From positions 1 through 64,000 of the IMG/VR virus record IMGVR_UViG_3300009370_002257: 64,000 nucleotides of DNA; one strand, given 5' to 3'. The DNA comes from a virus. Taxonomy: Duplodnaviria; Caudoviricetes. A program made the translations under genes and the position numbers. The notes under the pieces are model-generated. The model worked only from the letters and a program-made list of their open reading frames with translations, was not told the origin of the DNA and made no database searches. Below are positions 1 to 64,000 of this stretch, piece by piece (position 1 is the stretch's first letter; every line of letters starts with the position of its first letter).

Positions 1-827
1 GCACCAGCACAAAAGGCTTTGGCCACATCGCCAGCACATACGCACCCACCGTCAGCCATAATATGCCCACCAATCCCATGAGCAGCATCCGCGCATTCAA
101 TGACTGCGCTGAGTTGAGGGTAACCGACACCAGTTTGAATACGAGTAGTGCAGACAGACCCGCCGCCAATACCCACTTTAACAATATCTGCTCCACTTAA
201 TAATATCTCCTCTGTCATTTCGCCAGTGACGACATTCCCCGCAATAATAATAAGCGCGGGTTGCTCGTCCCTAACTCGTTTAATAAAATCACAAAACCTT
301 GATGTATACCCATTGGCTGCATCAATGCATACGAATCTATTATGGTAAAATTTCCATTGAATACTATTTAAATAATCTATATCATCCATTTTATTTGGAT
401 CATATTTGATACCAATAGAAGGGCAAAGGTGGTCATAAATTCTACTTTGCCAACTCTTTGCTCCTCGTTCGTATTTCCAAGCCCCTTCTCCAGAGTTAGC
501 CTCCTTTTGTTCTTGAGTTTTGTAAACCCCATAGCCATTCAGCTTGTGCGCCCACCTGTTTACATCGTTGTGCTTACTGATACAGGTAAGCATGTGGTAT
601 TGAGCAAGACTCTTGGCCACTTCAAATGTACCAACTGTATCCATGTTTGAAGCCACAATAGGTACTCCCTTCCAACTATAACCTTTGGGGTCTGCGCCTT
701 CACCACCGGCATTCTTGAAAGTAAACTCACGCACCAAGTCTACCTCCTTGCGGGATGTTAACTCTGAGCGCTTGGGGCGCAAGAGGACATCCTTGTAGTC
801 TAGCTTTATGTCTTCTTCAATCCTCAT
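1..827 (-). CDS. guaC: GMP reductase (3' end runs off the window start; not in ORF track)
   Basis: Manual translation from ATG at 827: [26 protein letters not shown]...[14 protein letters not shown]...[56 protein letters not shown]. These are GuaC motifs including the catalytic Cys in GSVCTTR. ATGA overlap with the upstream gene. Confidence 0.95.
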
Positions 828-1237
828 TCTTTCCAACCATCTTCGGGCTGCTCTAGGTCTTTATCTTTCGTATAGTCTGTAAAAAGTTCCTCCCCCTTTT
901 TAATCCCCCTTAAGGTTAGCAGGGATTTAGTTTCCCCTGTTGTTTTTATTTCGCAATTTTCTTTTATTTTTGAGTGGTTATACATGCAGTCCGGCACCAC
1001 GTTAGCCCAAGACTTATACTCTCTGCTCCAAACGTGGGTAACGTGTACCAATTGCCCCTTGGGTATATCTTGGTTGGCTATTAGGCCTTTTCCGTGGTGC
1101 TCGCTCTTATCCCAGTTGACCACCCCAAGGGGGACGGCGGGTCCAAGGTTACTGAATCGAACTGAACGAGATAAAGCCAAAAAGCAATCCGAGTCTGGTT
1201 GTATTTGCCAAAGGGGGGATTTATCACCCTTCTCCAT
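824..1237 (-). CDS. SET domain protein (putative lysine methyltransferase)
   Basis: [18 protein letters not shown] and [11 protein letters not shown] are SET signature motifs. Confidence 0.85.
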
Positions 1238-1373
1238 CGTATACTTTTTCCCAGCAATCTTTGCAGAGTTGCCCCGCGCACTCTACATAGTGGTAACGAT
1301 TATCTATGTGCTCGTTTTTATTATACGGCGTTTCTTCGCCGCATGAAACGCAATTATCTTTTTCGTCTTTCAT
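1224..1373 (-). CDS. small Cys-rich hypothetical protein
   Basis: Likely start MKDEKDNCVSCG at 1373; CxxC...CxxC pairs; overlaps the SET gene start. Confidence 0.65.
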   Translation of the reverse strand: MKDEKDNCVSCGEETPYNKNEHIDNRYHYVECAGQLCKDCWEKVYDGEG

Positions 1374-1377
1374 TTTA

Positions 1378-1524
1378 TTAAATAATATTAAATAATTTAA
1401 GAAGAATAACAACCTGAAGTATTAGAGTACAAAACGCTAGACAAGTTCTGCCTAATTCCATGATGTGATTGCAGCTATCAAGCTTCCGCTCTATGTTATA
1501 TAACCAGTCTGGAAGTATTCTCAT
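1378..1524 (-). CDS. small membrane hypothetical protein (48 aa, below ORF-track cutoff)
   Basis: Manual translation MRILPDWLYNIERKLDSCNHIMELGRTCLAFCTLILQVVILLKLFNII; fills the gap between neighbours; hydrophobic C-terminus. Confidence 0.6.
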   Translation of the reverse strand: MRILPDWLYNIERKLDSCNHIMELGRTCLAFCTLILQVVILLKLFNII

Positions 1525-1526
1525 AT

Positions 1527-2066
1527 TTAGCGAAGCTCCTTCCTGAGCAGTCTCCATCTATCGCTATCGATCTTCTTTGCACCGCTATCAATCTGCTGTA
1601 GCATATCTAACACCTCCTCGATAGAGTCGTAAATATAATGATGAGGAAGCATGCCCATCATCCATAAGGGGGTTTTAGTCTTTCCACCCTCCATTGAAAT
1701 AAAGATAGGCTTCTTCATTCTGACTGCGGTAACTATCTCTTCCGCGCTACCCCAGCTTGCAACGTCTGGTAAAAGGTGAGCTATAATAAAGTCAGACCTG
1801 TCTACTAAATTTAAGTCATAGCTCCTAATTAGCTTCATCCTGTTCGCTACGTCGCTGTAGTGACCATTTTCCATATCGTCGGCGATTTTCCCCCTTGTCT
1901 CTTCGCCCTCGTCGACATCTTTAACGAATGGTTTTTTGTATGGGTTAAAAACCGTGATATTCAGCTTGGAAAGCTCTTCCTCGGCATATTCCCTCCAATT
2001 ACGCCCATTGGCGTACTGCATGTGGCCGACCAGATAAGTTTTAGTTTTTTCTAAAAGGTTATTCAT
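1527..2066 (-). CDS. nucleoside 2-deoxyribosyltransferase-like protein
   Basis: TYLVGHM, VFNPY, DLNLVDRSDFIIA and SWGSAEE (catalytic-type Glu) follow the NDT/Rcl family pattern. Confidence 0.7.
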   Translation of the reverse strand: MNNLLEKTKTYLVGHMQYANGRNWREYAEEELSKLNITVFNPYKKPFVKDVDEGEETRGKIADDMENGHYSDVANRMKLIRSYDLNLVDRSDFIIAHLLPDVASWGSAEEIVTAVRMKKPIFISMEGGKTKTPLWMMGMLPHHYIYDSIEEVLDMLQQIDSGAKKIDSDRWRLLRKELR

Positions 2067-2272
2067 ACTTTAGATCTGTAGTATCTGTCCTCTTGTGAGG
2101 CTAATTTCGCAACGTGTTTGGCGAGGCGCTTTTTCTTGTACTTCTTAACGCTGGGCTTCTCATAGAATTGCCTTTCGTAGACATCTTTTAAGGTGCCTTC
2201 TCTGGCTACTTTTTTCTTTAGGACTTTGAGGGCTCTCTCTAGGGAGTTTCCCTTGACTGTTACTTCACTCAT
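2063..2272 (-). CDS. rpsU: ribosomal protein bS21
   Basis: VTVKGNSLERALKVLKKKVAREGTLKDVYERQFYEKPSVKK matches the bS21 pattern; 69 aa, basic. Confidence 0.9.
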   Translation of the reverse strand: MSEVTVKGNSLERALKVLKKKVAREGTLKDVYERQFYEKPSVKKYKKKRLAKHVAKLASQEDRYYRSKV

Positions 2273-2444
2273 ATTTTTTCTTCATCGCGTTATATAGTTT
2301 ATTTCTTATCTTCCTTGTGACAAAAACTGCTGTGGTGTTGTATTTCTTATCGTCGTAATCGCTTGAAGATTTGATTTTATGAATGTACTCTTCTTCAGTC
2401 TCTCGAAGAAGCTCCTGAATCTCTTTGTATGAGAGGTACCACAT
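2265..2444 (-). CDS. hypothetical protein (59 aa, below ORF-track cutoff)
   Basis: Manual translation MWYLSYKEIQELLRETEEEYIHK...NAMKKKYE; overlaps rpsU start; preceded by a GTGTAA motif. Confidence 0.6.
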   Translation of the reverse strand: MWYLSYKEIQELLRETEEEYIHKIKSSSDYDDKKYNTTAVFVTRKIRNKLYNAMKKKYE

Positions 2445-2450
2445 TCTATG

Positions 2451-2460
2451 TATTTTACAC
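2451..2460 (-). promoter_or_regulatory. GTGTAA-type putative phage promoter motif
   Basis: GTGTAAAATA lies 6 nt before ATG 2444; the same motif recurs before other starts. Confidence 0.45.
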
Positions 2461-2469
2461 TCATAATAT

Positions 2470-2856
2470 TTATTTTAAGTAATTCGAAGAAGAATAACCT
2501 TCTACTTTATTGAAAAGCAATACTTCTTTGGCGTATTCGGAGCCAATAACTTCCTCCTTCTTGTAGTCCGACCCCACTATCATGTATTCGGGAGAGATCA
2601 TTTTTACTAGATTGGCAAGCTCTTGGTCGGAGCCAAATGAAAACACTCTATCTACATATCTAATTGAGGAAATAAGCTCCATCCTGTCTTCGAGGGTGTT
2701 CTTTGGTCTATCTTTACCCTTCATGGCCTTGACTCGTACATCGGTGTCTAAGCCAACCACTAACTCTGCATCGAAAGATTCTTTCGCAAATTTAAATAAT
2801 TCAATATGCCCCCTGTGGAGAATATCAAAGCATCCATTTGTCCAAACTGTGATCAT
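2470..2856 (-). CDS. HldE/RfaE domain II-like sugar-phosphate nucleotidyltransferase
   Basis: TNGCFDILHRGH (HxGH), LVVGLDTD..V...KG..RP, GSDY, EGYSSS. Confidence 0.85.
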   Translation of the reverse strand: MITVWTNGCFDILHRGHIELFKFAKESFDAELVVGLDTDVRVKAMKGKDRPKNTLEDRMELISSIRYVDRVFSFGSDQELANLVKMISPEYMIVGSDYKKEEVIGSEYAKEVLLFNKVEGYSSSNYLK

Positions 2857-2904
2857 AGTGTATATCGTCCACCCTGAGTGGCTATTTTTCCGTCGGTTTA
2901 AAAT

Positions 2905-3417
2905 TCAATTTTTTAGGATTCTTTTAGCTTTAGACAGGGGTAGGAAGGCGTTATGTCTAAAAGCGACCCCGCCGTTGCAGGTGTCTTGGGTTTTCGTTTG
3001 TTCTACTTGGAAATCAAATAAAAATTTTCCAGTAGAATCTGTAATTTTCCAAGACAAAATCCAACTATCCTCCATAAGGTCTACTATAACAAGGTATGGA
3101 ACTTTCAGCAAGGAGGAAAGCTTTTGCCCGTCCACGATTTTGTGATGGGAAATTAAGTAAGTACCGGCGTCTTTTAGATAATCATAATCAAATTTTTTAC
3201 CACCCGCAGTTCTTCTAGACTTTATTTCAGCAATGCCTTGTAAAATTGGGGTTCCGTTGATCTCTTTGAGAATTAATCTATCGTTCGATACGCTTTTTCC
3301 GGACTGAGAGTCGGAGTATTTGGCTAGGGTGTACCCGTATTTTTCAGATAGGATATTAGCGACTTTATTTTCATTTCTAATAAAGGTTTTGCCTAGGGCT
3401 GTGTCGCAATCTAGCAT
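2905..3417 (-). CDS. hypothetical protein, possible PD-(D/E)xK fold
   Basis: D...AEIKSR pattern; has its own promoter upstream. Confidence 0.55.
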   Translation of the reverse strand: MLDCDTALGKTFIRNENKVANILSEKYGYTLAKYSDSQSGKSVSNDRLILKEINGTPILQGIAEIKSRRTAGGKKFDYDYLKDAGTYLISHHKIVDGQKLSSLLKVPYLVIVDLMEDSWILSWKITDSTGKFLFDFQVEQTKTQDTCNGGVAFRHNAFLPLSKAKRILKN

Positions 3418-3423
3418 ATCCTC

Positions 3424-3452
3424 ATATTACAGGCCATTTACGGGGTAGTCAA
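3424..3452 (-). promoter_or_regulatory. sigma70-type promoter with GTAA spacer motif
   Basis: TTGACT-accccGTAAatggcctg(17)-TAATAT, then 6 nt to ATG 3417. Confidence 0.75.
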
Positions 3453-3461
3453 GCTTTTATT

Positions 3462-3734
3462 TTAATAAAATTTGCCGCTAGCTTCGAGGTATTGCTTGGC
3501 CTTGTCTACGACCTCAATCTTTCGATTTGACTCCGCTAGTCTTCTGGTTTCTTTTGCGAGCTCGTTAGCGTGTCGGCCGTGGGGCTCCTCGATAATGGCA
3601 CACTGGGCAAACGGCGCTTTTTTGTAGTATAGAGAGTACCACGCCATCTCGTAACGACGAGCTAACTCTTGGTGTTCTTTATCAAGCTTTGGTTTGCGGC
3701 CTCGTTTCTTTTTTGATTTTTCTGGTTCGCTCAT
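3462..3734 (-). CDS. hypothetical protein with AT-hook-like motif
   Basis: N-terminal KKKRGRKPK. Confidence 0.65.
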   Translation of the reverse strand: MSEPEKSKKKRGRKPKLDKEHQELARRYEMAWYSLYYKKAPFAQCAIIEEPHGRHANELAKETRRLAESNRKIEVVDKAKQYLEASGKFY

Positions 3735-3742
3735 CTATTACC

Positions 3743-3771
3743 TTTGTACTATATATTTACAGTTAGGTCAA
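3743..3771 (-). promoter_or_regulatory. sigma70-type promoter with GTAA spacer motif (weak -10)
   Basis: TTGACC-taactGTAAatatatag(17)-TACAAA upstream of ATG 3734. Confidence 0.5.
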
Positions 3772-3798
3772 GGTTAATGGATGTATTTTATTTGCTAT

Positions 3799-4512
3799 TT
3801 ATAAAATATATTTTTGAAATTTTTCAGCCCACAGTTTTTCCAATAGATTCTCCCCGTCTTTGTTTGGTCTATCAAGGTGATATTTATCTTTCTTATCTGC
3901 TAATAGCTCTGGTAGGGCAACTCCGGTTTCGGGGTCTAGTATTTCATTGTTTATTCCGAAGCTTATGTAGTTATTTTCTTTTGCTACCTCGTCAAGTCTA
4001 GAAGTATAAAATAAAGTAAACTCTGTCATCTTTCTCAAGGCTTTGGCTGACCCCGCCGGACCCTCTATGTTCAGTAGCATGTTTGGTTCCGCGCTCTTTG
4101 ATAGGTGCGGGTGAAGTAACGCAATTCTTTCTGGCGGGAACCCTTTAAGGTTCGTTCGTATGAATTTAACCAAATTATTTGCAGACTGCGTTAGTGTTTC
4201 CTTCCAGTTTTTTAATCCTTTCTTGTGGGTTAGGCTCCTGCAGTCTATCTCGCCAAGCATAAAGCAAATAAAGTCCGCCGGTTTTTCTTTTAGGGCTGCG
4301 TGGTATACGGTACGCGGCGAGTTCATGTCTGGGGTTGGCTTGTCTTGTAAGAAATTCAGGAAAAAACTATTAGAATTAGACCTCGAGTCTGGGCTGTTTA
4401 TGCCGTGGGCTGTAGCGGATTGCCGTTTGCACAGCCTGATGTCTACATCGACGCCCGTCATCACTGACACACAGTGCGTATGGGAGTCCCCTAATAAAAG
4501 AGCTTTTTTCAT
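3799..4512 (-). CDS. SGNH/GDSL hydrolase-like protein
   Basis: LLLGDSH block I, GEIDCR block III-like, late D..YH; ATGA overlap with the sigma gene. Confidence 0.65.
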   Translation of the reverse strand: MKKALLLGDSHTHCVSVMTGVDVDIRLCKRQSATAHGINSPDSRSNSNSFFLNFLQDKPTPDMNSPRTVYHAALKEKPADFICFMLGEIDCRSLTHKKGLKNWKETLTQSANNLVKFIRTNLKGFPPERIALLHPHLSKSAEPNMLLNIEGPAGSAKALRKMTEFTLFYTSRLDEVAKENNYISFGINNEILDPETGVALPELLADKKDKYHLDRPNKDGENLLEKLWAEKFQKYIL

Positions 4513-5117
4513 GCCGCATTTTTCGTTTTAGCATTTTTTCTTGCGTAATAAATTCTGGACATCACTGTGCCGAGCGGGATTTGGAGTTGCTTGCTTATCT
4601 CCTCGTAGGTGATGTCATTATCTTCTAATATTAATTTTAAAACATTTTTATGATTTTTTGGTAAAGAGTCTATGGTTTTCTTAACTTTTTTCCTAAACTC
4701 TTCTTGTTCAAGGGGTTCGGTAACTACTTTCCCGCTCGTCGCACCGGTCAACTCTACTATTTGGGGTTTTTGTTGGAAGCCGTCGTCTTTCTCTGTCTGT
4801 GTTAGAGCCTCCCAAGAATACTCTGGTTTATTTTTTCTTTTTCTATATAAATCGAAGAAAGAATTTTTAGCTATCCTAATTGCCCAAGTAGAAAAGGCGG
4901 AGTCCCCTTTAAATTTACCTATATATTTCCAACACTTCAAGAACGTGGTTTGTTTGATATCTTGTGCGTCATGAAAGTTTTGCTTGCAAAGCTGTAAGAT
5001 CGAGGCTGTAATTTTCTCATCGTTGCGAAAGATTAGCTCTTCAAAAGCTAGGGCGTCACCCTTTTTAGACTTTCTTACTAGGGTTATTTCTTTGTATAAG
5101 TTATATGACTTCCTCAT
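4509..5117 (-). CDS. ECF-type RNA polymerase sigma factor
   Basis: GDALAFEEL, DAQDIKQTTFLKCW, FKGDSAFSTWAIRIAKN (region 2); SLP....VLKL....TYEEISKQLQIPLGTVMSRIYYARK (region 4). Confidence 0.92.
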   Translation of the reverse strand: MRKSYNLYKEITLVRKSKKGDALAFEELIFRNDEKITASILQLCKQNFHDAQDIKQTTFLKCWKYIGKFKGDSAFSTWAIRIAKNSFFDLYRKRKNKPEYSWEALTQTEKDDGFQQKPQIVELTGATSGKVVTEPLEQEEFRKKVKKTIDSLPKNHKNVLKLILEDNDITYEEISKQLQIPLGTVMSRIYYARKNAKTKNAA

Positions 5118-6256
5118 TACAAGATGTCCAGCCCGAGCTCCTCTAGTTTGGAGTTGAACTTCTCAAAGGGGATGTCTTTGTAGGTTAGCTTCGAGGGATA
5201 CTTGGTCCAATAATCCCTGTGTTGCTCTCTGTCTCCCTCTAGTTCTCCTTCAGCCATTAAGCTGGCCACGGCAGATATGGGGGAGGAGGTTGCTCTCTGC
5301 ATGGCGCTAAAATCATTTTGGGGGAAAACTACTAGCTCTTTGCTCCATTTGAGTCTTTCTCCTGAAAGCTTTGTTTTCATCAATACCATGTCCTTCGTCA
5401 TTTCTCCCAGCGCGCCATCTGGCTTCCTGCAGCCCCGTTTAAATATTTGTTTTAAGCAGTCATCATTCAACTCTGACTGACGTATTAGGAATTGAACCGC
5501 ATCTCTGTGCCCGATGTATCTGAGGGTTTTATATGAGCAATTCCTGACCCCCCTCTCCTTCATTGAGGCTATAGAGTGTGAAGCGCCGCCGCTAGTATAA
5601 AAGGCTTCAAGCTTTTTATCTAGACTCTTAAAGAAAACTTTTTCATACCCCCTCATACCGGGAAGGGTTAAAATATTACCGCTAGAAAGCACCTCGCAAT
5701 CATCCCTGTATTCATTTATTAAGCCATCTATGGACCAAGTTACTATATAATCTAGGGGGCGATTTACTTCCATTGTCGGAAGCCCGCCCACCATCATTTT
5801 TACATCGTCCACCTTACCGTGCATTTCGCTATAACCCCACTCAGCCATGATGTTGATCCATCCCGGAGCCAACCCCAAGTCTGTCATAACGGGAACTTTA
5901 GCTACTCCTTCTGCATGATTATTAATATTACGCGAAACATCAACTCTTCCACCTAAGTCGCAGTAACGGAATTCATTATCAATGCACCAATACCCAATCA
6001 TTTCTGTTTGGTGGTAGGGAAGGCTGCTGATTACTACGTCCGGCTTTTCTTTAAGAATAAACGTTTCCATCATCTTGTCGGCATTATTTTCGTCTGTCAA
6101 ATAAAACCGACCCGCATCTTCTGGGATATATTTTTTAAAACTAGCGGATGCCCCCTCATAAGAATCCATTCCTATGACATAATACCCCAATTTATTCATG
6201 CACCAAGCTATGGCTTGGCCCATTCTCCCTACGCCTAATACAGCAGCTTTTTTCAT
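5117..6256 (-). CDS. saccharopine-dehydrogenase family protein, most like L-lysine 6-dehydrogenase
   Basis: Rossmann GVGRMG; YCDLGG; DLGLAPGWINI; VGGLP...PLDY..TWSIDGLINEY; LEAFYTSGG; YKTLRYIGH. Confidence 0.85.
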   Translation of the reverse strand: MKKAAVLGVGRMGQAIAWCMNKLGYYVIGMDSYEGASASFKKYIPEDAGRFYLTDENNADKMMETFILKEKPDVVISSLPYHQTEMIGYWCIDNEFRYCDLGGRVDVSRNINNHAEGVAKVPVMTDLGLAPGWINIMAEWGYSEMHGKVDDVKMMVGGLPTMEVNRPLDYIVTWSIDGLINEYRDDCEVLSSGNILTLPGMRGYEKVFFKSLDKKLEAFYTSGGASHSIASMKERGVRNCSYKTLRYIGHRDAVQFLIRQSELNDDCLKQIFKRGCRKPDGALGEMTKDMVLMKTKLSGERLKWSKELVVFPQNDFSAMQRATSSPISAVASLMAEGELEGDREQHRDYWTKYPSKLTYKDIPFEKFNSKLEELGLDIL

Positions 6257-6259
6257 CAC

Positions 6260-6430
6260 TTAAAATATTACGGTTTTTATAAAATTGTTATTAATATCTA
6301 AGATCCACACAATGTCTCCCGCTTTGCAGTTTTTCGTCGGGACTATTTCTAGCTCCCCGTTCTTGTTCTTTATCGCTACGGTTTTATGGGTATGGCATAG
6401 ATATTCTTTTTTTGTCCTTTTGACTTGCAA
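6260..6430 (-). CDS. small hypothetical protein (56 aa, TTG start, not in ORF track)
   Basis: Open frame MQVKRTKKEYLCHTHKTVAIKNKNGELEIVPTKNCKAGDIVWILDINNNFIKTVIF exactly fills the gap between ALDH and the dehydrogenase. Confidence 0.5.
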   Translation of the reverse strand: MQVKRTKKEYLCHTHKTVAIKNKNGELEIVPTKNCKAGDIVWILDINNNFIKTVIF

Positions 6431-7969
6431 TTATTTCATTCCTTGAGGGAAGGTTAGTTCGTCCGCGTGGTTTACTGTCCAGCTAACCTCGTGCGTTACT
6501 GCTCTGAAGGTTCTTGCCGCACTCGGGAATCCGTTTCCGGATTTTTTAACCCCGCCAAACGCAAGGTGAGATTCGGCAGCGATAGAACCGCCGTTCCAGT
6601 AAATCATTCCTGCATCGCATTCATCTCGGAGGATTCGTGCTTTGCGAAAATCATTCGTAAGCACACCCACCGCCAAGCCATAGTCAGTATCGTTATAAAT
6701 ATTAATTCCATCTTCTAAAGTATCGAAAGGTATAATTGCTACGTGCGGCCCAAATACCTCGTCCCTAAGGTAGGGTGCTTGGCTTGCTTCGCGCCACTCA
6801 CTTTTATACACCATAGGGGTTGAATAAAAAGCCCTACCATTTACATCTTCGTATGTGGGCTCTAGTAAGACTTCTGCTTTCGGGTCTGCCAAGACCATGT
6901 CATTATACTCTTTTATTTTATTGAACCCCTGTCGGTTAATGATCGGCCCGTAATAGATATCTTCATCTGGCAGATAATCTTCCCAACAAATGGCATCTGG
7001 GGTTCCTGTCGAGCCGAAAACTTTGCGAAAGGGGTTTCCGGTTTTGAGCTTTGAGGCTTCTTGAGCGAACCTTCTGGCGAACTCGTCATAGATTGTTCTC
7101 TGTACCAACATCCTTCCGGAAGAAACGCAGCGCTGCCCTGAAAGCTTAAAGGCGCTAGCTACTGTGGCTGGCATGGTAAGGCTGTATTCTACATCGTCAA
7201 AAACAATACAGGCAGATTTACTTCCTAGCTCGCAGCTAGTAGTTTTATGCCAAGAGTCTGCAGCAACTCTACGAATATGTTGTCCGACCGCAGCAGAACC
7301 AGTAAAGCAAATATGATCGACACCAGCCCTAACCAGAACATCACCACTAGCCCCATCACCATGCACCAAATTAATGACTCCACGAGGCACGCCAGCTTCC
7401 TCATAGATTCGCACAGCCATTTGAGTTGACATCGGGGCATCTTCACTTGGTTTTATTACAATAGTGTTTCCTTCCACTAGCGCTGGGGCGGCATTCCAAA
7501 ACATCCCGATTGCCAGTGGAAAATTAAAAGGTGTTACAATAGCAATTACACCCTTGGGCTTACGAAGCATGTAGGCATCTTTGTCTGCGATTTCCGAAGA
7601 TACTGCCTCTCCGTGGGCGTACCTGCCCGATCCGAAAGCGAACTGAGCCATATGTAACGCCTCATTGACCTCTGCTATGCTTTCGTTAACGGTCTTGCCT
7701 GTCTCTAGGGAGATTACTTTCGCTAGTTCATCTTTTCTTTCCTCAATTATTTGGGCGACCCTATTTAAGTAGTCGGAGCGGGTGAAGCGGCTTACTTTTT
7801 TCCAAGTTTTAAAAGCTTCTCGCGCGGCGCTAACTGCTCTTAAAATTTCATCGTCTTGGGTAAGGGGGAATGCCCCTAAAGCCTTGCCCGTAGACGGGTT
7901 GAGCTTAGAATACATCGTCTCCGTACTCGTCCATTCCCCGTCTATGTAGTTTCTGCCTTCGTATTGCAT
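6431..7969 (-). CDS. NAD-dependent aldehyde dehydrogenase
   Basis: ITPFNFP, KPSE, FTGSAAVG, ELGSKSA (catalytic Glu), SGQRCVS (catalytic Cys), EVFGP, FGGVKKSGNG; likely start MQYEG at 7969. Confidence 0.95.
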   Translation of the reverse strand: MQYEGRNYIDGEWTSTETMYSKLNPSTGKALGAFPLTQDDEILRAVSAAREAFKTWKKVSRFTRSDYLNRVAQIIEERKDELAKVISLETGKTVNESIAEVNEALHMAQFAFGSGRYAHGEAVSSEIADKDAYMLRKPKGVIAIVTPFNFPLAIGMFWNAAPALVEGNTIVIKPSEDAPMSTQMAVRIYEEAGVPRGVINLVHGDGASGDVLVRAGVDHICFTGSAAVGQHIRRVAADSWHKTTSCELGSKSACIVFDDVEYSLTMPATVASAFKLSGQRCVSSGRMLVQRTIYDEFARRFAQEASKLKTGNPFRKVFGSTGTPDAICWEDYLPDEDIYYGPIINRQGFNKIKEYNDMVLADPKAEVLLEPTYEDVNGRAFYSTPMVYKSEWREASQAPYLRDEVFGPHVAIIPFDTLEDGINIYNDTDYGLAVGVLTNDFRKARILRDECDAGMIYWNGGSIAAESHLAFGGVKKSGNGFPSAARTFRAVTHEVSWTVNHADELTFPQGMK

Positions 7970-7970
7970 C

Positions 7971-8555
7971 TCACTCTCTCTTAATATCATCTTTAGTGCT
8001 TTCCATTAGGGCTTTAACATTCTTTTCGCAGAACCCTTTATTTGCTTGGCTTCTGTTTATTAATTCGTATACCACCCCCGTTAGCTCGGAGGGTTTACTG
8101 AATACTTGCACGAGCTTCGTCTCTTCACACGTTAAGGGTTTTTCTGAGTAAAACTCAACGAACCCTTTATTTTTCCATTCTTCCATTGTTTTTTCCACGT
8201 CGTCAACGTGATAGGCTATGTGGTGGATGCCCCCTACGCCTCCTCGTTCTTCGACCCAGTCACCAACTATTGAGCCTTTCGGCCCGTCGCTAACGAAAAT
8301 CTCGGGAGGTGCGTGGTATGGTATAAAATTTAAGTCACCCGAAGAGCCTTCATCCTTATCGGCTAATAGCACTTCCCACTCTGGAGTAAGTGAGTGTCTT
8401 TCCTCTGGTGGGGCCATCGCTATACACTTAGTCGTGCTGCCGTCATCGAACTCTAGGTCAAATTCAGCACCGATTGAGTAGCCTAAACATTCTTCAAAGA
8501 ATTTAGCAGTCTTATTCCTGTCTGCGCTTCTGTATGCTATATGGTCAAGCCTCAT
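7971..8555 (-). CDS. VOC-fold protein resembling the HPPD catalytic C-terminal domain
   Basis: Likely start MRLDHIAY at 8555; GGIHHIAY; LVQVFS...YELINR...GFCEKNVKALMES parallels HPPD LLQIF...FEFIQR...GFG.GNFKALFES. Confidence 0.8.
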   Translation of the reverse strand: MRLDHIAYRSADRNKTAKFFEECLGYSIGAEFDLEFDDGSTTKCIAMAPPEERHSLTPEWEVLLADKDEGSSGDLNFIPYHAPPEIFVSDGPKGSIVGDWVEERGGVGGIHHIAYHVDDVEKTMEEWKNKGFVEFYSEKPLTCEETKLVQVFSKPSELTGVVYELINRSQANKGFCEKNVKALMESTKDDIKRE

Positions 8556-8743
8556 TCCCCTTCCTCCGCGTGCTCCTTGAAAAAGCAGTCCCCGCTCGGG
8601 GTGGGTGCGCTCGGCATGCCTCCTTCGCCGGTTACGTGACAACACACCTCTCGGACGCACTCGTTTGGTAGCGAGGTGTAAGAATTATTAACCCCCGACG
8701 GGCTAGGTTCCTTCATCAAATTAAATAAGCTTCTAATTCCCAC
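8552..8743 (-). CDS. possible small Cys-containing ORF, or structured leader
   Basis: Stop overlaps the VOC start (ATGA); GC-rich and hairpin-rich, so coding status is uncertain. Confidence 0.35.
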   Translation of the reverse strand: MGIRSLFNLMKEPSPSGVNNSYTSLPNECVREVCCHVTGEGGMPSAPTPSGDCFFKEHAEEGE

Positions 8744-8753
8744 AATTCACCTT

Positions 8754-9335
8754 TCAGCTAAAAAAATTCTGCACTTTCCAAGTTATCCTAACTATAAACC
8801 CTAACGTATACCTTATCAAGCCAAAAATAAGCGCTAAAATGGCATGAATTGGTGTTTTTATCTTTTTTAGTAAGCTTTTCTCATTTTTTTTGGTTTTTGT
8901 TACTAATTTTTCGAGGTCTTTCTGTATTTCTTTTCTCTTTTTATTATCCGCTTTCTCCCACTCTAGTAGCTGGATTTCTTTCATGTCCCCTTTCCAAAAT
9001 AGCCCCTCAAATTCTAAATAAAAATCATATTCTTTATCAAGGTGAAGTATCGAGAAGACTACCGCTCCGGTGTGCTCCTGCCTCTCTATCCCGTCGTAAC
9101 TCTCCACGATGTCAATCGACCCCTTATCGTCTCGCGCGAACTCCTTCTTGATTATTTCTTTGTATAGTTGGCCATCAGAACTGATGGTATATTTCTCGAA
9201 GTCTAGCGGCGGCGAACCAATGAATGAGTATGTATGGAACTCTGCCTCGTCCCAGTCTATCGTAGTGACCATTAACTCAGCCACTTCTTCCGGGATAGGT
9301 AATTCGTATTCGCAAACTAGGTAGTCAGGAGTCAT
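8754..9335 (-). CDS. hypothetical protein
   Basis: 193 aa ORF, co-directional and overlapping its neighbour; hydrophobic C-terminus. Confidence 0.7.
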   Translation of the reverse strand: MTPDYLVCEYELPIPEEVAELMVTTIDWDEAEFHTYSFIGSPPLDFEKYTISSDGQLYKEIIKKEFARDDKGSIDIVESYDGIERQEHTGAVVFSILHLDKEYDFYLEFEGLFWKGDMKEIQLLEWEKADNKKRKEIQKDLEKLVTKTKKNEKSLLKKIKTPIHAILALIFGLIRYTLGFIVRITWKVQNFFS

Positions 9336-9507
9336 TATCTTGGATCATGTCTCTAAGCACTCTCAGGTAAAATAGTACGAAACCGTCACCCTCAGACTTA
9401 CTGGCTTTATTTTTTAATAAATAATACTCCTTGAGTTTCTGGTCGTCTCTTTCCGCCTGCTCAATTATTTGCTCGATAAGGCCTAGGTATTTATCTTTCA
9501 TATCCAT
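9325..9507 (-). CDS. hypothetical protein
   Basis: 60 aa ORF overlapping both neighbours. Confidence 0.6.
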   Translation of the reverse strand: MDMKDKYLGLIEQIIEQAERDDQKLKEYYLLKNKASKSEGDGFVLFYLRVLRDMIQDNDS

Positions 9508-9851
9508 ACCCTGTAGCTATCTGAGTCTTCGTGGAATGTACTGCTTTCAATTATGTCGCAGTCAGTTATTGCAGTTATTTGGTGGGGTACCAGCTTGTTG
9601 ATGATGTAGCAGTCGCCTTCGTATAGCTCCTCTTCTATTTCCGCCGCAGTCTGGGTGTCTAGAGTCTTGAGCCTGCATTTCCCGCTTAAAATATAGAAAG
9701 TTTCGTGTTTTCTTGAGTGAAAATGCATGGAGAAACTGTGACCAGATTTAACATGAAGAATTTTTCCGCAATAGTTATTAGGCTCGTCGTTGGCTAACCA
9801 GAGTTCGTGGCCCCAGTTCTTCTTAACTCTTTTGGGCTGATGTTTCACCAA
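9498..9851 (-). CDS. cupin (mannose-6-phosphate isomerase type II-like)
   Basis: V.K.WGHELW, YCGKIL, SMHFHSRKHETFYILSG, VPHQI, IESST.H...DSYRV. Confidence 0.8.
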   Translation of the reverse strand: MVKHQPKRVKKNWGHELWLANDEPNNYCGKILHVKSGHSFSMHFHSRKHETFYILSGKCRLKTLDTQTAAEIEEELYEGDCYIINKLVPHQITAITDCDIIESSTFHEDSDSYRVWI

Positions 9852-9897
9852 TAAATAATAACCTTATTCTAAAAAACTTCAATCTTATTTTAGAAAA

Positions 9898-9907
9898 GTG
9901 TATATTA
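9898..9907 (+). promoter_or_regulatory. GTGTA-type putative phage promoter motif
   Basis: GTGTATATTA then ATAT then ATG 9912. Confidence 0.4.
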
Positions 9908-9911
9908 ATAT

Positions 9912-10028
9912 ATGCCAAAAAAAGAAAAGCAGCAGTTAAGAACCGTAGTCAAAGTATTATCCGAGCAAAAGTTTCCAGCTTTAGAGAAAATCAAAAAGAA
10001 AATCAGCGCTAAAAAAGTAAGTAAATAG
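9912..10028 (+). CDS. small basic hypothetical protein (38 aa)
   Basis: MPKKEKQQLRTVVKVLSEQKFPALEKIKKKISAKKVSK; fills the gap between cupin and tRNA; motif upstream. Confidence 0.45.
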   Translation: MPKKEKQQLRTVVKVLSEQKFPALEKIKKKISAKKVSK

Positions 10029-10032
10029 AAAT

Positions 10033-10120
10033 TGGTACCGAAGGAGGGACTCGAACCCTCATGGCTTGGCCAGCCGACAGATTTTAAGTCTGTTGTGTAT
10101 ACCAATTCCACCACTTCGGC
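10033..10120 (-). tRNA. tRNA-Leu(TAA)
   Basis: GCCGAAG/CTTCGGT acceptor, GGTGGAATTGGTATACAC D-arm, ACAGA-CTTAAAA-TCTGT anticodon arm, long variable arm, GGTTCGAGTCC T-arm, encoded CCA. Confidence 0.97.
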
Positions 10121-10124
10121 AAAT

Positions 10125-10883
10125 CTAAATGGTGGCGACCCCTCTTTTTTTAACCACCTCGCAGGAGCATTTGTTCGCGAAATCAATCGCATTCTCTACG
10201 CTCGCCCCTTCAGTAATTAAAACCGCCAACGCGGAAAGAAAGGTGTCTCCAGCGCCAGATAAGTCTTGAGCAACTATCTTGTCGGGTGGGGGGTACATCT
10301 TCCCTGCGTACCAGCACCCCTTACTCCCGTGTGTTACTATTATTTTCTCAGTATATCGGTCTGTGGTGGAGGGCCCGTGCCCCAGCGAAAGCCTGAGACC
10401 ACGGTTTAATTCTAGCTCGTACTCATTAAGTTTTATGAACCTCAAATTATTGGGGAGATCGCATGTTAGCTTTCTTTTCGTGTCAAAAAAAACATTATCA
10501 TGCTCTAGGCATATTTTTCTTATGGCTTGATCACATAAGAAGCCTTTATTATAATCTGATACTATAACTGCATCATATTCATCCCATGCAACCTTTTGAA
10601 TATCGAAAGGGTCCGTTACCCTGTCGTCTACGTCTACCCTTAATAATAATTGATTGGTCTTTCTGTCTACGTACCTTATTTTTTCTATTAAGCTTTCGTT
10701 TGTAACGATGTCGCAGCGCACCCCTAGGGCTTCCACGTTAGCCTGTACATTTTTTGCCATGCCGCCATTTGAGGTTGCCCCCGTAGGTTGGAACACTGGA
10801 ACCGGCCCCTCTGGGCAAAGTCTTTCGCATGTGCCGTAAATAAATTTATCGGTACAACTGTCCCCTATCACTAGAAATTTCAT
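10125..10883 (-). CDS. PfkB-family kinase, HldE/RfaE domain I-like
   Basis: LVIGDSCTD.FIYG.CERLCPEGPVPV, GGMAKNVQAN, VSDYNKG, DLSGAGDTF. Confidence 0.88.
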   Translation of the reverse strand: MKFLVIGDSCTDKFIYGTCERLCPEGPVPVFQPTGATSNGGMAKNVQANVEALGVRCDIVTNESLIEKIRYVDRKTNQLLLRVDVDDRVTDPFDIQKVAWDEYDAVIVSDYNKGFLCDQAIRKICLEHDNVFFDTKRKLTCDLPNNLRFIKLNEYELELNRGLRLSLGHGPSTTDRYTEKIIVTHGSKGCWYAGKMYPPPDKIVAQDLSGAGDTFLSALAVLITEGASVENAIDFANKCSCEVVKKRGVATI

Positions 10884-11608
10884 GCGTCAATGATTTTAAG
10901 GGTCTCTTTTGGTGAATTAACTTTATGGCACACTCCGTCTCCGGCATTTTTTATGTCTAGATAAATATCATAATCGTTCCCGCCCTTAGAACAGCTGTCT
11001 CCTAGGAAAATCATCTTACCTCCGAGGTTTTTTCTTATCCATTTACTCGCTTGCGATTTATTGTGACCTTTCGGTTGTATATCTATACTTATCTGCCCGC
11101 CGATCCTGAAATCTAACTCTGGAAAACTCCTTTCTAATTGGCTTACTATGTTTTTTCTTTCTCCATTTTTGACGTCCCACTCATAGTATCTTTGCCTTTC
11201 TTCTGTGTTTGCGTTCCTGCCAATTGTGGTAAAGTTAAGCATCCCCGGTCTGAGCTCTATTATTTTTCCCCGACCACCGAGCTTCGGTCTTGTCGGAAAC
11301 TTTGTGTACATTTGAAAACCGATCAAGCACTCCGTCAGGTGGGGGTCGGGTGCCCATTCGTTTTCGTATATAAGGTTTTTACCGCTCCAAAATTGATTAG
11401 CCATGGAGCAGAACACCCCCTTGCACTCCGCTATTACCTCTGCTGGCACCTGCTCACTAACTTTTTCCAGATTACTGCCTGCAACTAAAAATACAGACTT
11501 ATCCTTCATCCAGCTAAGGAAGGTCTTAGCGAACCCGCTGGACATCTTACTCCTAGGCTCTGTTAGTGTCCCGTCTATATCAAATAGGTAATGTATGGGA
11601 CCTTTCAT
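10880..11608 (-). CDS. phosphomannomutase, eukaryotic-type (HAD IIB)
   Basis: FDIDGTLT, IELRPGMLNFTTIGR, GGQISIDI.PKG.NK, FLGD...GGNDYDI. Confidence 0.9.
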   Translation of the reverse strand: MKGPIHYLFDIDGTLTEPRSKMSSGFAKTFLSWMKDKSVFLVAGSNLEKVSEQVPAEVIAECKGVFCSMANQFWSGKNLIYENEWAPDPHLTECLIGFQMYTKFPTRPKLGGRGKIIELRPGMLNFTTIGRNANTEERQRYYEWDVKNGERKNIVSQLERSFPELDFRIGGQISIDIQPKGHNKSQASKWIRKNLGGKMIFLGDSCSKGGNDYDIYLDIKNAGDGVCHKVNSPKETLKIIDA

Positions 11609-12021
11609 TCTTTAGCGTCCTTAATGTATTCCGATGATGATCTAATTTTCTCACCCAAGCTGTCGACCATCTCAATACCTAGCTCCCTACATATAAGTGA
11701 TTCGGGGATCTCCTCTTGTATTCTGTCTCCGCCGTTGGCAAAAATGTCTGGACTGCAGGCGGCTAAAGATTTACACACAGACGAGTCCTCATCTATCGAT
11801 ATGAAAGCTTGATCCACGCACTGAAGGGACTCGATAATCTTGAGCCTGTCTTCTTGAGTCATAAAGGGTTTCCCCTTTTTTAGAGTCGCCTGTTTGTCGT
11901 TATTTACTATAACAACCAGCCTATCTCCTAACGCTTTCGACTTCTCTAGGTATTCTATGTGACCCACGTGAAGTGGGTCAAAGTACCCGCTCGCGGCGAC
12001 GGTTATTAACTTTGCACTCAT
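11605..12021 (-). CDS. cytidylyltransferase-family (TagD/RfaE II-like) nucleotidyltransferase
   Basis: SGYFDPLHVGHIEYL, VIVNND.Q..LKKG, FANGGDR. Confidence 0.85.
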   Translation of the reverse strand: MSAKLITVAASGYFDPLHVGHIEYLEKSKALGDRLVVIVNNDKQATLKKGKPFMTQEDRLKIIESLQCVDQAFISIDEDSSVCKSLAACSPDIFANGGDRIQEEIPESLICRELGIEMVDSLGEKIRSSSEYIKDAKE

Positions 12022-12028
12022 ATATAAC

Positions 12029-12199
12029 TTATCTCCAGATGTCCGGGTTTTCCTCTCTTTTTCTTCTCATGTAATCTCTTTTTTGTTTTCTTCTTTTTTC
12101 TCTATGTCTTTCGTCGTAGCTCTTACCAGCTTTCTTTGAGGCTTTTTTGCCTTTTTTTGTTTTCTGGTACCGTCTTTGTCTCTTATAGTTGTTTTCCAT
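12029..12199 (-). CDS. small highly basic protein (56 aa, not in ORF track)
   Basis: MENNYKRQRRYQKTKKGKKASKKAGKSYDERHREKRRKQKRDYMRRKREENPDIWR. Confidence 0.6.
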   Translation of the reverse strand: MENNYKRQRRYQKTKKGKKASKKAGKSYDERHREKRRKQKRDYMRRKREENPDIWR

Positions 12200-12274
12200 G
12201 TATATCGTCCACCTTAGGCTTTGGTTTGCTTTTCGGTTTAAAATTTGTTTTTTTTATTTTTATTCATATATGTA

Positions 12275-12351
12275 TGGTACTCTGGGTGGGGCTCGAACCC
12301 ACAACCCTCTGCTTAGAAGGCAGATGCTCTATCCAATTGAGCTACCAAAGC
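12275..12351 (-). tRNA. tRNA-Arg(TCT)
   Basis: GCTTTGG/CCAGAGT acceptor, TAGCTCAATTGGATAGAGC D-arm, TCTGC-CTTCTAA-GCAGA anticodon arm, GGTTCGAGCCC T-arm, encoded CCA. Confidence 0.97.
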
Positions 12352-12352
12352 T

Positions 12353-13195
12353 TTAAAGAACTGCTCTACCTTTGTCATTTTCCCAATCTTTTTCTGGCCT
12401 GTCGACTTGAATGTTTCTAGCCTTCGCCGCTTCCACTAGGTAACTCTCTTGACCGCATTGGGTCATTTGATCTAGCAAGGAGGCTGTGTCCTTGGGGAAA
12501 CAAGTACCGCCGAAGCCTTTCTTTCCATCTGGCCCGGGCACGGAGGTGTGGTTTATCCCAACCCTCTCGTCTCTGCAGGCAAGCTCTCTCACTTTTCTGT
12601 AATTAATATCATTTATTTCACAAAATTCATACACCTCATTAAAGAATGAGACCTTAACTGCAAGAAAGCAGTTGCGCGTATATTTTGTCAGTTCCGCCTC
12701 TTCGGTTGTAGAGAATGTCATCCTAGGCCGATTCTTAAGTGCTCCGTGGTTCCATGCCGACTCAAACAATTTGTAAACTTCGTCTCTTATCTTATCGTTT
12801 CTAGTGTTTGTTCCGAGTATCCAGTCTTCTTCTTCGGTAAAGTCTTTACGCCAAGATCTTTCCGTTAAAAACTCTGGCATAAACATAACGTTCAGTCTCC
12901 TGCAAGTGCCTACGGGGACTGTGGATTTCACAATCACCCTCCCCTTATCGTAGCCAGCTTCGTGTAATTCATTTACTACCCCATCTACTATAGACGTCGA
13001 ACAGCTTCCGTCTTGGTTCATTGGGGTGGGGACCGCTACGAAAATGAAATCACACGGCATAAGGTCTTTTACGGTTATTCCTAGGGGCTTACATTTTTTG
13101 GGGTCTTTGTCGTAAATGTAAAAAGGGACACCCTCGTGCTCGAGGAGCGATGTGGCTCCACCTACGTACCCATTACCTATCACTCCTACCTGCAT
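12353..13195 (-). CDS. UDP-glucose/GDP-mannose dehydrogenase family (short form)
   Basis: GNGYVG, FVAVPTP, IVKSTVPVG, PEFLTE, AELTKY, GFGGTCFPKD. Confidence 0.88.
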   Translation of the reverse strand: MQVGVIGNGYVGGATSLLEHEGVPFYIYDKDPKKCKPLGITVKDLMPCDFIFVAVPTPMNQDGSCSTSIVDGVVNELHEAGYDKGRVIVKSTVPVGTCRRLNVMFMPEFLTERSWRKDFTEEEDWILGTNTRNDKIRDEVYKLFESAWNHGALKNRPRMTFSTTEEAELTKYTRNCFLAVKVSFFNEVYEFCEINDINYRKVRELACRDERVGINHTSVPGPDGKKGFGGTCFPKDTASLLDQMTQCGQESYLVEAAKARNIQVDRPEKDWENDKGRAVL

Positions 13196-13202
13196 ACAAT
13201 AT

Positions 13203-13231
13203 ATATTAACTGGAAGGCAGCGTTATATCAA
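13203..13231 (-). promoter_or_regulatory. sigma70-type promoter
   Basis: TTGATA-17 nt-TAATAT, then 7 nt to ATG 13195. Confidence 0.7.
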
Positions 13232-13232
13232 T

Positions 13233-13282
13233 AAAAAAAACCCCGCCATGACCGTCCGAATTTAATCGCAATCATGACGGGG
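13233..13282 (-). terminator. intrinsic terminator with 20-nt loop
   Basis: CCCCGTCATGA / TCATGGCGGGG 11-bp stem (one G-U) followed by T8. Confidence 0.75.
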
Positions 13283-13301
13283 GAACCTAGAGAAGATATT
13301 A

Positions 13302-13511
13302 CTACTCTGTGGTTTGTTCCTCCCCGAGGGGAGATTCATCGGCCTCCACCTTAGCCCCTTGAATTTGATCAAGCTGCAGCTGAGTCGATTTGTTCATGCC
13401 TACTAGCACATACCCAGTAAGGGCGAAGTTAATGGCTAAAAGCAGGACCGCAATCCTAGCGTAAGCCGTTTTAACTGTCATTACCTTACTATCTTTATTT
13501 GTTTCTGTCAT
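13302..13511 (-). CDS. hypothetical membrane protein
   Basis: Likely start MTETNK at 13511, downstream of the promoter; one hydrophobic helix. Confidence 0.65.
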   Translation of the reverse strand: MTETNKDSKVMTVKTAYARIAVLLLAINFALTGYVLVGMNKSTQLQLDQIQGAKVEADESPLGEEQTTE

Positions 13512-13519
13512 AAGTCTTA

Positions 13520-13548
13520 ACCTTAGCACATAGTTACTGGGGTGTCAA
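13520..13548 (-). promoter_or_regulatory. sigma70-type promoter with GTAA spacer motif
   Basis: TTGACA-ccccaGTAActatgtgc(17)-TAAGGT. Confidence 0.7.
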
Positions 13549-13551
13549 ATT

Positions 13552-13592
13552 AAAAATAGCCCGCACACGCACGCCGACGATACGGGCTATTT
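13552..13592 (-). terminator. intrinsic terminator after hsp20, 19-nt loop
   Basis: AATAGCCCG / CGGGCTATT inverted repeat followed by a T-run. Confidence 0.7.
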
Positions 13593-13654
13593 ATAGATCG
13601 GGACTTCTCCCAAAGTCCACGCGCTACTATAACGCAGCAATAATATCGACGAAA

Positions 13655-13993
13655 CTATTTAATTTTTAATTCAAAAGATTTCGCAGATTGTTTTTTATTT
13701 ATTTTGATGTTCAACAAGCCATTTTCATACGCCACAGATGCGGTTTTTATATCCGCCTTCTTGGGTAAAAGTAGACTTCTTGAGTATACCCCTCCTTCCT
13801 GCTTTGCACTAACCTTAAGAATGTTATTATCAACAGTAAGGGTAATGTCCTCTTTCTTAAAGCCAGCTAGGTTAAAATCTACCTCGTAATGGGTCTCATG
13901 CTCGTCCCAGTGTGAATCAATTCTTGATTCGTAAGGGTAAACAAAAAAGTCATCTAGTAGTCTGTTCATATTTAATAATGTATTCATATACAA
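13655..13993 (-). CDS. Hsp20 / alpha-crystallin small heat shock protein
   Basis: NLAGFKKEDI.LTV.NNILKV, YSRSLLLP, ASVAYENGLLNI. Confidence 0.92.
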   Translation of the reverse strand: MYMNTLLNMNRLLDDFFVYPYESRIDSHWDEHETHYEVDFNLAGFKKEDITLTVDNNILKVSAKQEGGVYSRSLLLPKKADIKTASVAYENGLLNIKINKKQSAKSFELKIK

Positions 13994-14000
13994 ATACTAA

Positions 14001-14017
14001 AGCATGGATCGTGCCAA
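14001..14017 (-). promoter_or_regulatory. sigma54 (-24/-12) promoter upstream of hsp20
   Basis: TTGGCACGATCCATGCT, i.e. TGGCACG-N4-(A)TGCT with exact GG-N10-GC spacing. Confidence 0.7.
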
Positions 14018-14018
14018 T

Positions 14019-14044
14019 AAAAAAACCCCCCAAAAAGGGGGGTT
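14019..14044 (-). terminator. intrinsic terminator
   Basis: AACCCCCC / GGGGGGTT stem, 5-nt loop, T-run on the minus strand. Confidence 0.75.
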
Positions 14045-14098
14045 AACTATATCTATGAGCCAAGATGACTCTGGTATCCGGTGGTGTTTAGTGTGACA

Positions 14099-14263
14099 TT
14101 ATTTCTCTTGTATCTCTAGGTCTTCTCCGTCTTGCTTTTTCTTTTTGACTAATTCTTCAGCCTGTCTTTTCCCCTCTGATGTATAAGGAAAGGCTCCGTA
14201 TTTATAGCCCCTGTCCTTTGATACTACGAGGTAAAATTTTTTCTGTCTAGGCTTTCTTGGCAT
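14099..14263 (-). CDS. hypothetical protein (54 aa, not in ORF track)
   Basis: MPRKPRQKKFYLVVSKDRGYKYGAFPYTSEGKRQAEELVKKKKQDGEDLEIQEK; overlaps the upstream gene end. Confidence 0.55.
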   Translation of the reverse strand: MPRKPRQKKFYLVVSKDRGYKYGAFPYTSEGKRQAEELVKKKKQDGEDLEIQEK

Positions 14264-14525
14264 ATTGATTACTTATATAATCAATTTTCTCTGCCATTTT
14301 TTCTAATTTTTTCGAATCCGAATCGCTACCTCTTAGTAGGTTTTTAAAGGACTCTTCTAGGAGATTAAATCTTTGTTCTGAAAAGTGCTCTAGGTTCCGG
14401 GTGTTTTTTTCTATCAAATCTAGGTGGGTTTCTATAATGGATCGATTGATCTTTATTCGTTTTATAAGTTGCTTTAGGTCTCGCTCGAGTACTGCCGCCT
14501 CTTTCTTGGGGATGTTTGTGTTCAT
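14247..14525 (-). CDS. hypothetical coiled-coil protein
   Basis: 92 aa ORF with heptad-like Leu pattern. Confidence 0.65.
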   Translation of the reverse strand: MNTNIPKKEAAVLERDLKQLIKRIKINRSIIETHLDLIEKNTRNLEHFSEQRFNLLEESFKNLLRGSDSDSKKLEKMAEKIDYISNQYAKKA

Positions 14526-14534
14526 GGTTGATGA

Positions 14535-14876
14535 TTAATTACAGAGCTCTCCTAGCACCTCGTGTAAATCAATCTTTTTGAAAATTTCTTCCCCCATCTC
14601 ATCTATCATCTGATCCAGCTTAAAGCCTTCTGCGTGAGCCCACACCCATTTACTTAAATTTATAGAATACGCCACACAAAATTCCTGTAATGTCTTTGAC
14701 ACGTTCTGGTTTGATATATCTACAGACAGCACGCCGACGATAACTGCTCTATTTTTTTTCTCGTTCGCTACTATGGCCGAGTTTCCTTCTTCTGATGGGT
14801 TGGCTACTATGTAACACTTTGCGTCTGCTGCTTCTTGTAATATTTTATCTACTTCTCGTTCTAGGGTAATGTTCAT
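14535..14876 (-). CDS. hypothetical protein
   Basis: 113 aa ORF in a co-directional run. Confidence 0.65.
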   Translation of the reverse strand: MNITLEREVDKILQEAADAKCYIVANPSEEGNSAIVANEKKNRAVIVGVLSVDISNQNVSKTLQEFCVAYSINLSKWVWAHAEGFKLDQMIDEMGEEIFKKIDLHEVLGELCN

Positions 14877-14885
14877 TACCCATAA

Positions 14886-15749
14886 TTACACAATTATAAC
14901 CTCCGCGTTTGAAGTATCGATAGATTTGCCACCCCTATGAACTGAAAAAGATCGATTGCTTTTCTTATCGCTTTCTGGAGGCAGAGTGGGGTACCTAGAG
15001 GTTGAGTCACTTATTGACTGCCCCTTCTTATTTTTGATGAAGGCGTCAGCTTTCATGTCCCCCGAGAACTCTCTTTCTCTAACCCATTTCGTGCACCCCC
15101 ACTTCTCTCCCTTCGTTGGTGGCTTACCCCAGTGAAGACTCGGGTGGAACACTTGTCCGTTAATCATATTCTGCCATATGGCAACCCTGCCCATTTTGGG
15201 GGAAACTTTTACATCAAGCCTTGGCCAAAACGTATCCCCTCCTTCCTCTACATCGTTTAGGTAAAAGTAAACAGTCCACAACCTTTGACCTCCCTCAGCC
15301 ATGCATTTTTGATATTCTTTATGGTTCTCGTGAAAAAAATCGTGGTGGGGTTCGTACTGCTCTCCCTCTAAGTATCTTAAGACTTGTAGCCCCTCTTGGT
15401 TTTCTATGGGTTGTTCTGTGAAAGACTCTGTGATCTTTTCTATCTTATGAAGTGTCTTAAAGGTGTCGCTGTCAGCGTCTAGGTCTTTAGCTAGTAGCCA
15501 TGCATTCTGACTTGTCCTCCCTTTATTAAGGCGGGAATCTTCTTCCGACTCCCCCTTTAGGACTGTAGATCTAGAAAGGCCGCCGCGTGAAGCGTTAATT
15601 ATGTCTTGACACTCTTTTTCGGAGAGAACATTGTCCGCGAACCACACCCCGGTGGTTACGCGCTCCACACCTACCGAGGAAAGCCTAGCTGGAAGGGGTA
15701 TTGTTGGGGCTGCTTCGAGTATTGAGTCATCCATGCTACAATATAGCAA
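14886..15749 (-). CDS. prolyl 4-hydroxylase-like 2OG-Fe(II) oxygenase
   Basis: RTSQNAW, QVLRY..GEQYEPHHDFF (HxD), QRLWTVYFYLNDVEEGGDT, LHWGKP...GEKW. Confidence 0.9.
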   Translation of the reverse strand: MLYCSMDDSILEAAPTIPLPARLSSVGVERVTTGVWFADNVLSEKECQDIINASRGGLSRSTVLKGESEEDSRLNKGRTSQNAWLLAKDLDADSDTFKTLHKIEKITESFTEQPIENQEGLQVLRYLEGEQYEPHHDFFHENHKEYQKCMAEGGQRLWTVYFYLNDVEEGGDTFWPRLDVKVSPKMGRVAIWQNMINGQVFHPSLHWGKPPTKGEKWGCTKWVREREFSGDMKADAFIKNKKGQSISDSTSRYPTLPPESDKKSNRSFSVHRGGKSIDTSNAEVIIV

Positions 15750-15776
15750 TGTGACCCTTTTTTAACAATATAATTT

Positions 15777-15971
15777 TTATTCTTCATTCTGCACGATTTC
15801 GCAGACTATTTCGTCGCCCTCTCTTATAAATCCTTCGTCAAATAAGTAGGTTACTATAATTGTTGCTTCATCCTCTGATATATCGCCGTCCCCTTCTAGT
15901 ATCATGATTCTTTTTTCATTAACTATACAGACCTCTACTCCTCTAACCATTAAATTTTCAGAGTTTTCCAC
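15777..15971 (-). CDS. hypothetical acidic protein
   Basis: 64 aa ORF, GTG start 4 nt after a GTGTAAATAT motif. Confidence 0.6.
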   Translation of the reverse strand: MENSENLMVRGVEVCIVNEKRIMILEGDGDISEDEATIIVTYLFDEGFIREGDEIVCEIVQNEE

Positions 15972-15978
15972 GCATATA

Positions 15979-15997
15979 TTTACACCGAAAGTGTAAA
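15979..15997. promoter_or_regulatory. back-to-back GTGTAA motifs (TTTACAC-N5-GTGTAAA) between divergent genes
   Basis: TTTACAC cgaaa GTGTAAA; the same 5-nt spacing occurs at 31652-31668. Confidence 0.55.
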
Positions 15998-16025
15998 CAA
16001 GGGCACACGGAGGGAGGGAAAACTG

Positions 16026-16997
16026 TTGGGTTTATTTACAACGGACAAAAAAAAATTAGAAGACTTTGCTGCGGTTACTTGTTTCTTTAATTTTTCTAAA
16101 AGCAAGCACCGTGAAAGTGCGTACACTAAGTTTGCAAAAAATATTAAAAAGCAAGGTGTCGAGCTATACTCTATAGAATTAATTTACCAAGATCGCAAAC
16201 CGTTCACGAGAGAAAGTGATCACTCTTTTCATATGCGTACAGACTCGGTCCTCTGGAGTAAGGAAAATCTCTTAAATATATTAATTAAAAAACTACCCGA
16301 AAGAATCAAAAAAATTGCTTGGGTAGACGCTGACATTATATTTGATAATAACAACTGGGCAGAGGAGGCGTCCTTGGTTCTCGACAAGAATCCGGTTATT
16401 CAGTTAGCCTCCTTGATAGAGAGGTCAAATAAGTTAGGGCAGATTCAATCTTTTCGAGCCTCCATTGCTTTAGGTTATGCTAGGAATCATAACCAAATGA
16501 TGAGAACGCCCACCGACCCTTACGGGTGGGCGACAACTAAATCCACGGGAACACCTGCGAACGCTTACGATCCGGGGTTTGCTTGGGCTGCTACTAGAGA
16601 ATTCCTAACTAAGATTGGGCTGTTTCAATACGATATTGTTGGCGGCGGTGACGCTACTATCTTTTTTTCTTGTGTCTCTGAAAATGTTATGTTCGCCAGC
16701 CCCACTCATGAGGAGCGAATACATAACCATCACCCCTCCCACTACGAACTGATTAACGAGTACAACGTGAAGGCCTTTTCTTTTGTGAAGGGACACGTGG
16801 GGTATATATCTGGGGTTATAACTCATATATGGCATGGCGATGGGAAGGGGCCTCTTTATAAATCTAGGCACCAGATTACTAGGTCTGTTAATTTCCATGA
16901 AGATCTAGAAAAAAACGACGAGGGCTTGTTAGTCTGGAAAAATAGGGAGCATGAGCAAAAATTTAAAGATTTAATTATTAAACAAGATTCAGTATAA
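16026..16997 (+). CDS. glycosyltransferase-like protein (GT-A, DxD)
   Basis: LWSKENLLN, IAWVDADIIF, PGFAWAATRE, HIWHG. Confidence 0.65.
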   Translation: MGLFTTDKKKLEDFAAVTCFFNFSKSKHRESAYTKFAKNIKKQGVELYSIELIYQDRKPFTRESDHSFHMRTDSVLWSKENLLNILIKKLPERIKKIAWVDADIIFDNNNWAEEASLVLDKNPVIQLASLIERSNKLGQIQSFRASIALGYARNHNQMMRTPTDPYGWATTKSTGTPANAYDPGFAWAATREFLTKIGLFQYDIVGGGDATIFFSCVSENVMFASPTHEERIHNHHPSHYELINEYNVKAFSFVKGHVGYISGVITHIWHGDGKGPLYKSRHQITRSVNFHEDLEKNDEGLLVWKNREHEQKFKDLIIKQDSV

Positions 16998-17003
16998 TAA
17001 ATA

Positions 17004-17342
17004 ATGCCATTAATATTATCTTCAGATTTAGTAGGCGACCCACCAAGTCAGAATCTAGCAATTAGGTATGTGACTCTCGAGGCTAAGACTGGATTGCTAA
17101 TGGGGGTCGTTCTGGAAGTAGAGCAGGACTATAAAGATATATATTTTAAGTATACCAGAAGGGTTGGCTTGATGGATTTCATTGACGAATACGTTACCCC
17201 TGAGGAGAAAGTGGATGGAATAAGGATAGATTCTAAGCTGGAATACCCTAGGACAATTCAAGTTTCTTCAATAAATTTCGAAAATACTTTAAATATACTA
17301 GGCCAGTTGAAAAACTTAACAAAAATTAACGAGATATTGTAG
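17004..17342 (+). CDS. hypothetical protein
   Basis: 112 aa ORF following the GT-like gene. Confidence 0.6.
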   Translation: MPLILSSDLVGDPPSQNLAIRYVTLEAKTGLLMGVVLEVEQDYKDIYFKYTRRVGLMDFIDEYVTPEEKVDGIRIDSKLEYPRTIQVSSINFENTLNILGQLKNLTKINEIL

Positions 17343-17378
17343 ATTTTATCTATACAAAACGTCTATAATAGTCGAGGC

Positions 17379-17906
17379 ATGAAGAAGTTTTCAGACAAAC
17401 TGCGCCACCCTATGTGGCTCGCGGCCATAATGCTATTTACTATTTATCTTTTTATAGGTAAAGATTATCGCTTTACGTATAACCATGGGGAAAGCATGAG
17501 GCCTACTTATCAGGACGGGGAGTGGCTGGTGGTCCAGCATAAATCAACCCTGCCAGACGACTGGGGCCCCGACAGGTATGATAATGTAATCGTAGATACC
17601 GATGGAGAAAGGCTAAGCAAGAGGGTGATAGCTTTGGAGGGGGAGCACGTAAAGATACTTCACGGGAAAATATTTATAAACGGTAAAGAAAGGAAAGACC
17701 CCTATGGAAAGGGGAGTGTTATATACTGGCTAGAGCCAGAAGAAGAAAGAGCCAAGAAGCCCGAGGAGGAATGGTTATTTTTAAATACGGATGAAGATAT
17801 CGGACTAGTAGGTAAAGGAGAAGTTTTTGTTATGGGGGATAACCGAAAACTCTCTTGGTACGGAAAGGTAAAGGTTAAGGACATTAAGGGGTTAGTTATT
17901 TTCTAG
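17379..17906 (+). CDS. lepB: signal peptidase I (S26 family)
   Basis: N-terminal TM helix, GESMRPT (catalytic Ser), SKRVIALEGE (catalytic Lys), FVMGDNR. Confidence 0.88.
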   Translation: MKKFSDKLRHPMWLAAIMLFTIYLFIGKDYRFTYNHGESMRPTYQDGEWLVVQHKSTLPDDWGPDRYDNVIVDTDGERLSKRVIALEGEHVKILHGKIFINGKERKDPYGKGSVIYWLEPEEERAKKPEEEWLFLNTDEDIGLVGKGEVFVMGDNRKLSWYGKVKVKDIKGLVIF

Positions 17907-18229
17907 AGCCCTTTTTTTCTTTTGTGAAATAAATTATATTTATCTTCCATGCTCTTTAGCTTTTGCTGCATGGCATCTACTTTTGCTTGGTTATAATCTA
18001 TCTGATGCTGAGCCTTGTTCATGACCGCTTCCTGCTTAGCTTTCAGGTCGGCCTGCTTAGCAATAGCTTCTAGCACTTGACCTCTGAAGTCTTCTACCTC
18101 TTGTAGTTCTCGCTCTAATGTTTGCTCTTTGCCGGGATTTCTTACGGCTGAGGGTTTTACGGAGACTTTAGCCTTCGACACCTTATTTAGTTCATCATTA
18201 GGTTTATGTTTATTTTTAAAAAAATTCAT
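17903..18229 (-). CDS. hypothetical coiled-coil protein
   Basis: 108 aa ORF; its stop overlaps the lepB stop at CTAG. Confidence 0.65.
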   Translation of the reverse strand: MNFFKNKHKPNDELNKVSKAKVSVKPSAVRNPGKEQTLERELQEVEDFRGQVLEAIAKQADLKAKQEAVMNKAQHQIDYNQAKVDAMQQKLKSMEDKYNLFHKRKKGL

Positions 18230-18253
18230 AGCTCTCTTTCTTAGTTAAAAACT

Positions 18254-18439
18254 TTAAAGGTGGCGGTCCAATACTTTCCGAGTAGTAGCCCTTATTGCGT
18301 TGAATAGGGACTTGATTTTTACTGTTTTCCTCTTAAGTCTTCTCTGGCTATTACACCCTTTTTTAAAAGCGGGAAGGTAAAAAGCGTGGCAGAGGGTCAA
18401 GGGCACACCCTGCCCGTGATGACCGTACCACGCTTTCAC
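18254..18439 (-). CDS. possible hypothetical protein
   Basis: 61 aa ORF filling the gap; no motif recognised. Confidence 0.3.
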   Translation of the reverse strand: MKAWYGHHGQGVPLTLCHAFYLPAFKKGCNSQRRLKRKTVKIKSLFNAIRATTRKVLDRHL

Positions 18440-18452
18440 TCCACCCCTGTAA

Positions 18453-19379
18453 TCATTTTAGGATTAAAATCTTATGTCGAGGGGTGACCCTGAGCATGAA
18501 TGGGAACATTTTCTTTGCATCCACCTCGTCCTCTGTGTCTTCTTTACCTTTTTCCTCTTGCGGTTCGTGCTCTATTGGTAATTTTTTAAGCTCTTCATCT
18601 GTGGGCATAGCGACGTCCTTATCTAGTGCCCACATGATTTTATGTTTCTCGCAGTACTCTTTCATTCTCCGGACGGGAACGATAAGGTTGAACCCTTCCC
18701 CCGCCCCTCTTACGAGCATGCCTACATATCTGGCGTCGGATTTTAAGTACACCCCACCACCGCTGGAACCCGGGAATGCTGTGCAGGTAGTTTGATCAAA
18801 TACATGCTTGTTGAGACTCTTGATTAGTCTCCCGTGCTGAGAATAGATCCCGTCCGTCATGCTGTTGGCACCCATCTGCCCTAGGAGGCTTCCGACATGC
18901 AAAAGGTCTTCCCCTAGGGGCGGAATCTTTTCGTCTAGATAAAAAGTCACCGTATCTTTGACGAAATTAAATTTACGAACCCGAAGTAACGCGAGATCGT
19001 GCCCGTCTTTTGCGTCACTATATTTTAAAACTTCCGCATCCATTTGTAGCCTACCGACAGTTCTACCTGCTTGCCTGATCTCTTTAACGACCATTGGGTC
19101 TTTGAATTCTACTAGAGTCTTTGACTTACCGGCTACTACTATGTTTCTGGTTGAGCGAAGGTTGTCGATTACGTGGCCCGCGGTCCATACCAAGTTCACT
19201 GAGTTTCCTTCTTTATCTTTTCGTGTAAAAATTACCCCAGATCCTTCTCCGTTAGAAAACGGTCCTTCTGATCTAATGGTGACGGAAACATTCTGCAAGT
19301 GATCTGCCGTGGATGTTTTCTTTTCCGCCGCAGCAACCGAAAAAGCAAGAGCAAGGGTGAATACTAGTAGTTTTTTCAT
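18453..19379 (-). CDS. secreted trypsin-like serine protease
   Basis: Signal peptide MKKLLVFTLALAFSVAAA; TAGHV (His), DLALL (Asp), FPGSSGGG (Ser). Confidence 0.9.
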   Translation of the reverse strand: MKKLLVFTLALAFSVAAAEKKTSTADHLQNVSVTIRSEGPFSNGEGSGVIFTRKDKEGNSVNLVWTAGHVIDNLRSTRNIVVAGKSKTLVEFKDPMVVKEIRQAGRTVGRLQMDAEVLKYSDAKDGHDLALLRVRKFNFVKDTVTFYLDEKIPPLGEDLLHVGSLLGQMGANSMTDGIYSQHGRLIKSLNKHVFDQTTCTAFPGSSGGGVYLKSDARYVGMLVRGAGEGFNLIVPVRRMKEYCEKHKIMWALDKDVAMPTDEELKKLPIEHEPQEEKGKEDTEDEVDAKKMFPFMLRVTPRHKILILK

Positions 19380-19385
19380 ATAATA

Positions 19386-19414
19386 ATCTTATTAATTTTT
19401 TATCGTTCTGTCAA
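19386..19414 (-). promoter_or_regulatory. sigma70-type promoter
   Basis: TTGACA-gaacgATAAaaaattaa(17)-TAAGAT, then 6 nt to ATG 19379. Confidence 0.7.
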
Positions 19415-20368
19415 ATAATTGTAATTGTTTTCTATGTCATTTATGGTAAGATCTAGTCCGTCGCTTAAGCTCGTTGAGTACTTCCACCCAAATCTTTTCA
19501 ACCTAGATACGTCTAGGAGTTTTCTGAGCGTGCCGTCTGGTTTATTTAATTCAAAGGATATTCGGCCTTTGTAGTTCAGTTTGCTCGCTATTTTATAAGC
19601 TAAGTCTTTAATGGAAATATCTTCCCCCGTGCCTATGTTTAACTGGGAAACGCCTTCGTCGTGAATATCTTTCGCATTAATATTATTTAAGATGAAGAGG
19701 CACGCACTGGCAAGGTCTTCTACGTACATAAACTCTCTCTTGGCCTTACCTGTGCCCCACACCTTAACTTCTGGATCACCACTCTTAACTGCGTCAAAGA
19801 ATCTTTTGAGAAGCGACGCCATCACGTGGGAATTTTCTGGGTGATAGTTATCGTGGGGGCCGTATTGATTTGTCGGCATCACCGATATAAAGTTGCAACC
19901 GTATTGCTTGTAGTAGCTCTCACACATTTTGACGCCAGCTATCTTGGCTAGGGCGTAGGGCTCGTTTGTCTGCTCTAACGGGGAAGCAAGGAGGTACTCT
20001 TCTTTTATGGGTTGATTGCAAAACTTAGGGTAAATACAGCTGCTTCCTAAGAAGATGAGTTTCTTAACACCGTACTCGTAGCAGGAATGAATTATATTAT
20101 TTTGTATTTGTAAGTTTTGATATATAAAATCCGCCCTATACTCATTGTTCGCGTGGATACCCCCAACCTTGGCTGCGCAATCAATTACCACATCGGGCTT
20201 CTTGTAGAAAATAAAATCCCTAACCCCGTGTTGATCTACTAAGTCTAGTTCTGACCTGTCGGCAGTTAGTATGTCTTTGTATCCTGATTTTTTTAAAAGT
20301 TTTAATATAGCAGCGCCGACCATGCCTTTGTGGCCTGCCACGAAAACTTTTTGACTCAGCTGGGGCAT
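19400..20368 (-). CDS. fcl: GDP-L-fucose synthase
   Basis: AGHKGMVG, AAKVGGIHAN, LGSSCIYPK, EPYALAKIAG, MPTNQYGP.DN, WGTGKAKREF, DGTLRK. Confidence 0.95.
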   Translation of the reverse strand: MPQLSQKVFVAGHKGMVGAAILKLLKKSGYKDILTADRSELDLVDQHGVRDFIFYKKPDVVIDCAAKVGGIHANNEYRADFIYQNLQIQNNIIHSCYEYGVKKLIFLGSSCIYPKFCNQPIKEEYLLASPLEQTNEPYALAKIAGVKMCESYYKQYGCNFISVMPTNQYGPHDNYHPENSHVMASLLKRFFDAVKSGDPEVKVWGTGKAKREFMYVEDLASACLFILNNINAKDIHDEGVSQLNIGTGEDISIKDLAYKIASKLNYKGRISFELNKPDGTLRKLLDVSRLKRFGWKYSTSLSDGLDLTINDIENNYNYLTER

Positions 20369-20374
20369 CTCATG

Positions 20375-21184
20375 TTAGTCTAAGGGGCCTCTCAGGAAGA
20401 AGCTGGGCGGGCGGCCATCATACTTATGAGTGGAATTGCGCCCGTTCTTTGCGACGTAATGAAGGAAAATTTGAGCAAGGTTCCTGACGTTCTTCACTTC
20501 ATCCCTCCAGTGGATTAACTCACACCCCTTGTAAAGAGCGGCGTCTCCGGGTTTGGAGAGCACCATCTTTGTGGGGGTGTTTTTCATTCTGTCTCTTTGG
20601 ATCTCTTCGTTTGTTAGCTCTCCCGCTGGGAGCTCTTCCTCAGGCTTTTTATCTTCGCAGAAAAATAAAGACTGTGGCTCACCCTCAAACCCCAAGGTAC
20701 AGGTAAAGCTTACTTCGCAGGACGGTCGATCTTTGTGGGCATCCAGAATAGCTCCGGGATTATACATTCTAGCGTAAGTATAAGTCGGATACAACTCATA
20801 GCCGACTAACTCTTCCGCTTTCTTCTGGTGCTCAACCAGTATTGCGTCTAAAAATGTTTCCCCTGCCCAAGCAGGTTGGTCTGGGCTTTGCTGGTCCGTA
20901 ATAAATTCATTCCTCTCCACTTTCATTAGCAACTGCTTGTATAAAAAATTCGATAGCTCAGGAGAAACGAACTCCTTGACGGGAAGGTATCCGTTTTTAG
21001 CAAAAAATTCTGGCTTATTCTCTATGACGAGGGTTTTCGGCTTCGGCTCCTCAGCCTTAAGGGGTTTGCTAGCCTTCCTATTAACCTTGACTTTGGCGGT
21101 TTTTTTTGTAGCCTTTGCTTTTCTAGTAGCGACCTTCTTTTTGGCGGCCTTCTTCCTCGGGGGTGTCTTAGATGTAGAATTCAT
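20375..21184 (-). CDS. 2OG-Fe(II) oxygenase with Lys/Ala-rich N-terminal tail
   Basis: YPTYTYARMY, HKDRPSCEVSFT (HxD), PGDAALYKGCELIHWR, QIFLHYV; first ~50 aa resemble histone H1. Confidence 0.85.
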   Translation of the reverse strand: MNSTSKTPPRKKAAKKKVATRKAKATKKTAKVKVNRKASKPLKAEEPKPKTLVIENKPEFFAKNGYLPVKEFVSPELSNFLYKQLLMKVERNEFITDQQSPDQPAWAGETFLDAILVEHQKKAEELVGYELYPTYTYARMYNPGAILDAHKDRPSCEVSFTCTLGFEGEPQSLFFCEDKKPEEELPAGELTNEEIQRDRMKNTPTKMVLSKPGDAALYKGCELIHWRDEVKNVRNLAQIFLHYVAKNGRNSTHKYDGRPPSFFLRGPLD

Positions 21185-21204
21185 GAGTTCTTATAGAGAC
21201 TCAA

Positions 21205-21519
21205 TCAAAAGCTTAAAAATTCTAAATTATCGCTTTTTAAAATTATTTTTTCAGCTTGGTAGAAATCCTTTATTTCCCGCTTATTCTCAGGGGATAGGTA
21301 TATTGCCATAGATTTGTACCCAGATTCAAGCGAATCCTCCCTTGCCTTTCTGGTGCACCCGCAACCCTGCCCCAATGTCGCTGCTATATTTGCCCAATTA
21401 GTAAGCTGGGGGTTGTAGGAAAACTTACTTTCTCCGGACATGTTGACAAATAGCTTATAAAACTCAGCCCAGTTACTCAATGTAATGACTGAAGTGTTTT
21501 CCCTTAATGGTTCACTCAT
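21205..21519 (-). CDS. hypothetical protein
   Basis: 104 aa ORF with GCGC motif; ATGA overlap. Confidence 0.65.
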   Translation of the reverse strand: MSEPLRENTSVITLSNWAEFYKLFVNMSGESKFSYNPQLTNWANIAATLGQGCGCTRKAREDSLESGYKSMAIYLSPENKREIKDFYQAEKIILKSDNLEFLSF

Positions 21520-21872
21520 GCGCTTAACCCTTCAATGTATTCAAATAGCCTGAAAGCAACTAAGGATAATAAATAAACCACCGGTAGATTCATAAACCCA
21601 ACCCCCACACAGCACCCCAAAGAAAGCCAGAAAGAAACACAGGTCGGACAAGAGAGCAGCCTACTCAAGAAACAGTTCTTTTGGCAGAGCAAGAAGTTAG
21701 GATAGTTAGTAGAAAGGAGGGGGTCCTGCGCCCTGAATTCGTTAACATAAAAAAGCTTCCTGCAACCGAGAAGCTCTAGGTATTCAATAAATGCGTCACT
21801 CTTAAACCATATTATTAAGATTGTAACAATTAATGCAACGCAGAACAGTAAAACCTCGAAGCTTGCAAACAT
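21516..21872 (-). CDS. hypothetical membrane protein (DUF1360-like CPxC motif)
   Basis: LLSCPTCVSFW followed by hydrophobic helices. Confidence 0.6.
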   Translation of the reverse strand: MFASFEVLLFCVALIVTILIIWFKSDAFIEYLELLGCRKLFYVNEFRAQDPLLSTNYPNFLLCQKNCFLSRLLSCPTCVSFWLSLGCCVGVGFMNLPVVYLLSLVAFRLFEYIEGLSA

Positions 21873-21941
21873 ATAACATATTATCATGTATAATTTAAAA
21901 TTCTAGTAAATTTTCACATGGGATACTGCTTTTCGGAAATT

Positions 21942-21970
21942 AAAACACAAAACCCCCAAGTAGGGGGCTT
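21942..21970 (-). terminator. intrinsic terminator closing the candidate ncRNA
   Basis: AAGCCCCC-TACTT-GGGGGTT then TTGTGTTTT. Confidence 0.75.
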
Positions 21971-22306
21971 CATGAATTAACATGGTCTCTGCTTTTTCGG
22001 CCCAGTGTTTTACTTGATGGGACATTCAATGACCACGAATACGATCAGACAAAATCTGAAGCTACCTACCTTTGAACAGGTGGAGAAACTGTGCTTTAAA
22101 ACTCCTTACAGTAGCCAACCACAACACGCCGGGGCATTTGCGATAGCATTTAACTATCAGTTTTTTTTCGAGAGGCATTCACTCTCGCACGGACTCCTTT
22201 AGCTGTGAGTTTCCGCTCAGTCTTTCAGACTACTCTGACCCATAAGGTCTCACTAAAGGCAAACTCCACTGATTGCTCTCAGCGAGCTTAAACGGATTAC
22301 CGTTTT
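21942..22306 (-). ncRNA. candidate structured ncRNA of ~360 nt, family not recognised
   Basis: No credible ORF on the transcribed strand; flanked by a promoter and a terminator; at least 8 hairpins and a multibranch junction; G-U pairs favour the minus strand. Confidence 0.6.
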
Positions 22307-22310
22307 CATA

Positions 22311-22339
22311 GTTATAACCACATCTTTCGATATAGTCAA
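22311..22339 (-). promoter_or_regulatory. sigma70-type promoter of the candidate ncRNA
   Basis: TTGACT-17 nt-TATAAC just after the dut stop. Confidence 0.75.
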
Positions 22340-22347
22340 ATTAAAAA

Positions 22348-22836
22348 TTATTTACCAGTGCTCCCGAACCCACCAGAGCCCCTTTCGGAGTCAGATAAAC
22401 GGGCAGAAGGTTTCCAATCTACATCGTAGCATCTTTCTATGATAAGCTGAGCGATCCTGTCTCCCGAAGAAACCCTAAAGTCTAAAGGAGAACCAAATAG
22501 GGAACTATAGGCAGACATAGATGAATCAGGACGATGGATTAACCCTTCTGGTAGATTCAAATTAACAAGCACCACTCTCAAGCAGTCCCTATAACCAGAA
22601 TCAACTACGCCAGCAAGAACATCTATCCCATTTCTTACCGCCAACCCGCTGCGGGGGGCGATCCTACCATAATAACCCTCAGGTATCTCGACAGAGATGC
22701 CCACGGAAACGAGCTTCCTTTCCATAGGTTTAATTACGCAAGACTCCGTCGAGAAAAGATCGTAGCCAGCGTCAGACTCTTTAGCTCTAAGAGGCTGCTT
22801 TGCGGCAGTTTCTAATTTTTTAAATTTAATCTCCAT
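22348..22836 (-). CDS. dut: trimeric dUTPase with an insertion between motifs III and IV
   Basis: AGYDL, PRSGLA, GVVDSGYR, GDRIAQL, RGSGGFGSTG. Confidence 0.95.
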   Translation of the reverse strand: MEIKFKKLETAAKQPLRAKESDAGYDLFSTESCVIKPMERKLVSVGISVEIPEGYYGRIAPRSGLAVRNGIDVLAGVVDSGYRDCLRVVLVNLNLPEGLIHRPDSSMSAYSSLFGSPLDFRVSSGDRIAQLIIERCYDVDWKPSARLSDSERGSGGFGSTGK

Positions 22837-23230
22837 AATGATGAAGGTCTAAACCAAATTCCTTAGCGATGGATAACGAGGAGTCGTCTCTATCATAAAA
22901 TTTTTTAAAAATAATTTTCTCAACCCCATACGCTGCCGCCAGCTTCAAGCAGTCGTTGCATGGGAGCAGATTGCAGGCAAGTAAATAACATTCACCCGGG
23001 CGGGCATACCTAAGAGCGTTAACTTCAGCGTGAATAACCCTTGCCCGCCTCTGGTCACGATTGGACCAATCTATATTTACATCTTTAGGCGCACCGTTAT
23101 AACCTAATCCAGCCACGCTATGGTCGTGGCGAAGCACACACGAGCCCACTTGCTCGTAGGGGTCTTCGCTCCTACGCGAGGCAATAATGGCAAGCTCTAA
23201 GGCGTATTCTTCCCAAGATAATCTTTTCAT
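22826..23230 (-). CDS. dCMP deaminase
   Basis: RSEDP..QVGSC, GYNG, HAEVNAL, PCNDC. Confidence 0.93.
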   Translation of the reverse strand: MKRLSWEEYALELAIIASRRSEDPYEQVGSCVLRHDHSVAGLGYNGAPKDVNIDWSNRDQRRARVIHAEVNALRYARPGECYLLACNLLPCNDCLKLAAAYGVEKIIFKKFYDRDDSSLSIAKEFGLDLHHYGD

Positions 23231-23267
23231 TTTCTTTGAAATAGTAGTGTTTTTTTTTAAAATAGTT

Positions 23268-23708
23268 ATGACAATTTTAACTGCTTCCGCAAAACTCTAT
23301 GAGTGGTTCACAGAAAACGATAGCTTCTGCCTTGAATATGACTTTAACAAGCTTTTCCAAGAAGATCAAGACAAAGATAGGGAAAGCGCGTGCGTTATAA
23401 ACGCCTTAGAGCAGTTTAACGAAATGCAATTTACTTCTTCTGCGGAAGTGGGCGGCAGAAAGGTATGGACCCTAAGGAGGCCCCTGAATTCGCTCCCCCA
23501 AACCGTTGAGCTTGGCCCGGACGCATGCCTTCAAATCTCTCACGTGATTAATGGGTTCTCCGAATACATAGGGGATGATTCCAGTATGTGTGATCCAGCA
23601 AACATCTCAGAGGTTAATGTCTTGACATTAGTGACAATTTGCGCTACTCTAATAAAAGACAAGACGGAAGAAGATGCAAACGACACAGGACTGCTCGACG
23701 GAATATAA
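23268..23708 (+). CDS. hypothetical protein
   Basis: Likely start MTILTAS at 23268 (upstream part of the track ORF overlaps the dCMP deaminase). Confidence 0.65.
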   Translation: MTILTASAKLYEWFTENDSFCLEYDFNKLFQEDQDKDRESACVINALEQFNEMQFTSSAEVGGRKVWTLRRPLNSLPQTVELGPDACLQISHVINGFSEYIGDDSSMCDPANISEVNVLTLVTICATLIKDKTEEDANDTGLLDGI

Positions 23709-24369
23709 CCCCCCCCTATTTATTGGAATTTCTGGGGTTGCTGGCGCAGGTAAAGATTTATTTTTTACGACACTACAAAAGAAGCTAGCAGAAAAAAACA
23801 TCAACACCCAAAGAATGGCAATCGCAGACGGCCTGAAAGAAGAGGTTAGCTCCTTTACCAGAACAGCCTACGCAATAGACGCCACAGACTGCACGAGAAA
23901 AGAGAAAGAGCAACTTAGGCCCTTTTTAGTTTTTCATGGAACAATGAGAAGGAGGAGCTCTCTCGGAAGATACTGGATAGATTTATTTACTTCGAGGCTT
24001 AGGGTTTTTTTAAATGATCTTAAATTAGAATATAAGCCAAAACCAGATATTATTTGTATAACAGATATTAGGTTTGACGACTTCGAGAAAGACGAAGTGT
24101 ATTGGCTAAAGAAAGAGTTAGAAGGCGTACTGATTCATATTTCTCAATACAAAACGATAGACAAGGAAAGAGTTTTTAGAGAGCCAGCGAACCCTGAAGA
24201 GGCTCGCAACGATCCGAAAATAAAATCCCAAGCAGACTATCGTGTAGAGTGGGAGTATAGATCGGGAACACAGGAAGATTTAGATTCCTACGTGCGACAT
24301 AATGTGCAACAATTTTTAGATTGGTACACCGAACATGTCGCTGGAAGAAAGCAACTGGAAGAACATTAA
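23674..24369 (+). CDS. deoxynucleoside monophosphate kinase
   Basis: GISGVAGAGKD P-loop, ADGLK, RPFLVFHG...R, ITDIRF..E. Confidence 0.82.
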   Translation: MQTTQDCSTEYNPPLFIGISGVAGAGKDLFFTTLQKKLAEKNINTQRMAIADGLKEEVSSFTRTAYAIDATDCTRKEKEQLRPFLVFHGTMRRRSSLGRYWIDLFTSRLRVFLNDLKLEYKPKPDIICITDIRFDDFEKDEVYWLKKELEGVLIHISQYKTIDKERVFREPANPEEARNDPKIKSQADYRVEWEYRSGTQEDLDSYVRHNVQQFLDWYTEHVAGRKQLEEH

Positions 24370-24814
24370 AGGCATTATGGCGGACCTTAGCGGTCCAGCC
24401 AAAATCCCTCAGGTCATCCCAATTTATGCCCACGTAAGCGTGGATTTCGTAAAACTAAACCGAAAATACATAGAGGCTCAGGAGCTAATAGACTCGACAG
24501 ACGCCTTTAAAGGAGCGGTTGAAGACCTTCGCTTTAATTATTTAATTTATGTTTTTAAGGATATAAGTGCTAACCCCAAGAATTTAATAACCATTGAGTA
24601 CGTCATAAGCGAAAAGGGAAATGAGGAAAACCCCTTTATAGAGACGTACAACGTACCTCCGGAAAAACGAAAATTAATATCTAAGTACGCAAGTACCCCA
24701 CTCAGGGTTTTCGAAACCGAAGGTAAGCACCAAAACATACTTCTCTTTAAAGAGCAATGCCCCATGACTCTGGATAGCTTTAAGGAGTTGATAAGAACAT
24801 GGGCAAAGTCGTAA
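24335..24814 (+). CDS. hypothetical protein
   Basis: 159 aa ORF overlapping both neighbours. Confidence 0.65.
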   Translation: MSLEESNWKNIKGIMADLSGPAKIPQVIPIYAHVSVDFVKLNRKYIEAQELIDSTDAFKGAVEDLRFNYLIYVFKDISANPKNLITIEYVISEKGNEENPFIETYNVPPEKRKLISKYASTPLRVFETEGKHQNILLFKEQCPMTLDSFKELIRTWAKS

Positions 24815-25401
24815 AAATAACAGAAGACGTAACGCTAGTCAAGAGAGTCAAGAGAAGGAAGTGTGACAAGAGCCTCAAAGAACTAATAAACAGGCACTCT
24901 CCCCTGTGTTACGATATATATAAAAAATATTCTTCAGCAATGCAGTCTTCAGGCATTTGTTTGGCGGACATATACGGAGAAAAGGACTACATAGTCTACA
25001 AGTCTGCAATGAGTTTTAATCCAGACAAGAAAACTAAATTCTCCACGTGGCTCGGAAACCAAGTCAGATATTACTGCCTGAACCTGATAAACAGCAACAA
25101 ACACGTGTGCGTAGGGGATCAAAATCTTGATTTTTATGTCGATCAAAAAACCGAAAGGGATAGAGAGGAGGTTAAAAGTGAAGTAGAGTATATATTTAAT
25201 TTACTAGACCAACTGCAGGATAAAAGAATCAAAAAAATATTTAAACTTAGATATTTTCAAGGTGCAAAAATAAAAATGCCTTGGGTTAAAGTAGCCAAAG
25301 AACTCAACGTAAGCACCCAAACAGCCATAAACCTCCACAATAAAGGGGTAGACATAGTATTCAAAAAAGTTAAGAGCACAGCCCTTTCAGATTTTCTTTA
25401 A
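24799..25401 (+). CDS. phage sigma70-family factor
   Basis: SFNPDKKTKFSTW (region 2.3); KIFKLRYF...WVKVAKELNVSTQT (region 4 HTH). Confidence 0.8.
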   Translation: MGKVVKITEDVTLVKRVKRRKCDKSLKELINRHSPLCYDIYKKYSSAMQSSGICLADIYGEKDYIVYKSAMSFNPDKKTKFSTWLGNQVRYYCLNLINSNKHVCVGDQNLDFYVDQKTERDREEVKSEVEYIFNLLDQLQDKRIKKIFKLRYFQGAKIKMPWVKVAKELNVSTQTAINLHNKGVDIVFKKVKSTALSDFL

Positions 25402-25408
25402 AAAAAAG

Positions 25409-25437
25409 TTGACAAGCCCGTAATGCCTTGCTATAGT
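25409..25437 (+). promoter_or_regulatory. sigma70-type promoter with GTAA spacer motif
   Basis: TTGACA-agcccGTAAtgccttgc(17)-TATAGT, then 6 nt to ATG 25444. Confidence 0.85.
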
Positions 25438-25443
25438 TAGGGC

Positions 25444-25710
25444 ATGGCTGAAAAGCAAAATAACGAATGGGACGAGCGCGAACTCGGTGCGCTCTGGAAA
25501 AAACAAAGCGCGAATGGTCGGAAATACCTTTCTGGCAAGCTAAAGGTAGAGGGCAAAGACGTAAACGTTGTTTGCTTTCCTAACCAAAACAAGAAGGCGG
25601 ACAACCATCCAGACTTCAGGCTTTACACCTCGAAAGAGTACGAGGCCACCGCGCAAACCGAGCCTGCCCAGTCGCAAGAAAACGCGACCGACGCAGAAGA
25701 CATTCTCTAG
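25444..25710 (+). CDS. DUF736-like protein (possible ssDNA-binding)
   Basis: LGALWKK.S.NG.KYLSG.L, NKKADNHPDFR, acidic tail. Confidence 0.7.
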   Translation: MAEKQNNEWDERELGALWKKQSANGRKYLSGKLKVEGKDVNVVCFPNQNKKADNHPDFRLYTSKEYEATAQTEPAQSQENATDAEDIL

Positions 25711-25724
25711 CAGAGAATAACACG

Positions 25725-25775
25725 TCGGGGGCGAGGGTTTTTGTCTGTGTTTCGACCCTTGCTCCCGATTTTTTT
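25725..25775 (+). terminator. intrinsic terminator with 16-nt loop
   Basis: TCGGGGGCGAGGGT / ACCCTTGCTCCCGA 14-bp stem (two G-U) followed by T7. Confidence 0.8.
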
Positions 25776-25802
25776 GACTTTTAAGAACGCAGGTGTTAAT
25801 AT
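25774..25802 (+). promoter_or_regulatory. sigma70-type promoter
   Basis: TTGACT-17 nt-TAATAT, then 6 nt to ATG 25809; -35 overlaps the terminator T-run. Confidence 0.75.
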
Positions 25803-25808
25803 CTTAAT

Positions 25809-26897
25809 ATGAATTTTGCCCTCAATTTACCCCTGAACTCGGTTAGCTTCGGTCAGGTTTCTCTCTTAATATTAAAAGAGCTATACAAAAGAAACTTGAA
25901 CCCCTGTATTCTCCCAATCGGGGAAATCAACCTCGAAACACAGGCAGAAGACGGAGCGTTTTTTGAGTGGATTTCTGACAACACAAAGAAGGCGATAAAA
26001 GAACATAAGAGAAACGTGCCCATCTTCAAGCTTTGGCATCTGAACGGCTCGCTCGAATCATACTCTGAGAAACAAGCGCTGCTCTCCTTTCACGAGCTAG
26101 ACCAAGCTACGTTAGAAGAAAAAAACATAGGAGCAAACCAAGCTAAGTTATTGTTTTCCAGCAGTCATTCGGTGGATACGTTTAGGAGCGCGGGCTGCGA
26201 CAATGTAGACCTTCTCCCTTTGGCGTTCGATGAATACAATTTCAAAAAGCTTGATAAAGAATATTATCAAGACGACAGGATTTGTTTTCTTCTGGTCGGT
26301 AAGTACGAAAAAAGAAAAGGGCACACCAAAATCCTCGAAGCTTGGTCTGAAAAGTATGGGAACAACAAGGACTTCTTTCTGTCTTGCGCTGTTTACAATC
26401 CGTTTTTCAAGCCCGAAGATAATAATAAAATTATCGCGGCGGCCCTCAAAGGCAAAAAGTATTTTAACATACAATTCCTCGGCTTTATGCCGAAAAATTC
26501 ACTATATAACGACTACTTAAACTCTGGGGATGTAGTTATCGGTATGTCTGGGGGGGAAGGCTGGGCCTTACCGGAGTTTCATGCGACAGCACTGGGCGCG
26601 CACTCCGTCATACTAAATGCTCACGCCCATAAAGAATGGGCGACGGAAGAAAATTCCGTATTAGTAGACTCATCTGAAAAAATACCGGCAGAAGACGGAC
26701 TCTTCTTTAAGTCTGATGGCCCATTCAATCAGGGAAATATTTTCGACTTCGAGCAGGACGCCTTCATAGAGGGTTGTGAAAAGGCCATAGAGAGAGTAAG
26801 AGCGAGCAGGGTGAACGAAGCGGGGCTAGCCCTACAGAAAAAGTTCTCAGCGGGGAAGATGGTAGATAAAATCGTAGAGACGATGGGAGCCCTATAA
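25809..26897 (+). CDS. GT-B (GT4-like) glycosyltransferase
   Basis: FLLVGKYEKRKG, SGGEGWALPEFHA (E-x7-E type motif). Confidence 0.8.
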   Translation: MNFALNLPLNSVSFGQVSLLILKELYKRNLNPCILPIGEINLETQAEDGAFFEWISDNTKKAIKEHKRNVPIFKLWHLNGSLESYSEKQALLSFHELDQATLEEKNIGANQAKLLFSSSHSVDTFRSAGCDNVDLLPLAFDEYNFKKLDKEYYQDDRICFLLVGKYEKRKGHTKILEAWSEKYGNNKDFFLSCAVYNPFFKPEDNNKIIAAALKGKKYFNIQFLGFMPKNSLYNDYLNSGDVVIGMSGGEGWALPEFHATALGAHSVILNAHAHKEWATEENSVLVDSSEKIPAEDGLFFKSDGPFNQGNIFDFEQDAFIEGCEKAIERVRASRVNEAGLALQKKFSAGKMVDKIVETMGAL

Positions 26898-26901
26898 CAT
26901 C

Positions 26902-27258
26902 ATGCCCCTTTATATTTTCGAGCACCCAGAAACAAACGAGGTCATAGAGGTAGTGCAATCTATGAAGGACGCTCACGTATATATCGACAAGGAGGGCGTG
27001 GAATGGAAAAGGGTCTACACCCCGACAAACTTTGCCATAGATGGAAGCCTCAACCCCACTTCGTCTATGGATTTTGTTGAAAAAACAAAAAACAAAAACT
27101 ATACGCAAGGGGACCTACAAGACATCTCGAGAGAGGCAAGCGAGAAAAGGGAGAGACTAATGGGGAAAGACCCCGTGAAGCAAAAATGGTTCAAGGACTA
27201 TGAGACCTCCAGAAAAGGCAAGAAGCACCCACAAGACCCCTCTCGCTACACGTCCTAG
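26902..27258 (+). CDS. FmdB-like protein (no Zn cysteines)
   Basis: MPLYIFEHPETNEVIEVVQSM, WKRVY. Confidence 0.6.
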   Translation: MPLYIFEHPETNEVIEVVQSMKDAHVYIDKEGVEWKRVYTPTNFAIDGSLNPTSSMDFVEKTKNKNYTQGDLQDISREASEKRERLMGKDPVKQKWFKDYETSRKGKKHPQDPSRYTS

Positions 27259-27336
27259 CTTTGTTTTCCTTTTTTTTAAGCTAGAAGAGAAAAATTTTAT
27301 CAAAAAAAATAACACACATGTAATACCCACAACACT

Positions 27337-29808
27337 ATGAGTTCAACCACAAAAATTAATGTAAAAAAAAGAAACGGAAGATTGCAGGCCCTAGACATCA
27401 ACAAAGTAAATATCTGCGCTCAGAGGGCCTGTGAGGGCCTAGAAAGCGTATCTCCTAGCGAGGTCGTGATCGACGCAAACGTGCAGCTTTACGATAAAAT
27501 TTCCACAAAAGAAATAGATCAGGCCCTAATCATGTCTGCGCGAGGCAAGATCGAAAAGGAGCCCAACTACAGCAAGGTTGCTGCTAGACTCCTCTTAGGG
27601 AATATACATAAAGAGGTCTTTGGTTGCAGCGTAGATAAAGACGCCTTCGATCACCAATACAGGCTATCCTTTGTCCAGAACATTAAACTTCTAATCAAAG
27701 AGGGAATGTTGAATGAAAAGCTCCTAGAGTTTGATCTCAAAAAACTTTCCCAAAAACTAGACCTAGAAAGAGATTTTAAATTCAAATATCTCGGACTGCA
27801 GATTTTAAACGATAGATACTTTCTTCACATAAACGGCAGAAGGCTAGAGTCTCCGCAATCATTTTGGATGAGAGTGGCTATGGGCCTTGCGTTGAATGAA
27901 AAAAATAAAGAGAAGAAAGCTATTGAATTTTATGAAGCACTTTCGTCATTTCGCATGTGCTGCTCTACGCCCACTCTTTTTAATAGTGGGTCTGTTCGTA
28001 GTCAGCTTAGTTCTTGTTATCTCAACACTTTCGATGACAGCATTGATGGCATATTCGAGGGCGCGTGGCAAGAAGCTAGAAAATCTAAATATGCTGGCGG
28101 TTTAGGTTTCGATGTCACTAATTTTAGAGCCGCCGGCTCCCACATTAAGGGAACGAATGGCTCCTCTAGCGGTCTTGTCCCTTGGCTTAAAATCTATAAC
28201 GACCTCCTCGTAGCCGTTAATCAGGGCGGCAAACGCCCCGGCGCAGGCTGCGCCTACATCGAACCTTGGCACTTAGATATTGAAGATTTCATCGAGCTCA
28301 AGAAAAACACAGGTGACGAGCGCAGGCGTTGCCACGACTTGAATACAGCAAATTGGTTGCCCAATATATTTTTAAATTATGTCGAGAAGGATTTAGATTG
28401 GTATCTCTTTTCTCCTTCGGACGCTAGAGATTTGCATGAACTTTTCGGGGAAGAGTTCGACAAGGCGTATAAAAAATACTGTAAGAAAGCAGACGCGGGA
28501 GAAATAGATAACTTCAAAACCGTGAAGGCCAAAGACCTCTGGAAAAAGATGCTGAGGATGTTATTCGAAACAGGCCACCCATGGATGACATTTAAAGACA
28601 ATGCAAACCTTAGGTATTCTAATAATCACGAGGGCACGATTCATAGCTCTAATTTGTGCACGGAGATTTTTCTGCACACCAAGCCTTCGTTATTTTCTGG
28701 TGGAGAAAAAAGCGAGGTAGGGGAGACGGCAGTTTGTAATCTAAGCTCGGTAAACTTAAAGGAGCATCTAAAAACGAACGGTAAGATAGACTATAAGCTC
28801 TTAGAGAAAACCATAGCGACACAAATGAGGATGCTCGATAATGTAATCGATTTGAATTTCTACCCGACAGCAGAAGCAAAGAAGGCAAACCTTAGACATA
28901 GACCGGTTGGCGCAGGGACAATGGGTTGGGCAGACGTATTTCATGCACATAAAATAAATTTTTCTTCAGAAGACTCGGTGAGATTCTCGGATGAATTGTA
29001 TGAATTTATTTCGTACCATTGTATTTTGAACTCCTCGAGGCTGGCTAAAGAAAAGGGCCCTTACGAATCATTCGATGGCTCGCTATGGAGCCAAGGCACC
29101 CTACCGATGGACACCTACAAAAGCTTAATAGATTACTTAGGCCAAAAGCCAATCACCCATAGGAAAAAGAATTTTGCCCCAGAAGTGGACTGGAAAAACA
29201 TAAGAGACCACATCAAAGCGCACGGGATGAGAAATAGCAATACGATGGCTATTGCGCCAACGGCCACCATATCCTACATTCAGGGCTGTTCGACATCTAT
29301 CGAGCCAGATTTCTCAACCCTATTTGTCTACGAAAATAAATCGGGGAATCTTATGATTGTAAATGAATGGTTTGTCCGGGAGTGCAAAGAAATAGGCGCT
29401 TGGGACGCAAACTTAATCGAGATGCTGAAGGCTGTAGATGGAGACGTTATGAGGCTTAACGGAGAACTGCCCCAAGACATCAAGGATAGATACATGACGG
29501 CCTTCGACCACGATCAGTTTATGCTTATTGATGCAGCCGCAGCAAAGCAGAAATGGATTGACATGGGCCAATCACTTAACCTATTTAATAATAAAACATC
29601 CCTTAAATACTTAAACGATTTATATATACATGCGAGAAACAGAGGACTCAAAAGCACATACTATCTCCGAAACAGATCGGCTAGTCAAATTGAAAAATCT
29701 ACGGGCGAAAGTGGAGATGGCGATACTGCTTCAGGTGGTGCTGATGGTGATGTTATTACTCCTGAGGCTTGCTCAATCTTAGACCCAACATGCGAAAGTT
29801 GTCAATAA
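27337..29808 (+). CDS. nrdA: ribonucleotide reductase class I alpha subunit with N-terminal ATP cone
   Basis: VKKRNGR ATP cone, STPTLFNSG, SSCYL, SNLCTEI, VCNLSS, APTATIS, KSTYYLR, C-terminal CSILDPTCESCQ. Confidence 0.97.
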   Translation: MSSTTKINVKKRNGRLQALDINKVNICAQRACEGLESVSPSEVVIDANVQLYDKISTKEIDQALIMSARGKIEKEPNYSKVAARLLLGNIHKEVFGCSVDKDAFDHQYRLSFVQNIKLLIKEGMLNEKLLEFDLKKLSQKLDLERDFKFKYLGLQILNDRYFLHINGRRLESPQSFWMRVAMGLALNEKNKEKKAIEFYEALSSFRMCCSTPTLFNSGSVRSQLSSCYLNTFDDSIDGIFEGAWQEARKSKYAGGLGFDVTNFRAAGSHIKGTNGSSSGLVPWLKIYNDLLVAVNQGGKRPGAGCAYIEPWHLDIEDFIELKKNTGDERRRCHDLNTANWLPNIFLNYVEKDLDWYLFSPSDARDLHELFGEEFDKAYKKYCKKADAGEIDNFKTVKAKDLWKKMLRMLFETGHPWMTFKDNANLRYSNNHEGTIHSSNLCTEIFLHTKPSLFSGGEKSEVGETAVCNLSSVNLKEHLKTNGKIDYKLLEKTIATQMRMLDNVIDLNFYPTAEAKKANLRHRPVGAGTMGWADVFHAHKINFSSEDSVRFSDELYEFISYHCILNSSRLAKEKGPYESFDGSLWSQGTLPMDTYKSLIDYLGQKPITHRKKNFAPEVDWKNIRDHIKAHGMRNSNTMAIAPTATISYIQGCSTSIEPDFSTLFVYENKSGNLMIVNEWFVRECKEIGAWDANLIEMLKAVDGDVMRLNGELPQDIKDRYMTAFDHDQFMLIDAAAAKQKWIDMGQSLNLFNNKTSLKYLNDLYIHARNRGLKSTYYLRNRSASQIEKSTGESGDGDTASGGADGDVITPEACSILDPTCESCQ

Positions 29809-30815
29809 TGAAGGATGGATTAATACTGGGTGATGAAATAGCTGGGGTGAATCAAATTTTACCCCACAAACATAAACAGGTATGGGATTTATTCCAGAAG
29901 GGTGTAGCGAATAACTGGTCACCCTCAGAAATTAATATGTCAGATGACATAGATCAATGGAAAGGGGATACCCTAACCAAGGATGAAAAACTACTCGTGA
30001 AAAGATGCCTTGGCTTCTTCGCTGGTAGCGAATCTTTGGTTGGCAACAACCTCTTACTCACTGTTGCGAGGTGGGTCACTGATGCTGAATGCAGGCAGTA
30101 CATCCTGAGGCAGGCTTACGAAGAGAGTCTCCACAACTGGACCGTCGTGACTTGCTGCGATTCTTACGGCTTAAAAGTGTCAGAGGTATACGAGGCGTAC
30201 CTAAACGTGCCGAGCATCAAGGCCAAGGATGACTTTTTAATGGAGATTACTACGAACGTTAATCGCCCAGATTTCTCCACGAAAACAGTGGAAGGCAAAA
30301 AAGAATTCTTGCGGAACCTTGTTAGTTACTATATAGTTTGTGAAGGCACATTCTTCTTCAGTGGTTTCGCCATGCTGCTTGCACTGGGGAGGCAGAACAA
30401 ACTGCCGGGGTTATCAGACCAAATTAGATATACCCTTAGAGACGAAAGCCTTCACATACAGTTTGGTACTTATTTAATTAATACAATCAAAGAACAGAAC
30501 CCGTCCATATGGACTAAAAAATTCGAAAAAGAAACAGTAGATCATATTATTAAAGCCGTTGAATTAGAGGTAGATTATGCTAAAGACGTTCTCCCTAGAG
30601 GAATTTTGGGCCTTAACGCTGATATGTTTATTGATTATATGCAATACATCGGCAACAGGCGTCTGGAGGCTATTGATATTGAGTATCGATTTGATTCGGA
30701 TAAAAACCCTTTCCCTTGGCTTAGTGAGGTGGTTGACACGGCGGCGATGACAAACTTTTTCGAAAGAAAAGTCAAGGACTACCAAAATTCAGGCTCCCTT
30801 GAAGATGATTTTTAG
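29808..30815 (+). CDS. nrdB: ribonucleotide reductase beta subunit, class Ic-like (radical Tyr absent)
   Basis: Start at 29808 (TAATG overlap); FFAGSESLVGNN, RQAYEESLHNWTV, CEGTFFFSGF, RDESLH, NFFE. Confidence 0.95.
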   Translation: MKDGLILGDEIAGVNQILPHKHKQVWDLFQKGVANNWSPSEINMSDDIDQWKGDTLTKDEKLLVKRCLGFFAGSESLVGNNLLLTVARWVTDAECRQYILRQAYEESLHNWTVVTCCDSYGLKVSEVYEAYLNVPSIKAKDDFLMEITTNVNRPDFSTKTVEGKKEFLRNLVSYYIVCEGTFFFSGFAMLLALGRQNKLPGLSDQIRYTLRDESLHIQFGTYLINTIKEQNPSIWTKKFEKETVDHIIKAVELEVDYAKDVLPRGILGLNADMFIDYMQYIGNRRLEAIDIEYRFDSDKNPFPWLSEVVDTAAMTNFFERKVKDYQNSGSLEDDF

Positions 30816-30819
30816 ACAA

Positions 30820-31323
30820 ATGAAAATGAAAAACATAATGCTAGGTGCATTTGCACTAATGATAGTTGGTTGTAACGCAACCAAGGAATACCCGTATAAT
30901 GCGGTCAGAGTGGGAGAGACAGGCGCGGACGCTATGACCGTAGACCTTGCTCCTGTTGTAACCGCTCAGGCAAAAATGCCCGAACTCACCGTAGGCACAG
31001 GCTCTTTCGAGCATGGACTGGCCAACGCTGGGCTAGGAAAAAGCCTAACGGCAAACGTGCCATTCGTGGCGGTAGACGTACCCGTACCCTCTGTGGTCAT
31101 CGGTCCAAAGAACTTCAACGCGACAGTAGGCGCGGAGAATTCTGTGACTATTGGCTCATTGACGGTCGGTCAAAATCTACCCAGCATCGGCATCGGGACA
31201 GACGTTAACAAGGAAAAGGTCTTTGACCTTACATTGAAGGGGGGTGTTGGAGTTACTGTGCCACTCATCTCCTTGTATGTTCCTTGGCCGACGTTAAATA
31301 CCGGCGGCGATACGGAAGAATAG
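30820..31323 (+). CDS. hypothetical lipoprotein
   Basis: MKMKNIMLGAFALMIVGC lipobox-like signal; beta-rich Val/Gly/Thr body. Confidence 0.65.
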   Translation: MKMKNIMLGAFALMIVGCNATKEYPYNAVRVGETGADAMTVDLAPVVTAQAKMPELTVGTGSFEHGLANAGLGKSLTANVPFVAVDVPVPSVVIGPKNFNATVGAENSVTIGSLTVGQNLPSIGIGTDVNKEKVFDLTLKGGVGVTVPLISLYVPWPTLNTGGDTEE

Positions 31324-31348
31324 AAGACCCCTCATAAGGTGTGAACAC

Positions 31349-31374
31349 CCCCCGATTTATTCGGGGGTTTTTTT
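31349..31374 (+). terminator. intrinsic terminator
   Basis: CCCCCGA-TTTAT-TCGGGGG followed by T7. Confidence 0.85.
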
Positions 31375-31458
31375 ATACCGAACTATCTCCATCTATCGTG
31401 TCGCCATATTTTCCAAAATACAATAGGCGCAATTATCAATGTTAATATTATTATTAAG

Positions 31459-31644
31459 TTATCCATCTTTTATTTTCTTCTTTACTTCTTCGAGGAACTC
31501 GTCCGTACCCACGAACCTAGAGTCGCAACTCGAATTTACACAACGCCATATATTGCAGCCAGACTCCTCGTGTATAGTCCTAGGCATACACTTTAACCTG
31601 TTCTTTGCGTCAGGAAAACAATATGGGCATGCATAATAGTGCAT
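31459..31644 (-). CDS. small Zn-finger-like hypothetical protein
   Basis: CPYC...CVNSSC; ATG 3 nt after a GTGTAAATAT motif. Confidence 0.65.
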   Translation of the reverse strand: MHYYACPYCFPDAKNRLKCMPRTIHEESGCNIWRCVNSSCDSRFVGTDEFLEEVKKKIKDG

Positions 31645-31651
31645 ATTATAT

Positions 31652-31675
31652 TTACACTTCCCGTGTAATTATAAG
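31652..31675. promoter_or_regulatory. back-to-back GTGTAA motifs (TTACAC-N5-GTGTAA) between divergent genes
   Basis: TTACAC ttccc GTGTAATTATAAG. Confidence 0.55.
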
Positions 31676-31703
31676 TGACCTCGCTGTACGGGGTTAAATT
31701 GTT

Positions 31704-31931
31704 ATGAGAAGAAAACGTAGAAAAACAGTGAAAAAGTGGCATACGAACTTATGGAATAGGTTTATGTCGCTTTATAAGGGAGTAAAATCACACGTAACTC
31801 ACATTGGGTGCTGGGAAGGCCTAGGTCTTGTAGTTCTAGGCGGCGGCGCTCTAATGGGTTGCTTGAGTTTGTCCTTGACTGTTGGCTTGCCCATGGTGTA
31901 CGTGGGTGTTAAGAAATTATTACATAAATAA
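31704..31931 (+). CDS. hypothetical membrane protein
   Basis: Basic N-terminus plus a hydrophobic hairpin. Confidence 0.6.
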   Translation: MRRKRRKTVKKWHTNLWNRFMSLYKGVKSHVTHIGCWEGLGLVVLGGGALMGCLSLSLTVGLPMVYVGVKKLLHK

Positions 31932-31960
31932 TACTTTCCTAGTCAACTTTTTTAACCAAA

Positions 31961-31993
31961 GTCCCCCTCTTCTTGAGGGGGGCTTATTTTTTT
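31961..31993 (+). terminator. intrinsic terminator
   Basis: CCCCCTC-TTCTT-GAGGGGG followed by CTTATTTTTTT. Confidence 0.75.
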
Positions 31994-32006
31994 GTGTAAT
32001 TATAAG
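31994..32006 (+). promoter_or_regulatory. GTGTAA-type putative phage promoter motif
   Basis: GTGTAATTATAAG (identical 13-mer at 31663-31675), 4 nt before ATG 32011. Confidence 0.55.
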
Positions 32007-32010
32007 TAAC

Positions 32011-32307
32011 ATGGACTATAAAATCATCCTAGACATCGCGCTGGCAAGCGCCCTTCTTCTCGGGGGATGGGTTTTCAAAATGGTCTTTGGGTACATGAAA
32101 GAAATGAGAGACCAGCACAACACGCTCCTAGAGAAAACTAGGCATGACTACAGAGAGTTACATGAAAATATAACGGACCTTGCGCTCTCAATTCCTGAAA
32201 AATACGTATCTAAAGACGATTTTTCGAACGCTATGAAAACTTTCGGCCATAGGTTTGACAGACTCGAAGAGAAATTGGACGCCGTATTATCTGATAAAAA
32301 TAAATAA
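32011..32307 (+). CDS. single-TM coiled-coil protein (holin-like, tentative)
   Basis: Likely start MDYKIILD at 32011; N-terminal TM then coiled coil with YVSKDDF...FDRLEEKLD. Confidence 0.6.
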   Translation: MDYKIILDIALASALLLGGWVFKMVFGYMKEMRDQHNTLLEKTRHDYRELHENITDLALSIPEKYVSKDDFSNAMKTFGHRFDRLEEKLDAVLSDKNK

Positions 32308-32308
32308 C

Positions 32309-32337
32309 TAGACAAAAGCCCTTAGAGGCTCTATATT
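32309..32337 (+). promoter_or_regulatory. sigma70-type promoter at the head of the glycosylation island
   Basis: TAGACA-17 nt-TATATT. Confidence 0.6.
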
Positions 32338-32364
32338 ATAGAGAATTTAGGGGTTTTTTTGTCT

Positions 32365-33165
32365 ATGAATAAGGTTATTGCGATGACGGCCTGCAGAAGG
32401 CCTGAATATACTCAGAAAGTAGTGGATTCTTTATCCAACTGCACCAACTCTTCCGAATATAAATTCGTACCGTTTTGCGACGGCCCCCAGCAAGAAGTTA
32501 TTAACGTCTTGGAGTCTGTAGATTTTTGCGACGTAGAAGTTAACGTGAATGAAAAGCGGGTCGGGCACACCCTCAATACTCATAGAGCTTTAACTAGGGC
32601 CTTCGAGCTTTCTGATTACGTAATTCTCTTAGAAGATGATACGGTGCTATCTAAAGACTTTTTAGAATTTCACGAATTCTGTAAAGAAAAATTTAAAGAT
32701 GACAGTACAGTATACACGGTCTCGGCGGGGCACTATAACAATGTTGATAAAATCTATAGGGAAGAGGACAGGTCTATGTATAAAAGAAACCAGTGGTTCT
32801 CCAATCAAGGGTGGGGTACATGGATAGACCGCTGGGAAGAGGAGGGCGGGATAAAGCACACATGGGAAGAGCCAGAGACGGTTGATTTCAAGCAATATAC
32901 TACCAATTATAAGTACGGCGGCTGGGACGGGCTAATGAATAAACACACGCGGAAGGGGAGAGACGAAGTACTCTCCGTCGTTAGCAGGGTTAAAAACATA
33001 GGGGCTGAGAACGGTGTCCATTGGGGGTATAATAGATCAGTTTACAATTCATTCTCAGACTTCCACAAAGACAAAATCGAGGTGAAAGATTGGTGCGGCC
33101 TTTATAATCTAGAGGGGGTCGAGTACAGGGAGGAGACAAGATTGTTTTCGGATTATATAATGTGA
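32365..33165 (+). CDS. GT-A glycosyltransferase
   Basis: CRRPEYTQKVVDSL, ILLEDD, QGWGTW, RVKNIG. Confidence 0.8.
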   Translation: MNKVIAMTACRRPEYTQKVVDSLSNCTNSSEYKFVPFCDGPQQEVINVLESVDFCDVEVNVNEKRVGHTLNTHRALTRAFELSDYVILLEDDTVLSKDFLEFHEFCKEKFKDDSTVYTVSAGHYNNVDKIYREEDRSMYKRNQWFSNQGWGTWIDRWEEEGGIKHTWEEPETVDFKQYTTNYKYGGWDGLMNKHTRKGRDEVLSVVSRVKNIGAENGVHWGYNRSVYNSFSDFHKDKIEVKDWCGLYNLEGVEYREETRLFSDYIM

Positions 33166-33839
33166 TGAACATAGTACTCCCCACATACAACAGGCTAGAC
33201 TACCTAAAGAGGTCTCTTAGCTCGCTGTTGTCGACAGACATAAAAGAAGAAGACTACCTGTGGGTGTATGATGACGCTAGTTCTGAAAAGGGCGTTAAAG
33301 ATTTTCTCTTAGGGCATGAGGATACTAAATTCAAAATACATTTTAACGAAAGAAATCTGGGGTGCGACCACAATGTATATCAGTCTATCAGAAAGACCTT
33401 CGAGCGAACCAATGACCAGTTCCTCACCATTACTGACCCAGATGCCATATACCATCCAGAGTGGCTCTCCTTTATTAAAAGGAAATTGGTAGACCATAAC
33501 GACATCGGGCTCTTAAGCGTTTTTAACACCAAAAACCACCCAGAATGCGGGGTATGTGAAGACGCAGAACTTTGCGAAAAGAAGTCCGTAGGAGGTCTTG
33601 CGCTGGCTGTAAATAGAGATATCTTTGAAAAGGTAGACCCAAACGTCATACTCGATTGCCATAGTCATTTTTGCTGGGACTGGCAGTGTGTGACGCTTTG
33701 TAATAAAATGGGATACAAGATACTCTGCTCTAAAGATAGTTACGTAGACCACATAGGCTTCGTCGGGGTGCACTCCAGACGAGAGGGGCAAGGGGATCAA
33801 GCTCAAAATTTTTTAGGAGAGAACGAAAAAGATAAATGA
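33162..33839 (+). CDS. GT2 glycosyltransferase
   Basis: IVLPTYNRLDYL, YDDASS, TDPDA, VDHIG. Confidence 0.85.
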   Translation: MMNIVLPTYNRLDYLKRSLSSLLSTDIKEEDYLWVYDDASSEKGVKDFLLGHEDTKFKIHFNERNLGCDHNVYQSIRKTFERTNDQFLTITDPDAIYHPEWLSFIKRKLVDHNDIGLLSVFNTKNHPECGVCEDAELCEKKSVGGLALAVNRDIFEKVDPNVILDCHSHFCWDWQCVTLCNKMGYKILCSKDSYVDHIGFVGVHSRREGQGDQAQNFLGENEKDK

Positions 33840-34645
33840 AAATCTCCATAGCCATGACTTACTACAACAGGAAGGAGCAGCTTCTTAGAACTCTAAAAAG
33901 CATCTCCTTTTTTAAAGAGAGCCTGCACGAAATAGTTATTGTTGACGACGCCTCGGAGGAGGCTATGAAAATAGACTTCTTGGATCAGTTTGATTTCAAA
34001 ATAAGACTGATCGAAATAAAACCCCAAGAAAAAACATACGCCAACGCATGCATGCCCTTCAACAAGGCCCTTAGGGCATGCGAGGGTGACGCGATAATCA
34101 TACAGAACTCTGAATGTTATCATGGCGCAGATGTTCTAGCGTACGTAAAAGACCACTTAAAAGCAAATAAATATTTATCCTTCGCCTGCTACTCCCTAGG
34201 CACGATCGAAACACACAACCTCCCAGACTTCTCTCAGAAAAGTAAAGAAGAATTCTTGGAATTTAATCGAAGATTTCTTAGTAGCCTACCCCAAAGGACC
34301 TGTGACAGTTTTGGTGATGAAAACTCTTGGTACAATCACGCCCACCATAGGCCGTGCGATCTTCACTTTACCTCGGCAATCACAAGGGAGGACCTAGAAG
34401 ACTTGAATTACTTTGACGAAAGGTATGCTCCTTGCGTTGCGTTTGACGACAATGAATTCATAGCCAGAATAAGACGAAAAAATATGGACATAGAGCGGGT
34501 AAGCCCCAATCCACTCAATCCAAACCCAGTTCCATGGACTTTTCACCAAAAACACCACTCCACAAATTACTTCAGGGGGCACAGCTGCGAAGAGCTTTAC
34601 CTAAATACAACGCTAAAAGAGACGGGGTGGAGAGTAAATGAATAA
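33836..34645 (+). CDS. GT2 glycosyltransferase
   Basis: IAMTYYNRKEQL, IVDDAS, FDERY, FDDNEF. Confidence 0.85.
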   Translation: MKISIAMTYYNRKEQLLRTLKSISFFKESLHEIVIVDDASEEAMKIDFLDQFDFKIRLIEIKPQEKTYANACMPFNKALRACEGDAIIIQNSECYHGADVLAYVKDHLKANKYLSFACYSLGTIETHNLPDFSQKSKEEFLEFNRRFLSSLPQRTCDSFGDENSWYNHAHHRPCDLHFTSAITREDLEDLNYFDERYAPCVAFDDNEFIARIRRKNMDIERVSPNPLNPNPVPWTFHQKHHSTNYFRGHSCEELYLNTTLKETGWRVNE

Positions 34646-35720
34646 AACCATAGTGACAGTGACAGGCATTAGGCCGGACTTCATTAGAATGTCTAAAATT
34701 TTTAAAGCTTTAGATAAAAATTTTAATCACATATTGATCCATACCGGCCAACACTATGATGACCTTTTGTCTGGGGTTTTTTTTAAAAATTTAAAAATAA
34801 GAAAGCCAGATTATAACCTCAGCATAGGCAGTAAATCTGGAGAACATTTTCATCAGACGAGTAGGCTTTCTGTGAGATTAATTGAGTTATTAAGAGATAG
34901 AAAAATGAAGCCCGATATGATTTTATTTCTAGGGGACTCCAACTCAGTTGCCGTTGCCGTAGATCTTAAAAAAGAAGGGTACACTATTGGCCACATCGAA
35001 GCAGGCATGAGGTCAGGTGATAAAAGAATGCTAGAGGAAATCAACAGGACAGTTTGCGATCACTGCTCGGACTACCACTTCGTTTACCACTCCAATTATA
35101 AAGACAAGCTCACAAAAGAAAACCTTCCCGCGCAAAACATATATATCGTAGGCAATACAATAGTTGAGGTATGCAAAGACATCGAACTACCTAAAGATAA
35201 AAGTGAAGGCTCTATCCTCTTAGATATCCATAGACCAGAAAATTTTAAATACCCAGAGAGACTTAAAAATATTATTATTTATGCAAATTTATGCGCAAAG
35301 AAATACAGCTTACCAATAAAAATGTTAAACTTCAAAAGAACAATTGACAGCATCAAAGGGGGCGATATAGACCTAGGAAAAATAGAAACCGTAGACCTAA
35401 TGTCTTATAAAGACTTTGTATTAGAGCAATATAATTCCTTATTTATTATATCAGACTCGGGGACAGCACAAGAAGAGCCGGCGTTGCTTAAAACCCCAGT
35501 CATTGTTCCTAGAGACTATACAGAAAGGCCTGAATCAGTGGCGAATAGCTGCTCTTTTATGTTAGACGTAAACACAAAACCGTCAAAGTTTCAACCAAAC
35601 AACGCAAGCTGGGACAAGAGCCTTGCTTGGGTAAACTCTCGACCCTCTATGAGAAAAGCTTGGCTAGGAAACGGGAAAACCTCAGAAAGAATAGTAACCG
35701 CAATTAAAAAAATATTATGA
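34638..35720 (+). CDS. wecB: UDP-N-acetylglucosamine 2-epimerase
   Basis: GIRPDFIRM, HTGQHYD, HIEAGMRS, EEINR, HRPEN, SDSGTAQEE, RDYTERPE. Confidence 0.92.
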   Translation: MNKTIVTVTGIRPDFIRMSKIFKALDKNFNHILIHTGQHYDDLLSGVFFKNLKIRKPDYNLSIGSKSGEHFHQTSRLSVRLIELLRDRKMKPDMILFLGDSNSVAVAVDLKKEGYTIGHIEAGMRSGDKRMLEEINRTVCDHCSDYHFVYHSNYKDKLTKENLPAQNIYIVGNTIVEVCKDIELPKDKSEGSILLDIHRPENFKYPERLKNIIIYANLCAKKYSLPIKMLNFKRTIDSIKGGDIDLGKIETVDLMSYKDFVLEQYNSLFIISDSGTAQEEPALLKTPVIVPRDYTERPESVANSCSFMLDVNTKPSKFQPNNASWDKSLAWVNSRPSMRKAWLGNGKTSERIVTAIKKIL

Positions 35721-36508
35721 AGATAGTAGGATTTACTCAACTCAGGAACGAGATAAAGAAGGGAAACCTAGAGAACTGGTTTAAATGCATGCAGTCCGTA
35801 TGTGACTACATTTATATTTACGACCAAGACTCCACGGACGGAAGCAAAGAATATTACAAAAAATTTGACAACGTTCACGTAATAGAGTCTCCCATTAATG
35901 ATTTTGGTGCAGAAATTAGATGTAAGAAAAGACTTTTAGAGAAGCTCCTCGAAGATCACCCCGATACAGATTGGATATTCTGGATGGACGGGGACACCAT
36001 ACTAGAAAAAAAAGCGTTAGATAAAGAAAGGTGGGTGAAAATAATAAACGGCGCAGAAAAACAAGGGGCTGAAATAATTTCCCTCGGTCACTACAATCTT
36101 TGGAGAAGCGATACTCATTACAGAATAGATAACGGTTTCCATGGACTCCATAAGTGGGGTGTTTCAGCCATGTGGAAAAACTTAGGAAACCTTCATTTTG
36201 AGGATGAAGAAGGACTGCACAAAGACCAATTCCCCAAGCCCTTAAGCTTAGCCAACGTCGCAAGATCGCCGTATAGCCTGATCCATAGAGGGTTCGCGAC
36301 AGACCAGCAAATCATAGATAAATATATAAGATACAGGGATAGGGGGCAAACTGGGTGGGAACTATTCAGGCTCATAGATGAATCAACCCTGACCACGATC
36401 AATACTATTGGGGACGGGAAAATCATGGAAGATTTATTACCAGACTGGCTAGAACTGACTAACGCTGGAGACCCAAGCTCGAAAGAAAAAATAAAATTTT
36501 TAATTTAA
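35717..36508 (+). CDS. GT2-like glycosyltransferase
   Basis: QLRNE, IYDQDSTDGS, WIFWMDGD. Confidence 0.75.
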   Translation: MKIVGFTQLRNEIKKGNLENWFKCMQSVCDYIYIYDQDSTDGSKEYYKKFDNVHVIESPINDFGAEIRCKKRLLEKLLEDHPDTDWIFWMDGDTILEKKALDKERWVKIINGAEKQGAEIISLGHYNLWRSDTHYRIDNGFHGLHKWGVSAMWKNLGNLHFEDEEGLHKDQFPKPLSLANVARSPYSLIHRGFATDQQIIDKYIRYRDRGQTGWELFRLIDESTLTTINTIGDGKIMEDLLPDWLELTNAGDPSSKEKIKFLI

Positions 36509-36517
36509 AATCTCGGC

Positions 36518-37198
36518 ATGCAAACATTTGGGGAGATAAATAAGAAGAGGTGGGACAGAGACCACGAAAACTTAAACGGAGCAACCTATAGTAATGACGA
36601 GGAACTATACGAGGCCGTTCGAGAGCAGAACTCTTACGTAACAATTGGCTCCTTTGGAGAGCTAGATCCTTATCATAATTTCGGGACAGTCTTCGACAGC
36701 CATCTAATCACCAACAAAACCATACTAGATATCGGGGTCGGTCGTGGTAGACTTCTAGAACACTTCAAGGGGCTAGGGAATAGAACCATCGGTTGCGATG
36801 TTTCAGAAGTAGCAATAAATTTAGCAAGCGAAAACTGTGATGAAGTATACCTCTCCGAAAATCTATCTTCAATTGAACCTGTAGATCTTGCTGTCTGCCA
36901 CTTAGTCATGCAGCACAACCACGAGGCAGAAGTTTTCAGAATCCTAAACGAGGTTCAACTCAAGACTGATGGAATACTTACGTTTCAATTTGCGTCGTTG
37001 GTGCCCGAAGAGCCTCAACTTTCCCCTCTAACTATAGAGGGCATAAATAAATCAATGCTATATTTTTATTCTGCATCCAAGATGAAGTCTTTGGTAGAGG
37101 AAAGCAGTAAAGAGGTCAGCGAGGAAGCCGGTCCGTGGTGGTTTGGTGAACCTTTTAATTTTGAATGGCATATCCTTAGGGTAAAAAATGAAAATTAA
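36518..37198 (+). CDS. class I SAM-dependent methyltransferase
   Basis: ILDIGVGRGR, GCDVS, LVMQH. Confidence 0.85.
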   Translation: MQTFGEINKKRWDRDHENLNGATYSNDEELYEAVREQNSYVTIGSFGELDPYHNFGTVFDSHLITNKTILDIGVGRGRLLEHFKGLGNRTIGCDVSEVAINLASENCDEVYLSENLSSIEPVDLAVCHLVMQHNHEAEVFRILNEVQLKTDGILTFQFASLVPEEPQLSPLTIEGINKSMLYFYSASKMKSLVEESSKEVSEEAGPWWFGEPFNFEWHILRVKNEN

Positions 37199-38036
37199 TA
37201 TAGTAACAGTTAACTCTGGATGGATATTGCAAAAAATTTCCGAACGAATAGCAATCGCTAACCCAGACGTATTCCAAATTTCTTCCAGACCTATCAGTGA
37301 TGCAGACGCAAACTTCTACATAGACGTGCTTAATTGTTATAGAGGTAAGAGCCCAATTTTTGACATAGGATTCTTTACCCACCTGCATGAAGACTCCACC
37401 AACTCCATGCAAAACCATTGGCTATCTTTAGATCACATCGTACATATGTGTACAAGATATAAAAAAGCGTTTCAGCAATTTTACCCAGCTGAAAAAATGT
37501 CCGTACTGTATCCCGGCGAAGTGGGTGAACAGTTTCCCATCAAGAAGCCGTTAATTGGAGTCTTCCAGAGAGGGTTCCACGAAGGGAAGGGTTTCGATTT
37601 TATGAAATCGATGGCCCAATATGACATTCTGAAAAATTTTAAATTCCTATTCGTGGGGAGCGATTGGGAAGAGGTTTCAGACATTTTTAACAGCAATTCG
37701 ATAGAAACAAAGTGCCACGAGAATGAAGATTACTCGACATACCCAAGTTTATATGGCAAGGTAGACTACCTTTTGATACCATCTTTATGGGAGGGCGGAC
37801 CCATGTCTTTAATCGAGGCTTACGCCACAGGGACACCGATCATAAGCGCAGATGTCGGATGGATCAACTCAGACTTCGAAGCAGACTATTTATACGAAGC
37901 GGGGAACGGGCAGCAATTAAGTGAAACTCTTGAAAAAATTTATGAACCGATTTATAATAGAAGGCAAAGGGTTGCTTGGATAAACTATAAAACCTATGGA
38001 AATAAAATAATAGAAATTGTGAAAGGTTCAAAATGA
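37188..38036 (+). CDS. GT4-like glycosyltransferase
   Basis: EGKGFD, LIPSLWEGGPMSLIEAYATGTPIISADVG. Confidence 0.85.
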   Translation: MKINIVTVNSGWILQKISERIAIANPDVFQISSRPISDADANFYIDVLNCYRGKSPIFDIGFFTHLHEDSTNSMQNHWLSLDHIVHMCTRYKKAFQQFYPAEKMSVLYPGEVGEQFPIKKPLIGVFQRGFHEGKGFDFMKSMAQYDILKNFKFLFVGSDWEEVSDIFNSNSIETKCHENEDYSTYPSLYGKVDYLLIPSLWEGGPMSLIEAYATGTPIISADVGWINSDFEADYLYEAGNGQQLSETLEKIYEPIYNRRQRVAWINYKTYGNKIIEIVKGSK

Positions 38037-38491
38037 ATTTACATCTAGGATGTGGAAATAATTATAAAGAGGGTTGGGTAAACGTAGACATGGGTGATTG
38101 CCGCGTGGACGTAGAACATAACCTAGAGGTGCTTCCTTGGCCATTCGAGAATAATAGCGCAGAGTATGTATTAATGAATCACGTGCTCGAACATATAGAT
38201 AAAAATAAATTTATAGATTTTGTTAGAGAGCTTTATAGGGTTTGTTCTAACGGCTCGAAGATAGAAATTACTTCGCCCTATGCTGGGTCAGACAATTTCT
38301 GGACAGACCCAACCCATAAAATGCCACTCACCACCAGAACCTTCGACTACTTCGACAGGGATAAGCCTCTAGGAGAGAACGGAAAAATTTATGGATGGCA
38401 CGATATAAACTTCTCCGTTGTTCAAGCTGCCCCAATAGACAATCCGCCTAACGGACCAGACGTACGATACCTACTGAAAGCTATTAAATAA
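38033..38491 (+). CDS. methyltransferase-domain protein
   Basis: LHLGCG, WVNVD, HVLEH, ELYRV, DPTH. Confidence 0.8.
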   Translation: MNLHLGCGNNYKEGWVNVDMGDCRVDVEHNLEVLPWPFENNSAEYVLMNHVLEHIDKNKFIDFVRELYRVCSNGSKIEITSPYAGSDNFWTDPTHKMPLTTRTFDYFDRDKPLGENGKIYGWHDINFSVVQAAPIDNPPNGPDVRYLLKAIK

Positions 38492-39291
38492 TGTTTACAT
38501 ATTATACAATAATTGGCAAAGACTTATCCCTTCTCAAGGGGCATGTCGAAAATATAAAAGAGTACGCAGCTTTTGATCGACTCCCGTGCGAGAAAGAATT
38601 TTTAGTTATTGTATATAAAAATAAAAAAATTCCAGAACAGACAACTTCTGAAATCCTAGATTACTGCGACTCTCAGAACTTAAGAACCCATATCTATGAA
38701 GAGCCTACGGATTCTTTCCTTCATAATTTATACGCTTGTTGGAACTTGGGTTATAGCGAAGCCAAAGACGGCTGGGTATTCAGGGGGGGATCAGATCAAG
38801 TTTTCTCCAGAGATAGCTTTTTACATTTATATGAACAAGCCGGCAAGATTGACGAGAAAACAATCCTGCAAGCTAATACAATAGAAAACGCCCACAAACT
38901 TACACAACTCGGGGTGTCAAATAGCAGGCATTTTACGGAAGAATTCGGAAACGATTTTGAGACCTTTAGTTATGAAAAATTCGAGCGTTTTTGTGACCAA
39001 ATAAATAAAGATGTAAATGAAAAATTACTAGACATCAAGGCTTCCTTGAATTACTGGGGTCACCCTACAGAGTTTCGCTCCTCCCTAGGGGTTATAGATA
39101 GGACCGACGGTTGCTCTTGGTTGATGTCTAAAAAGCATTTTGAATCTTATGGTCCCATGCCCCCGATAGAAAGAGGGGTGACCGGCGATGTAATAATTCA
39201 TGACAGATTTCAATCGGTCGGGTTTAAAAATTTTATAGCACGAGATTGTATAACTTACCACTTCGTGCAGGGAGAAAGCTCACAAGCATGA
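38491..39291 (+). CDS. glycosyltransferase-like hypothetical protein
   Basis: YACWNLGY, GGSDQVFS, GDVIIH..F, TYHF..GE; sits in the glycosylation island. Confidence 0.55.
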   Translation: MFTYYTIIGKDLSLLKGHVENIKEYAAFDRLPCEKEFLVIVYKNKKIPEQTTSEILDYCDSQNLRTHIYEEPTDSFLHNLYACWNLGYSEAKDGWVFRGGSDQVFSRDSFLHLYEQAGKIDEKTILQANTIENAHKLTQLGVSNSRHFTEEFGNDFETFSYEKFERFCDQINKDVNEKLLDIKASLNYWGHPTEFRSSLGVIDRTDGCSWLMSKKHFESYGPMPPIERGVTGDVIIHDRFQSVGFKNFIARDCITYHFVQGESSQA

Positions 39292-40079
39292 AGATAGGTA
39301 TTATAGGGTTAGGGGTAGTTGGCTCTGCCTGTGAATATGGTTTCAAAAAATTAGGGCACGAGGTATTGCCTCATGACTTAAGACTAGAAACATCCATTGA
39401 TGACGTGCTGCCTTCGTCTATTTGTTATATTTGTGTCCCCACCCCACAGAAAGAAGACGGGTCTTGTGATGTGTCTATAGTTGAAGGAGTCGTGGGCGAG
39501 CTTAAAGATAAAAAATACAAAGGCATCGTAGCAATAAAATCTACAGTAAAGCCGGGATCGACAGACAGGTTCGCGGGAGACACGGGGCTAAACCTCTGCT
39601 TCGTCCCTGAGTTTTTAAGGGAGAGGTCTGCCTCTAGCGACTTTGTAGAGAATCATGACTTATTAGCTATAGGCACACACAGTCAAGACAATTTTGATTT
39701 AATAAAAGAATCTCACGGAAATTACCCACAAAATATTGTGATGCTAAAACCCGTAGAGGCAGAGATATTAAAATATTACTCTAACGTTTTCAATGCTCTT
39801 AGGATTATTTTTGCTAATGAATTTTATGAAGTTTGCGAGGCTCTGGGGGCGGATTACACCAAAATGAAAGACGCTTTCATTCTCAGGAAGACTACAACGG
39901 ATATGTATTTAGATGTTAATAATAATTTCAGGGGGTACGGTGGGGTCTGCCTTCCCAAAGATACCGCAGCCATGGCGGCTCTAGTTAAAGAGTTAGGATT
40001 AAACATGGATTTATTTAAAGCCATAGAAGAGGAAAACAAAAAGTTTAAAACAACCGTGTTCGAAGGAATGAGAGAATAA
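39288..40079 (+). CDS. UDP-glucose/GDP-mannose dehydrogenase family (short form)
   Basis: GLGVVG, ICVPTP, IKSTVKPG, PEFLRE, AEILKY, GYGGVCLPKD. Confidence 0.88.
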   Translation: MKIGIIGLGVVGSACEYGFKKLGHEVLPHDLRLETSIDDVLPSSICYICVPTPQKEDGSCDVSIVEGVVGELKDKKYKGIVAIKSTVKPGSTDRFAGDTGLNLCFVPEFLRERSASSDFVENHDLLAIGTHSQDNFDLIKESHGNYPQNIVMLKPVEAEILKYYSNVFNALRIIFANEFYEVCEALGADYTKMKDAFILRKTTTDMYLDVNNNFRGYGGVCLPKDTAAMAALVKELGLNMDLFKAIEEENKKFKTTVFEGMRE

Positions 40080-40080
40080 T

Positions 40081-40731
40081 ATGAAATGCATAATCGAAGT
40101 TGGCCTCAGTATTGGTGATGATTTCAGCCTTTACGTCACAGACCCTAGCGCGGACTATGTTTTTGGTTTCGAGCCGGTGCCCCATCTCGCAAAACATGTA
40201 CGCAATAGGTGTGCGTCAGTTCCAACCACAACCCCCTACGAAGTTATACAAAAAGCTGTAGACATAGACGATAACCCGAAAACATTTTACCCTGCAACCA
40301 CAGACTACCTTGATATGGAAGGGGTCGCGGGGAGAGGGTGGATGAACGGGGCGGGCTCTTTGCTAAAAATGGAAGACCATCTATCCCAAACTTGGCCGAA
40401 CCGACCCGATCTTAAACAGATAGATTCTGACGCGATAGAGGTGGAGTGCACTAGACTAGACACCTTCATCAAGGAGAGGGGCGTTGATGAAATTCAAATG
40501 CTAGAGATAGACGCTCAGGGTAAAGATTTAGATGTTCTTAAAAGCTTGGGCGACTATATTTCTATAGTCAAAAACGGCAAGATCGAGGTGCCAGAAACCC
40601 CCGAGGTTGCACTATATAAAGACAACCACAATAAAGAAGAAACCCTACACTTTTTATTGGATCACGGTTTTTCCGTAGAGCAGGAGAACGTTAATCTTCA
40701 GAATGAAGAAAATTTTATATTTTATAAATAA
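40081..40731 (+). CDS. FkbM-family methyltransferase
   Basis: IEVG, GFEPVP, VECTRLDTF, LEIDAQGKDLDVLKS. Confidence 0.8.
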   Translation: MKCIIEVGLSIGDDFSLYVTDPSADYVFGFEPVPHLAKHVRNRCASVPTTTPYEVIQKAVDIDDNPKTFYPATTDYLDMEGVAGRGWMNGAGSLLKMEDHLSQTWPNRPDLKQIDSDAIEVECTRLDTFIKERGVDEIQMLEIDAQGKDLDVLKSLGDYISIVKNGKIEVPETPEVALYKDNHNKEETLHFLLDHGFSVEQENVNLQNEENFIFYK

Positions 40732-40736
40732 AGTTC

Positions 40737-41756
40737 ATGAAAGTATTAGTAACAGGATCACAAGGATTTATTGGCAGCTATTTATGCAGCGAGCTACTAA
40801 GCTCGGGATATGAGGTTGTTGGGGTAGATAACTACTCTAAGTATGGGGCTCTCGTTCGGCCTCACGACGCTTCCCCGAACTTTACCCTAATAAAGACAGA
40901 GAATGATATACTTCGGTGGGACCCCAAAAACAGGCAACCGCACCCAGACATAAAGGACGTAGACTTTATAGTGGCAGGGGCCGCTATGATTGGTGGTATT
41001 AGTTATTTTCACAAATATGCCTACGATCTACTAGCAACGAACGAGAGAATTCTAGCGAATACCTTTGATTTAGCCATCAGGCTGAGGCAGGAGTACGACC
41101 TTAAAAGAATTATTGTTTTGTCTAGTAGTATGGTTTTCGAGAATACAGACACTTACCCAACCCCAGAATCAGACATATACAAATCCCCTCCCCCATCCTC
41201 AACATATGGCTTCCAGAAACTAGCTTCGGAATTTTTTGCTAAAGGCGCTTGGGAACAATATAGGCTACCCTACTCTATAGTTAGGCCGTTCAACTGCGTT
41301 GGCGTGGGCGAGGAGAAGGCTCTCGGAGAACACGAAGTAACAAGCGGCAACATTAAGTTAATGATGTCGCACGTCTTACCGGATTTAATAAATAAAGTAT
41401 TAATGGGGCAAGACCCACTCCACATACTAGGAGAAGGAAACCAAGTGAGGTGTTATACGAATGGCAAAGACATAGCGAGAGGAATTAAAACAGTTATGGA
41501 AAGCGACAGGGCTATTAATCAAGATTTTAACATCTCAACGGCAGAAGGGACAACAGTCCTTGAGCTAGCTAAAATTGTTTGGGAAAAAATTAATGGGCCT
41601 CGCCCATTCCGATATGAAAGTGATGAGCCATTCTCCTACGACGTACAAAGGAGAATCCCTGACGTAACAAAGGCTAAAGAATTACTAGGTTTTGAGGCGG
41701 AAGTTTCTTTGGAAGAGTCAGTTAGCGAGGTGATAGAGTATATGAAGAATGATTAA
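40737..41756 (+). CDS. NAD-dependent epimerase/dehydratase (extended SDR)
   Basis: VTGSQGFIG, LSSSMVF, YGFQK (YxxxK), RPFNCVG. Confidence 0.9.
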   Translation: MKVLVTGSQGFIGSYLCSELLSSGYEVVGVDNYSKYGALVRPHDASPNFTLIKTENDILRWDPKNRQPHPDIKDVDFIVAGAAMIGGISYFHKYAYDLLATNERILANTFDLAIRLRQEYDLKRIIVLSSSMVFENTDTYPTPESDIYKSPPPSSTYGFQKLASEFFAKGAWEQYRLPYSIVRPFNCVGVGEEKALGEHEVTSGNIKLMMSHVLPDLINKVLMGQDPLHILGEGNQVRCYTNGKDIARGIKTVMESDRAINQDFNISTAEGTTVLELAKIVWEKINGPRPFRYESDEPFSYDVQRRIPDVTKAKELLGFEAEVSLEESVSEVIEYMKND

Positions 41757-43119
41757 ATTAATTATATTTGATCTAGACGGAGTCCTCGTGGACGCAAGAG
41801 AGCTTCACTACGAAGCTCTTAATGATGCGCTAGCGGAGGTCGGGGAAGAGTACGTGATCAACAGGGACGAACACCTTTCTACTTACGATGGTCTAGCTAC
41901 GTCTAAAAAACTCAAAATGCTAACAGAAAAGAAGGGCCTCCCAGAAAAAGACCACCACTTAATCTGGAAACTCAAACAAGAAATGACCTCTAAGGTTATC
42001 GATAGGTTCTCAATTGACGGAAGATTACAGAATATTCTTAAAAGGCTAAAGGCAGAGGGCTATACGATAGCGTGCGCCACGAATTCTATTAGGGAAACAG
42101 CGAAGCTCCAACTGATTAGGCGTGGGTTTTTTGAATTCATAGATTATTTATATTCGCAAACAGACGTAAACAATATAAAACCAAACACCGAGGTTTACCT
42201 AAGATGTATGCTTAAAGCGGGGTGCGATCCAGTCCAAACTGTCATTGTAGAGGATTCCCACATAGGCAGAAAAGCCGCATTAAATTCTGGCGCACATCTA
42301 TGCCCTGTGATAAATTCCTTAGATCTTACTTACGAAAAAGTAAAAGACACCATAGGCAAGGCAGAACAAAAAAGCAAAATTAAACCCAAGTGGCAAGGCG
42401 GAAAAATGAAAGTACTAATACCAATGGCGGGTGCGGGCAGCAGGTTTGAACAGGCCGGCTATACATTTCCCAAACCCCTAATAGATGTTAACGGAAAACC
42501 GATGATCCAAGTCGTCGTTGAAAACATAAACGTAGACGCAGAGCATATATTTATCGTTCAAAAATCGCACTACGAAAAATTTAATCTCGAAGAAACCTTA
42601 AACCAAATCTCCCCGGGCTGTAAAATAGTACAGGTAGACGGAATGACCGAGGGCGCGGCGTGCACGACCCTGCTGGCTAGAGAATACATTAATAACGAAG
42701 AGCCGCTCCTGATGGCTAACTCGGACCAGTTCGTAGAGTGGGATAGTAACGAATTCATGTACTCAATGATGGCGGATGAAATTGACGGGGGGATTTTGTC
42801 CTTTGAATCAACCCATCCCAAATGGAGTTACGCCAAACTAGCGGGGGACGGGTTCGTTACGGAGGTCGCAGAGAAAAAGCCTATAAGCAACGTAGCAACT
42901 GTTGGGATTTATTTTTGGAGCAAGGGCTCAGACTACGTAAAATATGCCGAGCAAATGATAGAAAAAAACATCAGAGTAAATAATGAGTTTTATGTTTGTC
43001 CAGTTTTCAACGAAGCTATCGAAGACAATAAAAAAATAAAGACCTTTCACATAGATAAAATGTGGGGCCTTGGTACCCCTGAAGACTTGCAAAGATTTTT
43101 TAGCCATCATGACGACTGA
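41749..43119 (+). CDS. HAD phosphatase fused to a GT-A nucleotidyltransferase
   Basis: N-terminal FDLDGVL, KP, VEDS; C-terminal IPMAGAGSRF..AGY..PKPLI, ANSDQ, EKKPIS, WGLGTPEDL. Confidence 0.88.
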   Translation: MIKLIIFDLDGVLVDARELHYEALNDALAEVGEEYVINRDEHLSTYDGLATSKKLKMLTEKKGLPEKDHHLIWKLKQEMTSKVIDRFSIDGRLQNILKRLKAEGYTIACATNSIRETAKLQLIRRGFFEFIDYLYSQTDVNNIKPNTEVYLRCMLKAGCDPVQTVIVEDSHIGRKAALNSGAHLCPVINSLDLTYEKVKDTIGKAEQKSKIKPKWQGGKMKVLIPMAGAGSRFEQAGYTFPKPLIDVNGKPMIQVVVENINVDAEHIFIVQKSHYEKFNLEETLNQISPGCKIVQVDGMTEGAACTTLLAREYINNEEPLLMANSDQFVEWDSNEFMYSMMADEIDGGILSFESTHPKWSYAKLAGDGFVTEVAEKKPISNVATVGIYFWSKGSDYVKYAEQMIEKNIRVNNEFYVCPVFNEAIEDNKKIKTFHIDKMWGLGTPEDLQRFFSHHDD

Positions 43120-43804
43120 AGAAATTAAACTCGGCATCGTTATAACGATGTATAACGAGCACGACACCGTGCGTCAGTCGATAGAGTCTATACGGAATCT
43201 GTGTTCCTCATGCGTTATCGTAGTGGCTCACTCAGACGACAATAAAGATACGGACGCGCTCACTTACATAAAAGACAATACAGATTCTTATATTTTATTA
43301 CCAAACATTGCCCCCGACCACGATAAATATACGCTACCGTCCGCTGCCATATGTAGAAATTACTCAGTCGGATTTCGGAAGCTGAGAGAGACTACTAACA
43401 ATCTCGACGCAGTCATAGGGGCGACAGGCGACACACTCTTTTTTGATATTAATCAAATTAAACCTCACGTAGCCACGCTAAGAGAGTCTGGTCTTGTCTT
43501 GCAGGCTGTGGGCCACGACTTTCATTCTAGCAACGCGGACCCAGCAAATGGGATAGAAGGGGGCAGGCTGCAAGGGCCCGACACAACCGACATAATGCCT
43601 CAATTTTTTGTATTTCGCGGAGACTTTTTTTATAACACCAATTTATTATTAGACATAAAAATAACAAACCCATTTACTAGCGAGCAATGCTTGGGTGATA
43701 ATATCATAGAAAATCTATCCCAAAAATTTCATACGTGCATCCGACGCTTGGGGGTGCATGCTTATGATTTTAGTGATGGTATAACATTACAGTCATGCGG
43801 GTAA
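43109..43804 (+). CDS. hypothetical protein (possible GT-A-like)
   Basis: Likely start 43109; IVITMYNE pattern. Confidence 0.6.
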   Translation: MTTEEIKLGIVITMYNEHDTVRQSIESIRNLCSSCVIVVAHSDDNKDTDALTYIKDNTDSYILLPNIAPDHDKYTLPSAAICRNYSVGFRKLRETTNNLDAVIGATGDTLFFDINQIKPHVATLRESGLVLQAVGHDFHSSNADPANGIEGGRLQGPDTTDIMPQFFVFRGDFFYNTNLLLDIKITNPFTSEQCLGDNIIENLSQKFHTCIRRLGVHAYDFSDGITLQSCG

Positions 43805-44229
43805 TATGCCATAGGGGAAACATTGACGGGCCAAACCCTTTATTAGAAAATGATCCTTCTCACATCAGACGGGCCTTAAATCTTGGTTTCGATGTAGAGG
43901 TAGACGTTTGGTCAATAAATGGAAACTACATACTGGGTCATGATTCCCCGACACATTTTGTGAAGGCGCTCTTTCTGAGAGGGGAGCGATTATGGTGTCA
44001 TGCAAAAAATAAAGAAGCCCTAGAAAGGATGATTCGAGACGATAAAATCCATTGCTTTTGGCACGAGGAAGACGACTATACTATAACATCTAATGGGCAT
44101 GTTTGGGTTTTCCCCGGGAAACCCTTATTCAAAGGGGCGATCTGCGTTAAACCGGAGCAGGGGGTTGACGGGAACCTTGGGGAATGCTATGCTGTTTGCA
44201 CAGACTATCCCCAGAAATATTTATCATGA
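43795..44229 (+). CDS. glycerophosphodiester phosphodiesterase-like small protein
   Basis: CHRGN, EN, GFDVEVDV, LGHD, LWCHAKN, FWH..DD. Confidence 0.75.
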   Translation: MRVICHRGNIDGPNPLLENDPSHIRRALNLGFDVEVDVWSINGNYILGHDSPTHFVKALFLRGERLWCHAKNKEALERMIRDDKIHCFWHEEDDYTITSNGHVWVFPGKPLFKGAICVKPEQGVDGNLGECYAVCTDYPQKYLS

Positions 44230-44591
44230 AAAACGCATCAGAAAATATAGAAGAAATAATAAAGTCTTCTGTCGAAAATTTCGACGGAAGTTACGAGCTA
44301 GGGAACCCCTTCGAAGACTTACTATCCTTTGGTGAGCTAGTTGATAGACTTTCTATTGTTAACTTTAAATTGTACACCCTAAAAGACGAGGTGATGCTGA
44401 TACCAGAAGAGGGATACAATAGAGAGCAGCAAGACTTCAAATCTTGGGCGTCTGTAGAAGATGTCAGACTGGTAAAAGAAAGAGCTAGACTTAAAAAATG
44501 CATAGATGAAAAACTGGTAGCCATGATCGCGAAATACCAGAAGGGGGATAAAAACGCAGGCTTTAACTCGGAGGTTAAAAAATATGGGTAA
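44226..44591 (+). CDS. hypothetical protein
   Basis: Likely start 44226; SFGELVDRLSIVNFK helical motif. Confidence 0.6.
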   Translation: MKNASENIEEIIKSSVENFDGSYELGNPFEDLLSFGELVDRLSIVNFKLYTLKDEVMLIPEEGYNREQQDFKSWASVEDVRLVKERARLKKCIDEKLVAMIAKYQKGDKNAGFNSEVKKYG

Positions 44592-44618
44592 AAGTAAATC
44601 AATTTAATATAATTTATT

Positions 44619-45590
44619 ATGAGTAAAAAAATTCTTATAGTAGGCGGAGCAGGTTACATAGGTGGATACATGACGGACCTACTCCTGAAAAAGGGGCATG
44701 ATGTTACAGTATTTGATAGCCTAATGTACGAAGACCGGTTCCTTAAGCCTGTTAATTTTATTAAAGGTTATACTTGGAATAAAGATGAACTTTCAAAAAT
44801 TTTACCAGAATACGATACAGTTATCTGGTTAGCTGCTATCGTGGGCGATGGAGCATGCGCTATAGACGCTAAGAAATCCAAAAGAGATAACGAAGACGCC
44901 GTCAAATGGTTAGTAGATAATTATCAAGGGAAAATAATATTCACTTCGACTTGCTCCGTGTACGGCAAGAACGACAATCTTATCGACGAGGAGGATATCC
45001 CTAACCCCTTATCAATTTACGCGGAAACCAAGCTCGGCGCAGAAAAATACGTGACCGAAAATGCTAGAGACTATTTGATTTTTAGACTTGGAACATTATA
45101 TGGGTTGGGCGACGAACACTCCAGAATAAGGCTAGACTTAGTAGCTAACGTGTTGGCCTACAGAGCCGCAACAGGGCAATCGCTCTCTGTCTTTGGGGGA
45201 GATCAGTGGAGGCCCTTGCTTCACGTGAAAGACGTCGGCGAAGCAGTTGCTTTTTGTCTAGAAAACAATATAACAGGGCTCTACAATCTCTCAGAAAACA
45301 ATTATAGAATTAGAGAAATCGCAGAAAAAATTAAAGAATCAATCCCCCGCGCCGAAGTAAGCTACACGGCGATGGAGTTCGAAGATCAAAGAAACTATAA
45401 AGTCAAAAACGAAAAAATATTATCTACTGGCTGGGCGCCCAAGTACAGCCTCAAGGAAGGCATTGAAGAAATAGCAAAGATATTCCAAGAAGATAGGATA
45501 TCTGACCCTCAAGACCCAGTTTATTCTAACGAAGGGTTTCTTAAAGAGGAACAGAGGAGACATTCTGGCGAAAAGTTCGAATTGTGGTAA
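44619..45590 (+). CDS. NAD-dependent epimerase/dehydratase
   Basis: GGAGYIG, LAAIVGD, STCSVYG, YAETK, RLGTLYG. Confidence 0.9.
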   Translation: MSKKILIVGGAGYIGGYMTDLLLKKGHDVTVFDSLMYEDRFLKPVNFIKGYTWNKDELSKILPEYDTVIWLAAIVGDGACAIDAKKSKRDNEDAVKWLVDNYQGKIIFTSTCSVYGKNDNLIDEEDIPNPLSIYAETKLGAEKYVTENARDYLIFRLGTLYGLGDEHSRIRLDLVANVLAYRAATGQSLSVFGGDQWRPLLHVKDVGEAVAFCLENNITGLYNLSENNYRIREIAEKIKESIPRAEVSYTAMEFEDQRNYKVKNEKILSTGWAPKYSLKEGIEEIAKIFQEDRISDPQDPVYSNEGFLKEEQRRHSGEKFELW

Positions 45591-45599
45591 CTTAATATA

Positions 45600-46064
45600 A
45601 TGAGCACGAATTTAATATCCGGTGGCGTTGCGGTAGATGATCGGGGCAGCGTACGTTTCGTAAATGACTTTAACTTTTCCGGGGTTAAAAGGTTTTACCA
45701 AGTAGATAACCACCGACAGGGGTTCATTCGGGCTTGGCACGGGCACAAAAAAGAAGGCAAGTATGTTTACGTGGCGCAAGGCGCTGCCCTTGTAGGCGCG
45801 GTCGAAATGGAAGTTAGAGAACACATAGAAGGTGTCGCGCATGACGGATTAATTAGCGCGGAGGGCGAGGTATTTAAATGCGTACTTTCCAGCCAAGCCC
45901 CTAAGGTGCTATGGATACCGCCGGGATACGCAAACGGGTTCATGAATTTAGCTGAGGGTACAATTATACAATTTTTCTCCACAAGCACACTAGAAGAAAG
46001 CTTGGGTGACGACATAAGATTCCCCTATGACAACTGGGATATATGGGATTTGGAATATAGATAA
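45600..46064 (+). CDS. RmlC-like dTDP-sugar 3,5-epimerase (cupin)
   Basis: DDRG, IRAWHGH, LWIPPGYANGF. Confidence 0.82.
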   Translation: MSTNLISGGVAVDDRGSVRFVNDFNFSGVKRFYQVDNHRQGFIRAWHGHKKEGKYVYVAQGAALVGAVEMEVREHIEGVAHDGLISAEGEVFKCVLSSQAPKVLWIPPGYANGFMNLAEGTIIQFFSTSTLEESLGDDIRFPYDNWDIWDLEYR

Positions 46065-46067
46065 ATT

Positions 46068-46871
46068 ATGAGAGTATTAATACTAGGATCAACGGGCATG
46101 CTTGGCAACGCAGTCGTTAAAGAGCTTTCTCTTGACAACTCATTTAAAGTGACCAAGACTCGCAGAGCAAACAATCATTCGGAAGATTATTGTTTTGACG
46201 TTACGAAGCACGACTTAACCAAACAGTGTGGCACAGATTACGATTACGTAATTAATTGTATTGGGGTAATCAAACCGTTTATCAACGATAACTCATACCA
46301 TTCAGCATATATCAATGGAGCATTCCCTCACAAGCTCGCTTCGTGGGCGCAAGAAAATGACATTAAAATGATCCATATCACCACCGACTGCGTTTTTTCT
46401 GGTAAAGACGGGGGCTACACGGAAGATAGTGAGCACGACGAGGTTGATTTTTACGGCAGGTCGAAATCCTTAGGGGAACCATCAAATTGTATGGTTCTGA
46501 GAACCAGTATAATCGGGGAAGAAATTCACAAACACGCGAGCTTAATTGCTTGGGTGAAATCCCAGAAAGACAAGACAGTTAACGGCTTCACAAACCACTG
46601 GTGGAACGGCGTCACAACAAACCAGTATGGTAAAATTTGCATGCAAATCATGAGAGAAGAACTATACGAAGAGGGACTCTTCCATGTATTTTCCCCCACC
46701 CCAGTTAATAAATCCGTACTGGTTGGCTGCATAAATACTAGATTTGAGTTAAATATTAAAATCAATCCGATGGAAGCAGACCCGACAGTAGACAGAACAC
46801 TATCGACAAACAAAAAGCTTAATGGTAAACTATACATACCAGAAATAGCAGAACAAATTAAGAGCTTATGA
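46068..46871 (+). CDS. RmlD-like dTDP-4-dehydrorhamnose reductase
   Basis: GSTGMLG, INCIG, HITTDCVFSG, YGRSK, LRTSIIG. Confidence 0.88.
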   Translation: MRVLILGSTGMLGNAVVKELSLDNSFKVTKTRRANNHSEDYCFDVTKHDLTKQCGTDYDYVINCIGVIKPFINDNSYHSAYINGAFPHKLASWAQENDIKMIHITTDCVFSGKDGGYTEDSEHDEVDFYGRSKSLGEPSNCMVLRTSIIGEEIHKHASLIAWVKSQKDKTVNGFTNHWWNGVTTNQYGKICMQIMREELYEEGLFHVFSPTPVNKSVLVGCINTRFELNIKINPMEADPTVDRTLSTNKKLNGKLYIPEIAEQIKSL

Positions 46872-47977
46872 CAAGAAAAGCATTAGTAACAGGATTATTG
46901 GGGCAAGATGGCTCGAACATGTGCGAGTATCTTCTTGGGCTAGACAACATTAAAGTTTTTGGGATGGCGAGAAGATCGTCTAATCCAAACTTTAGTAATT
47001 GCGAATCATTTTTAAATCATCCAAACTTTCAATTAGTCTATGGAGACCTTACAGATCAATACAGCATAGATAAACTAGTACAAGAAATACAACCAGATTA
47101 TTTTATTAATTTTGCTGCCAATTCTTTTGTTGGGATCAGTTGGGATATGCCCATGCAGGTCTTCGACACCAATGCTATGGGCGTCCTGAGATGTTTGGAG
47201 GCCGTAAAGAGATACCAGCCTAAATGCAGGTTCTATAGCGCCGGGAGTAGTGAGGAGTTCGGAGACGTAGCGTATTCACCCCAAGACATGAACCACCCAC
47301 TCAGGCCGCGTAGCCCGTATGGCGCATCAAAATGTGCGGCCAGACACCTAGTTAAAGTCTTTAGAGAATCTTACAATCTTTACGCTGTACACGCAACTCT
47401 GTTTAACCACGAAGGGCTTAAGAGAGGCGAAGAGTTTGTTACCCGAAAGATCACGAAGGGGGTGGCGAAGGCTCGCGAAGAATTCTTTAACACGGACAAA
47501 TGGGTTGAGGGTCATCCACCCAAGGTCACCCCCATAGAGTTAGGAAACCTAGAAGCGAAAAGAGACTGGAGTGATAGTGAAGATTTCGTAGAGGGCGTAT
47601 GGAAAATGCTACAGATGGATCACCCGAGAGATTATCTATTAGCTAGCGGGGAAACTCACTCTATAAAAGAATTCGCGGAAAGAGCGTTTTTCCACGCGGG
47701 TATTAAAAACGTATACTGGGAAGGAGAAGGCGTAGATCAAAAACTTTTCGTAAACCACGAAGGAAAACACCAAGTAATTTTAGTGAAAGTCAACCCTAAA
47801 TTTTACAGACCAGCAGAAATAGAATTACTATGGGGAGATGCATCAGAAACACAAGAGGTTCTCGACTGGAAACCAAGGATTTCATTTGACAATCTTGTAG
47901 AAAGGATGGTAATATGTGATATAGAGAATAGAGATAAAGAACAACATGGCAAGAAATACAGACCACAGCAAATGTAA
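46868..47977 (+). CDS. gmd: GDP-mannose 4,6-dehydratase
   Basis: TGLLGQDGS, GDLTD, SSEEFG, PRSPYGASK, LFNHE, RGEEFVTRKIT, GNLEAKRDW, FYRPAE. Confidence 0.95.
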   Translation: MTRKALVTGLLGQDGSNMCEYLLGLDNIKVFGMARRSSNPNFSNCESFLNHPNFQLVYGDLTDQYSIDKLVQEIQPDYFINFAANSFVGISWDMPMQVFDTNAMGVLRCLEAVKRYQPKCRFYSAGSSEEFGDVAYSPQDMNHPLRPRSPYGASKCAARHLVKVFRESYNLYAVHATLFNHEGLKRGEEFVTRKITKGVAKAREEFFNTDKWVEGHPPKVTPIELGNLEAKRDWSDSEDFVEGVWKMLQMDHPRDYLLASGETHSIKEFAERAFFHAGIKNVYWEGEGVDQKLFVNHEGKHQVILVKVNPKFYRPAEIELLWGDASETQEVLDWKPRISFDNLVERMVICDIENRDKEQHGKKYRPQQM

Positions 47978-48302
47978 GTATATTGTAAGCAAATTCTGCT
48001 TAGAACCCCAGTTTATTAGCTGGGGAAAAGAAATCAACATAGCCAAAAAGCTCCTCAAGGCTTATCCAGACATGGACTTTTGGGAAAAGATGCCTCCCAG
48101 AGATTACGGAAACACCCTTTCCTTTTTTCTTACGAGCGAAGGCAAAGCTTTCTTAGCTGCTCAGAGAAGATTGTTACAATTAAACCTCGAACAGCCAGAA
48201 CAGTATGAGCTTTCAGATAAAAAACTTTTAAAAAATAACAAGACTAAAAACAAAAAACCCAAAACATTAATGGAATTTTTAAGAGATGGCAAAGAGAACT
48301 AA
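47946..48302 (+). CDS. hypothetical protein
   Basis: 118 aa ORF overlapping both neighbours. Confidence 0.65.
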   Translation: MARNTDHSKCKYIVSKFCLEPQFISWGKEINIAKKLLKAYPDMDFWEKMPPRDYGNTLSFFLTSEGKAFLAAQRRLLQLNLEQPEQYELSDKKLLKNNKTKNKKPKTLMEFLRDGKEN

Positions 48303-49380
48303 AGCAGAAAGCGGGGTAACCCCACAACAACAAATTCAGGCATACCTCGAACAAAACAAGGGGGATCACTACAACTTTGAAGAGGAAAGGGTTTATACGG
48401 TATCCAGCGGCAGCTTGCTAATGGACATAGAGATGGGAGGGGGCATAAAACCGGGGGTTATTCGAGCCTCTGGCGTCACGGAGGGGGGCAAGACTTCCTG
48501 CGGCCTAGCTTTCGCTAAGAATTTCCAAAAAATGGATAACTCTTTAGTTATCTACATTAAAGCAGAGGGTCGTTTATCCACCGACATGGTAGAGAGGATG
48601 GGCATAGATACAAGCGAGGAGAAGTGGTTTGTATTTAAATGTAATGTTTATGAAACTGTCATTAATTTCATGCGGCAAATGGTTAAAGATAATCCATCAA
48701 ATACGAGGTATATGTTTATCATTGATTCCATGGACGCTCTCGTACCGAAAGGGGATTTAGAGAAAGGCGCAGAGGAAGCACTCAAGGTGGGCGGGGGCGC
48801 GTTATTAAGTTCCGACTTCCTGCGCAGGATGGCTCTCGGACTAGCAACAAGAGGCCATATTTGCTATATGATCTCTCAAGTCCGGAGCACCATTAAGATC
48901 AACCCTTATGAAAAAACTGCGCCTCAAGTAACCAACGCGTCCGGTGGTAACGCTGCGTTACATTATAGCGACTGGATTCTAGAATTTCAGCCAAGATATG
49001 TCAAAGACTTAATAACCACTCAACCCCAAGGAAAGGGGGATCAATTAGGGCACTGGTGCAAGGTGGTATTTAGAAAAACGCCAAACGAAAAAACAGGGAT
49101 AGCCGTGAGATACCCCATCAGATACGGTAGAAAAAACGGCAAGAGTATATGGGTGGAGAAAGAAGTCGTAGACATGATGCTCGCTTGGGAAATGGCCACA
49201 GCGAAAGGCGCTTGGGTGACAATCTCTGACGAGATAATCGAAGAAGTTAAAACCGAAACGGGGTTAGAGCTTAAAAAGCAGCACCAAGGGGTAGATAATC
49301 TTAGTAAATATTTTGAAGAAGAAAAAGAAATCGGTAAATATTTGTTTACCAAATTCAGAGAGGTATTAAAAAAATCATGA
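48286..49380 (+). CDS. RecA/UvsX-like recombinase
   Basis: SSGSLLMD..GGG, Walker A GVTEGGKT, IIDSMDAL, ISQVR, SGGNAALHYS. Confidence 0.85.
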   Translation: MAKRTKAESGVTPQQQIQAYLEQNKGDHYNFEEERVYTVSSGSLLMDIEMGGGIKPGVIRASGVTEGGKTSCGLAFAKNFQKMDNSLVIYIKAEGRLSTDMVERMGIDTSEEKWFVFKCNVYETVINFMRQMVKDNPSNTRYMFIIDSMDALVPKGDLEKGAEEALKVGGGALLSSDFLRRMALGLATRGHICYMISQVRSTIKINPYEKTAPQVTNASGGNAALHYSDWILEFQPRYVKDLITTQPQGKGDQLGHWCKVVFRKTPNEKTGIAVRYPIRYGRKNGKSIWVEKEVVDMMLAWEMATAKGAWVTISDEIIEEVKTETGLELKKQHQGVDNLSKYFEEEKEIGKYLFTKFREVLKKS

Positions 49381-50291
49381 CGGTACTTGTTACAGGCGGC
49401 GGGGGTTTTATAGGCAGTAATCTGGTAGACGCCTTAGTTAAAGCCGGACACAGAGTTATTAGCGTTGATAATAAAAGCGCGAATGCTTCTGGATACTATA
49501 AAAATACGAATTCTATTATATATAATTCAGATATAAATTGTGACGCTTTTCTATCTGAGCTCTTTGGGTCGCATGAAATAGACACGGTCTTTCATTTAGC
49601 TGCGGACGCAAGAATCCAGTACGCAATAAAATATCCAATGAAAGTTTTTGATAATAATTTCACAGGGACAGTAAGGCTGTTATCTTTTTGTAAGGAGTAC
49701 GGGGTTAAGAGGTTCATATTTTCATCGACGTCTTCCATTTATGGGCTGAAAAATAATCCGCCACTAACAGAAGACATGCCGGCCGATTGCCTAACCGCTT
49801 ACGCCATCAGTAAACACGCCGCAGAGGAGGCTTGCACAATGTACTACAAACTGTACGGCCTAGAAACTGTCGTCTTGAGGTATTTCAACGTGTATGGCCC
49901 AAGAGAGCCGGATAAAGGGGAGTACTCTACGCTCATAAAAAGATTCCGAATGCAAAGAGACGCGGGAGAAAACATGACTATCGTCGGTGATGGGGGTCAA
50001 ACAAGAGACTTTACTCATGTAGACGATGTTGTTAGAGCCAATATCTTAGCGGCTAAGAGCATACTGCCGGCGGCATCCTATAATGAAGTCTTCGGTGGGG
50101 TGTTTAATATTGGTTCGGGCAATAGCTACAGCGTCCTTGAAATTGCAGAAATGATTGGTGGGCAAACAGAATTTATAGCGGCGCGAGATGGGGAGGCCAG
50201 AGACACATTGGCTGACGTCAGTAAAGCGAAGACTCTACTGGATTGGGAACCTACAAAGTGGGTGGAGGATTATATACGTGAGGCTTTATAA
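49377..50291 (+). CDS. NAD-dependent UDP-sugar 4-epimerase
   Basis: TGGGGFIGS, HLAA, YAISK, RYFNVYGPR, GDGGQTRDFTHVDD. Confidence 0.9.
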   Translation: MTVLVTGGGGFIGSNLVDALVKAGHRVISVDNKSANASGYYKNTNSIIYNSDINCDAFLSELFGSHEIDTVFHLAADARIQYAIKYPMKVFDNNFTGTVRLLSFCKEYGVKRFIFSSTSSIYGLKNNPPLTEDMPADCLTAYAISKHAAEEACTMYYKLYGLETVVLRYFNVYGPREPDKGEYSTLIKRFRMQRDAGENMTIVGDGGQTRDFTHVDDVVRANILAAKSILPAASYNEVFGGVFNIGSGNSYSVLEIAEMIGGQTEFIAARDGEARDTLADVSKAKTLLDWEPTKWVEDYIREAL

Positions 50292-50697
50292 CATTCACGG
50301 CAAGCTGCAAAGCAAAAGGGTAACGAAATATCTGATATCTTGGGGCAAAAAGTCTCGCTCTAAATTACAATTTTCAGTCAAGCAATTTTTTAAACCGTAC
50401 TGGGAAAACCATATAGTCTATGAAGAGTTTCCCGTATTCGGAAGCAGAATGAAGGTGGACTTCTTAAACGCAACAAAGAAGATCGCCGTAGAAGTTAATG
50501 GCCCACAACACGGCAGCTTTAATAAATTTTTTCACAAGAATTCTAGATTAAATTACCTAGAATCAATAAAGAGGGACTGCCAAAAGAGGGAGTGGTTAGA
50601 AAAAAATAATTTTCAAGTTCTCGAAATAGAAGAAAGTGACATTGAAAAACTTTCTCCGAAATTCATTGAACAAACTTTCGGCTGTGTTATTATATAG
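50278..50697 (+). CDS. DUF559/Vsr-like endonuclease
   Basis: Likely GTG start 50278; EEFP, VDF, IAVEVNGPQH, RD..KREW. Confidence 0.75.
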   Translation: MRLYNIHGKLQSKRVTKYLISWGKKSRSKLQFSVKQFFKPYWENHIVYEEFPVFGSRMKVDFLNATKKIAVEVNGPQHGSFNKFFHKNSRLNYLESIKRDCQKREWLEKNNFQVLEIEESDIEKLSPKFIEQTFGCVII

Positions 50698-50719
50698 CCA
50701 TCTAGGTCATGGATTTCCC

Positions 50720-50748
50720 TTGACCTAATCGTAAAAAACAACAATAAT
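50720..50748 (+). promoter_or_regulatory. sigma70-type promoter with GTAA spacer motif, upstream of dnaB
   Basis: TTGACC-taatcGTAAaaaacaac(17)-AATAAT; the -35 is one arm of the inverted repeat TAGGTCA-N11-TGACCTA. Confidence 0.6.
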
Positions 50749-50761
50749 AAGGAAAACAATA

Positions 50762-52249
50762 ATGAGTAAGATATATTCAGAGAGAGTAGAAAGACACGTT
50801 CTAGGAGGACTAATCAAACACCCAAAAGTATTCGCAGAGGTAGATGGATTTATTAATGAAAGAGATTTTTTTCACAATGTTCACTATACTATTTTCTGTG
50901 TCCTGCGAGACAGTGTTTACAAGAATGAAAAGATAGATGAGGTACTCCTTGCAACAAAAATCCAGAACTTGGGGGTAGCATTTAAGGATGATATTAATAT
51001 TCATCAATATATTTCGAGCATCACATTCACGCAGATAACTCAGGGGGCAACCGTAGAAGCCTGTAAAGAGTTAGTTAAGCTGAGGGTGAGAAGGGAGATA
51101 GACGAAACCGCAGAAAAGATAGCAGATGAAGTGCGTAATGCTGGGGAGAAAAACGTAGATGAAATAGTAGCTTTATGTGATTCAATTTATAACGATAAAA
51201 TCTCTAGCTACCAGTTTGACGAAGAGCCGGTAGAAATTATGGACGGCTTAGAGGATTTACTCCAAGAGCGCGCGGAAGCACCAGAAGAAGATACGGGCAT
51301 AGCAACCCCATACGAAGAGTTCAATAGAATGTATGGAGGATTTAAGGCTGGGCATGTTTACTCTATTGCCTCTAGACCGGGGGAAGGTAAAACCACTTGG
51401 CTCGTAGACTGTGGGTTTAAGGCTGGCGAAATCAATGATGTTAAAGTTCTCTACCTAGACACTGAAATGATGACTGAGGAAATCAAATTTAGATTAGCTT
51501 CCTCGTTCACAGATATACCTACATGGTATTTGGAAACAGGTAACTGGGCCAAGAATTCAGACCTTATCAACAAAGTTAATAACTGTGACAAGCTCAAAAA
51601 AGGATCTAATTTCTACCATTTTCACGTAAGTGATAAGCCAATCGAGAGGGTGTGCTCAATAATTAAAAGATGGTACTACTCAGTGGTTGGTAGGGGTAAT
51701 AAATGCATGATTATATACGATTACGTAAAGCTCACTGGGGAAACGCTTGGCAAAAATTACATGGAGTATCAAATTATTGGAGATAAAATCAACCAACTAA
51801 AGAGGGTCGCTGAAGAAGTGAACGCCCCAGTGCTAACAGCCATACAGCTTAACCGGACAGGGGAATCTAGAAACCGGAGAGCGGCAGATATAGTTGATGA
51901 TAGCTCCGCGTTTGCCCTGTCAGACAGGCTCCAGTGGATCGCTGCCTTCACTGCGATTTTTAGACGGAAAACCCTTGAGGAGGTCGCCATTGACGGAGAA
52001 GAGTTCGGAACGCACAAATTGGTTCCAACTAAAACCCGCTTCCAAGGTAAGGACGCGGCGGGTCATAGAGACTTTTTAAGAAGGACCGAGGAAAGCGGCT
52101 CGAGCAGGTTCGTACCCAACTTCATAAACTTTAATGTAGGCAACTTCGCCGTTGACGAAAGGGGCTCATTGAGGCATATTATTGAAAGGGAGAACGAAAC
52201 CTACGAGGTTCAAGATTCTAACGAAAATGACAGTCAAGACGTACTGTAA
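50762..52249 (+). CDS. dnaB: replicative DNA helicase
   Basis: ERHVLGGL N-domain, ASRPGEGKT, LDTEM, IYDYVK, AIQLNR, KTR. Confidence 0.92.
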   Translation: MSKIYSERVERHVLGGLIKHPKVFAEVDGFINERDFFHNVHYTIFCVLRDSVYKNEKIDEVLLATKIQNLGVAFKDDINIHQYISSITFTQITQGATVEACKELVKLRVRREIDETAEKIADEVRNAGEKNVDEIVALCDSIYNDKISSYQFDEEPVEIMDGLEDLLQERAEAPEEDTGIATPYEEFNRMYGGFKAGHVYSIASRPGEGKTTWLVDCGFKAGEINDVKVLYLDTEMMTEEIKFRLASSFTDIPTWYLETGNWAKNSDLINKVNNCDKLKKGSNFYHFHVSDKPIERVCSIIKRWYYSVVGRGNKCMIIYDYVKLTGETLGKNYMEYQIIGDKINQLKRVAEEVNAPVLTAIQLNRTGESRNRRAADIVDDSSAFALSDRLQWIAAFTAIFRRKTLEEVAIDGEEFGTHKLVPTKTRFQGKDAAGHRDFLRRTEESGSSRFVPNFINFNVGNFAVDERGSLRHIIERENETYEVQDSNENDSQDVL

Positions 52250-53169
52250 TGCGAGACTCAGAAAATCTGAAAGAAATCCTATTGGATTTAGGTTATCAGA
52301 ACATAACCGATATGGGCAAAGAGCTAAGAGCCAAGCCCATTTATCGGGATTCTGATAGCAGCACAGTATTACGAATCAGGAAAGATACAGGTCATTGGGT
52401 TGATTTTAGCAAAAACATCAGCGGCACGTTCGAGGAGTTGGTTCGGCTCTCCCTAGGTGTAGACGACATAACCCAAGCCAAAGAATATATTGCGAGTAAG
52501 TGGGGCGCGCCCCGAAAAACGAGGGTCACCCCGAAACCGGAAATAAGAATGCCAAAAGTTTTTCCAAAAGAATCGTTATCCAAACTAGTACCCGAACACG
52601 ACTACTGGGTAGACAGAAACGTGGCTTTGGATACCCTGCGGATGTTTAAGGGCGGCATAATTAAGGAGGGCAGGATGAAAGACAGGTATGTATTCCCTAT
52701 ATTCAATCACAAAGAAGAACTTATCGGAGCCTCTGGTAGGGATTTAATTAACGACCCGAACAATAAGAAGAGGCCTAAATGGAAACACGTAGGGAACAAA
52801 AGTGAGTGGAAGTATCCATTATTTTTTAACTATAAAATTATAAAAGAAAAAAATGAAGCAATTCTTATAGAGAGCATAGGCGATATGCTTGCTCTTTGGG
52901 ACGCTGGAGTAAAAAATACCATAGTGACATTTGGCTTAGACACGAGCGTAGCAATAATTAATTTCCTATTAAGATATGATATAGAAAAAATACGCATCTC
53001 ACTCAACAACGATGCAGACAACAACTTCGCAGGGAATGAAGCTGCGGAGAAATTGCAAAGAAAACTAAGAAAGTATTTTGACGAACATCAGGTAAGCATT
53101 AAGCTGCCCACTCAAAACGACTTTGGAGAAATGACAAAGCAAGAAATCAACCACTGGTACCATGCCTAA
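52249..53169 (+). CDS. DnaG-like primase (Toprim)
   Basis: RYVFPI, GASGR, KWK, ESIGDML, FG, NND, GNEAA, DFGE. Confidence 0.85.
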   Translation: MRDSENLKEILLDLGYQNITDMGKELRAKPIYRDSDSSTVLRIRKDTGHWVDFSKNISGTFEELVRLSLGVDDITQAKEYIASKWGAPRKTRVTPKPEIRMPKVFPKESLSKLVPEHDYWVDRNVALDTLRMFKGGIIKEGRMKDRYVFPIFNHKEELIGASGRDLINDPNNKKRPKWKHVGNKSEWKYPLFFNYKIIKEKNEAILIESIGDMLALWDAGVKNTIVTFGLDTSVAIINFLLRYDIEKIRISLNNDADNNFAGNEAAEKLQRKLRKYFDEHQVSIKLPTQNDFGEMTKQEINHWYHA

Positions 53170-54148
53170 GAAGAAAACAGTATACTTATCTGCCTCGCGG
53201 ATCAAAACCTTAGAGAGTTGTAGCTGGCTTTACTGGGGAAAATATCACCTTCACCTTCCCGACACGGGAAATGACGGGGCTGCTCGCGGCACAGTGTGCC
53301 ATAGAATATTTGAGCTATTATTGTCCGAAAAGAACTTTAAATATTTCGAATTGATTATGTCAGAGAAATCTACCGCAGCCTGCAAGGCTGTTTGTAGATT
53401 AGTCAGGATACTCCTCAAGAAAGAGGGTTTCTACAACGAAGAAAACTACGACCTGTGCTTGGATATGATCCTCACCGGTCTAAAGTGTGACTTCTTTGGC
53501 TCCGAAGACCTAATATACGGAGAGCCGTACATAGAACGCCCAGAGGAGGCGTTCAAAATTGAAAATAAAAAACCTGTCTGGAATGCTAGGGGCTTCATAG
53601 ACAAACCCATACAGTACAAAGACACGAGAACCCTCAAGATTGTAGATTATAAGAGTAGTAAGATGAAATTTAGAGGGGAAGAGCTTACGGGTAACGTACA
53701 AGCCATGATGTACACATTAGCCGCGCACAAAATATGGCCAGACAAGTTCGACAAAGTGATTGTTCAATTCCTGTTCATCAAATTCCCCAGATCACCCATT
53801 CAAGAGCTAGAGTTTTCCAAAGAGGAACTCAAAGGCTTCGAGCTTTACTTAGAGTATGTAAATAAAATAGTCTCTAAGTTCGATGAGAGAAGCGCACAGA
53901 CCAACTTCGCGATAGATGGTGGTTGGAAAACTAAATGGATGTGCGGCCCTACCAAAAGTGGCTGGGAATGCCCCATTAAAAAGCCTTTTGATTATTATAA
54001 TCTTGTAGACGAAAAAGGCAATTTCATAAAGAGCTCCTTCGAAGACGACTTAGTGCCAGAAAAAGGGCAGAAAGTGGAGAAAAAGTCTTACGAAGGTTGT
54101 CCAAAATTTCAAAATATTTCAGAGGAAGAAGACCCATTTAATCTTTGA
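53162..54148 (+). CDS. PD-(D/E)xK nuclease, Cas4/AddB-like
   Basis: LSASRI...C, GTVCH, GFIDK, IVDYKS, QAMMY, C-terminal Cys cluster. Confidence 0.85.
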   Translation: MPKKKTVYLSASRIKTLESCSWLYWGKYHLHLPDTGNDGAARGTVCHRIFELLLSEKNFKYFELIMSEKSTAACKAVCRLVRILLKKEGFYNEENYDLCLDMILTGLKCDFFGSEDLIYGEPYIERPEEAFKIENKKPVWNARGFIDKPIQYKDTRTLKIVDYKSSKMKFRGEELTGNVQAMMYTLAAHKIWPDKFDKVIVQFLFIKFPRSPIQELEFSKEELKGFELYLEYVNKIVSKFDERSAQTNFAIDGGWKTKWMCGPTKSGWECPIKKPFDYYNLVDEKGNFIKSSFEDDLVPEKGQKVEKKSYEGCPKFQNISEEEDPFNL

Positions 54149-54173
54149 CAAGATGGTAAATTTCCTTTAGTCT
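54145..54173 (+). promoter_or_regulatory. sigma70-type promoter with GTAA spacer motif
   Basis: TTGACA-agatgGTAAatttcctt(17)-TAGTCT, then 7 nt to ATG 54181. Confidence 0.75.
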
Positions 54174-54180
54174 TATAGAA

Positions 54181-54948
54181 ATGGTAATTCCAATTTTCAA
54201 AAGTCACTATTCGATAGGAAGGAGCGTTCTCACCCTAGAGAAGCCCGTAGACGTTATTAAAGATGGCCCAGACTCTATTATTGATCTGTGCAAAAAGAAT
54301 GGTATAGATAACCTTTACTTGGTAGAAGATTCCATGGGAGGGTTCCTTCAGGGCTACATCAACTCTGCGGAAGCGGGGTTGAATTTTCGCTTTGGGTTAA
54401 GGCTTACCGTCTGCGACGACATGCTTCAGAAAGACGAAGAGTCTAAGCTTCGATGCAGCAAATACATTATATTCGCCAACAACAAGGAGGGCTACCATAG
54501 GCTAATTAAAATAAATACTACTGCTTCTAAGGATGGTTTTTACTATAACCCTAGGGCGGATTTTAAAACTTTAAAAAAACATTGGGATGATAATGATCTT
54601 TCCTTATGTATCCCATTTTACGACTCGTTCCTGCATAGGAATGCGATCCATGGGACGTTATGTGTTCCCAATTTTGACTTTACAAACCCGACCTTCTTCA
54701 TTGAGGATAACGATTTATACATTGATCAAGTAATCCGCAAACACATAGAGAAGCACTGCGAGGATGGGTGCGAATCTCAGGAGGTGAAGAGCATTTACTA
54801 TAAAACTAGAAAAGATTTTAAGTCCTATCTGACTTTTAGGTGCATTAACAACAGATCAACCCTAGACAAGCCAGAGCTAGAAGGAATGAACAGCGCTGAG
54901 TTTTGCCTTCAAAGCTGGAAGGAATCCAATGGACGAGCACTTGCTTAG
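54181..54948 (+). CDS. stand-alone PHP domain of DNA polymerase III alpha
   Basis: KSHYSIGRS, VEDSMGG, GLRL, EGYHRLIKINT, YYNPRAD. Confidence 0.85.
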   Translation: MVIPIFKSHYSIGRSVLTLEKPVDVIKDGPDSIIDLCKKNGIDNLYLVEDSMGGFLQGYINSAEAGLNFRFGLRLTVCDDMLQKDEESKLRCSKYIIFANNKEGYHRLIKINTTASKDGFYYNPRADFKTLKKHWDDNDLSLCIPFYDSFLHRNAIHGTLCVPNFDFTNPTFFIEDNDLYIDQVIRKHIEKHCEDGCESQEVKSIYYKTRKDFKSYLTFRCINNRSTLDKPELEGMNSAEFCLQSWKESNGRALA

Positions 54949-55567
54949 ATTTGACAACGATAAGTTGTTTGTGTTTCTCGACTTCGAGACAGAGAACTTA
55001 TGCCTTAATTTCGTGCACAACATGCCATGGCAGCTTGCCATGATTAAATCTAAAGGCGGCAAGAAGATAGCCGAAAAAAATTACCACATTAAATGGGATA
55101 GGGAAATTAATGTAAGCGCGGACGCAGCAAGAATCACGGGGTTCAATAAAAAGAAGTACGAGAAATTAGCGGAGCCATACAACGAATTGTTCCCAACAGT
55201 AGACGACTGGCTTACGTCAGCGGATTACATTGTTGGACATAATATTCTTGGCTTCGATATTCATCTACTCAAAGAGTACTATAGAAAAATGGGCGTCTCT
55301 GATGAGCACTTGCTAGAAAAGTTCCTAGATACTAATGCCTTAGCGAAGGGCATTAAGTTCGGCCTCCCGTACACAAAGGGGGAGAGCCTCATAGAGTACC
55401 AATACAGGGCACACAACAAAAGAAAGAGGGGGGTGAGGACAAATCTTGACGCCCTAGCAAAAGACTACGACATTAAATACGAAAAAAGCAAAAGACACGA
55501 CGCGCTTTACGACCTAGAACTCAACCTGATGGTTTGGAACAAACTAAAACACAACATAGAAATTTAA
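54929..55567 (+). CDS. DEDDh 3'-5' exonuclease (DnaQ-like)
   Basis: FLDFETE, GHNILGFD, LDT, HDALYD. Confidence 0.9.
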   Translation: MDEHLLRFDNDKLFVFLDFETENLCLNFVHNMPWQLAMIKSKGGKKIAEKNYHIKWDREINVSADAARITGFNKKKYEKLAEPYNELFPTVDDWLTSADYIVGHNILGFDIHLLKEYYRKMGVSDEHLLEKFLDTNALAKGIKFGLPYTKGESLIEYQYRAHNKRKRGVRTNLDALAKDYDIKYEKSKRHDALYDLELNLMVWNKLKHNIEI

Positions 55568-58125
55568 TGGCGAGTTTCATCAATAAATTCGAGGACTATA
55601 ACCTAGGCATACACGGCGTTAGGCTTCCTAATTTTCATATCGAAAATAAGTATAAGCGCCAGATCGGGGTCAGCGAGGATTGCTCTAATATAGAATTCCT
55701 CAAAGCTATGGCCAGCAAGGGCTTTAAGAAGCTCGGGGTTAGAAAGGGTACGAAAGCATACAAAGAGTATCAGGCAAGAGCTAGGTACGAGCTTGAAACC
55801 TTAGAAGAATTAGGTTTCATTGATTATATCTTGCTGGTTTGGGATGTAGTAAACTTTTGCAAGGAGAGCGACATTCCGATTGGTCGCGGTCGTGGTAGCG
55901 CGGCAGGAAGTCTTATCTTGTTCCTTATCGGAGCCACTGGTATCGACCCAATTAGGTATGGTTTATATTTCGAGAGATTTATCTCCAAGATTCGGGCAAA
56001 AAAACAAGTTGTAGATGGAATCACCTATCTTGATGGCTCCCTGATGTGTGACGTAGATATCGACGTATGCTACTACAAACGCCAAGAAGTTCTTAAATAT
56101 CTTGAAGAGAAATTTGAAGGAAAAACATCTAAAATCCTGACCCTCAACACTCTTAGCGGCAAGCTCCTAATGAAGGAGTGCGGTAAGATCGTGTCTGCGC
56201 GGCCCGAGGGGGAGATGAACCAAGTTACGGCTCTCATACCCAAAACCTACGGCATAGTACAGGATATCGGCGAGGCCTACGATGAAGTAGAAAAATTCAA
56301 AGAGTGGTGTGACGAGAATAAAGAGTCCTATGACGTAGCCCTCAAGCTCAGGGGGCTCATTAAAAACAAGGGGGTACATGCCTCGGCAATATCTTTATCC
56401 TTTGATAAGATGGAAGACTCTTGCCCGACAGAGCTTTCCTCAGACAAGAGTTCGGTCTCTAGTTACGACATGAATTGGGTGTCCATGTTTAATGTTAAGC
56501 TAGATATTTTAGGCTTACGTAGCGCCTCGGTTGTCCACGATGTTTGTAAGCAGGTCGGGATAGAAATGACCGAGATTGACCTAGACGATAATTTTATTTA
56601 CCAAAACCTGCAAGACCTGAGAACGCCTCACGGCTTATTCCAGATTGAGGCGGACACAAACTATAAAGTATGCAGAAAAGTTATGCCGAAATCTCTCAGC
56701 GAGCTAAGCGCGGTACTTGCCCTAGGCAGGCCGGGAGCTATGTCGTTCGTAGATCAATACGCAAGTTACTCAAATACCCAGACTTACGAGGCAATCCATC
56801 CATTTTTCGATACAATTCTTAAAGAGACCGGTGGCGTGGCCCTATATCAAGAGCAGTTGATGAAAATGGCGCACGAGATAGGCTTTACGCTTGACGAGGC
56901 GGAAATTCTCCGTCGTATCGTAGGCAAAAAGAAGGTGGCAGAGGTAAGAAAATGGAAGAAGAAAATCAAAGACAAAGTAGCAGAGAACAATCTGGAAAAA
57001 GAAGTGGGAGATATCCTCTGGAGCGTCCTCGAAGATAGCGCGAATTATTCTTTCAACAAGTCCCACTCTATCGCGTATGCTGCCCTATCTGCTTCCACGA
57101 TATATCTCAAATTTAAGCACCCGCAGCAGTTCTTCTTGTCGTTGCTAAAAATGACTAGGCATGAGCCAGATCCTACTACAGAAATCTCCAAGATCGAAAA
57201 GGAGTTGCAGTATTTTGGCATCAAATTGCTACCCCCTCACATCACAAAGTCGGAGATGGACTTCAGCATTGAGGGTCAAAACATTCGGTTTGGATTACTG
57301 TCAATCAAAGGTATTTCGGAAAAGAAGATAGAAAAAATTAACCAATTTAGGGATGAGTATTCCTCTAAATTCGAGATATTCCAAGCGGCGACTGAAGCTA
57401 AAATAGACATAGGAACACTCTCCGCCCTTATCCAAGCGGGTGCGCTCGAGGATGGCTTCAAGCAGTCGAGAAGCAAGGTCGTGTTAGAGGCTCAATTATG
57501 GAATCTACTAAAAGTGAGGGAGAGAAAATACTCCATCCAGCTTTCAAGTAAATTTGATAATGATCTTATAAAAATAATTAAATATTTAATGGAGTACCAA
57601 GATGAGAAGGGCAAAGAGATCATTAAAGAAAGCAGGTATGAGACGATTAAGAAGCACTATAAGCCATATCTTGATATTTATATGTTAAACAGTAAGTCAG
57701 AGAGATTTGCTAATTGGTATTATGAGAAAATTTTATTAGGGTATACCTACAATGTCCCACTCAGAGACATTTTCCTAGAGAAGCAACCCGAATTATGCTC
57801 TGTTAGGGACGCGTTGGAGGCGGAAATCGGGGAAAGCCTTATATTCGCTGCGTGGGTAGATGATTGTTGGTCTGGCACCTCCAAAGCTAAGGGTACAAAA
57901 TATCAAAAGCTCATAGTCTCAGACGAAACAGGCATCATGAACACAATGATTTTCTCCAAGAAGATGGAGGAATGCCAATTAATGAATGACGGTCTTGCAC
58001 AAAAGAAAAACATTGTTATAGTAAGGGGGAGGAAGTTCGAAGACGTGGTTTTCGCAGATGTTATCGGTGTCCAAGATAATAAAGTTTACACAAAACTCTC
58101 AGAACTCAAGAAAGTTAAGGCTTGA
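55567..58125 (+). CDS. dnaE: DNA polymerase III alpha catalytic core (lacks PHP)
   Basis: Start 55567 (TAATG overlap); GRGRGSAAGS, FERF, DVDID, GVHA, KLDILGL, LYQEQ, YSFNKSHS, RFGL..IKG. Confidence 0.95.
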   Translation: MASFINKFEDYNLGIHGVRLPNFHIENKYKRQIGVSEDCSNIEFLKAMASKGFKKLGVRKGTKAYKEYQARARYELETLEELGFIDYILLVWDVVNFCKESDIPIGRGRGSAAGSLILFLIGATGIDPIRYGLYFERFISKIRAKKQVVDGITYLDGSLMCDVDIDVCYYKRQEVLKYLEEKFEGKTSKILTLNTLSGKLLMKECGKIVSARPEGEMNQVTALIPKTYGIVQDIGEAYDEVEKFKEWCDENKESYDVALKLRGLIKNKGVHASAISLSFDKMEDSCPTELSSDKSSVSSYDMNWVSMFNVKLDILGLRSASVVHDVCKQVGIEMTEIDLDDNFIYQNLQDLRTPHGLFQIEADTNYKVCRKVMPKSLSELSAVLALGRPGAMSFVDQYASYSNTQTYEAIHPFFDTILKETGGVALYQEQLMKMAHEIGFTLDEAEILRRIVGKKKVAEVRKWKKKIKDKVAENNLEKEVGDILWSVLEDSANYSFNKSHSIAYAALSASTIYLKFKHPQQFFLSLLKMTRHEPDPTTEISKIEKELQYFGIKLLPPHITKSEMDFSIEGQNIRFGLLSIKGISEKKIEKINQFRDEYSSKFEIFQAATEAKIDIGTLSALIQAGALEDGFKQSRSKVVLEAQLWNLLKVRERKYSIQLSSKFDNDLIKIIKYLMEYQDEKGKEIIKESRYETIKKHYKPYLDIYMLNSKSERFANWYYEKILLGYTYNVPLRDIFLEKQPELCSVRDALEAEIGESLIFAAWVDDCWSGTSKAKGTKYQKLIVSDETGIMNTMIFSKKMEECQLMNDGLAQKKNIVIVRGRKFEDVVFADVIGVQDNKVYTKLSELKKVKA

Positions 58126-58150
58126 CAATACAGTAAAAGAAAGGCAATAT
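58122..58150 (+). promoter_or_regulatory. sigma70-type promoter with GTAA spacer motif
   Basis: TTGACA-atacaGTAAaagaaagg(17)-CAATAT, then 5 nt to ATG 58156. Confidence 0.7.
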
Positions 58151-58155
58151 AAGAT

Positions 58156-58719
58156 ATGATTCAATTCTACAAACCGAACCCCAAGGTGACAGGAACCGCT
58201 TGTTCATTTTGGATTAACAGAGACGGCTCAGTCATGGCCTCTATGATCAAACAAGATTCTTGGAATAGTGACCGCAAGATTGGCTCCTTCGCTAAGAATA
58301 AAAACAATCCAACCAAACGAGTGATCACTAAATTAGGTCGCCAAGAAGTGGCGGGGATCATAGATTGTCTGGAAACGAATAGGGAATTCAGCACCTACCA
58401 CAGCAGCGCTAAACAAGTGTTACAGATGAAGTTTTGCCCCTACATCAGAAACGGTGACCAAATAGGATTTTCCTTTGCGATCAATAAGCAGGACAAGGAA
58501 GATTCCACTGCCAAGACGGGCTTTATCATTGGCTTTACATTTCCAGAGGGCAGGCTTCTCCGGCACGACTTAGAACTTTTCTTAGACAAAACAGTAAATG
58601 TCAGAGAAGATATTGAGGAAGAACCATCGCCCCCCACCCCGCAACAACCAGTGGTCAAGGTCACAGATTTAGATCGAGAGGGCGTGCTGGAAAACGAAGA
58701 CGACGACGAACCTTGGTAA
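58156..58719 (+). CDS. putative ssDNA-binding protein
   Basis: Follows dnaE; basic/aromatic core, Pro-rich linker, acidic tail ending EDDDEPW. Confidence 0.5.
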   Translation: MIQFYKPNPKVTGTACSFWINRDGSVMASMIKQDSWNSDRKIGSFAKNKNNPTKRVITKLGRQEVAGIIDCLETNREFSTYHSSAKQVLQMKFCPYIRNGDQIGFSFAINKQDKEDSTAKTGFIIGFTFPEGRLLRHDLELFLDKTVNVREDIEEEPSPPTPQQPVVKVTDLDREGVLENEDDDEPW

Positions 58720-58720
58720 A

Positions 58721-60649
58721 ATGAGTGAAAAAATAAAAGTACTTGTCCAAAGCGATTTCTCTTTGGCTAAAACAGGTTTTGCGCGTAACGCCAAGGCCAT
58801 TTTATCTTACCTATACAGGACAGGTAAATACGATATAGTACATTATTGCTGTGGCGTAAATTATTCTAACCCGCACCTTCAAGCTACCCCTTGGAAATCA
58901 ATTGGCTGCCTACCAGATAGTCAATTAGAGATGGAAATGTTACAAAAAGACCCAGCCGTCTCAAAACTAGCCAGTTACGGAGCTCACTTTTTAGATAAAG
59001 TTATCAAAGATGAAAAGCCAGATGTATATATTGCAGTGCAAGATATTTGGGGGGTAGATTTCGCAATAGATAAACCTTGGTTTTCCGAAATTAACTCTGT
59101 TATTTGGACGACTTTAGACTCGTTACCGATTCTTCCGTCTGCAATTTCTAACGCGAAAAAAATAAAAAACTATTGGATATGGAGTAACTTCGCTACCAAG
59201 GTTTTTCACAAGGAAGGCCATGAGCACGTAAAAACTTTACATGGGGCGCTTGAAGATGAAGCTTTCCACAAGCTGCCAGACTCTACGAGGTTAGAGCTTA
59301 GGAAAAAATTTAATATTCCCAAAGACGCTTATGTAATTGGGTTTGTTTTCAGGAATCAACTCAGGAAATCTGTCCCCAATTTATTACAAGGATATAAACT
59401 TTTTAAAGATAGAAACCCAAAAGCCAAAACAAGGCTATTACTTCACACCCATTTTGGTGAGGGCTGGAATATATTGAGACTAGCAAAAGAGCACGGGGTA
59501 CCTGTAGATGAAATCATATGCACATACGCTTGCCAAAAATGCAGTGCTTACGAAGTCAAAGTTTTTGAAGGGCAAGATAGGCAATGCCCGAATTGCGGGG
59601 CGGAAAAGGCCCAAGTTACCGCACAGGTTGGTTGTGGCGTTACAGAGCCCCAGCTTAATGAGGTTTATAATTTGATGGATGTTTATTGCCACCCTTTCAC
59701 CTCGGGAGGGCAAGAGATTCCGATTCAAGAAGCCAAGTTGACGGAGTTAATCACCCTAGTGACTGACTATAGCTGCGGCGAAGACATGTGCGTGAAAGAT
59801 GCTGCTTCATTACCCCTAGAGTGGAGTGAATACAGGGAGGCAGGAACAGAATTCATCAAAGCTTCGACTTGCCCCAAGTCTATAGCTAAAAATCTTAAGA
59901 AGGTTTTCGCAATGAAGCCTCAAGATAGAGAAAAAATGGGCAAACAGGCCAGAAAATTTACTATAGAAAATTATTCCGTAAAAGTTTTAGGGGAACAAAT
60001 AGAGAAGTTCTTAGATTCTTGCGAAAAAACCTCCTACGACTTTTCCTGTGCTGTTCTGCAAAAAAACCCTGCAGCAGAAATACCAGACATCCCAAGCGAT
60101 GGCGACTGGTTGAAATTTATGTACAAAAACATCCTCAAAATGGATGTAGATGAGAATGATGAAGGTCATAAATACTGGACGCAGGAAATTTCGAAGGGAA
60201 TCAAAAGAAAAGCTATTGAAGAGTACTTCAGGCAAGTCGCGAATAAAGAAAACGAGGGGCAGAAGACTACGAGCCTTAGAGACTTAGTAGACGACACGGG
60301 GAACAAGAGGATGCTCTTAGTGCTGAAGGAGTCTATAGGAGACGTTGTTCTCGCCACCGCCCTATTTGAAGATATTAAAAATAGATACCCAGATCACGAT
60401 TTATACATAGCGACAGACCCCCTATACTTTGAGCTCTTAGAGCCGAATCCTTTCATACACAAAGTCATTCCGTATGCCCCCATGCTTGAGTCAGAGCTTA
60501 ATGTAATTCACAGGGGGCGCGTTTCCGATAAGCGGGAGGACGAGCAACACGGAGTCTTCGACGTGTATTGTAACCTCCCCATAATGACTCAGAAAGTCTT
60601 GAATTACCTAACTAATAATAACCCCTCTTTTGAACTCGTTAATAGATAA
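58721..60649 (+). CDS. multidomain glycosyltransferase (GT4 + Zn ribbon + DUF4214-like + GT9-like end)
   Basis: FRNQLRKS, CQKC...CPNC, HPFTSGGQEIPIQEA, DEGHKYW..EI.KG..R, ESIGDVVLAT. Confidence 0.8.
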   Translation: MSEKIKVLVQSDFSLAKTGFARNAKAILSYLYRTGKYDIVHYCCGVNYSNPHLQATPWKSIGCLPDSQLEMEMLQKDPAVSKLASYGAHFLDKVIKDEKPDVYIAVQDIWGVDFAIDKPWFSEINSVIWTTLDSLPILPSAISNAKKIKNYWIWSNFATKVFHKEGHEHVKTLHGALEDEAFHKLPDSTRLELRKKFNIPKDAYVIGFVFRNQLRKSVPNLLQGYKLFKDRNPKAKTRLLLHTHFGEGWNILRLAKEHGVPVDEIICTYACQKCSAYEVKVFEGQDRQCPNCGAEKAQVTAQVGCGVTEPQLNEVYNLMDVYCHPFTSGGQEIPIQEAKLTELITLVTDYSCGEDMCVKDAASLPLEWSEYREAGTEFIKASTCPKSIAKNLKKVFAMKPQDREKMGKQARKFTIENYSVKVLGEQIEKFLDSCEKTSYDFSCAVLQKNPAAEIPDIPSDGDWLKFMYKNILKMDVDENDEGHKYWTQEISKGIKRKAIEEYFRQVANKENEGQKTTSLRDLVDDTGNKRMLLVLKESIGDVVLATALFEDIKNRYPDHDLYIATDPLYFELLEPNPFIHKVIPYAPMLESELNVIHRGRVSDKREDEQHGVFDVYCNLPIMTQKVLNYLTNNNPSFELVNR

Positions 60650-61836
60650 TGCACATAGTCGAAACATACGCCCTCTGCAGCGGTTCTAAAATAAATAAGC
60701 CATTTATTTATACTAAATATACACCCCTGCCCTTTGAAAATTACATAACAATACAGGCCACAGGGAAGGCGCAGTCTAGGGAATATGATTACTGGCAAGA
60801 GGTTGTAGACTCCATCAAACCCACTCTAGATAGAGCAGGGGTAGCAATAGTGCAAGTAGGCGGTAAGGAAGAACCCGCACTCGTCGGATCGTTGCCGCTC
60901 AACGGGCAAACGGATTTAGGCCAATTAGCTTATGTGATATCTAGAGCCAAGTTGCACCTCGGCGTAGACAGTTGTGGTGTGCATATAGCGTCCGCTTTCG
61001 ACACGCCTATCGTGGCAATATATGGGAACTCTTCCCCCTCGTGTTGCGGTCCCTTTTTCGGAGATAAAAAAAAGCAGTCATGCATAACCCCCTTCGACTA
61101 CGAAAACATTTACCCATCTTATTCTAACGTCGAAGAGGATAAGGCTATAAACGCCCTTAAGCCTGAAAAAATTGCCGACGAGACCCTAAGACTGCTGGAC
61201 CTTAAGAGGGAAGGCTCTTCTTATACAACGGTTATGAGGGGGCCAAATTACCCGCACGGAAATATTCAATGCATACCAGATACCGTAACCAATTTTTCTG
61301 ATGGGGCGGTCAATAATATGATCATGAGAATGGATCTAGTCTTCAATCAAGATATTTTAGTAAATCAATTACAAAAAAACCAATGCAGCATAGTCACGAG
61401 AAAGCCAATTGCTTCTGATATTTTCGACAAGTTGAAAGCCAGAGTGACTGAGGTGGTATATTTACTAGATGAGAATCATGACCCCTCCTTCGTGGAAGCT
61501 TTAAAATCTTTTGGTGTAAGCTTCACCCTACTCGCAGAAATGACTGAAAAGGAAATTCAGGCGATCAAAATGTATTACATGGAATTCGGCTTAATATCGC
61601 AGAAAAAAACCCCAAACCCGGAAGACATAGAAGCCCTTAAAGCTGTTGGGGCTGAAAACCTTTTTTATAGATCTAAAAAGTTCTTCGTATCCAAGGGGAA
61701 AATATTTCCGAGCGTAGCAGCTTGGGAGGAAGACCTCGGAGTAGAGGGCGCAAGGGTCAGAACCTTACCCGTCATAGATAAAGACTCCTTCTGGGCCGAG
61801 CTAGAAGATTATTACATTCTTAAAAATAATACTTGA
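60649..61836 (+). CDS. GT9-like glycosyltransferase domain protein
   Basis: YWQEVV, IVQVGG, LAYVISRAKLHLGVDS.GVHIASAFDTPIVAIYG. Confidence 0.78.
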   Translation: MHIVETYALCSGSKINKPFIYTKYTPLPFENYITIQATGKAQSREYDYWQEVVDSIKPTLDRAGVAIVQVGGKEEPALVGSLPLNGQTDLGQLAYVISRAKLHLGVDSCGVHIASAFDTPIVAIYGNSSPSCCGPFFGDKKKQSCITPFDYENIYPSYSNVEEDKAINALKPEKIADETLRLLDLKREGSSYTTVMRGPNYPHGNIQCIPDTVTNFSDGAVNNMIMRMDLVFNQDILVNQLQKNQCSIVTRKPIASDIFDKLKARVTEVVYLLDENHDPSFVEALKSFGVSFTLLAEMTEKEIQAIKMYYMEFGLISQKKTPNPEDIEALKAVGAENLFYRSKKFFVSKGKIFPSVAAWEEDLGVEGARVRTLPVIDKDSFWAELEDYYILKNNT

Positions 61837-61861
61837 TCCAACCGTAAATCCTTTATATAAT
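61833..61861 (+). promoter_or_regulatory. sigma70-type promoter with GTAA spacer motif
   Basis: TTGATC-caaccGTAAatccttta(17)-TATAAT, then 6 nt to ATG 61868. Confidence 0.8.
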
Positions 61862-61867
61862 CAAAAG

Positions 61868-62623
61868 ATGAGCAAAAAAATTGGCTTCAATCGTACTCAG
61901 GACGACGACAATCGCCCTAACGAAACTCCCGAGAGAGACGGGTACGGACTTCTACCGGACTCTTTAGCGGAATATGTCTACGATGAAAGCGGCTCGATTG
62001 ACTGGCGCAAGATGGTGAAGCAACAGTATCTCGTTTCTAATAGGAGTCGGACCTCAGAGACAGACGTGTCAAAGCTGGAGGACAGAGACCTCCTTATTCT
62101 CCTCGGAGGCATAAAAGAACTTGCTCAAATTAGGGGTTACACCTCAGTGAACTATCAAGTCTCATGCCCATGCCCAGAATACGTTGTCGCGGTTTGCACA
62201 ATTAATTGGATTCCCAATTTCGAGACAGGAATGAAAGCTGTTTCATTCTCTGCTATAGGTGACGCTTCTCCCAATAATACAAAAAGTTTTGCGCGACACT
62301 TCCTAGGCCCTATAGCTGAAAATAGAGCCTTCGTTCGCTGCGTGAGAAACTTTCTTAAAATCCATATCGTCTCCCAAGAAGAGATGGGGGACGCGAAACT
62401 CTTAGATGACTCTGCCGCCCAAGGAGACACAGCGAATCCAAAGGCTCTCCTGTCTAAGTTGATGACCGATAAAAACATAACCTTCGAAAGCGTTAAGGCT
62501 AAATTGGTTAAAGAGGGATTTGAGAAAGCAGAAACGATGAGCGGAGTGGAAGACATTCCCGTAGCAAAATGTTTCGCCCTAATAGAAAGAATCAAGAAGG
62601 CTAGGAAGAAAAAGGCTTCCTAG
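61868..62623 (+). CDS. hypothetical protein, possible Rad52-fold ssDNA-annealing protein
   Basis: GGIKELAQ.RG, VAVCTI.W, AIGDAS, AENRAFVRCVRNFLKI pattern. Confidence 0.45.
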   Translation: MSKKIGFNRTQDDDNRPNETPERDGYGLLPDSLAEYVYDESGSIDWRKMVKQQYLVSNRSRTSETDVSKLEDRDLLILLGGIKELAQIRGYTSVNYQVSCPCPEYVVAVCTINWIPNFETGMKAVSFSAIGDASPNNTKSFARHFLGPIAENRAFVRCVRNFLKIHIVSQEEMGDAKLLDDSAAQGDTANPKALLSKLMTDKNITFESVKAKLVKEGFEKAETMSGVEDIPVAKCFALIERIKKARKKKAS

Positions 62624-62946
62624 TCCTTGGGGTATTCTTCTTTTACAGATATAATAAAATTTTTTAATTCCTCGAGCTTTTCAGTGCGCCCCATAGCTGC
62701 TTCGGTAAGCGCCTCAAATTGAGAGTGAAGGGGCCAAAGAGCCATGATTTTACGCCTCCTCTCGTTGATCGTGTTTTCATTTTCAATTTCGTCTTGAAAT
62801 TCTTGGCTTTCCCAAATTTCTAACAACTCTTCGTAAGTAGGCTTTGGCGTTTCGTTATCTGCCCAATCAAGCCCTTCGTAAGAATTGCCAGACAAAGACC
62901 ATTTCTTATCTGAATATTTTAATATTAATATATCTGATATGTTCAT
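62620..62946 (-). CDS. putative tail fibre assembly/chaperone-like protein
   Basis: ILILKY....WSL.GN.YEGL.W....PKPT.EEL pattern typical of genes after tail fibres; stop overlaps the opposite gene at CTAG. Confidence 0.6.
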   Translation of the reverse strand: MNISDILILKYSDKKWSLSGNSYEGLDWADNETPKPTYEELLEIWESQEFQDEIENENTINERRRKIMALWPLHSQFEALTEAAMGRTEKLEELKNFIISVKEEYPKD

Positions 62947-63971
62947 ATCGGCACCTCTGGATTATGTTTCATTTCTCTTATCCAGACGACAGAAGTCGCC
63001 TTGTCTCCGAAAATATCCTCGGGCTGTTTCGTAATCGTCCCGTTGCATCTATTAATGTAAACTTTTTGCCCTCTATAGTTATAAAAGGATGGCTTCGCAA
63101 CACCGACCCGAATTTGATACTCCTGCCTTATGCCAGCGATTTCTGATCGAGCGATATGCCTTAGCCTTAGGGTGTGCATTTGATCTGGCCAACTCACAGA
63201 CTGACTCCACATTTTCTCGGGAGAGGTTTTATTACCCCTGAATATGGCGCACGCTATATCTGTTAATTCGGTAGCAGTCACGCACAGGTCCACATCTATC
63301 AATAAATAAGTGTCAGACTTCAAAGGCTCGACCCAAATAGAGGCGATCTCAACCCCCTCGGTATTCGTCACGTTCCCCCTAGTGTCCATAGTCTCTGTGG
63401 TAACAAACTGGCCGCTAAATTCAGTCCAATTCATTTGGACGCTAAGAGCTAATTCGGAAACGAGCGCATGATTTACTCCGGTTAGGAATGTCTCGAGATC
63501 TCTTTGAAAAATTCCACCAGCATTACCTCTAACTAAAAAACTATTAATGCCCGGCTCTGCGACGGGCGCAGAGAACGACATGTTACCATCAACCACCACG
63601 TCGTCATATATATTGTATAAATCTTTTCTTATTTCATAACAGCATTTAGTATAAGAACTAACGTTGTTTGATATTTCCATTCTAAATCTAGGAAATTTTT
63701 CTATATCTGTTTTGGGCAAAGTTCCCGGGACAAGGCCGGTTATAATAAACCCGTCCTTGGCCATACTTGCCTCAACGAAGCTACCCACGAAAGCCGGGTC
63801 CGGCACTTTTTGCCACTCCACAACTTGGGTTCTTTGATCGAACTGATCTATGAAATGTACCTCGTCCACGTCCCTTAGCCACGCACCTTGAATTTCAAAT
63901 GGAGACCCCTCTACCCCCATTTGCGGGGCAAATCCTGAAATAGTCACCGTTTCTTGATATGTAAACGACAT
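62943..63971 (-). CDS. putative virion/tail fibre-related protein
   Basis: Beta-rich; IPT/TIG-like N-terminus (VTISGF....G.....I.G..L); adjacent to the chaperone-like gene. Confidence 0.5.
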   Translation of the reverse strand: MSFTYQETVTISGFAPQMGVEGSPFEIQGAWLRDVDEVHFIDQFDQRTQVVEWQKVPDPAFVGSFVEASMAKDGFIITGLVPGTLPKTDIEKFPRFRMEISNNVSSYTKCCYEIRKDLYNIYDDVVVDGNMSFSAPVAEPGINSFLVRGNAGGIFQRDLETFLTGVNHALVSELALSVQMNWTEFSGQFVTTETMDTRGNVTNTEGVEIASIWVEPLKSDTYLLIDVDLCVTATELTDIACAIFRGNKTSPEKMWSQSVSWPDQMHTLRLRHIARSEIAGIRQEYQIRVGVAKPSFYNYRGQKVYINRCNGTITKQPEDIFGDKATSVVWIREMKHNPEVPI

Positions 63972-64000
63972 ATTTTAACTATACTTTCACTACGTAGTTA

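What the first reader, a model, noticed from the sequence alone, without database searches (positions are those of the whole stretch)
5117..8555. Apparent lysine-catabolism operon in a phage: lysine 6-dehydrogenase + semialdehyde dehydrogenase + HPPD-type dioxygenase
Seen: three adjacent, co-oriented enzyme genes separated by 1 nt, a 56-aa filler ORF and a TAATG overlap. 5117-6256 carries lysine-6-dehydrogenase-type blocks (VGGLP...PL.Y..TWS..GL..EY, LEAFYTSGG, YKTLRY.GH). 6431-7969 is an intact ALDH. 7971-8555 looks like an HPPD catalytic domain. Established: lysine 6-dehydrogenase makes 2-aminoadipate semialdehyde, ALDH7-type enzymes oxidise it to 2-aminoadipate, and after transamination the VOC-fold Fe(II) enzyme HglS converts 2-oxoadipate to 2-hydroxyglutarate by HPPD-like chemistry. 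Inference: this is a virus-borne lysine -> 2-aminoadipate -> (host aminotransferase) -> 2-oxoadipate -> 2-hydroxyglutarate route. I do not know of such a phage auxiliary pathway. It could supply NADH/carbon, drain host lysine, or make a building block for surface or DNA modification. No aminotransferase is visible in the window.
Basis: partly seen in the sequence, partly recalled or inferred. Interest (0 to 1): 0.85.

Follow-up and report, generated by a model that had tools for sequence, protein, structure and literature searches.

The report
Phage lysine-breakdown-like three-enzyme module
A large family of uncultured marine phages carries a conserved set of three enzymes that most likely turns lysine into 2-aminoadipate and beyond; no paper in the searched library describes this viral pathway, and it can be tested at the bench.

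Summary
On the minus strand lie a 194-aa VOC protein (7971-8555), an intact ALDH (6431-7969), a 56-aa ORF, and a saccharopine-dehydrogenase-family protein (5117-6256) whose stop overlaps an ECF sigma gene as TAATG.

The trio is not a chance neighbourhood. Of 63 related viral loci with enough upstream DNA, 60 hold the ALDH and 44 hold VOC plus ALDH. The order VOC>ALDH>dehydrogenase is kept in 46 of 48.

- **Dehydrogenase:** closest to solved lysine 6-dehydrogenase, not to polyamine enzymes.
- **VOC:** a half-size HPPD/hydroxymandelate-synthase catalytic domain (Z 17-18). It has an invariant Arg four residues after the first metal-binding His, the spacing of the HglS arginine that binds 2-oxoadipate.
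- **ALDH:** not an ALDH7 member by score, but it keeps ALDH7's Glu121/Arg301 substrate pair.

Independent context support:
- Some phages insert a lysine-6-transaminase-family gene between the ALDH and the dehydrogenase.
- A Chitinophagales chromosome has a VOC homolog, then a bona fide P6C dehydrogenase, then a saccharopine dehydrogenase.

Lysine to 2-aminoadipate is likely. The VOC step (2-oxoadipate to 2-hydroxyglutarate) is plausible but unproven, and no substrate was tested. First readers of this scan noted the same module in other genomes.

The parts
7971..8555 (-). Single-domain HPPD-like VOC metalloenzyme, 194 aa. Candidate Fe(II) 2-oxoacid dioxygenase/decarboxylase.
   Evidence: Pfam Glyoxalase_4 3e-12. 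The C-terminal 44 aa match TIGR01263 (HPPD) at 2e-9. The AF2 model has pLDDT 86.7. VIA-align gives HmaS Z 18.1 and 17.3, P. fluorescens HPPD Z 17.1 over chain residues 157-351, MMCE Z 14.7 and rice HglS Z 13.2. H5, R9, H81, E85, H111, H112, Q150, E164 and R168 are invariant in 32 viral or metagenomic homologs and in 37 cellular homologs.
6431..7969 (-). NAD(P)-dependent aldehyde dehydrogenase, 512 aa (519 aa if the ATG at 7990 is used). Candidate amino-acid omega-semialdehyde dehydrogenase.
   Evidence: Pfam Aldedh 2e-122. No NCBIfam equivalog cut-off is reached; the best is the KGSADH model at 302 bits against 770. Catalytic Cys, Glu and Asn are present, as are the ALDH7-type Glu121/Arg301 pair and the aromatic box. 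It is 56-83% identical across 69 viral loci.
6260..6430 (-). 56-aa ORF with a TTG start, filling the ALDH-dehydrogenase gap exactly. Function unknown.
   Evidence: There are tblastn matches of 45-58% identity in L018, L019, L050, L055, L059 and L060, two of them directly upstream of the dehydrogenase gene. No Pfam or NCBIfam hit.
5117..6256 (-). Lysine-6-dehydrogenase-like NAD(P) amine dehydrogenase of the saccharopine dehydrogenase family, 379 aa.
   Evidence: Pfam Sacchrp_dh_C 3e-25 and Sacchrp_dh_NADP 3e-5. A profile of 30 homologs scores LysDH 3abi at 3e-28, the AASS SDH domain at 2e-15, saccharopine reductase at 2e-11, CASDH at 0.08, and does not list HSS. Structural neighbours of the Atlas's own model of this protein include a 'Lysine 6-dehydrogenase' cluster at TM 0.85. 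The N-terminal GVGRMG motif is present.
4509..5117 (-). ECF-type sigma factor whose start overlaps the dehydrogenase stop. Same transcription unit, but probably not part of the chemistry.
   Evidence: TAATG overlap. Pfam Sigma70_r2 and r4, and TIGR02937 at 92 bits. A sigma-like gene lies downstream of the dehydrogenase gene in nine loci in all, directly downstream in several of them (L013, L024, L035).

Best explanation
This is a phage auxiliary metabolic module for breaking down a basic amino acid, most likely lysine.

Step 1 (inferred from family): the LysDH-like enzyme oxidises the epsilon-amine of lysine with NAD(P)+. The products are 2-aminoadipate 6-semialdehyde (in equilibrium with P6C) and ammonia.

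Step 2 (inferred from family, from retained substrate-pair residues and from context): the ALDH oxidises the semialdehyde to 2-aminoadipate.

Step 3 (no gene found among the window ORFs examined; assumed to be a host transaminase): 2-aminoadipate is converted to 2-oxoadipate.

Step 4 (the weakest inference): the half-size HPPD-like VOC enzyme binds Fe(II) through His5, His112 and Glu164. It anchors the distal carboxylate with Arg9. With O2 it decarboxylates and hydroxylates 2-oxoadipate to 2-hydroxyglutarate. It would thus be a non-DUF1338 analog of HglS.

The net effect would be to release lysine nitrogen as ammonia and glutamate, together with reducing power and carbon, during infection.

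What is shown: the gene anatomy, the family and fold assignments, the conservation of the module, and the contexts. What is inferred: every substrate and product.
For: Module conservation:
- Of 63 viral loci with at least 8 kb upstream, 60 hold the ALDH and 44 hold VOC plus ALDH.
- The order VOC>ALDH>dehydrogenase on one strand is kept in 46 of 48. VOC and ALDH are adjacent in 46 of 48.
- The flanking and intervening genes differ widely between loci.

Dehydrogenase: LysDH 3abi is by far the best solved relative (3e-28). CASDH scores 0.08 and HSS is not listed.

ALDH: it keeps Glu121 and Arg301, which ion-pair with the amino and carboxyl groups of aminoadipate semialdehyde in ALDH7 (PMC11362210). 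It also keeps Phe168, Trp175, Phe468 and a C-terminal QG[I/M]K shared with a true P6C dehydrogenase.

Four different makers of an omega-semialdehyde stand with the ALDH, in most cases with the VOC gene too:
- the LysDH-like gene (most phages);
- a transaminase scoring 465 bits on TIGR03251, L-lysine 6-transaminase, with the next family at 204 bits (5 phage loci);
- an AASS-type saccharopine dehydrogenase (5l78, 3e-67) in Chitinophagales loci L096 and L097. There the VOC homolog (55% identical) is followed directly by an ALDH scoring 767 bits on NF050084, P6C dehydrogenase, cut-off 730;
- a class-III transaminase in L088.

VOC:
- HmaS and HPPD catalytic domains are the best structural matches (Z 17-18), including the C-terminal helix. 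HglS is also matched, at Z 13.2 over 162 residues.
- The invariant Arg9 lies at His+4, as Arg74 does relative to His70 in HglS, where it binds the distal carboxylate of 2-oxoadipate (PMC7286885).
- E. coli YdcJ reads H-G-A-I-R at the matching place. Methylmalonyl-CoA epimerases have Ala there.
Against: - No assay was done. Identity to the solved LysDH is low (sequence match 1e-14 for the single protein; identity was not computed), and I could not read that structure's paper to map its lysine-binding residues.
- The ALDH is not an ALDH7 member: NF050084 gives 260 bits against 730. Its best family scores go to 2-oxoglutarate-semialdehyde, betaine-aldehyde and aminobutyraldehyde dehydrogenases, all far below their cut-offs. 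Thr303 is replaced by Val.
- The VOC protein is not DUF1338. It matches methylmalonyl-CoA epimerase slightly better than HPPD by sequence.
- An invariant Glu85 could be a fourth metal ligand. That would favour isomerase rather than oxygenase chemistry. I could not inspect model coordinates.
- VOC is missing from about 30% of the loci that keep ALDH plus dehydrogenase. In most cellular genomes it stands alone with no conserved neighbours.
- No class-III aminotransferase is in the window. None was found among the other ORFs scanned.
- The phage loci are related, so part of the co-occurrence is inherited synteny.
- The bacterial VOC-P6CDH-SDH cluster comes from one lineage (L096, L097).
Confidence: 0.5

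Rival explanations
1. The chemistry is the same, but the substrate is ornithine or arginine. The dehydrogenase, or in variant phages the class-III transaminase, makes glutamate 5-semialdehyde from ornithine, and the ALDH makes glutamate. The VOC enzyme then acts on another dicarboxylic 2-oxoacid such as 2-oxoglutarate.
For: Variant phage loci carry an arginine-dihydrolase-like gene (NF052232, 219 bits) next to the transaminase, and that enzyme would supply ornithine. A basic residue before the catalytic Cys, together with the Glu, is also the recognition pair of the glutamate-semialdehyde enzyme ALDH4A1 (PMC13162559). The ALDH scores 275 bits on the L-glutamate gamma-semialdehyde dehydrogenase model.
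Against: No ornithine delta-dehydrogenase of this family is known to me. The transaminase fits the lysine-6-transaminase model far better than the ornithine models (465 against 150-159 bits). The bacterial VOC cluster holds lysine-pathway enzymes. The arginine-dihydrolase-like gene is present in only 5 of 83 loci.
Confidence: 0.15
2. Polyamine or diamine catabolism or remodelling. The dehydrogenase oxidises putrescine, cadaverine, 1,3-diaminopropane or spermidine to an aminoaldehyde. The ALDH then makes GABA, 5-aminovalerate or beta-alanine.
For: The enzyme family includes the polyamine enzymes CASDH and HSS, and phages are known to carry polyamine genes (PMC9992855). The ALDH scores 292 bits on the aminobutyraldehyde dehydrogenase model. 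The same phage encodes a histidine-decarboxylase-like PLP enzyme outside the window.
Against: The profile matches CASDH only at E 0.08, within the Rossmann part, and does not list HSS. The ALDH keeps the Glu/Arg pair that recognises an alpha-amino acid end. The context enzymes are lysine-pathway types. The small gene upstream of the dehydrogenase in many loci is an HAD-type phosphatase (DxDxT motif), not the SpeD that other first readers suggested.
Confidence: 0.12
3. The trio makes or tailors a building block, for instance 2-aminoadipate, pipecolate or an amino-acid-decorated sugar acid. The product would go into the glycans that this phage's many sugar-nucleotide enzymes and glycosyltransferases build. 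The module would then not be for catabolism.
For: In the window the module lies directly downstream of heptose-type and other sugar genes: a cupin, a PfkB/HldE-like kinase, a PMM-like protein and a cytidylyltransferase-like protein. Glycosyltransferases and sugar-nucleotide genes fill much of the window. An HAD phosphatase and GDP-mannose dehydratases are frequent neighbours elsewhere.
Against: In many other loci the neighbours are replication genes, not sugar genes. No ligase or transferase is consistently linked to the trio. The bacterial cluster looks catabolic.
Confidence: 0.08
4. The dehydrogenase and ALDH work as proposed, but the VOC protein is not an oxygenase. It would be a metal-dependent isomerase, epimerase or glyoxalase-like enzyme, for instance one that handles a reactive aldehyde or imine side product or a CoA ester.
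For: By sequence, methylmalonyl-CoA epimerase is the top solved match (6e-11), and it scores Z 14.7. An invariant Glu85 could serve as a fourth ligand, as in glyoxalase I. Aminoadipate semialdehyde/P6C is reactive and toxic (PMC7253579).
Against: HmaS and HPPD score higher structurally (Z 17-18 against 14.7), and only they share the C-terminal helix motif. The His+4 Arg matches the HglS substrate-binding arginine, whereas the epimerases have Ala there.
Confidence: 0.15

Closest known systems
Bacterial lysine 6-dehydrogenase plus aminoadipate-semialdehyde (P6C) dehydrogenase route to 2-aminoadipate (Neshich et al. 2013, as cited in PMC7253579; solved LysDH PH1688, PDB 3abi)
   Same: Same two enzyme superfamilies in one transcription direction. 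LysDH is the best solved relative of the phage dehydrogenase. The ALDH keeps the ALDH7 Glu/Arg substrate pair.
   Different: The genes are carried by phages. The match to the solved LysDH is distant. The ALDH is a distinct, highly conserved viral clade that fails the P6C dehydrogenase equivalog score. A third gene, the VOC, is attached.
HglS / DUF1338 2-oxoadipate dioxygenase-decarboxylase of P. putida, E. coli (YdcJ) and plants (PMC7286885)
   Same: VOC-type barrel, a His/His/Glu pattern, an Arg four residues after the first His, and genomic association with lysine-catabolic enzymes. Structural match Z 13.2 over 162 residues to rice HglS.
   Different: No detectable sequence homology. Under half the size of YdcJ, the one HglS homolog measured here (194 against 447 aa). 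It carries the HPPD C-terminal helix motif. Its activity is untested.
4-hydroxyphenylpyruvate dioxygenase and hydroxymandelate synthase
   Same: The best structural matches (Z 16.6-18.1), covering the whole catalytic C-terminal domain and its terminal helix. Shared sequence motifs around the second His, the Glu and the C-terminus.
   Different: It has only one of the two VOC domains. TIGR01263 scores 37 bits against a cut-off of 277. The Arg at His+4 suggests an acidic rather than an aromatic substrate tail.
Chitinophagales/Bacteroidota gene cluster found here (L096, L097): VOC homolog, P6C dehydrogenase, saccharopine dehydrogenase
   Same: The same three protein families in the same order. 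The VOC is 55% identical to the phage protein.
   Different: The ALDH is a true ALDH7-type enzyme (767 bits), only 27% identical to the phage ALDH. The dehydrogenase is the 445-aa AASS/LYS9 type (5l78, 3e-67), not the LysDH type. This VOC is rare in cells: only the centre genome had it among 301 Bacteroidota genomes sampled.
Virus-encoded polyamine enzymes, for example homospermidine synthase of Ralstonia phage RSL1 and chloroviruses (PMC9992855)
   Same: A viral gene from the same broad dehydrogenase superfamily.
   Different: The phage protein here shows no profile match to HSS and only a marginal Rossmann-region match to CASDH. That survey mentions lysine 6-dehydrogenase only as a relative of HSS.

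Membership tests
L-lysine 6-dehydrogenase (saccharopine dehydrogenase superfamily) | Sacchrp_dh_NADP plus Sacchrp_dh_C architecture, about 365-385 aa, N-terminal GxGxxG | tested here: met
   Pfam PF03435 3e-5 and PF16653 3e-25. 379 aa with GVGRMG at residues 9-14.
L-lysine 6-dehydrogenase (saccharopine dehydrogenase superfamily) | Closer to characterised LysDH than to saccharopine reductase, CASDH or HSS | tested here: met
   Profile A1 scores 3abi at 3e-28, AASS at 2e-15, saccharopine reductases at 5e-12 and 2e-11, CASDH 8deb at 0.08, and does not list HSS.
L-lysine 6-dehydrogenase (saccharopine dehydrogenase superfamily) | Lysine-binding residues of the solved enzyme | not tested
   The structure paper (PMC2832993) is not held, so the residues could not be mapped.
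L-lysine 6-dehydrogenase (saccharopine dehydrogenase superfamily) | Oxidative deamination of the lysine epsilon-amine | not testable with these tools
   Needs an enzyme assay.
ALDH7 / L-piperideine-6-carboxylate (aminoadipate semialdehyde) dehydrogenase | Score above the NCBIfam NF050084 equivalog cut-off (730 bits) | tested here: not met
   259.8 bits, and several other ALDH models score higher. The neighbour of the VOC homolog in L097 scores 766.6 bits.
ALDH7 / L-piperideine-6-carboxylate (aminoadipate semialdehyde) dehydrogenase | Glu121 and Arg301, which ion-pair with the substrate amino and carboxyl groups; aromatic box Phe168, Trp175, Phe468 (PMC11362210) | tested here: met
   All are conserved in ten phage-type ALDHs aligned with the L097 P6C dehydrogenase. 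The aromatic box is not specific to ALDH7 (my own knowledge).
ALDH7 / L-piperideine-6-carboxylate (aminoadipate semialdehyde) dehydrogenase | Thr303 after the catalytic Cys | tested here: not met
   Val in all ten phage-type sequences.
ALDH superfamily, catalytically competent | Catalytic Cys302, general base Glu268, oxyanion Asn167 | tested here: met
   Invariant columns in alignment A3.
HPPD / hydroxymandelate synthase (two-substrate alpha-ketoacid oxygenases) | Two tandem VOC domains, about 350-400 aa; TIGR01263 cut-off 277 bits | tested here: not met
   194 aa, one domain. 37.4 bits, with only the last 44 residues matched.
HPPD / hydroxymandelate synthase (two-substrate alpha-ketoacid oxygenases) | Catalytic-domain fold with the C-terminal helix | tested here: met
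   3zgj Z 18.1, 2r5v Z 17.3, and 1cjx Z 17.1 over chain residues 157-351. The model has pLDDT 86.7.
HPPD / hydroxymandelate synthase (two-substrate alpha-ketoacid oxygenases) | His/His/Glu facial triad | tested here: inconclusive
   His5, His112 and Glu164 are invariant and align with the metal ligands of the epimerases and HPPD. The geometry was not inspected, and the invariant Glu85 could add a fourth ligand.
HglS / DUF1338 (PF07063) | Sequence membership in PF07063 | tested here: not met
   No Pfam hit. hhalign of profile A2 against E. coli YdcJ gives probability 1.3%.
HglS / DUF1338 (PF07063) | Specificity arginine four residues after the first metal-binding His (His70/Arg74; PMC7286885) | tested here: met
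   His5/Arg9 are invariant in 32 viral or metagenomic and 37 cellular homologs. YdcJ reads HGAIR. The VIA alignment starts at model residue 1 and chain residue 56 of rice HglS, which places Arg9 on Arg64 if that strand is ungapped.
HglS / DUF1338 (PF07063) | Conversion of 2-oxoadipate to 2-hydroxyglutarate with Fe(II) and O2 | not testable with these tools
   Needs an enzyme assay.
Carboxy(nor)spermidine dehydrogenase / homospermidine synthase | Sequence similarity over the catalytic domain | tested here: not met
   CASDH 8deb scores E 0.08 and matches only profile positions 2-100. No HSS chain is listed at E up to 10. The CASDH His-Glu-Glu triad was not mapped.
Phage auxiliary metabolic gene | Carried on a viral genome | tested here: met
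   Phage replication and nucleotide genes are in the window. Eighty IMG/VR loci were fetched. Terminase_6N is present in 4 of 4 related near-complete records. No terminase or capsid gene was found among the window ORFs I scanned.

The most novel reading that the evidence does not exclude
The 194-aa protein founds a new family of half-size HPPD-type oxygenases. The family has reached, independently or from deep common ancestry, the HglS solution (His/His/Glu plus an Arg at His+4) for dicarboxylic 2-oxoacids. Together with the LysDH-like enzyme and the ALDH it would give marine phages a lysine to 2-aminoadipate to 2-oxoadipate to 2-hydroxyglutarate route of their own. That route would mine nitrogen, carbon and reducing power from the host's lysine during infection. 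Some relatives extend the same logic to arginine through an arginine dihydrolase.
Probability: 0.3. Interest if true: 0.8.

Novelty: new variant of a known kind. Interest (0 to 1): 0.66.

Why it matters
Known phage auxiliary genes cover photosynthesis, nucleotides, sulfur, phosphate and polyamines. I found no published description of a multi-step amino-acid catabolic route carried by phages.

This module is common:
- 685 dehydrogenase relatives and 1,247 VOC relatives were found among 90%-identity protein clusters.
- More than 4,600 ALDH relatives were found, although that count is not restricted to the viral clade.
- Almost all are unnamed, many of them from marine metagenomes.

If the reading holds, these phages redirect a nitrogen-rich host amino acid towards ammonia, glutamate and 2-oxoglutarate. 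That bears on how infection reshapes nitrogen flow in nutrient-poor seas.

It would also assign a function to a new minimal HPPD-type enzyme family. It would give a second, unrelated enzyme for the 2-oxoadipate step that was only recently solved in bacteria and plants.

All three proteins are small, soluble-looking and easy to assay.

Tried and rejected
- **Cultured phages:** no record holds the dehydrogenase (tblastn on 50,697 phage records; one 27%-identical hit in an uncultured huge phage), and PHROGs has no family for it. The VOC protein has 49-54% identical matches only in two uncultured huge phages.
- **Riboswitch:** I looked upstream of the VOC gene (8300-9000). There is no Rfam match at E up to 10, and the fold is no better than shuffles (z 0.95).
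- **Promoter and terminator scans:** counts are at shuffle level.
- **SpeD idea:** other first readers called a gene next to the dehydrogenase SpeD- or AdoMetDC-like. In my loci the recurrent roughly 137-aa gene there has a DxDxT HAD motif and HAD-like Atlas neighbours. It has no Pfam hit and is absent from this window.
- **Cellular context of the VOC gene:** 40 genome loci were checked. There are no conserved neighbours except in L088, L096 and L097.
- **Distant dehydrogenase relatives (35-38% identity):** the three contexts I looked up all lie on phage-like contigs, some without an ALDH nearby, and carry almost no names.
- **Own genome:** none is held.
- **LysDH structure paper:** not held.
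- **Literature:** nine searches found no description of this viral module (among them). Absence from the held library does not prove that nothing has been published.

Full report
**Observation.** The three genes lie on the minus strand exactly as described.
- The VOC gene (8555-7971) ends in TGA. One base follows, then the ALDH ATG at 7969.
- The ALDH stop is followed at once by the TTG of a 56-aa ORF.
- That ORF's stop is followed at once by GTG-ATG of the dehydrogenase.
- The dehydrogenase stop overlaps the ATG of an ECF sigma gene as TAATG.
- Pfam assigns Sacchrp_dh_C/Sacchrp_dh_NADP, Aldedh and Glyoxalase_4.
- The last 44 residues of the VOC protein match the C-terminus of the HPPD model TIGR01263 at 2e-9.

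**Is it viral?**
- The window holds ribonucleotide reductase, a DnaE-type polymerase, DnaB, a UvsX-like recombinase, primase, many sugar-nucleotide enzymes and two tRNAs.
- No whole genome is held.
- Identical copies of the region occur on several marine metagenome contigs.
- A profile of the dehydrogenase matched 96 IMG/VR stretches, of which 80 loci were kept.
- Four related records of 158-178 kb, rated 91-100% complete, each hold a Terminase_6N match.
- Related loci carry rIIB, T4-type endonuclease V and PhoH.
- The Atlas labels the nearest clusters 65-95% Viruses.
- I saw no capsid or terminase gene among the window ORFs I scanned. The viral call therefore rests on gene content and on synteny with near-complete viral records.

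**Is the trio a unit?**
- I ran tblastn of the window proteins on 83 related loci.
- Among the 63 loci with at least 8 kb upstream, the ALDH is present in 60, and VOC plus ALDH in 44.
- The order VOC>ALDH>dehydrogenase on one strand holds in 46 of 48. VOC and ALDH are adjacent in 46 of 48.
- The ALDH-dehydrogenase gap varies up to 5.7 kb, and in a few loci the order is reversed.
- The intervening and flanking genes differ widely: ClpP, an HAD phosphatase, MotA-like, SET-domain and replication genes, GDP-mannose dehydratase, sigma factors.
- The link has therefore survived much rearrangement.
- The ALDH is unusually conserved (median 75% identity). The VOC protein has a median of 60% and the dehydrogenase 49%.
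- The core pair is ALDH plus dehydrogenase. VOC is a frequent third member.

**The dehydrogenase.**
- A profile of 30 homologs hits the solved L-lysine 6-dehydrogenase PH1688 (3abi) at 3e-28 over nearly its full length.
- It hits the saccharopine dehydrogenase domain of human AASS at 2e-15 and saccharopine reductases at about 1e-11.
- It hits carboxyspermidine dehydrogenase only at 0.08, within the Rossmann part. No homospermidine synthase is listed.
- Paper PMC10413350 confirms that 3abi is LysDH and that CASDH has its own catalytic triad.
- NCBIfam has no matching model, and PHROGs has no family.
- Orthology with LysDH remains a distant inference.

**The ALDH.**
- It is intact: catalytic Cys, Glu and Asn are present.
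- It reaches no NCBIfam equivalog cut-off. The P6C dehydrogenase model gives 260 bits against 730, and several other models score higher. It is not an ALDH7 member.
- I aligned it with a true P6C dehydrogenase from L097. It keeps Glu121 and Arg301, the residues that ion-pair with the amino and carboxyl groups of aminoadipate semialdehyde in ALDH7 (PMC11362210).
- Their counterparts in the glutamate-semialdehyde enzyme ALDH4A1 are Glu165 and Lys347 (PMC13162559).
- It also keeps the aromatic box and a C-terminal QG[I/M]K. Thr303 is replaced by Val.
- This fits an L-amino-acid omega-semialdehyde as substrate. It does not settle the chain length.

**The VOC protein.**
- An AlphaFold model built from 32 homologs has pLDDT 86.7.
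- VIA-align ranks hydroxymandelate synthases (Z 18.1 and 17.3), P. fluorescens HPPD (Z 17.1, chain residues 157-351: the catalytic domain with its terminal helix) and human HPPD (16.6) first.
- Methylmalonyl-CoA epimerase follows at 14.7. Rice hydroxyglutarate synthase bound to 2-oxoadipate scores 13.2 over 162 residues.
- By sequence it lies between the epimerases (6e-11) and the HPPDs (2e-8).
- His5, His112 and Glu164 are invariant, and so is Arg9.
- In HglS the metal ligands are His70, His226 and Glu294. Arg74, four residues after the first His, binds the distal carboxylate of 2-oxoadipate and sets specificity (PMC7286885).
- E. coli YdcJ reads H-G-A-I-R at that site. The phage protein reads H-I-A-Y-R. 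The epimerases have Ala at His+4.
- The protein is nevertheless not DUF1338. There is no Pfam hit, and hhalign gives probability 1.3% against YdcJ.
- It is best described as a half-size HPPD-type domain with an HglS-like carboxylate anchor.
- An invariant Glu85 might be a fourth ligand. I could not check the geometry.

**Independent context.**
1. In five phage loci (L068, L073, L074, L077, L078) two genes sit between the ALDH and the dehydrogenase. One is arginine-dihydrolase-like (219 bits). The other is a class-III transaminase that scores 465 bits on the L-lysine 6-transaminase model, cut-off 521, with the next family at 204 bits.
2. A pattern scan of species genomes found 40 cellular VOC loci at 44-67% identity, mostly without conserved neighbours.
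3. In two Bacteroidota loci (L096, L097, a Chitinophagales chromosome) the VOC gene is followed directly by an ALDH that passes the P6C dehydrogenase equivalog cut-off (767 against 730). Next comes a 445-aa saccharopine dehydrogenase of the AASS type (5l78, 3e-67).
4. In L088 the VOC gene is followed by an ALDH 45% identical to the phage ALDH, and then by a class-III transaminase.
5. Four different enzymes that make an omega-semialdehyde thus accompany the ALDH, usually together with the VOC gene.
6. Three of them are lysine-pathway types by family score: the LysDH-like enzyme, the lysine-6-transaminase family and saccharopine dehydrogenase.
7. This VOC is rare in cells: only the centre genome had it among 301 Bacteroidota genomes sampled.

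**Mechanism proposed.**
- Lysine goes to aminoadipate semialdehyde/P6C plus ammonia (LysDH-like enzyme).
- The semialdehyde goes to 2-aminoadipate (ALDH).
- A host transaminase makes 2-oxoadipate.
- The VOC enzyme makes 2-hydroxyglutarate plus CO2.
- The first two steps are well supported by family, residues and context, and I put them at about 0.6. The VOC step is an inference at about 0.3.
- No class-III transaminase is in the window, and none appeared among the ORFs scanned.
- Rivals are an ornithine/arginine version of the same chemistry, diamine catabolism, supply of a building block to the phage's large glycan machinery, and a non-oxygenase role for the VOC protein.

**Known or new?**
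- The LysDH plus ALDH route and the HglS step are known in bacteria and plants (PMC7253579, PMC7286885).
- I found no paper that describes this viral module.
- The survey of viral polyamine enzymes mentions LysDH only as a relative of HSS.
- First readers of this scan noted the same trio in several other genomes. Those notes are unchecked and are not independent evidence.
- I class it as a new variant of a known kind: a known pathway logic on a virus, with a diverged ALDH and a new half-size HPPD-type enzyme in place of HglS.

Noticed in passing
window 9498-12021 (-), tRNAs at 10033-10120 and 12275-12351: Directly upstream of the module lies a sugar-nucleotide set. It holds a cupin, a PfkB kinase like HldE domain I (TIGR02198, 116 bits), a eukaryotic-type PMM-like HAD protein and an RfaE-domain-II-like adenylyltransferase. 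This suggests heptose activation. tRNA-Leu(TAA) and tRNA-Arg(TCT) are interleaved.
   Followed up: partly
window 8552-8743 (-): A GC-rich stretch of about 200 nt lies upstream of the VOC gene. It holds a small ORF of 54-63 aa whose stop overlaps the VOC start. It has no Rfam match and no significant fold.
   Followed up: partly
L068, L073, L074, L077, L078 (for example L074:4553-6540): Some related phages carry an arginine-dihydrolase-like gene (NF052232, 219 bits) and a lysine-6-transaminase-family gene between the ALDH and the dehydrogenase. This points to wider breakdown of basic amino acids.
   Followed up: partly
L001:9366-9575, 13077-14444 and 15675-16521 (the same phage; the first lies at about window 2066-2275, the others beyond the window): The phage encodes a ribosomal protein S21 homolog, a Cas12f/TnpB-like protein and a histidine-decarboxylase-like PLP enzyme (NF002748, 406 bits, above the cut-off of 305).
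   Followed up: no
window 20375-21184 (-), 14886-15749 (-), 18453-19379 (-): A ferrochelatase-like protein (phrog_2954, 2e-38), a 2OG-Fe(II) oxygenase-like protein and a trypsin-like peptidase lie in the same minus-strand block.
   Followed up: no
L087:8784-10001; also L064, L066, L069, L079, L081: An actin-like 'Volactin' protein (PF25216, 250 bits) lies upstream of the dehydrogenase gene, directly so in L066, L069 and L087. A class-I fructose-bisphosphate aldolase lies nearby in L064, L079, L081 and L085.
   Followed up: no
for example L034:9588-10001, in 41 related loci; absent from the window: A protein of about 137 aa with an HAD-type DxDxT motif usually lies just upstream of the dehydrogenase gene. 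Its Atlas neighbours are HAD-like capsule-biosynthesis phosphatases. Whether it takes part in the module is unknown.
   Followed up: partly
LR756511.1 at 195363-195944 and 319896-319978; LR756504.1 at 487318-487875 and 394110-394835: Two uncultured 'huge phage' genomes of about 0.6 Mb hold VOC homologs (54% and 49% identity). One also has a short DNA match to the ALDH gene, and the other a distant dehydrogenase relative (27.5% identity). In both, the matches lie about 100 kb apart.
   Followed up: no

Follow-up and report, generated by a model that had tools for sequence, protein, structure and literature searches.

A predicted pseudoknotted non-coding RNA of about 365 nt encoded beside the dUTPase gene of uncultured marine phages

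Large RNAs with a density of conserved tertiary structure like that described here are rare, and most of the known ones proved to be ribozymes, riboswitches, cores of ribonucleoprotein particles or, recently, RNA-only cages. In the packaging RNA of phage phi29 (pRNA), the covarying loop-loop pairs are intermolecular. ROOL and GOLLD are large ornate RNAs of phages and prophages, and some of their predicted long-range pairs likewise proved intermolecular in RNA-only assemblies (PMC12286853, PMC5737381). Fremin, Bhatt and Kyrpides (2023) reported candidate structured RNAs of IMG/VR viruses, including 8,495 unnamed DNA-virus candidates, with lengths of 29-151 nt (PMC10690425).

The RNA gene that we describe lies in a 64,000-nt stretch of DNA from an uncultured tailed phage (positions 1 to 64,000 of the IMG/VR record IMGVR_UViG_3300009370_002257, hereafter the window). 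Its predicted product resembles ROOL and GOLLD in being phage-borne, hundreds of nucleotides long, rich in covariation-backed helices and pseudoknots, and endowed with highly conserved unpaired nucleotides; the function of all three is not established. It differs from them in matching their Rfam models neither in sequence nor in structure, in its size (~365 nt, against ~580 and 800), in being found in marine viral contigs only, and in having a repeat, S7/S8, around its terminator. Moreover, ROOL and GOLLD often adjoin tRNA genes, whereas none of the 24 loci examined for the new family has an adjacent tRNA, the nearest being kilobases off. The likeness to phi29 pRNA is that both are phage-encoded and structured, and it would extend to an early promoter and action in trans if our proposal below holds; yet the new RNA does not match the Rfam model of pRNA, is twice its size and comes from a different type of phage. 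Finally, the data source and the kind of evidence, covariation in viral intergenic regions, are those of the IMG/VR survey (PMC10690425). Pieces of the RNA may be among its unnamed candidates, but the full 365-nt architecture is not described there, because these candidates do not exceed 151 nt.

A 460-nt stretch without credible ORF separates the dUTPase gene (dut; 22348-22836, PF00692, E 7e-31) from a 123-aa ORF located downstream of the RNA (21516-21887), both on the minus strand. A first-pass annotation, made from the sequence alone, had placed in this gap an unrecognised structured non-coding RNA (22339-21942, minus strand) made of a chain of hairpins with its own promoter and terminator, all of which are present. 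The promoter is read directly in the minus strand as a -35 hexamer TTGACT (22334-22339), a 17-nt spacer and a -10 hexamer TATAAC (22311-22316); our promoter consensus scan skipped it because its rule demands that the second hexamer end in T. What had been described as a GC hairpin followed by a U-tract is an intrinsic terminator with a 12-pair stem, a CCCCC/GGGGG core and a U-tract (21974-21946, minus strand). These two signals delimit a predicted primary transcript of ~365 nt (21942-22305, minus strand).

The fold of the minus strand has a minimum free energy (MFE) of -114.1 kcal/mol (z = -2.9, with 0 of 100 shuffles as good), and that of the plus strand an MFE of -88.8 (z = -1.4). G-U pairs are common in the covarying helices (e.g. 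GU:26, UG:22 and GU:37 at single pairs), in line with the earlier observation that wobble pairs work on the minus strand only. On the plus strand these pairs would turn into A-C mismatches, which identifies the minus strand as that of the RNA. Taken with the comparative evidence given below, the sequences establish that the gap downstream of dut is a real gene for a predicted pseudoknotted RNA, and that this gene is new, single-copy, non-coding and highly structured.

We counted as known any RNA whose covariance-model score reached the gathering score of one of the 4227 families of Rfam 15. These models include tRNA, tmRNA, RNase P, SRP, 6S, group I and II introns, ROOL and GOLLD, as well as HEARO, OLE, raiA, IMES, pRNA, riboswitches and small ribozymes. 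The cmscan search assigned no Rfam family to the RNA region at gathering score on either strand, and up to an E-value of 10 there was nothing in the RNA and only a 10-bit chance match outside it. The first-pass annotation could not assign the RNA to tRNA, tmRNA, RNase P, SRP, 6S or a known ribozyme, and rightly so: the ribozyme models and all other models of Rfam 15 are blank for it, as is ARAGORN, with 0 tRNA or tmRNA genes in 21700-22600. Fourteen homologues gave only scattered sub-threshold matches to Rfam (16-25 bits); three of these, at 22-25 bits, were to the rnk leader, which is terminator-like and has a gathering score of 55. In the window, two tRNAs (10036-10120 and 12278-12351) were the sole Rfam matches at gathering score. 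Although the first-pass annotation had called the gap downstream of dut the largest gene-free one in the window, there are two further gaps of ~540-560 nt between ORFs of at least 100 aa (13993-14535 and 31323-31882), and these thus contained no Rfam family at this score. Elsewhere in the family, a T-arm-like string upstream of the RNA in contigs L126, L177 and L116 is not a tRNA according to ARAGORN, and the same program called a tmRNA with a 30-residue tag on another contig carrying the RNA (L168, 9572-9978, plus strand), which may be a false call.

Might the gap instead code for a small protein, or be a stretch of conserved DNA with a chance fold? ORFs of 38-65 aa can be drawn in it, and the 18-codon ATG frame noted at first does exist in the window; it is not conserved, however, and its ATG is absent from the homologues. 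Across the family there are ~7 stops in each sense frame, codon periodicity is not clear (column entropy of 1.09, 1.09 and 0.99 by phase), and gap runs are mostly not multiples of three. Compensatory changes also affect more than 40 pairs, well above shuffled and slid controls. We give this alternative virtually no weight and consider coding or chance explanations excluded.

Covariation among homologues, which the first-pass annotation proposed to examine, is abundant, with compensatory changes preserving about a dozen helices and two pseudoknots. RNAalifold, applied to 24 sequences, predicted 39 pairs, of which 31 have such changes; the helices and a set of long-range pairs also emerged from a G-test/APC scan of 78 sequences. 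We also drew by hand a core structure of 29 pairs, including the pseudoknot PK1, and evaluated it on 65 sequences. Standard pairs form in 93.3% of its cells, compared with 72.9% in shuffled controls and 36-44% when the partners are slid; 430 cells changed on both sides (138 in shuffled controls), and the covariation score is 0.638, against 0.240 for shuffled and 0.08-0.14 for slid partners. Outside the core, P1 and P2 together are 84.6% paired, against 75.7% in the controls, and have 77 double-change cells against 25. For P11 and PK2 the corresponding values, from an alignment that is not structure-aware, are 70.6% against 62.1% and 63 against 21.

The hairpins named in the first-pass annotation, i.e. 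those called P1, P4, P5, P9 and P10 below and one at 22268-22283, are all found, and so is its multibranch element. Read from the 5' end on the minus strand, the RNA starts with hairpin P1 (AAACGG/CCGTTT, 22290-22305), whose inner pairs vary between AU, GC and CG in a compensatory manner. Hairpin P2 (CTCGCTGA ... TCAGTGGAG, 22264-22287) has six of seven pairs changing on both sides and 87.8% of cells paired; its top covariation pair is 22281-22270. The multibranch domain that follows (22196-22259), closed by CCTTTAG/CTAAAGG (22259-22253 with 22202-22196), contains three small hairpins in the window copy. Its closing pairs covary (alignment columns 67-69 with 163-165), yet it is the variable part of the molecule: its interior differs between subfamilies and is in most homologues unlike the window copy. 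In hairpin P4 (CGAGAG/CTCTCG, 22169-22187) the stem sequence differs in each homologue while complementarity is kept, as judged by alignment with no pair count.

The core begins with the 5' strand of PK1 (AAAC, 22160-22163), at the end of a run of A, which pairs with 22089-22086. Two of its pairs switch from AU to GC (32/23 and 34/31 sequences), giving the variants AAAC/GUUU, GGAC/GUCC, AGAC/GUCU and GAAC/GUUC, and the pseudoknot is 95.8% paired with a covariation score of 94. Hairpin P5 (GATAG/CTATC with a 7-nt loop, 22142-22158) is 98.5% paired, with all five pairs changing on both sides. In the two-pair helix P6 (GC/GC, 22128-22141), 99.2% paired, both pairs covary around the conserved loop AAAUGCCCCG, whose CCC is invariant. 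The strongest covariation in the whole RNA is found in P7 (GGCTACT/AGTAGCT, 22060-22116; six of seven pairs change on both sides, 97.6% paired), a long-range helix that encloses P8 and P9 and whose 5' strand is followed by an invariant GUAA. P8 (GGAG/CUCC, 22082-22105), present once in the window, has a near-invariant 16-nt loop, UUUUnAAGCACAGUUU, the last four nucleotides of which (22089-22086) are the partner strand of PK1. The short hairpin P9 (22068-22081), followed by a conserved GGUAG, is weak: one pair is invariant and the other is paired in 30 of 65 sequences. Besides the GUAA, the GGUAG and the CCC of the P6 loop, the invariant unpaired nucleotides of the core comprise AAGCACAG and GCCCCGGCGUG.

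Downstream of the core, hairpin P10 (TCAGA/TCTGA, 22045-22059) has five of five pairs changing on both sides. It is followed by segment J (CGUGGUC, 22037-22031) and by hairpin P11 (22030-22013), whose loop GUCCCA is the 5' strand of PK2. The 3' strand of this second pseudoknot (UGGG, 22001-22004) gives 77% of paired cells, with double changes in three of four pairs. By analogy with the ROOL and GOLLD assemblies, the pairing in PK1 and PK2 could be intermolecular.

How widespread is this RNA? A search with the dUTPase protein retrieved 80 IMG/VR loci with 43-59% amino-acid identity; according to nhmmer, eight or nine of these contain the non-coding element (E 1e-27 to 1e-7), and there is one additional weak match (L026, E 0.01). 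Homologues next to dut in related phages, looked for on the advice of the first-pass annotation, thus exist. As the element is found where the flanking dUTPase has diverged to about half identity, the RNA is conserved at the DNA level, and these comparisons show its sequence to be much better conserved than its protein neighbours. A degenerate core pattern matched 18 IMG/VR stretches and at least 80 metagenome stretches, whose record names (Tara, deep-sea and other ocean series) read as marine; it was absent from 185,579 prokaryote species, each represented by a single genome. GenBank phages gave no DNA match to the RNA stretch. Profile searches in IMG/VR and marine metagenome contigs brought the family to at least 110 homologous stretches, of which 98 are full length and 78 distinct. 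A covariance model restricted to the core (134 positions) has a single match in the window (132 bits) and one in each of three viral records, including a 162-kb record that is ~96% complete.

The family was previously unclassified and, as far as the collections show, occurs only in a single lineage of uncultured marine tailed phages with large genomes (~160 kb). The sequencing runs in which the RNA stretch occurs are marine DNA runs only, none being from RNA. The window phage encodes a DnaE-type polymerase, DnaB, a ribonucleotide reductase, a sigma-like protein and many glycosyltransferases, and its polymerase is no closer than ~31% to that of any deposited phage. The Gp23 and Gp20 markers of a T4-like affiliation were unmatched in three records, but control genomes likewise gave no match, so that little follows from this. 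Three contigs without a clear family member (L036, L037 and L009, at 6476-6600 on the plus strand) have weak full-length matches to the core model, of 15-17 bits and ~2 kb downstream of dut, which share the A-run and a UUUUAAG-containing loop; they are possibly a very distant relative, or chance.

The transcription signals are conserved along with the RNA. Homology between members starts ~3-6 nt downstream of the TATAAC hexamer, and a sigma-70-type match of at least 9/12 lies just upstream of 50 of 76 members, compared with 7% of control windows, with a TTGAC -35 as best match upstream of 47 of the 76. The members without a promoter may be co-transcribed with the upstream gene. The terminator is found throughout the family. 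The genes around the RNA, in contrast, change, and it occurs in at least four contexts. In the window it follows dut and precedes a ~120-aa membrane protein. In a second context it lies between a ~140-aa protein of unknown function and a dNMP-kinase-like gene, which in the window are adjacent on the other strand with no RNA between them. In a third it faces divergent dut and dCMP deaminase genes, and there are further ones. Such movement fits an independent RNA gene, and the early claim of an independent phage RNA is in this respect well supported.

The RNA might instead be a cis-acting attenuator, i.e. a riboswitch-like or factor-sensing leader. In the MFE structure of the 3' domain, J pairs with 21986-21980, the 3' part of a repeat copy called S7 that precedes the terminator, and this complementarity is specific: -9.3 kcal/mol for J with the partner of its own genome against -6.6 with the partners of others (mean rank 0.21). 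The 3' arm of the terminator is specifically complementary to the same stretch (-9.4 against -7.0 kcal/mol), and the two compete for at least five nucleotides in 44 of 54 copies. The large fold would sense a ligand or protein and thereby decide which of the two, J or the 3' arm, occupies the 5' arm of the terminator, and this would set how much transcription from the early promoter reads through into the downstream genes. In agreement with this mechanism, the downstream genes are co-directional in 54 of 59 cases, the neighbours include genes of nucleotide metabolism, and the second repeat copy, S8, is conserved beyond the terminator. Like attenuators, riboswitches and the put RNA of phage HK022, the RNA directly follows a sigma-70-type promoter, and it ends in a terminator whose 5' arm is predicted to have an alternative partner further upstream.

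Several observations speak against an attenuator. A riboswitch or cis-acting leader would occupy a fixed place before one coherent gene set, with no separate promoter between them, whereas here the downstream gene differs between contexts (membrane protein, dNMP-kinase-like protein, 241-aa protein and others), is convergent in the remaining 5 of the 59 cases, and has, in 38 of 46 co-directional cases, a promoter-like site of its own, with a -10 that ends ~10-15 nt before the start codon. The ~300 nt that precede the terminator are far more than in most riboswitch aptamers, the nearest in size being T-box and cobalamin elements. Moreover, the J:S7 helix and the terminator coexist in the MFE structure of the window copy. 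The competition between J and the terminator and the conservation of S8 make the attenuator the main rival explanation, though an unlikely one. We favor a stand-alone RNA, because it has its own promoter and terminator, its neighbours change, and these neighbours have promoters of their own.

The repeat around the terminator is a separate puzzle. Copy S7 (CCGAAAAAGCAGAGACCATGT, 21980-22000, minus strand) stands just before the terminator and copy S8 (CCGAAAAGCAGTATCCCATGT, 21916-21936, minus strand) downstream of it; the latter accompanies the RNA gene in every context, including those with a convergent next gene. This direct repeat is 21-26 nt long and both copies change together between genomes: the alignment score of S7 and S8 is 26.4 within a genome, 17.5 between S7 and the S8 of another genome, and 14.4 for shuffles. 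In every case S7 carries an additional base behind its third nucleotide. We know of no described counterpart to a repeat that flanks a terminator and changes in step between genomes. Judging from the complementarities above, the predicted pairing with J explains part of S7. No such account is available for S8: its pairing with J is not supported, sliding 25-nt windows along the RNA revealed no partner of S7/S8 with a self-versus-cross advantage (best at 22125-22101, rank 0.34-0.36), and neither copy has specific complementarity to the U-rich 3' arm of the terminator. S8 is not a general promoter or operator of the phage, as it is unique in the 64 kb. That S8 is conserved beyond the terminator hints at a role for read-through transcripts or for the DNA as such. 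Within the terminator stem, the C5/G5 core (21963-21967 and 21953-21957) is also nearly invariant across the family, although such stems usually drift freely.

S7 and S8 could be donor and target sequences, the RNA being a guide, bridge or omega-type component of a system for mobility or recombination, which would explain the movement of the cassette between intergenic sites. The co-variation of a sequence inside the RNA with one just outside it, and the presence of the module (promoter, terminator and S8) at different sites in related phages, speak for such a system. But the scanned neighbours (Pfam and PHROGs) include no reverse transcriptase, transposase, recombinase or nuclease family, the RNA is single-copy in the window and in the three viral records, no third copy of the repeat occurs at the promoter or 5' boundary, and Rfam reveals no match to HEARO or other guide scaffolds. 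We regard this explanation as very improbable.

The position of the gene raises another alternative. A divergent strand switch at ~23200 divides the window, with minus-strand genes pointing left and plus-strand genes pointing right for ~40 kb. The cumulative GC skew has its minimum at the same place. The RNA lies 0.6-2 kb from such a switch and local minimum both here and in two further long viral records. It might accordingly be an origin-associated RNA, a structured pre-primer or an R-loop-forming transcript comparable to ColE1 RNA II or the T4 origin transcripts, which are likewise structured, have their own promoter and lie near a strand switch and skew minimum; the two co-varying direct repeats and the nearly invariant hairpin between them would then be origin elements at the DNA level. 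Yet GC skew follows gene orientation, so that its minimum gives no independent location of an origin and marks a region of early promoters at least as well. One record has two divergent switch points, the repeats are only two, and selection acts on RNA pairing, G-U pairs included; no initiator gene or AT-rich element for unwinding was noticed next to the RNA. The conventional terminator at the end of the window RNA also sets it apart from ColE1 RNA II and the T4 transcripts. An origin-associated role thus seems highly unlikely to us.

Our preferred explanation is that the gene probably encodes a stand-alone, early, trans-acting folded RNA that works through its conserved pseudoknotted core. 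The host RNA polymerase would transcribe it early in infection, from the region in which the two divergent blocks of genes begin, and the terminated RNA would act in trans as a compact folded particle. Its functional site would be the core, a three-way junction of P7, P8 and P9 locked by PK1 and displaying the invariant unpaired nucleotides. This core may recognise a ligand or a protein, act as a catalyst, or drive the RNA to assemble with itself, as ROOL and GOLLD do. A peripheral role would fall to the multibranch domain near the 5' end, and the 3' domain (P11, PK2, the J:S7 helix and the terminator) would set 3' end formation and stability. A more ambitious version, which we put forward tentatively and find somewhat doubtful, is that abundant ocean phages use a new class of large functional RNA, which would be a ribozyme or would assemble, early in infection, with itself or with host machinery, and that the S7/S8 repeat reflects an undescribed control of 3' ends or isoforms.

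Whatever its function, the RNA is a tractable new target of ~365 nt for structural biology, and with roughly one hundred natural variants available, a covariance model can be built, R-scape statistics computed and constructs designed. Almost nothing is known of the uncultured marine phages that carry it, and to phage biology it offers a marker of a widespread ocean lineage and a way into its early programme.

Some features of the neighbourhood deserve mention in their own right. The genes around the RNA encode nucleotide-metabolism enzymes, a sigma-like protein, glycosyltransferases and unknowns (Pfam and PHROGs). The protein at 23187-23708 (cluster c0) was considered as a partner of the RNA and discarded: it has no Pfam or PHROG family, its atlas scores (at most 0.81) are uninformative, and it is absent from the L005-type context. 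A 200-aa protein (24799-25401, plus strand) has weak matches to sigma-70 region 2 and to PHROG families of sigma factors and regulators, and in the type B context its homologues (cluster c5) are found two to four genes after the RNA. Finally, a TTGnnn-17-TATAAT motif usually precedes the gene that follows the RNA, with no Shine-Dalgarno sequence, as in the window (21888-21915) and in L055, L084, L100 and other contigs. Since its -10 ends ~10 nt before the start codon, this arrangement suggests that leaderless or nearly leaderless mRNAs occur in this phage lineage.
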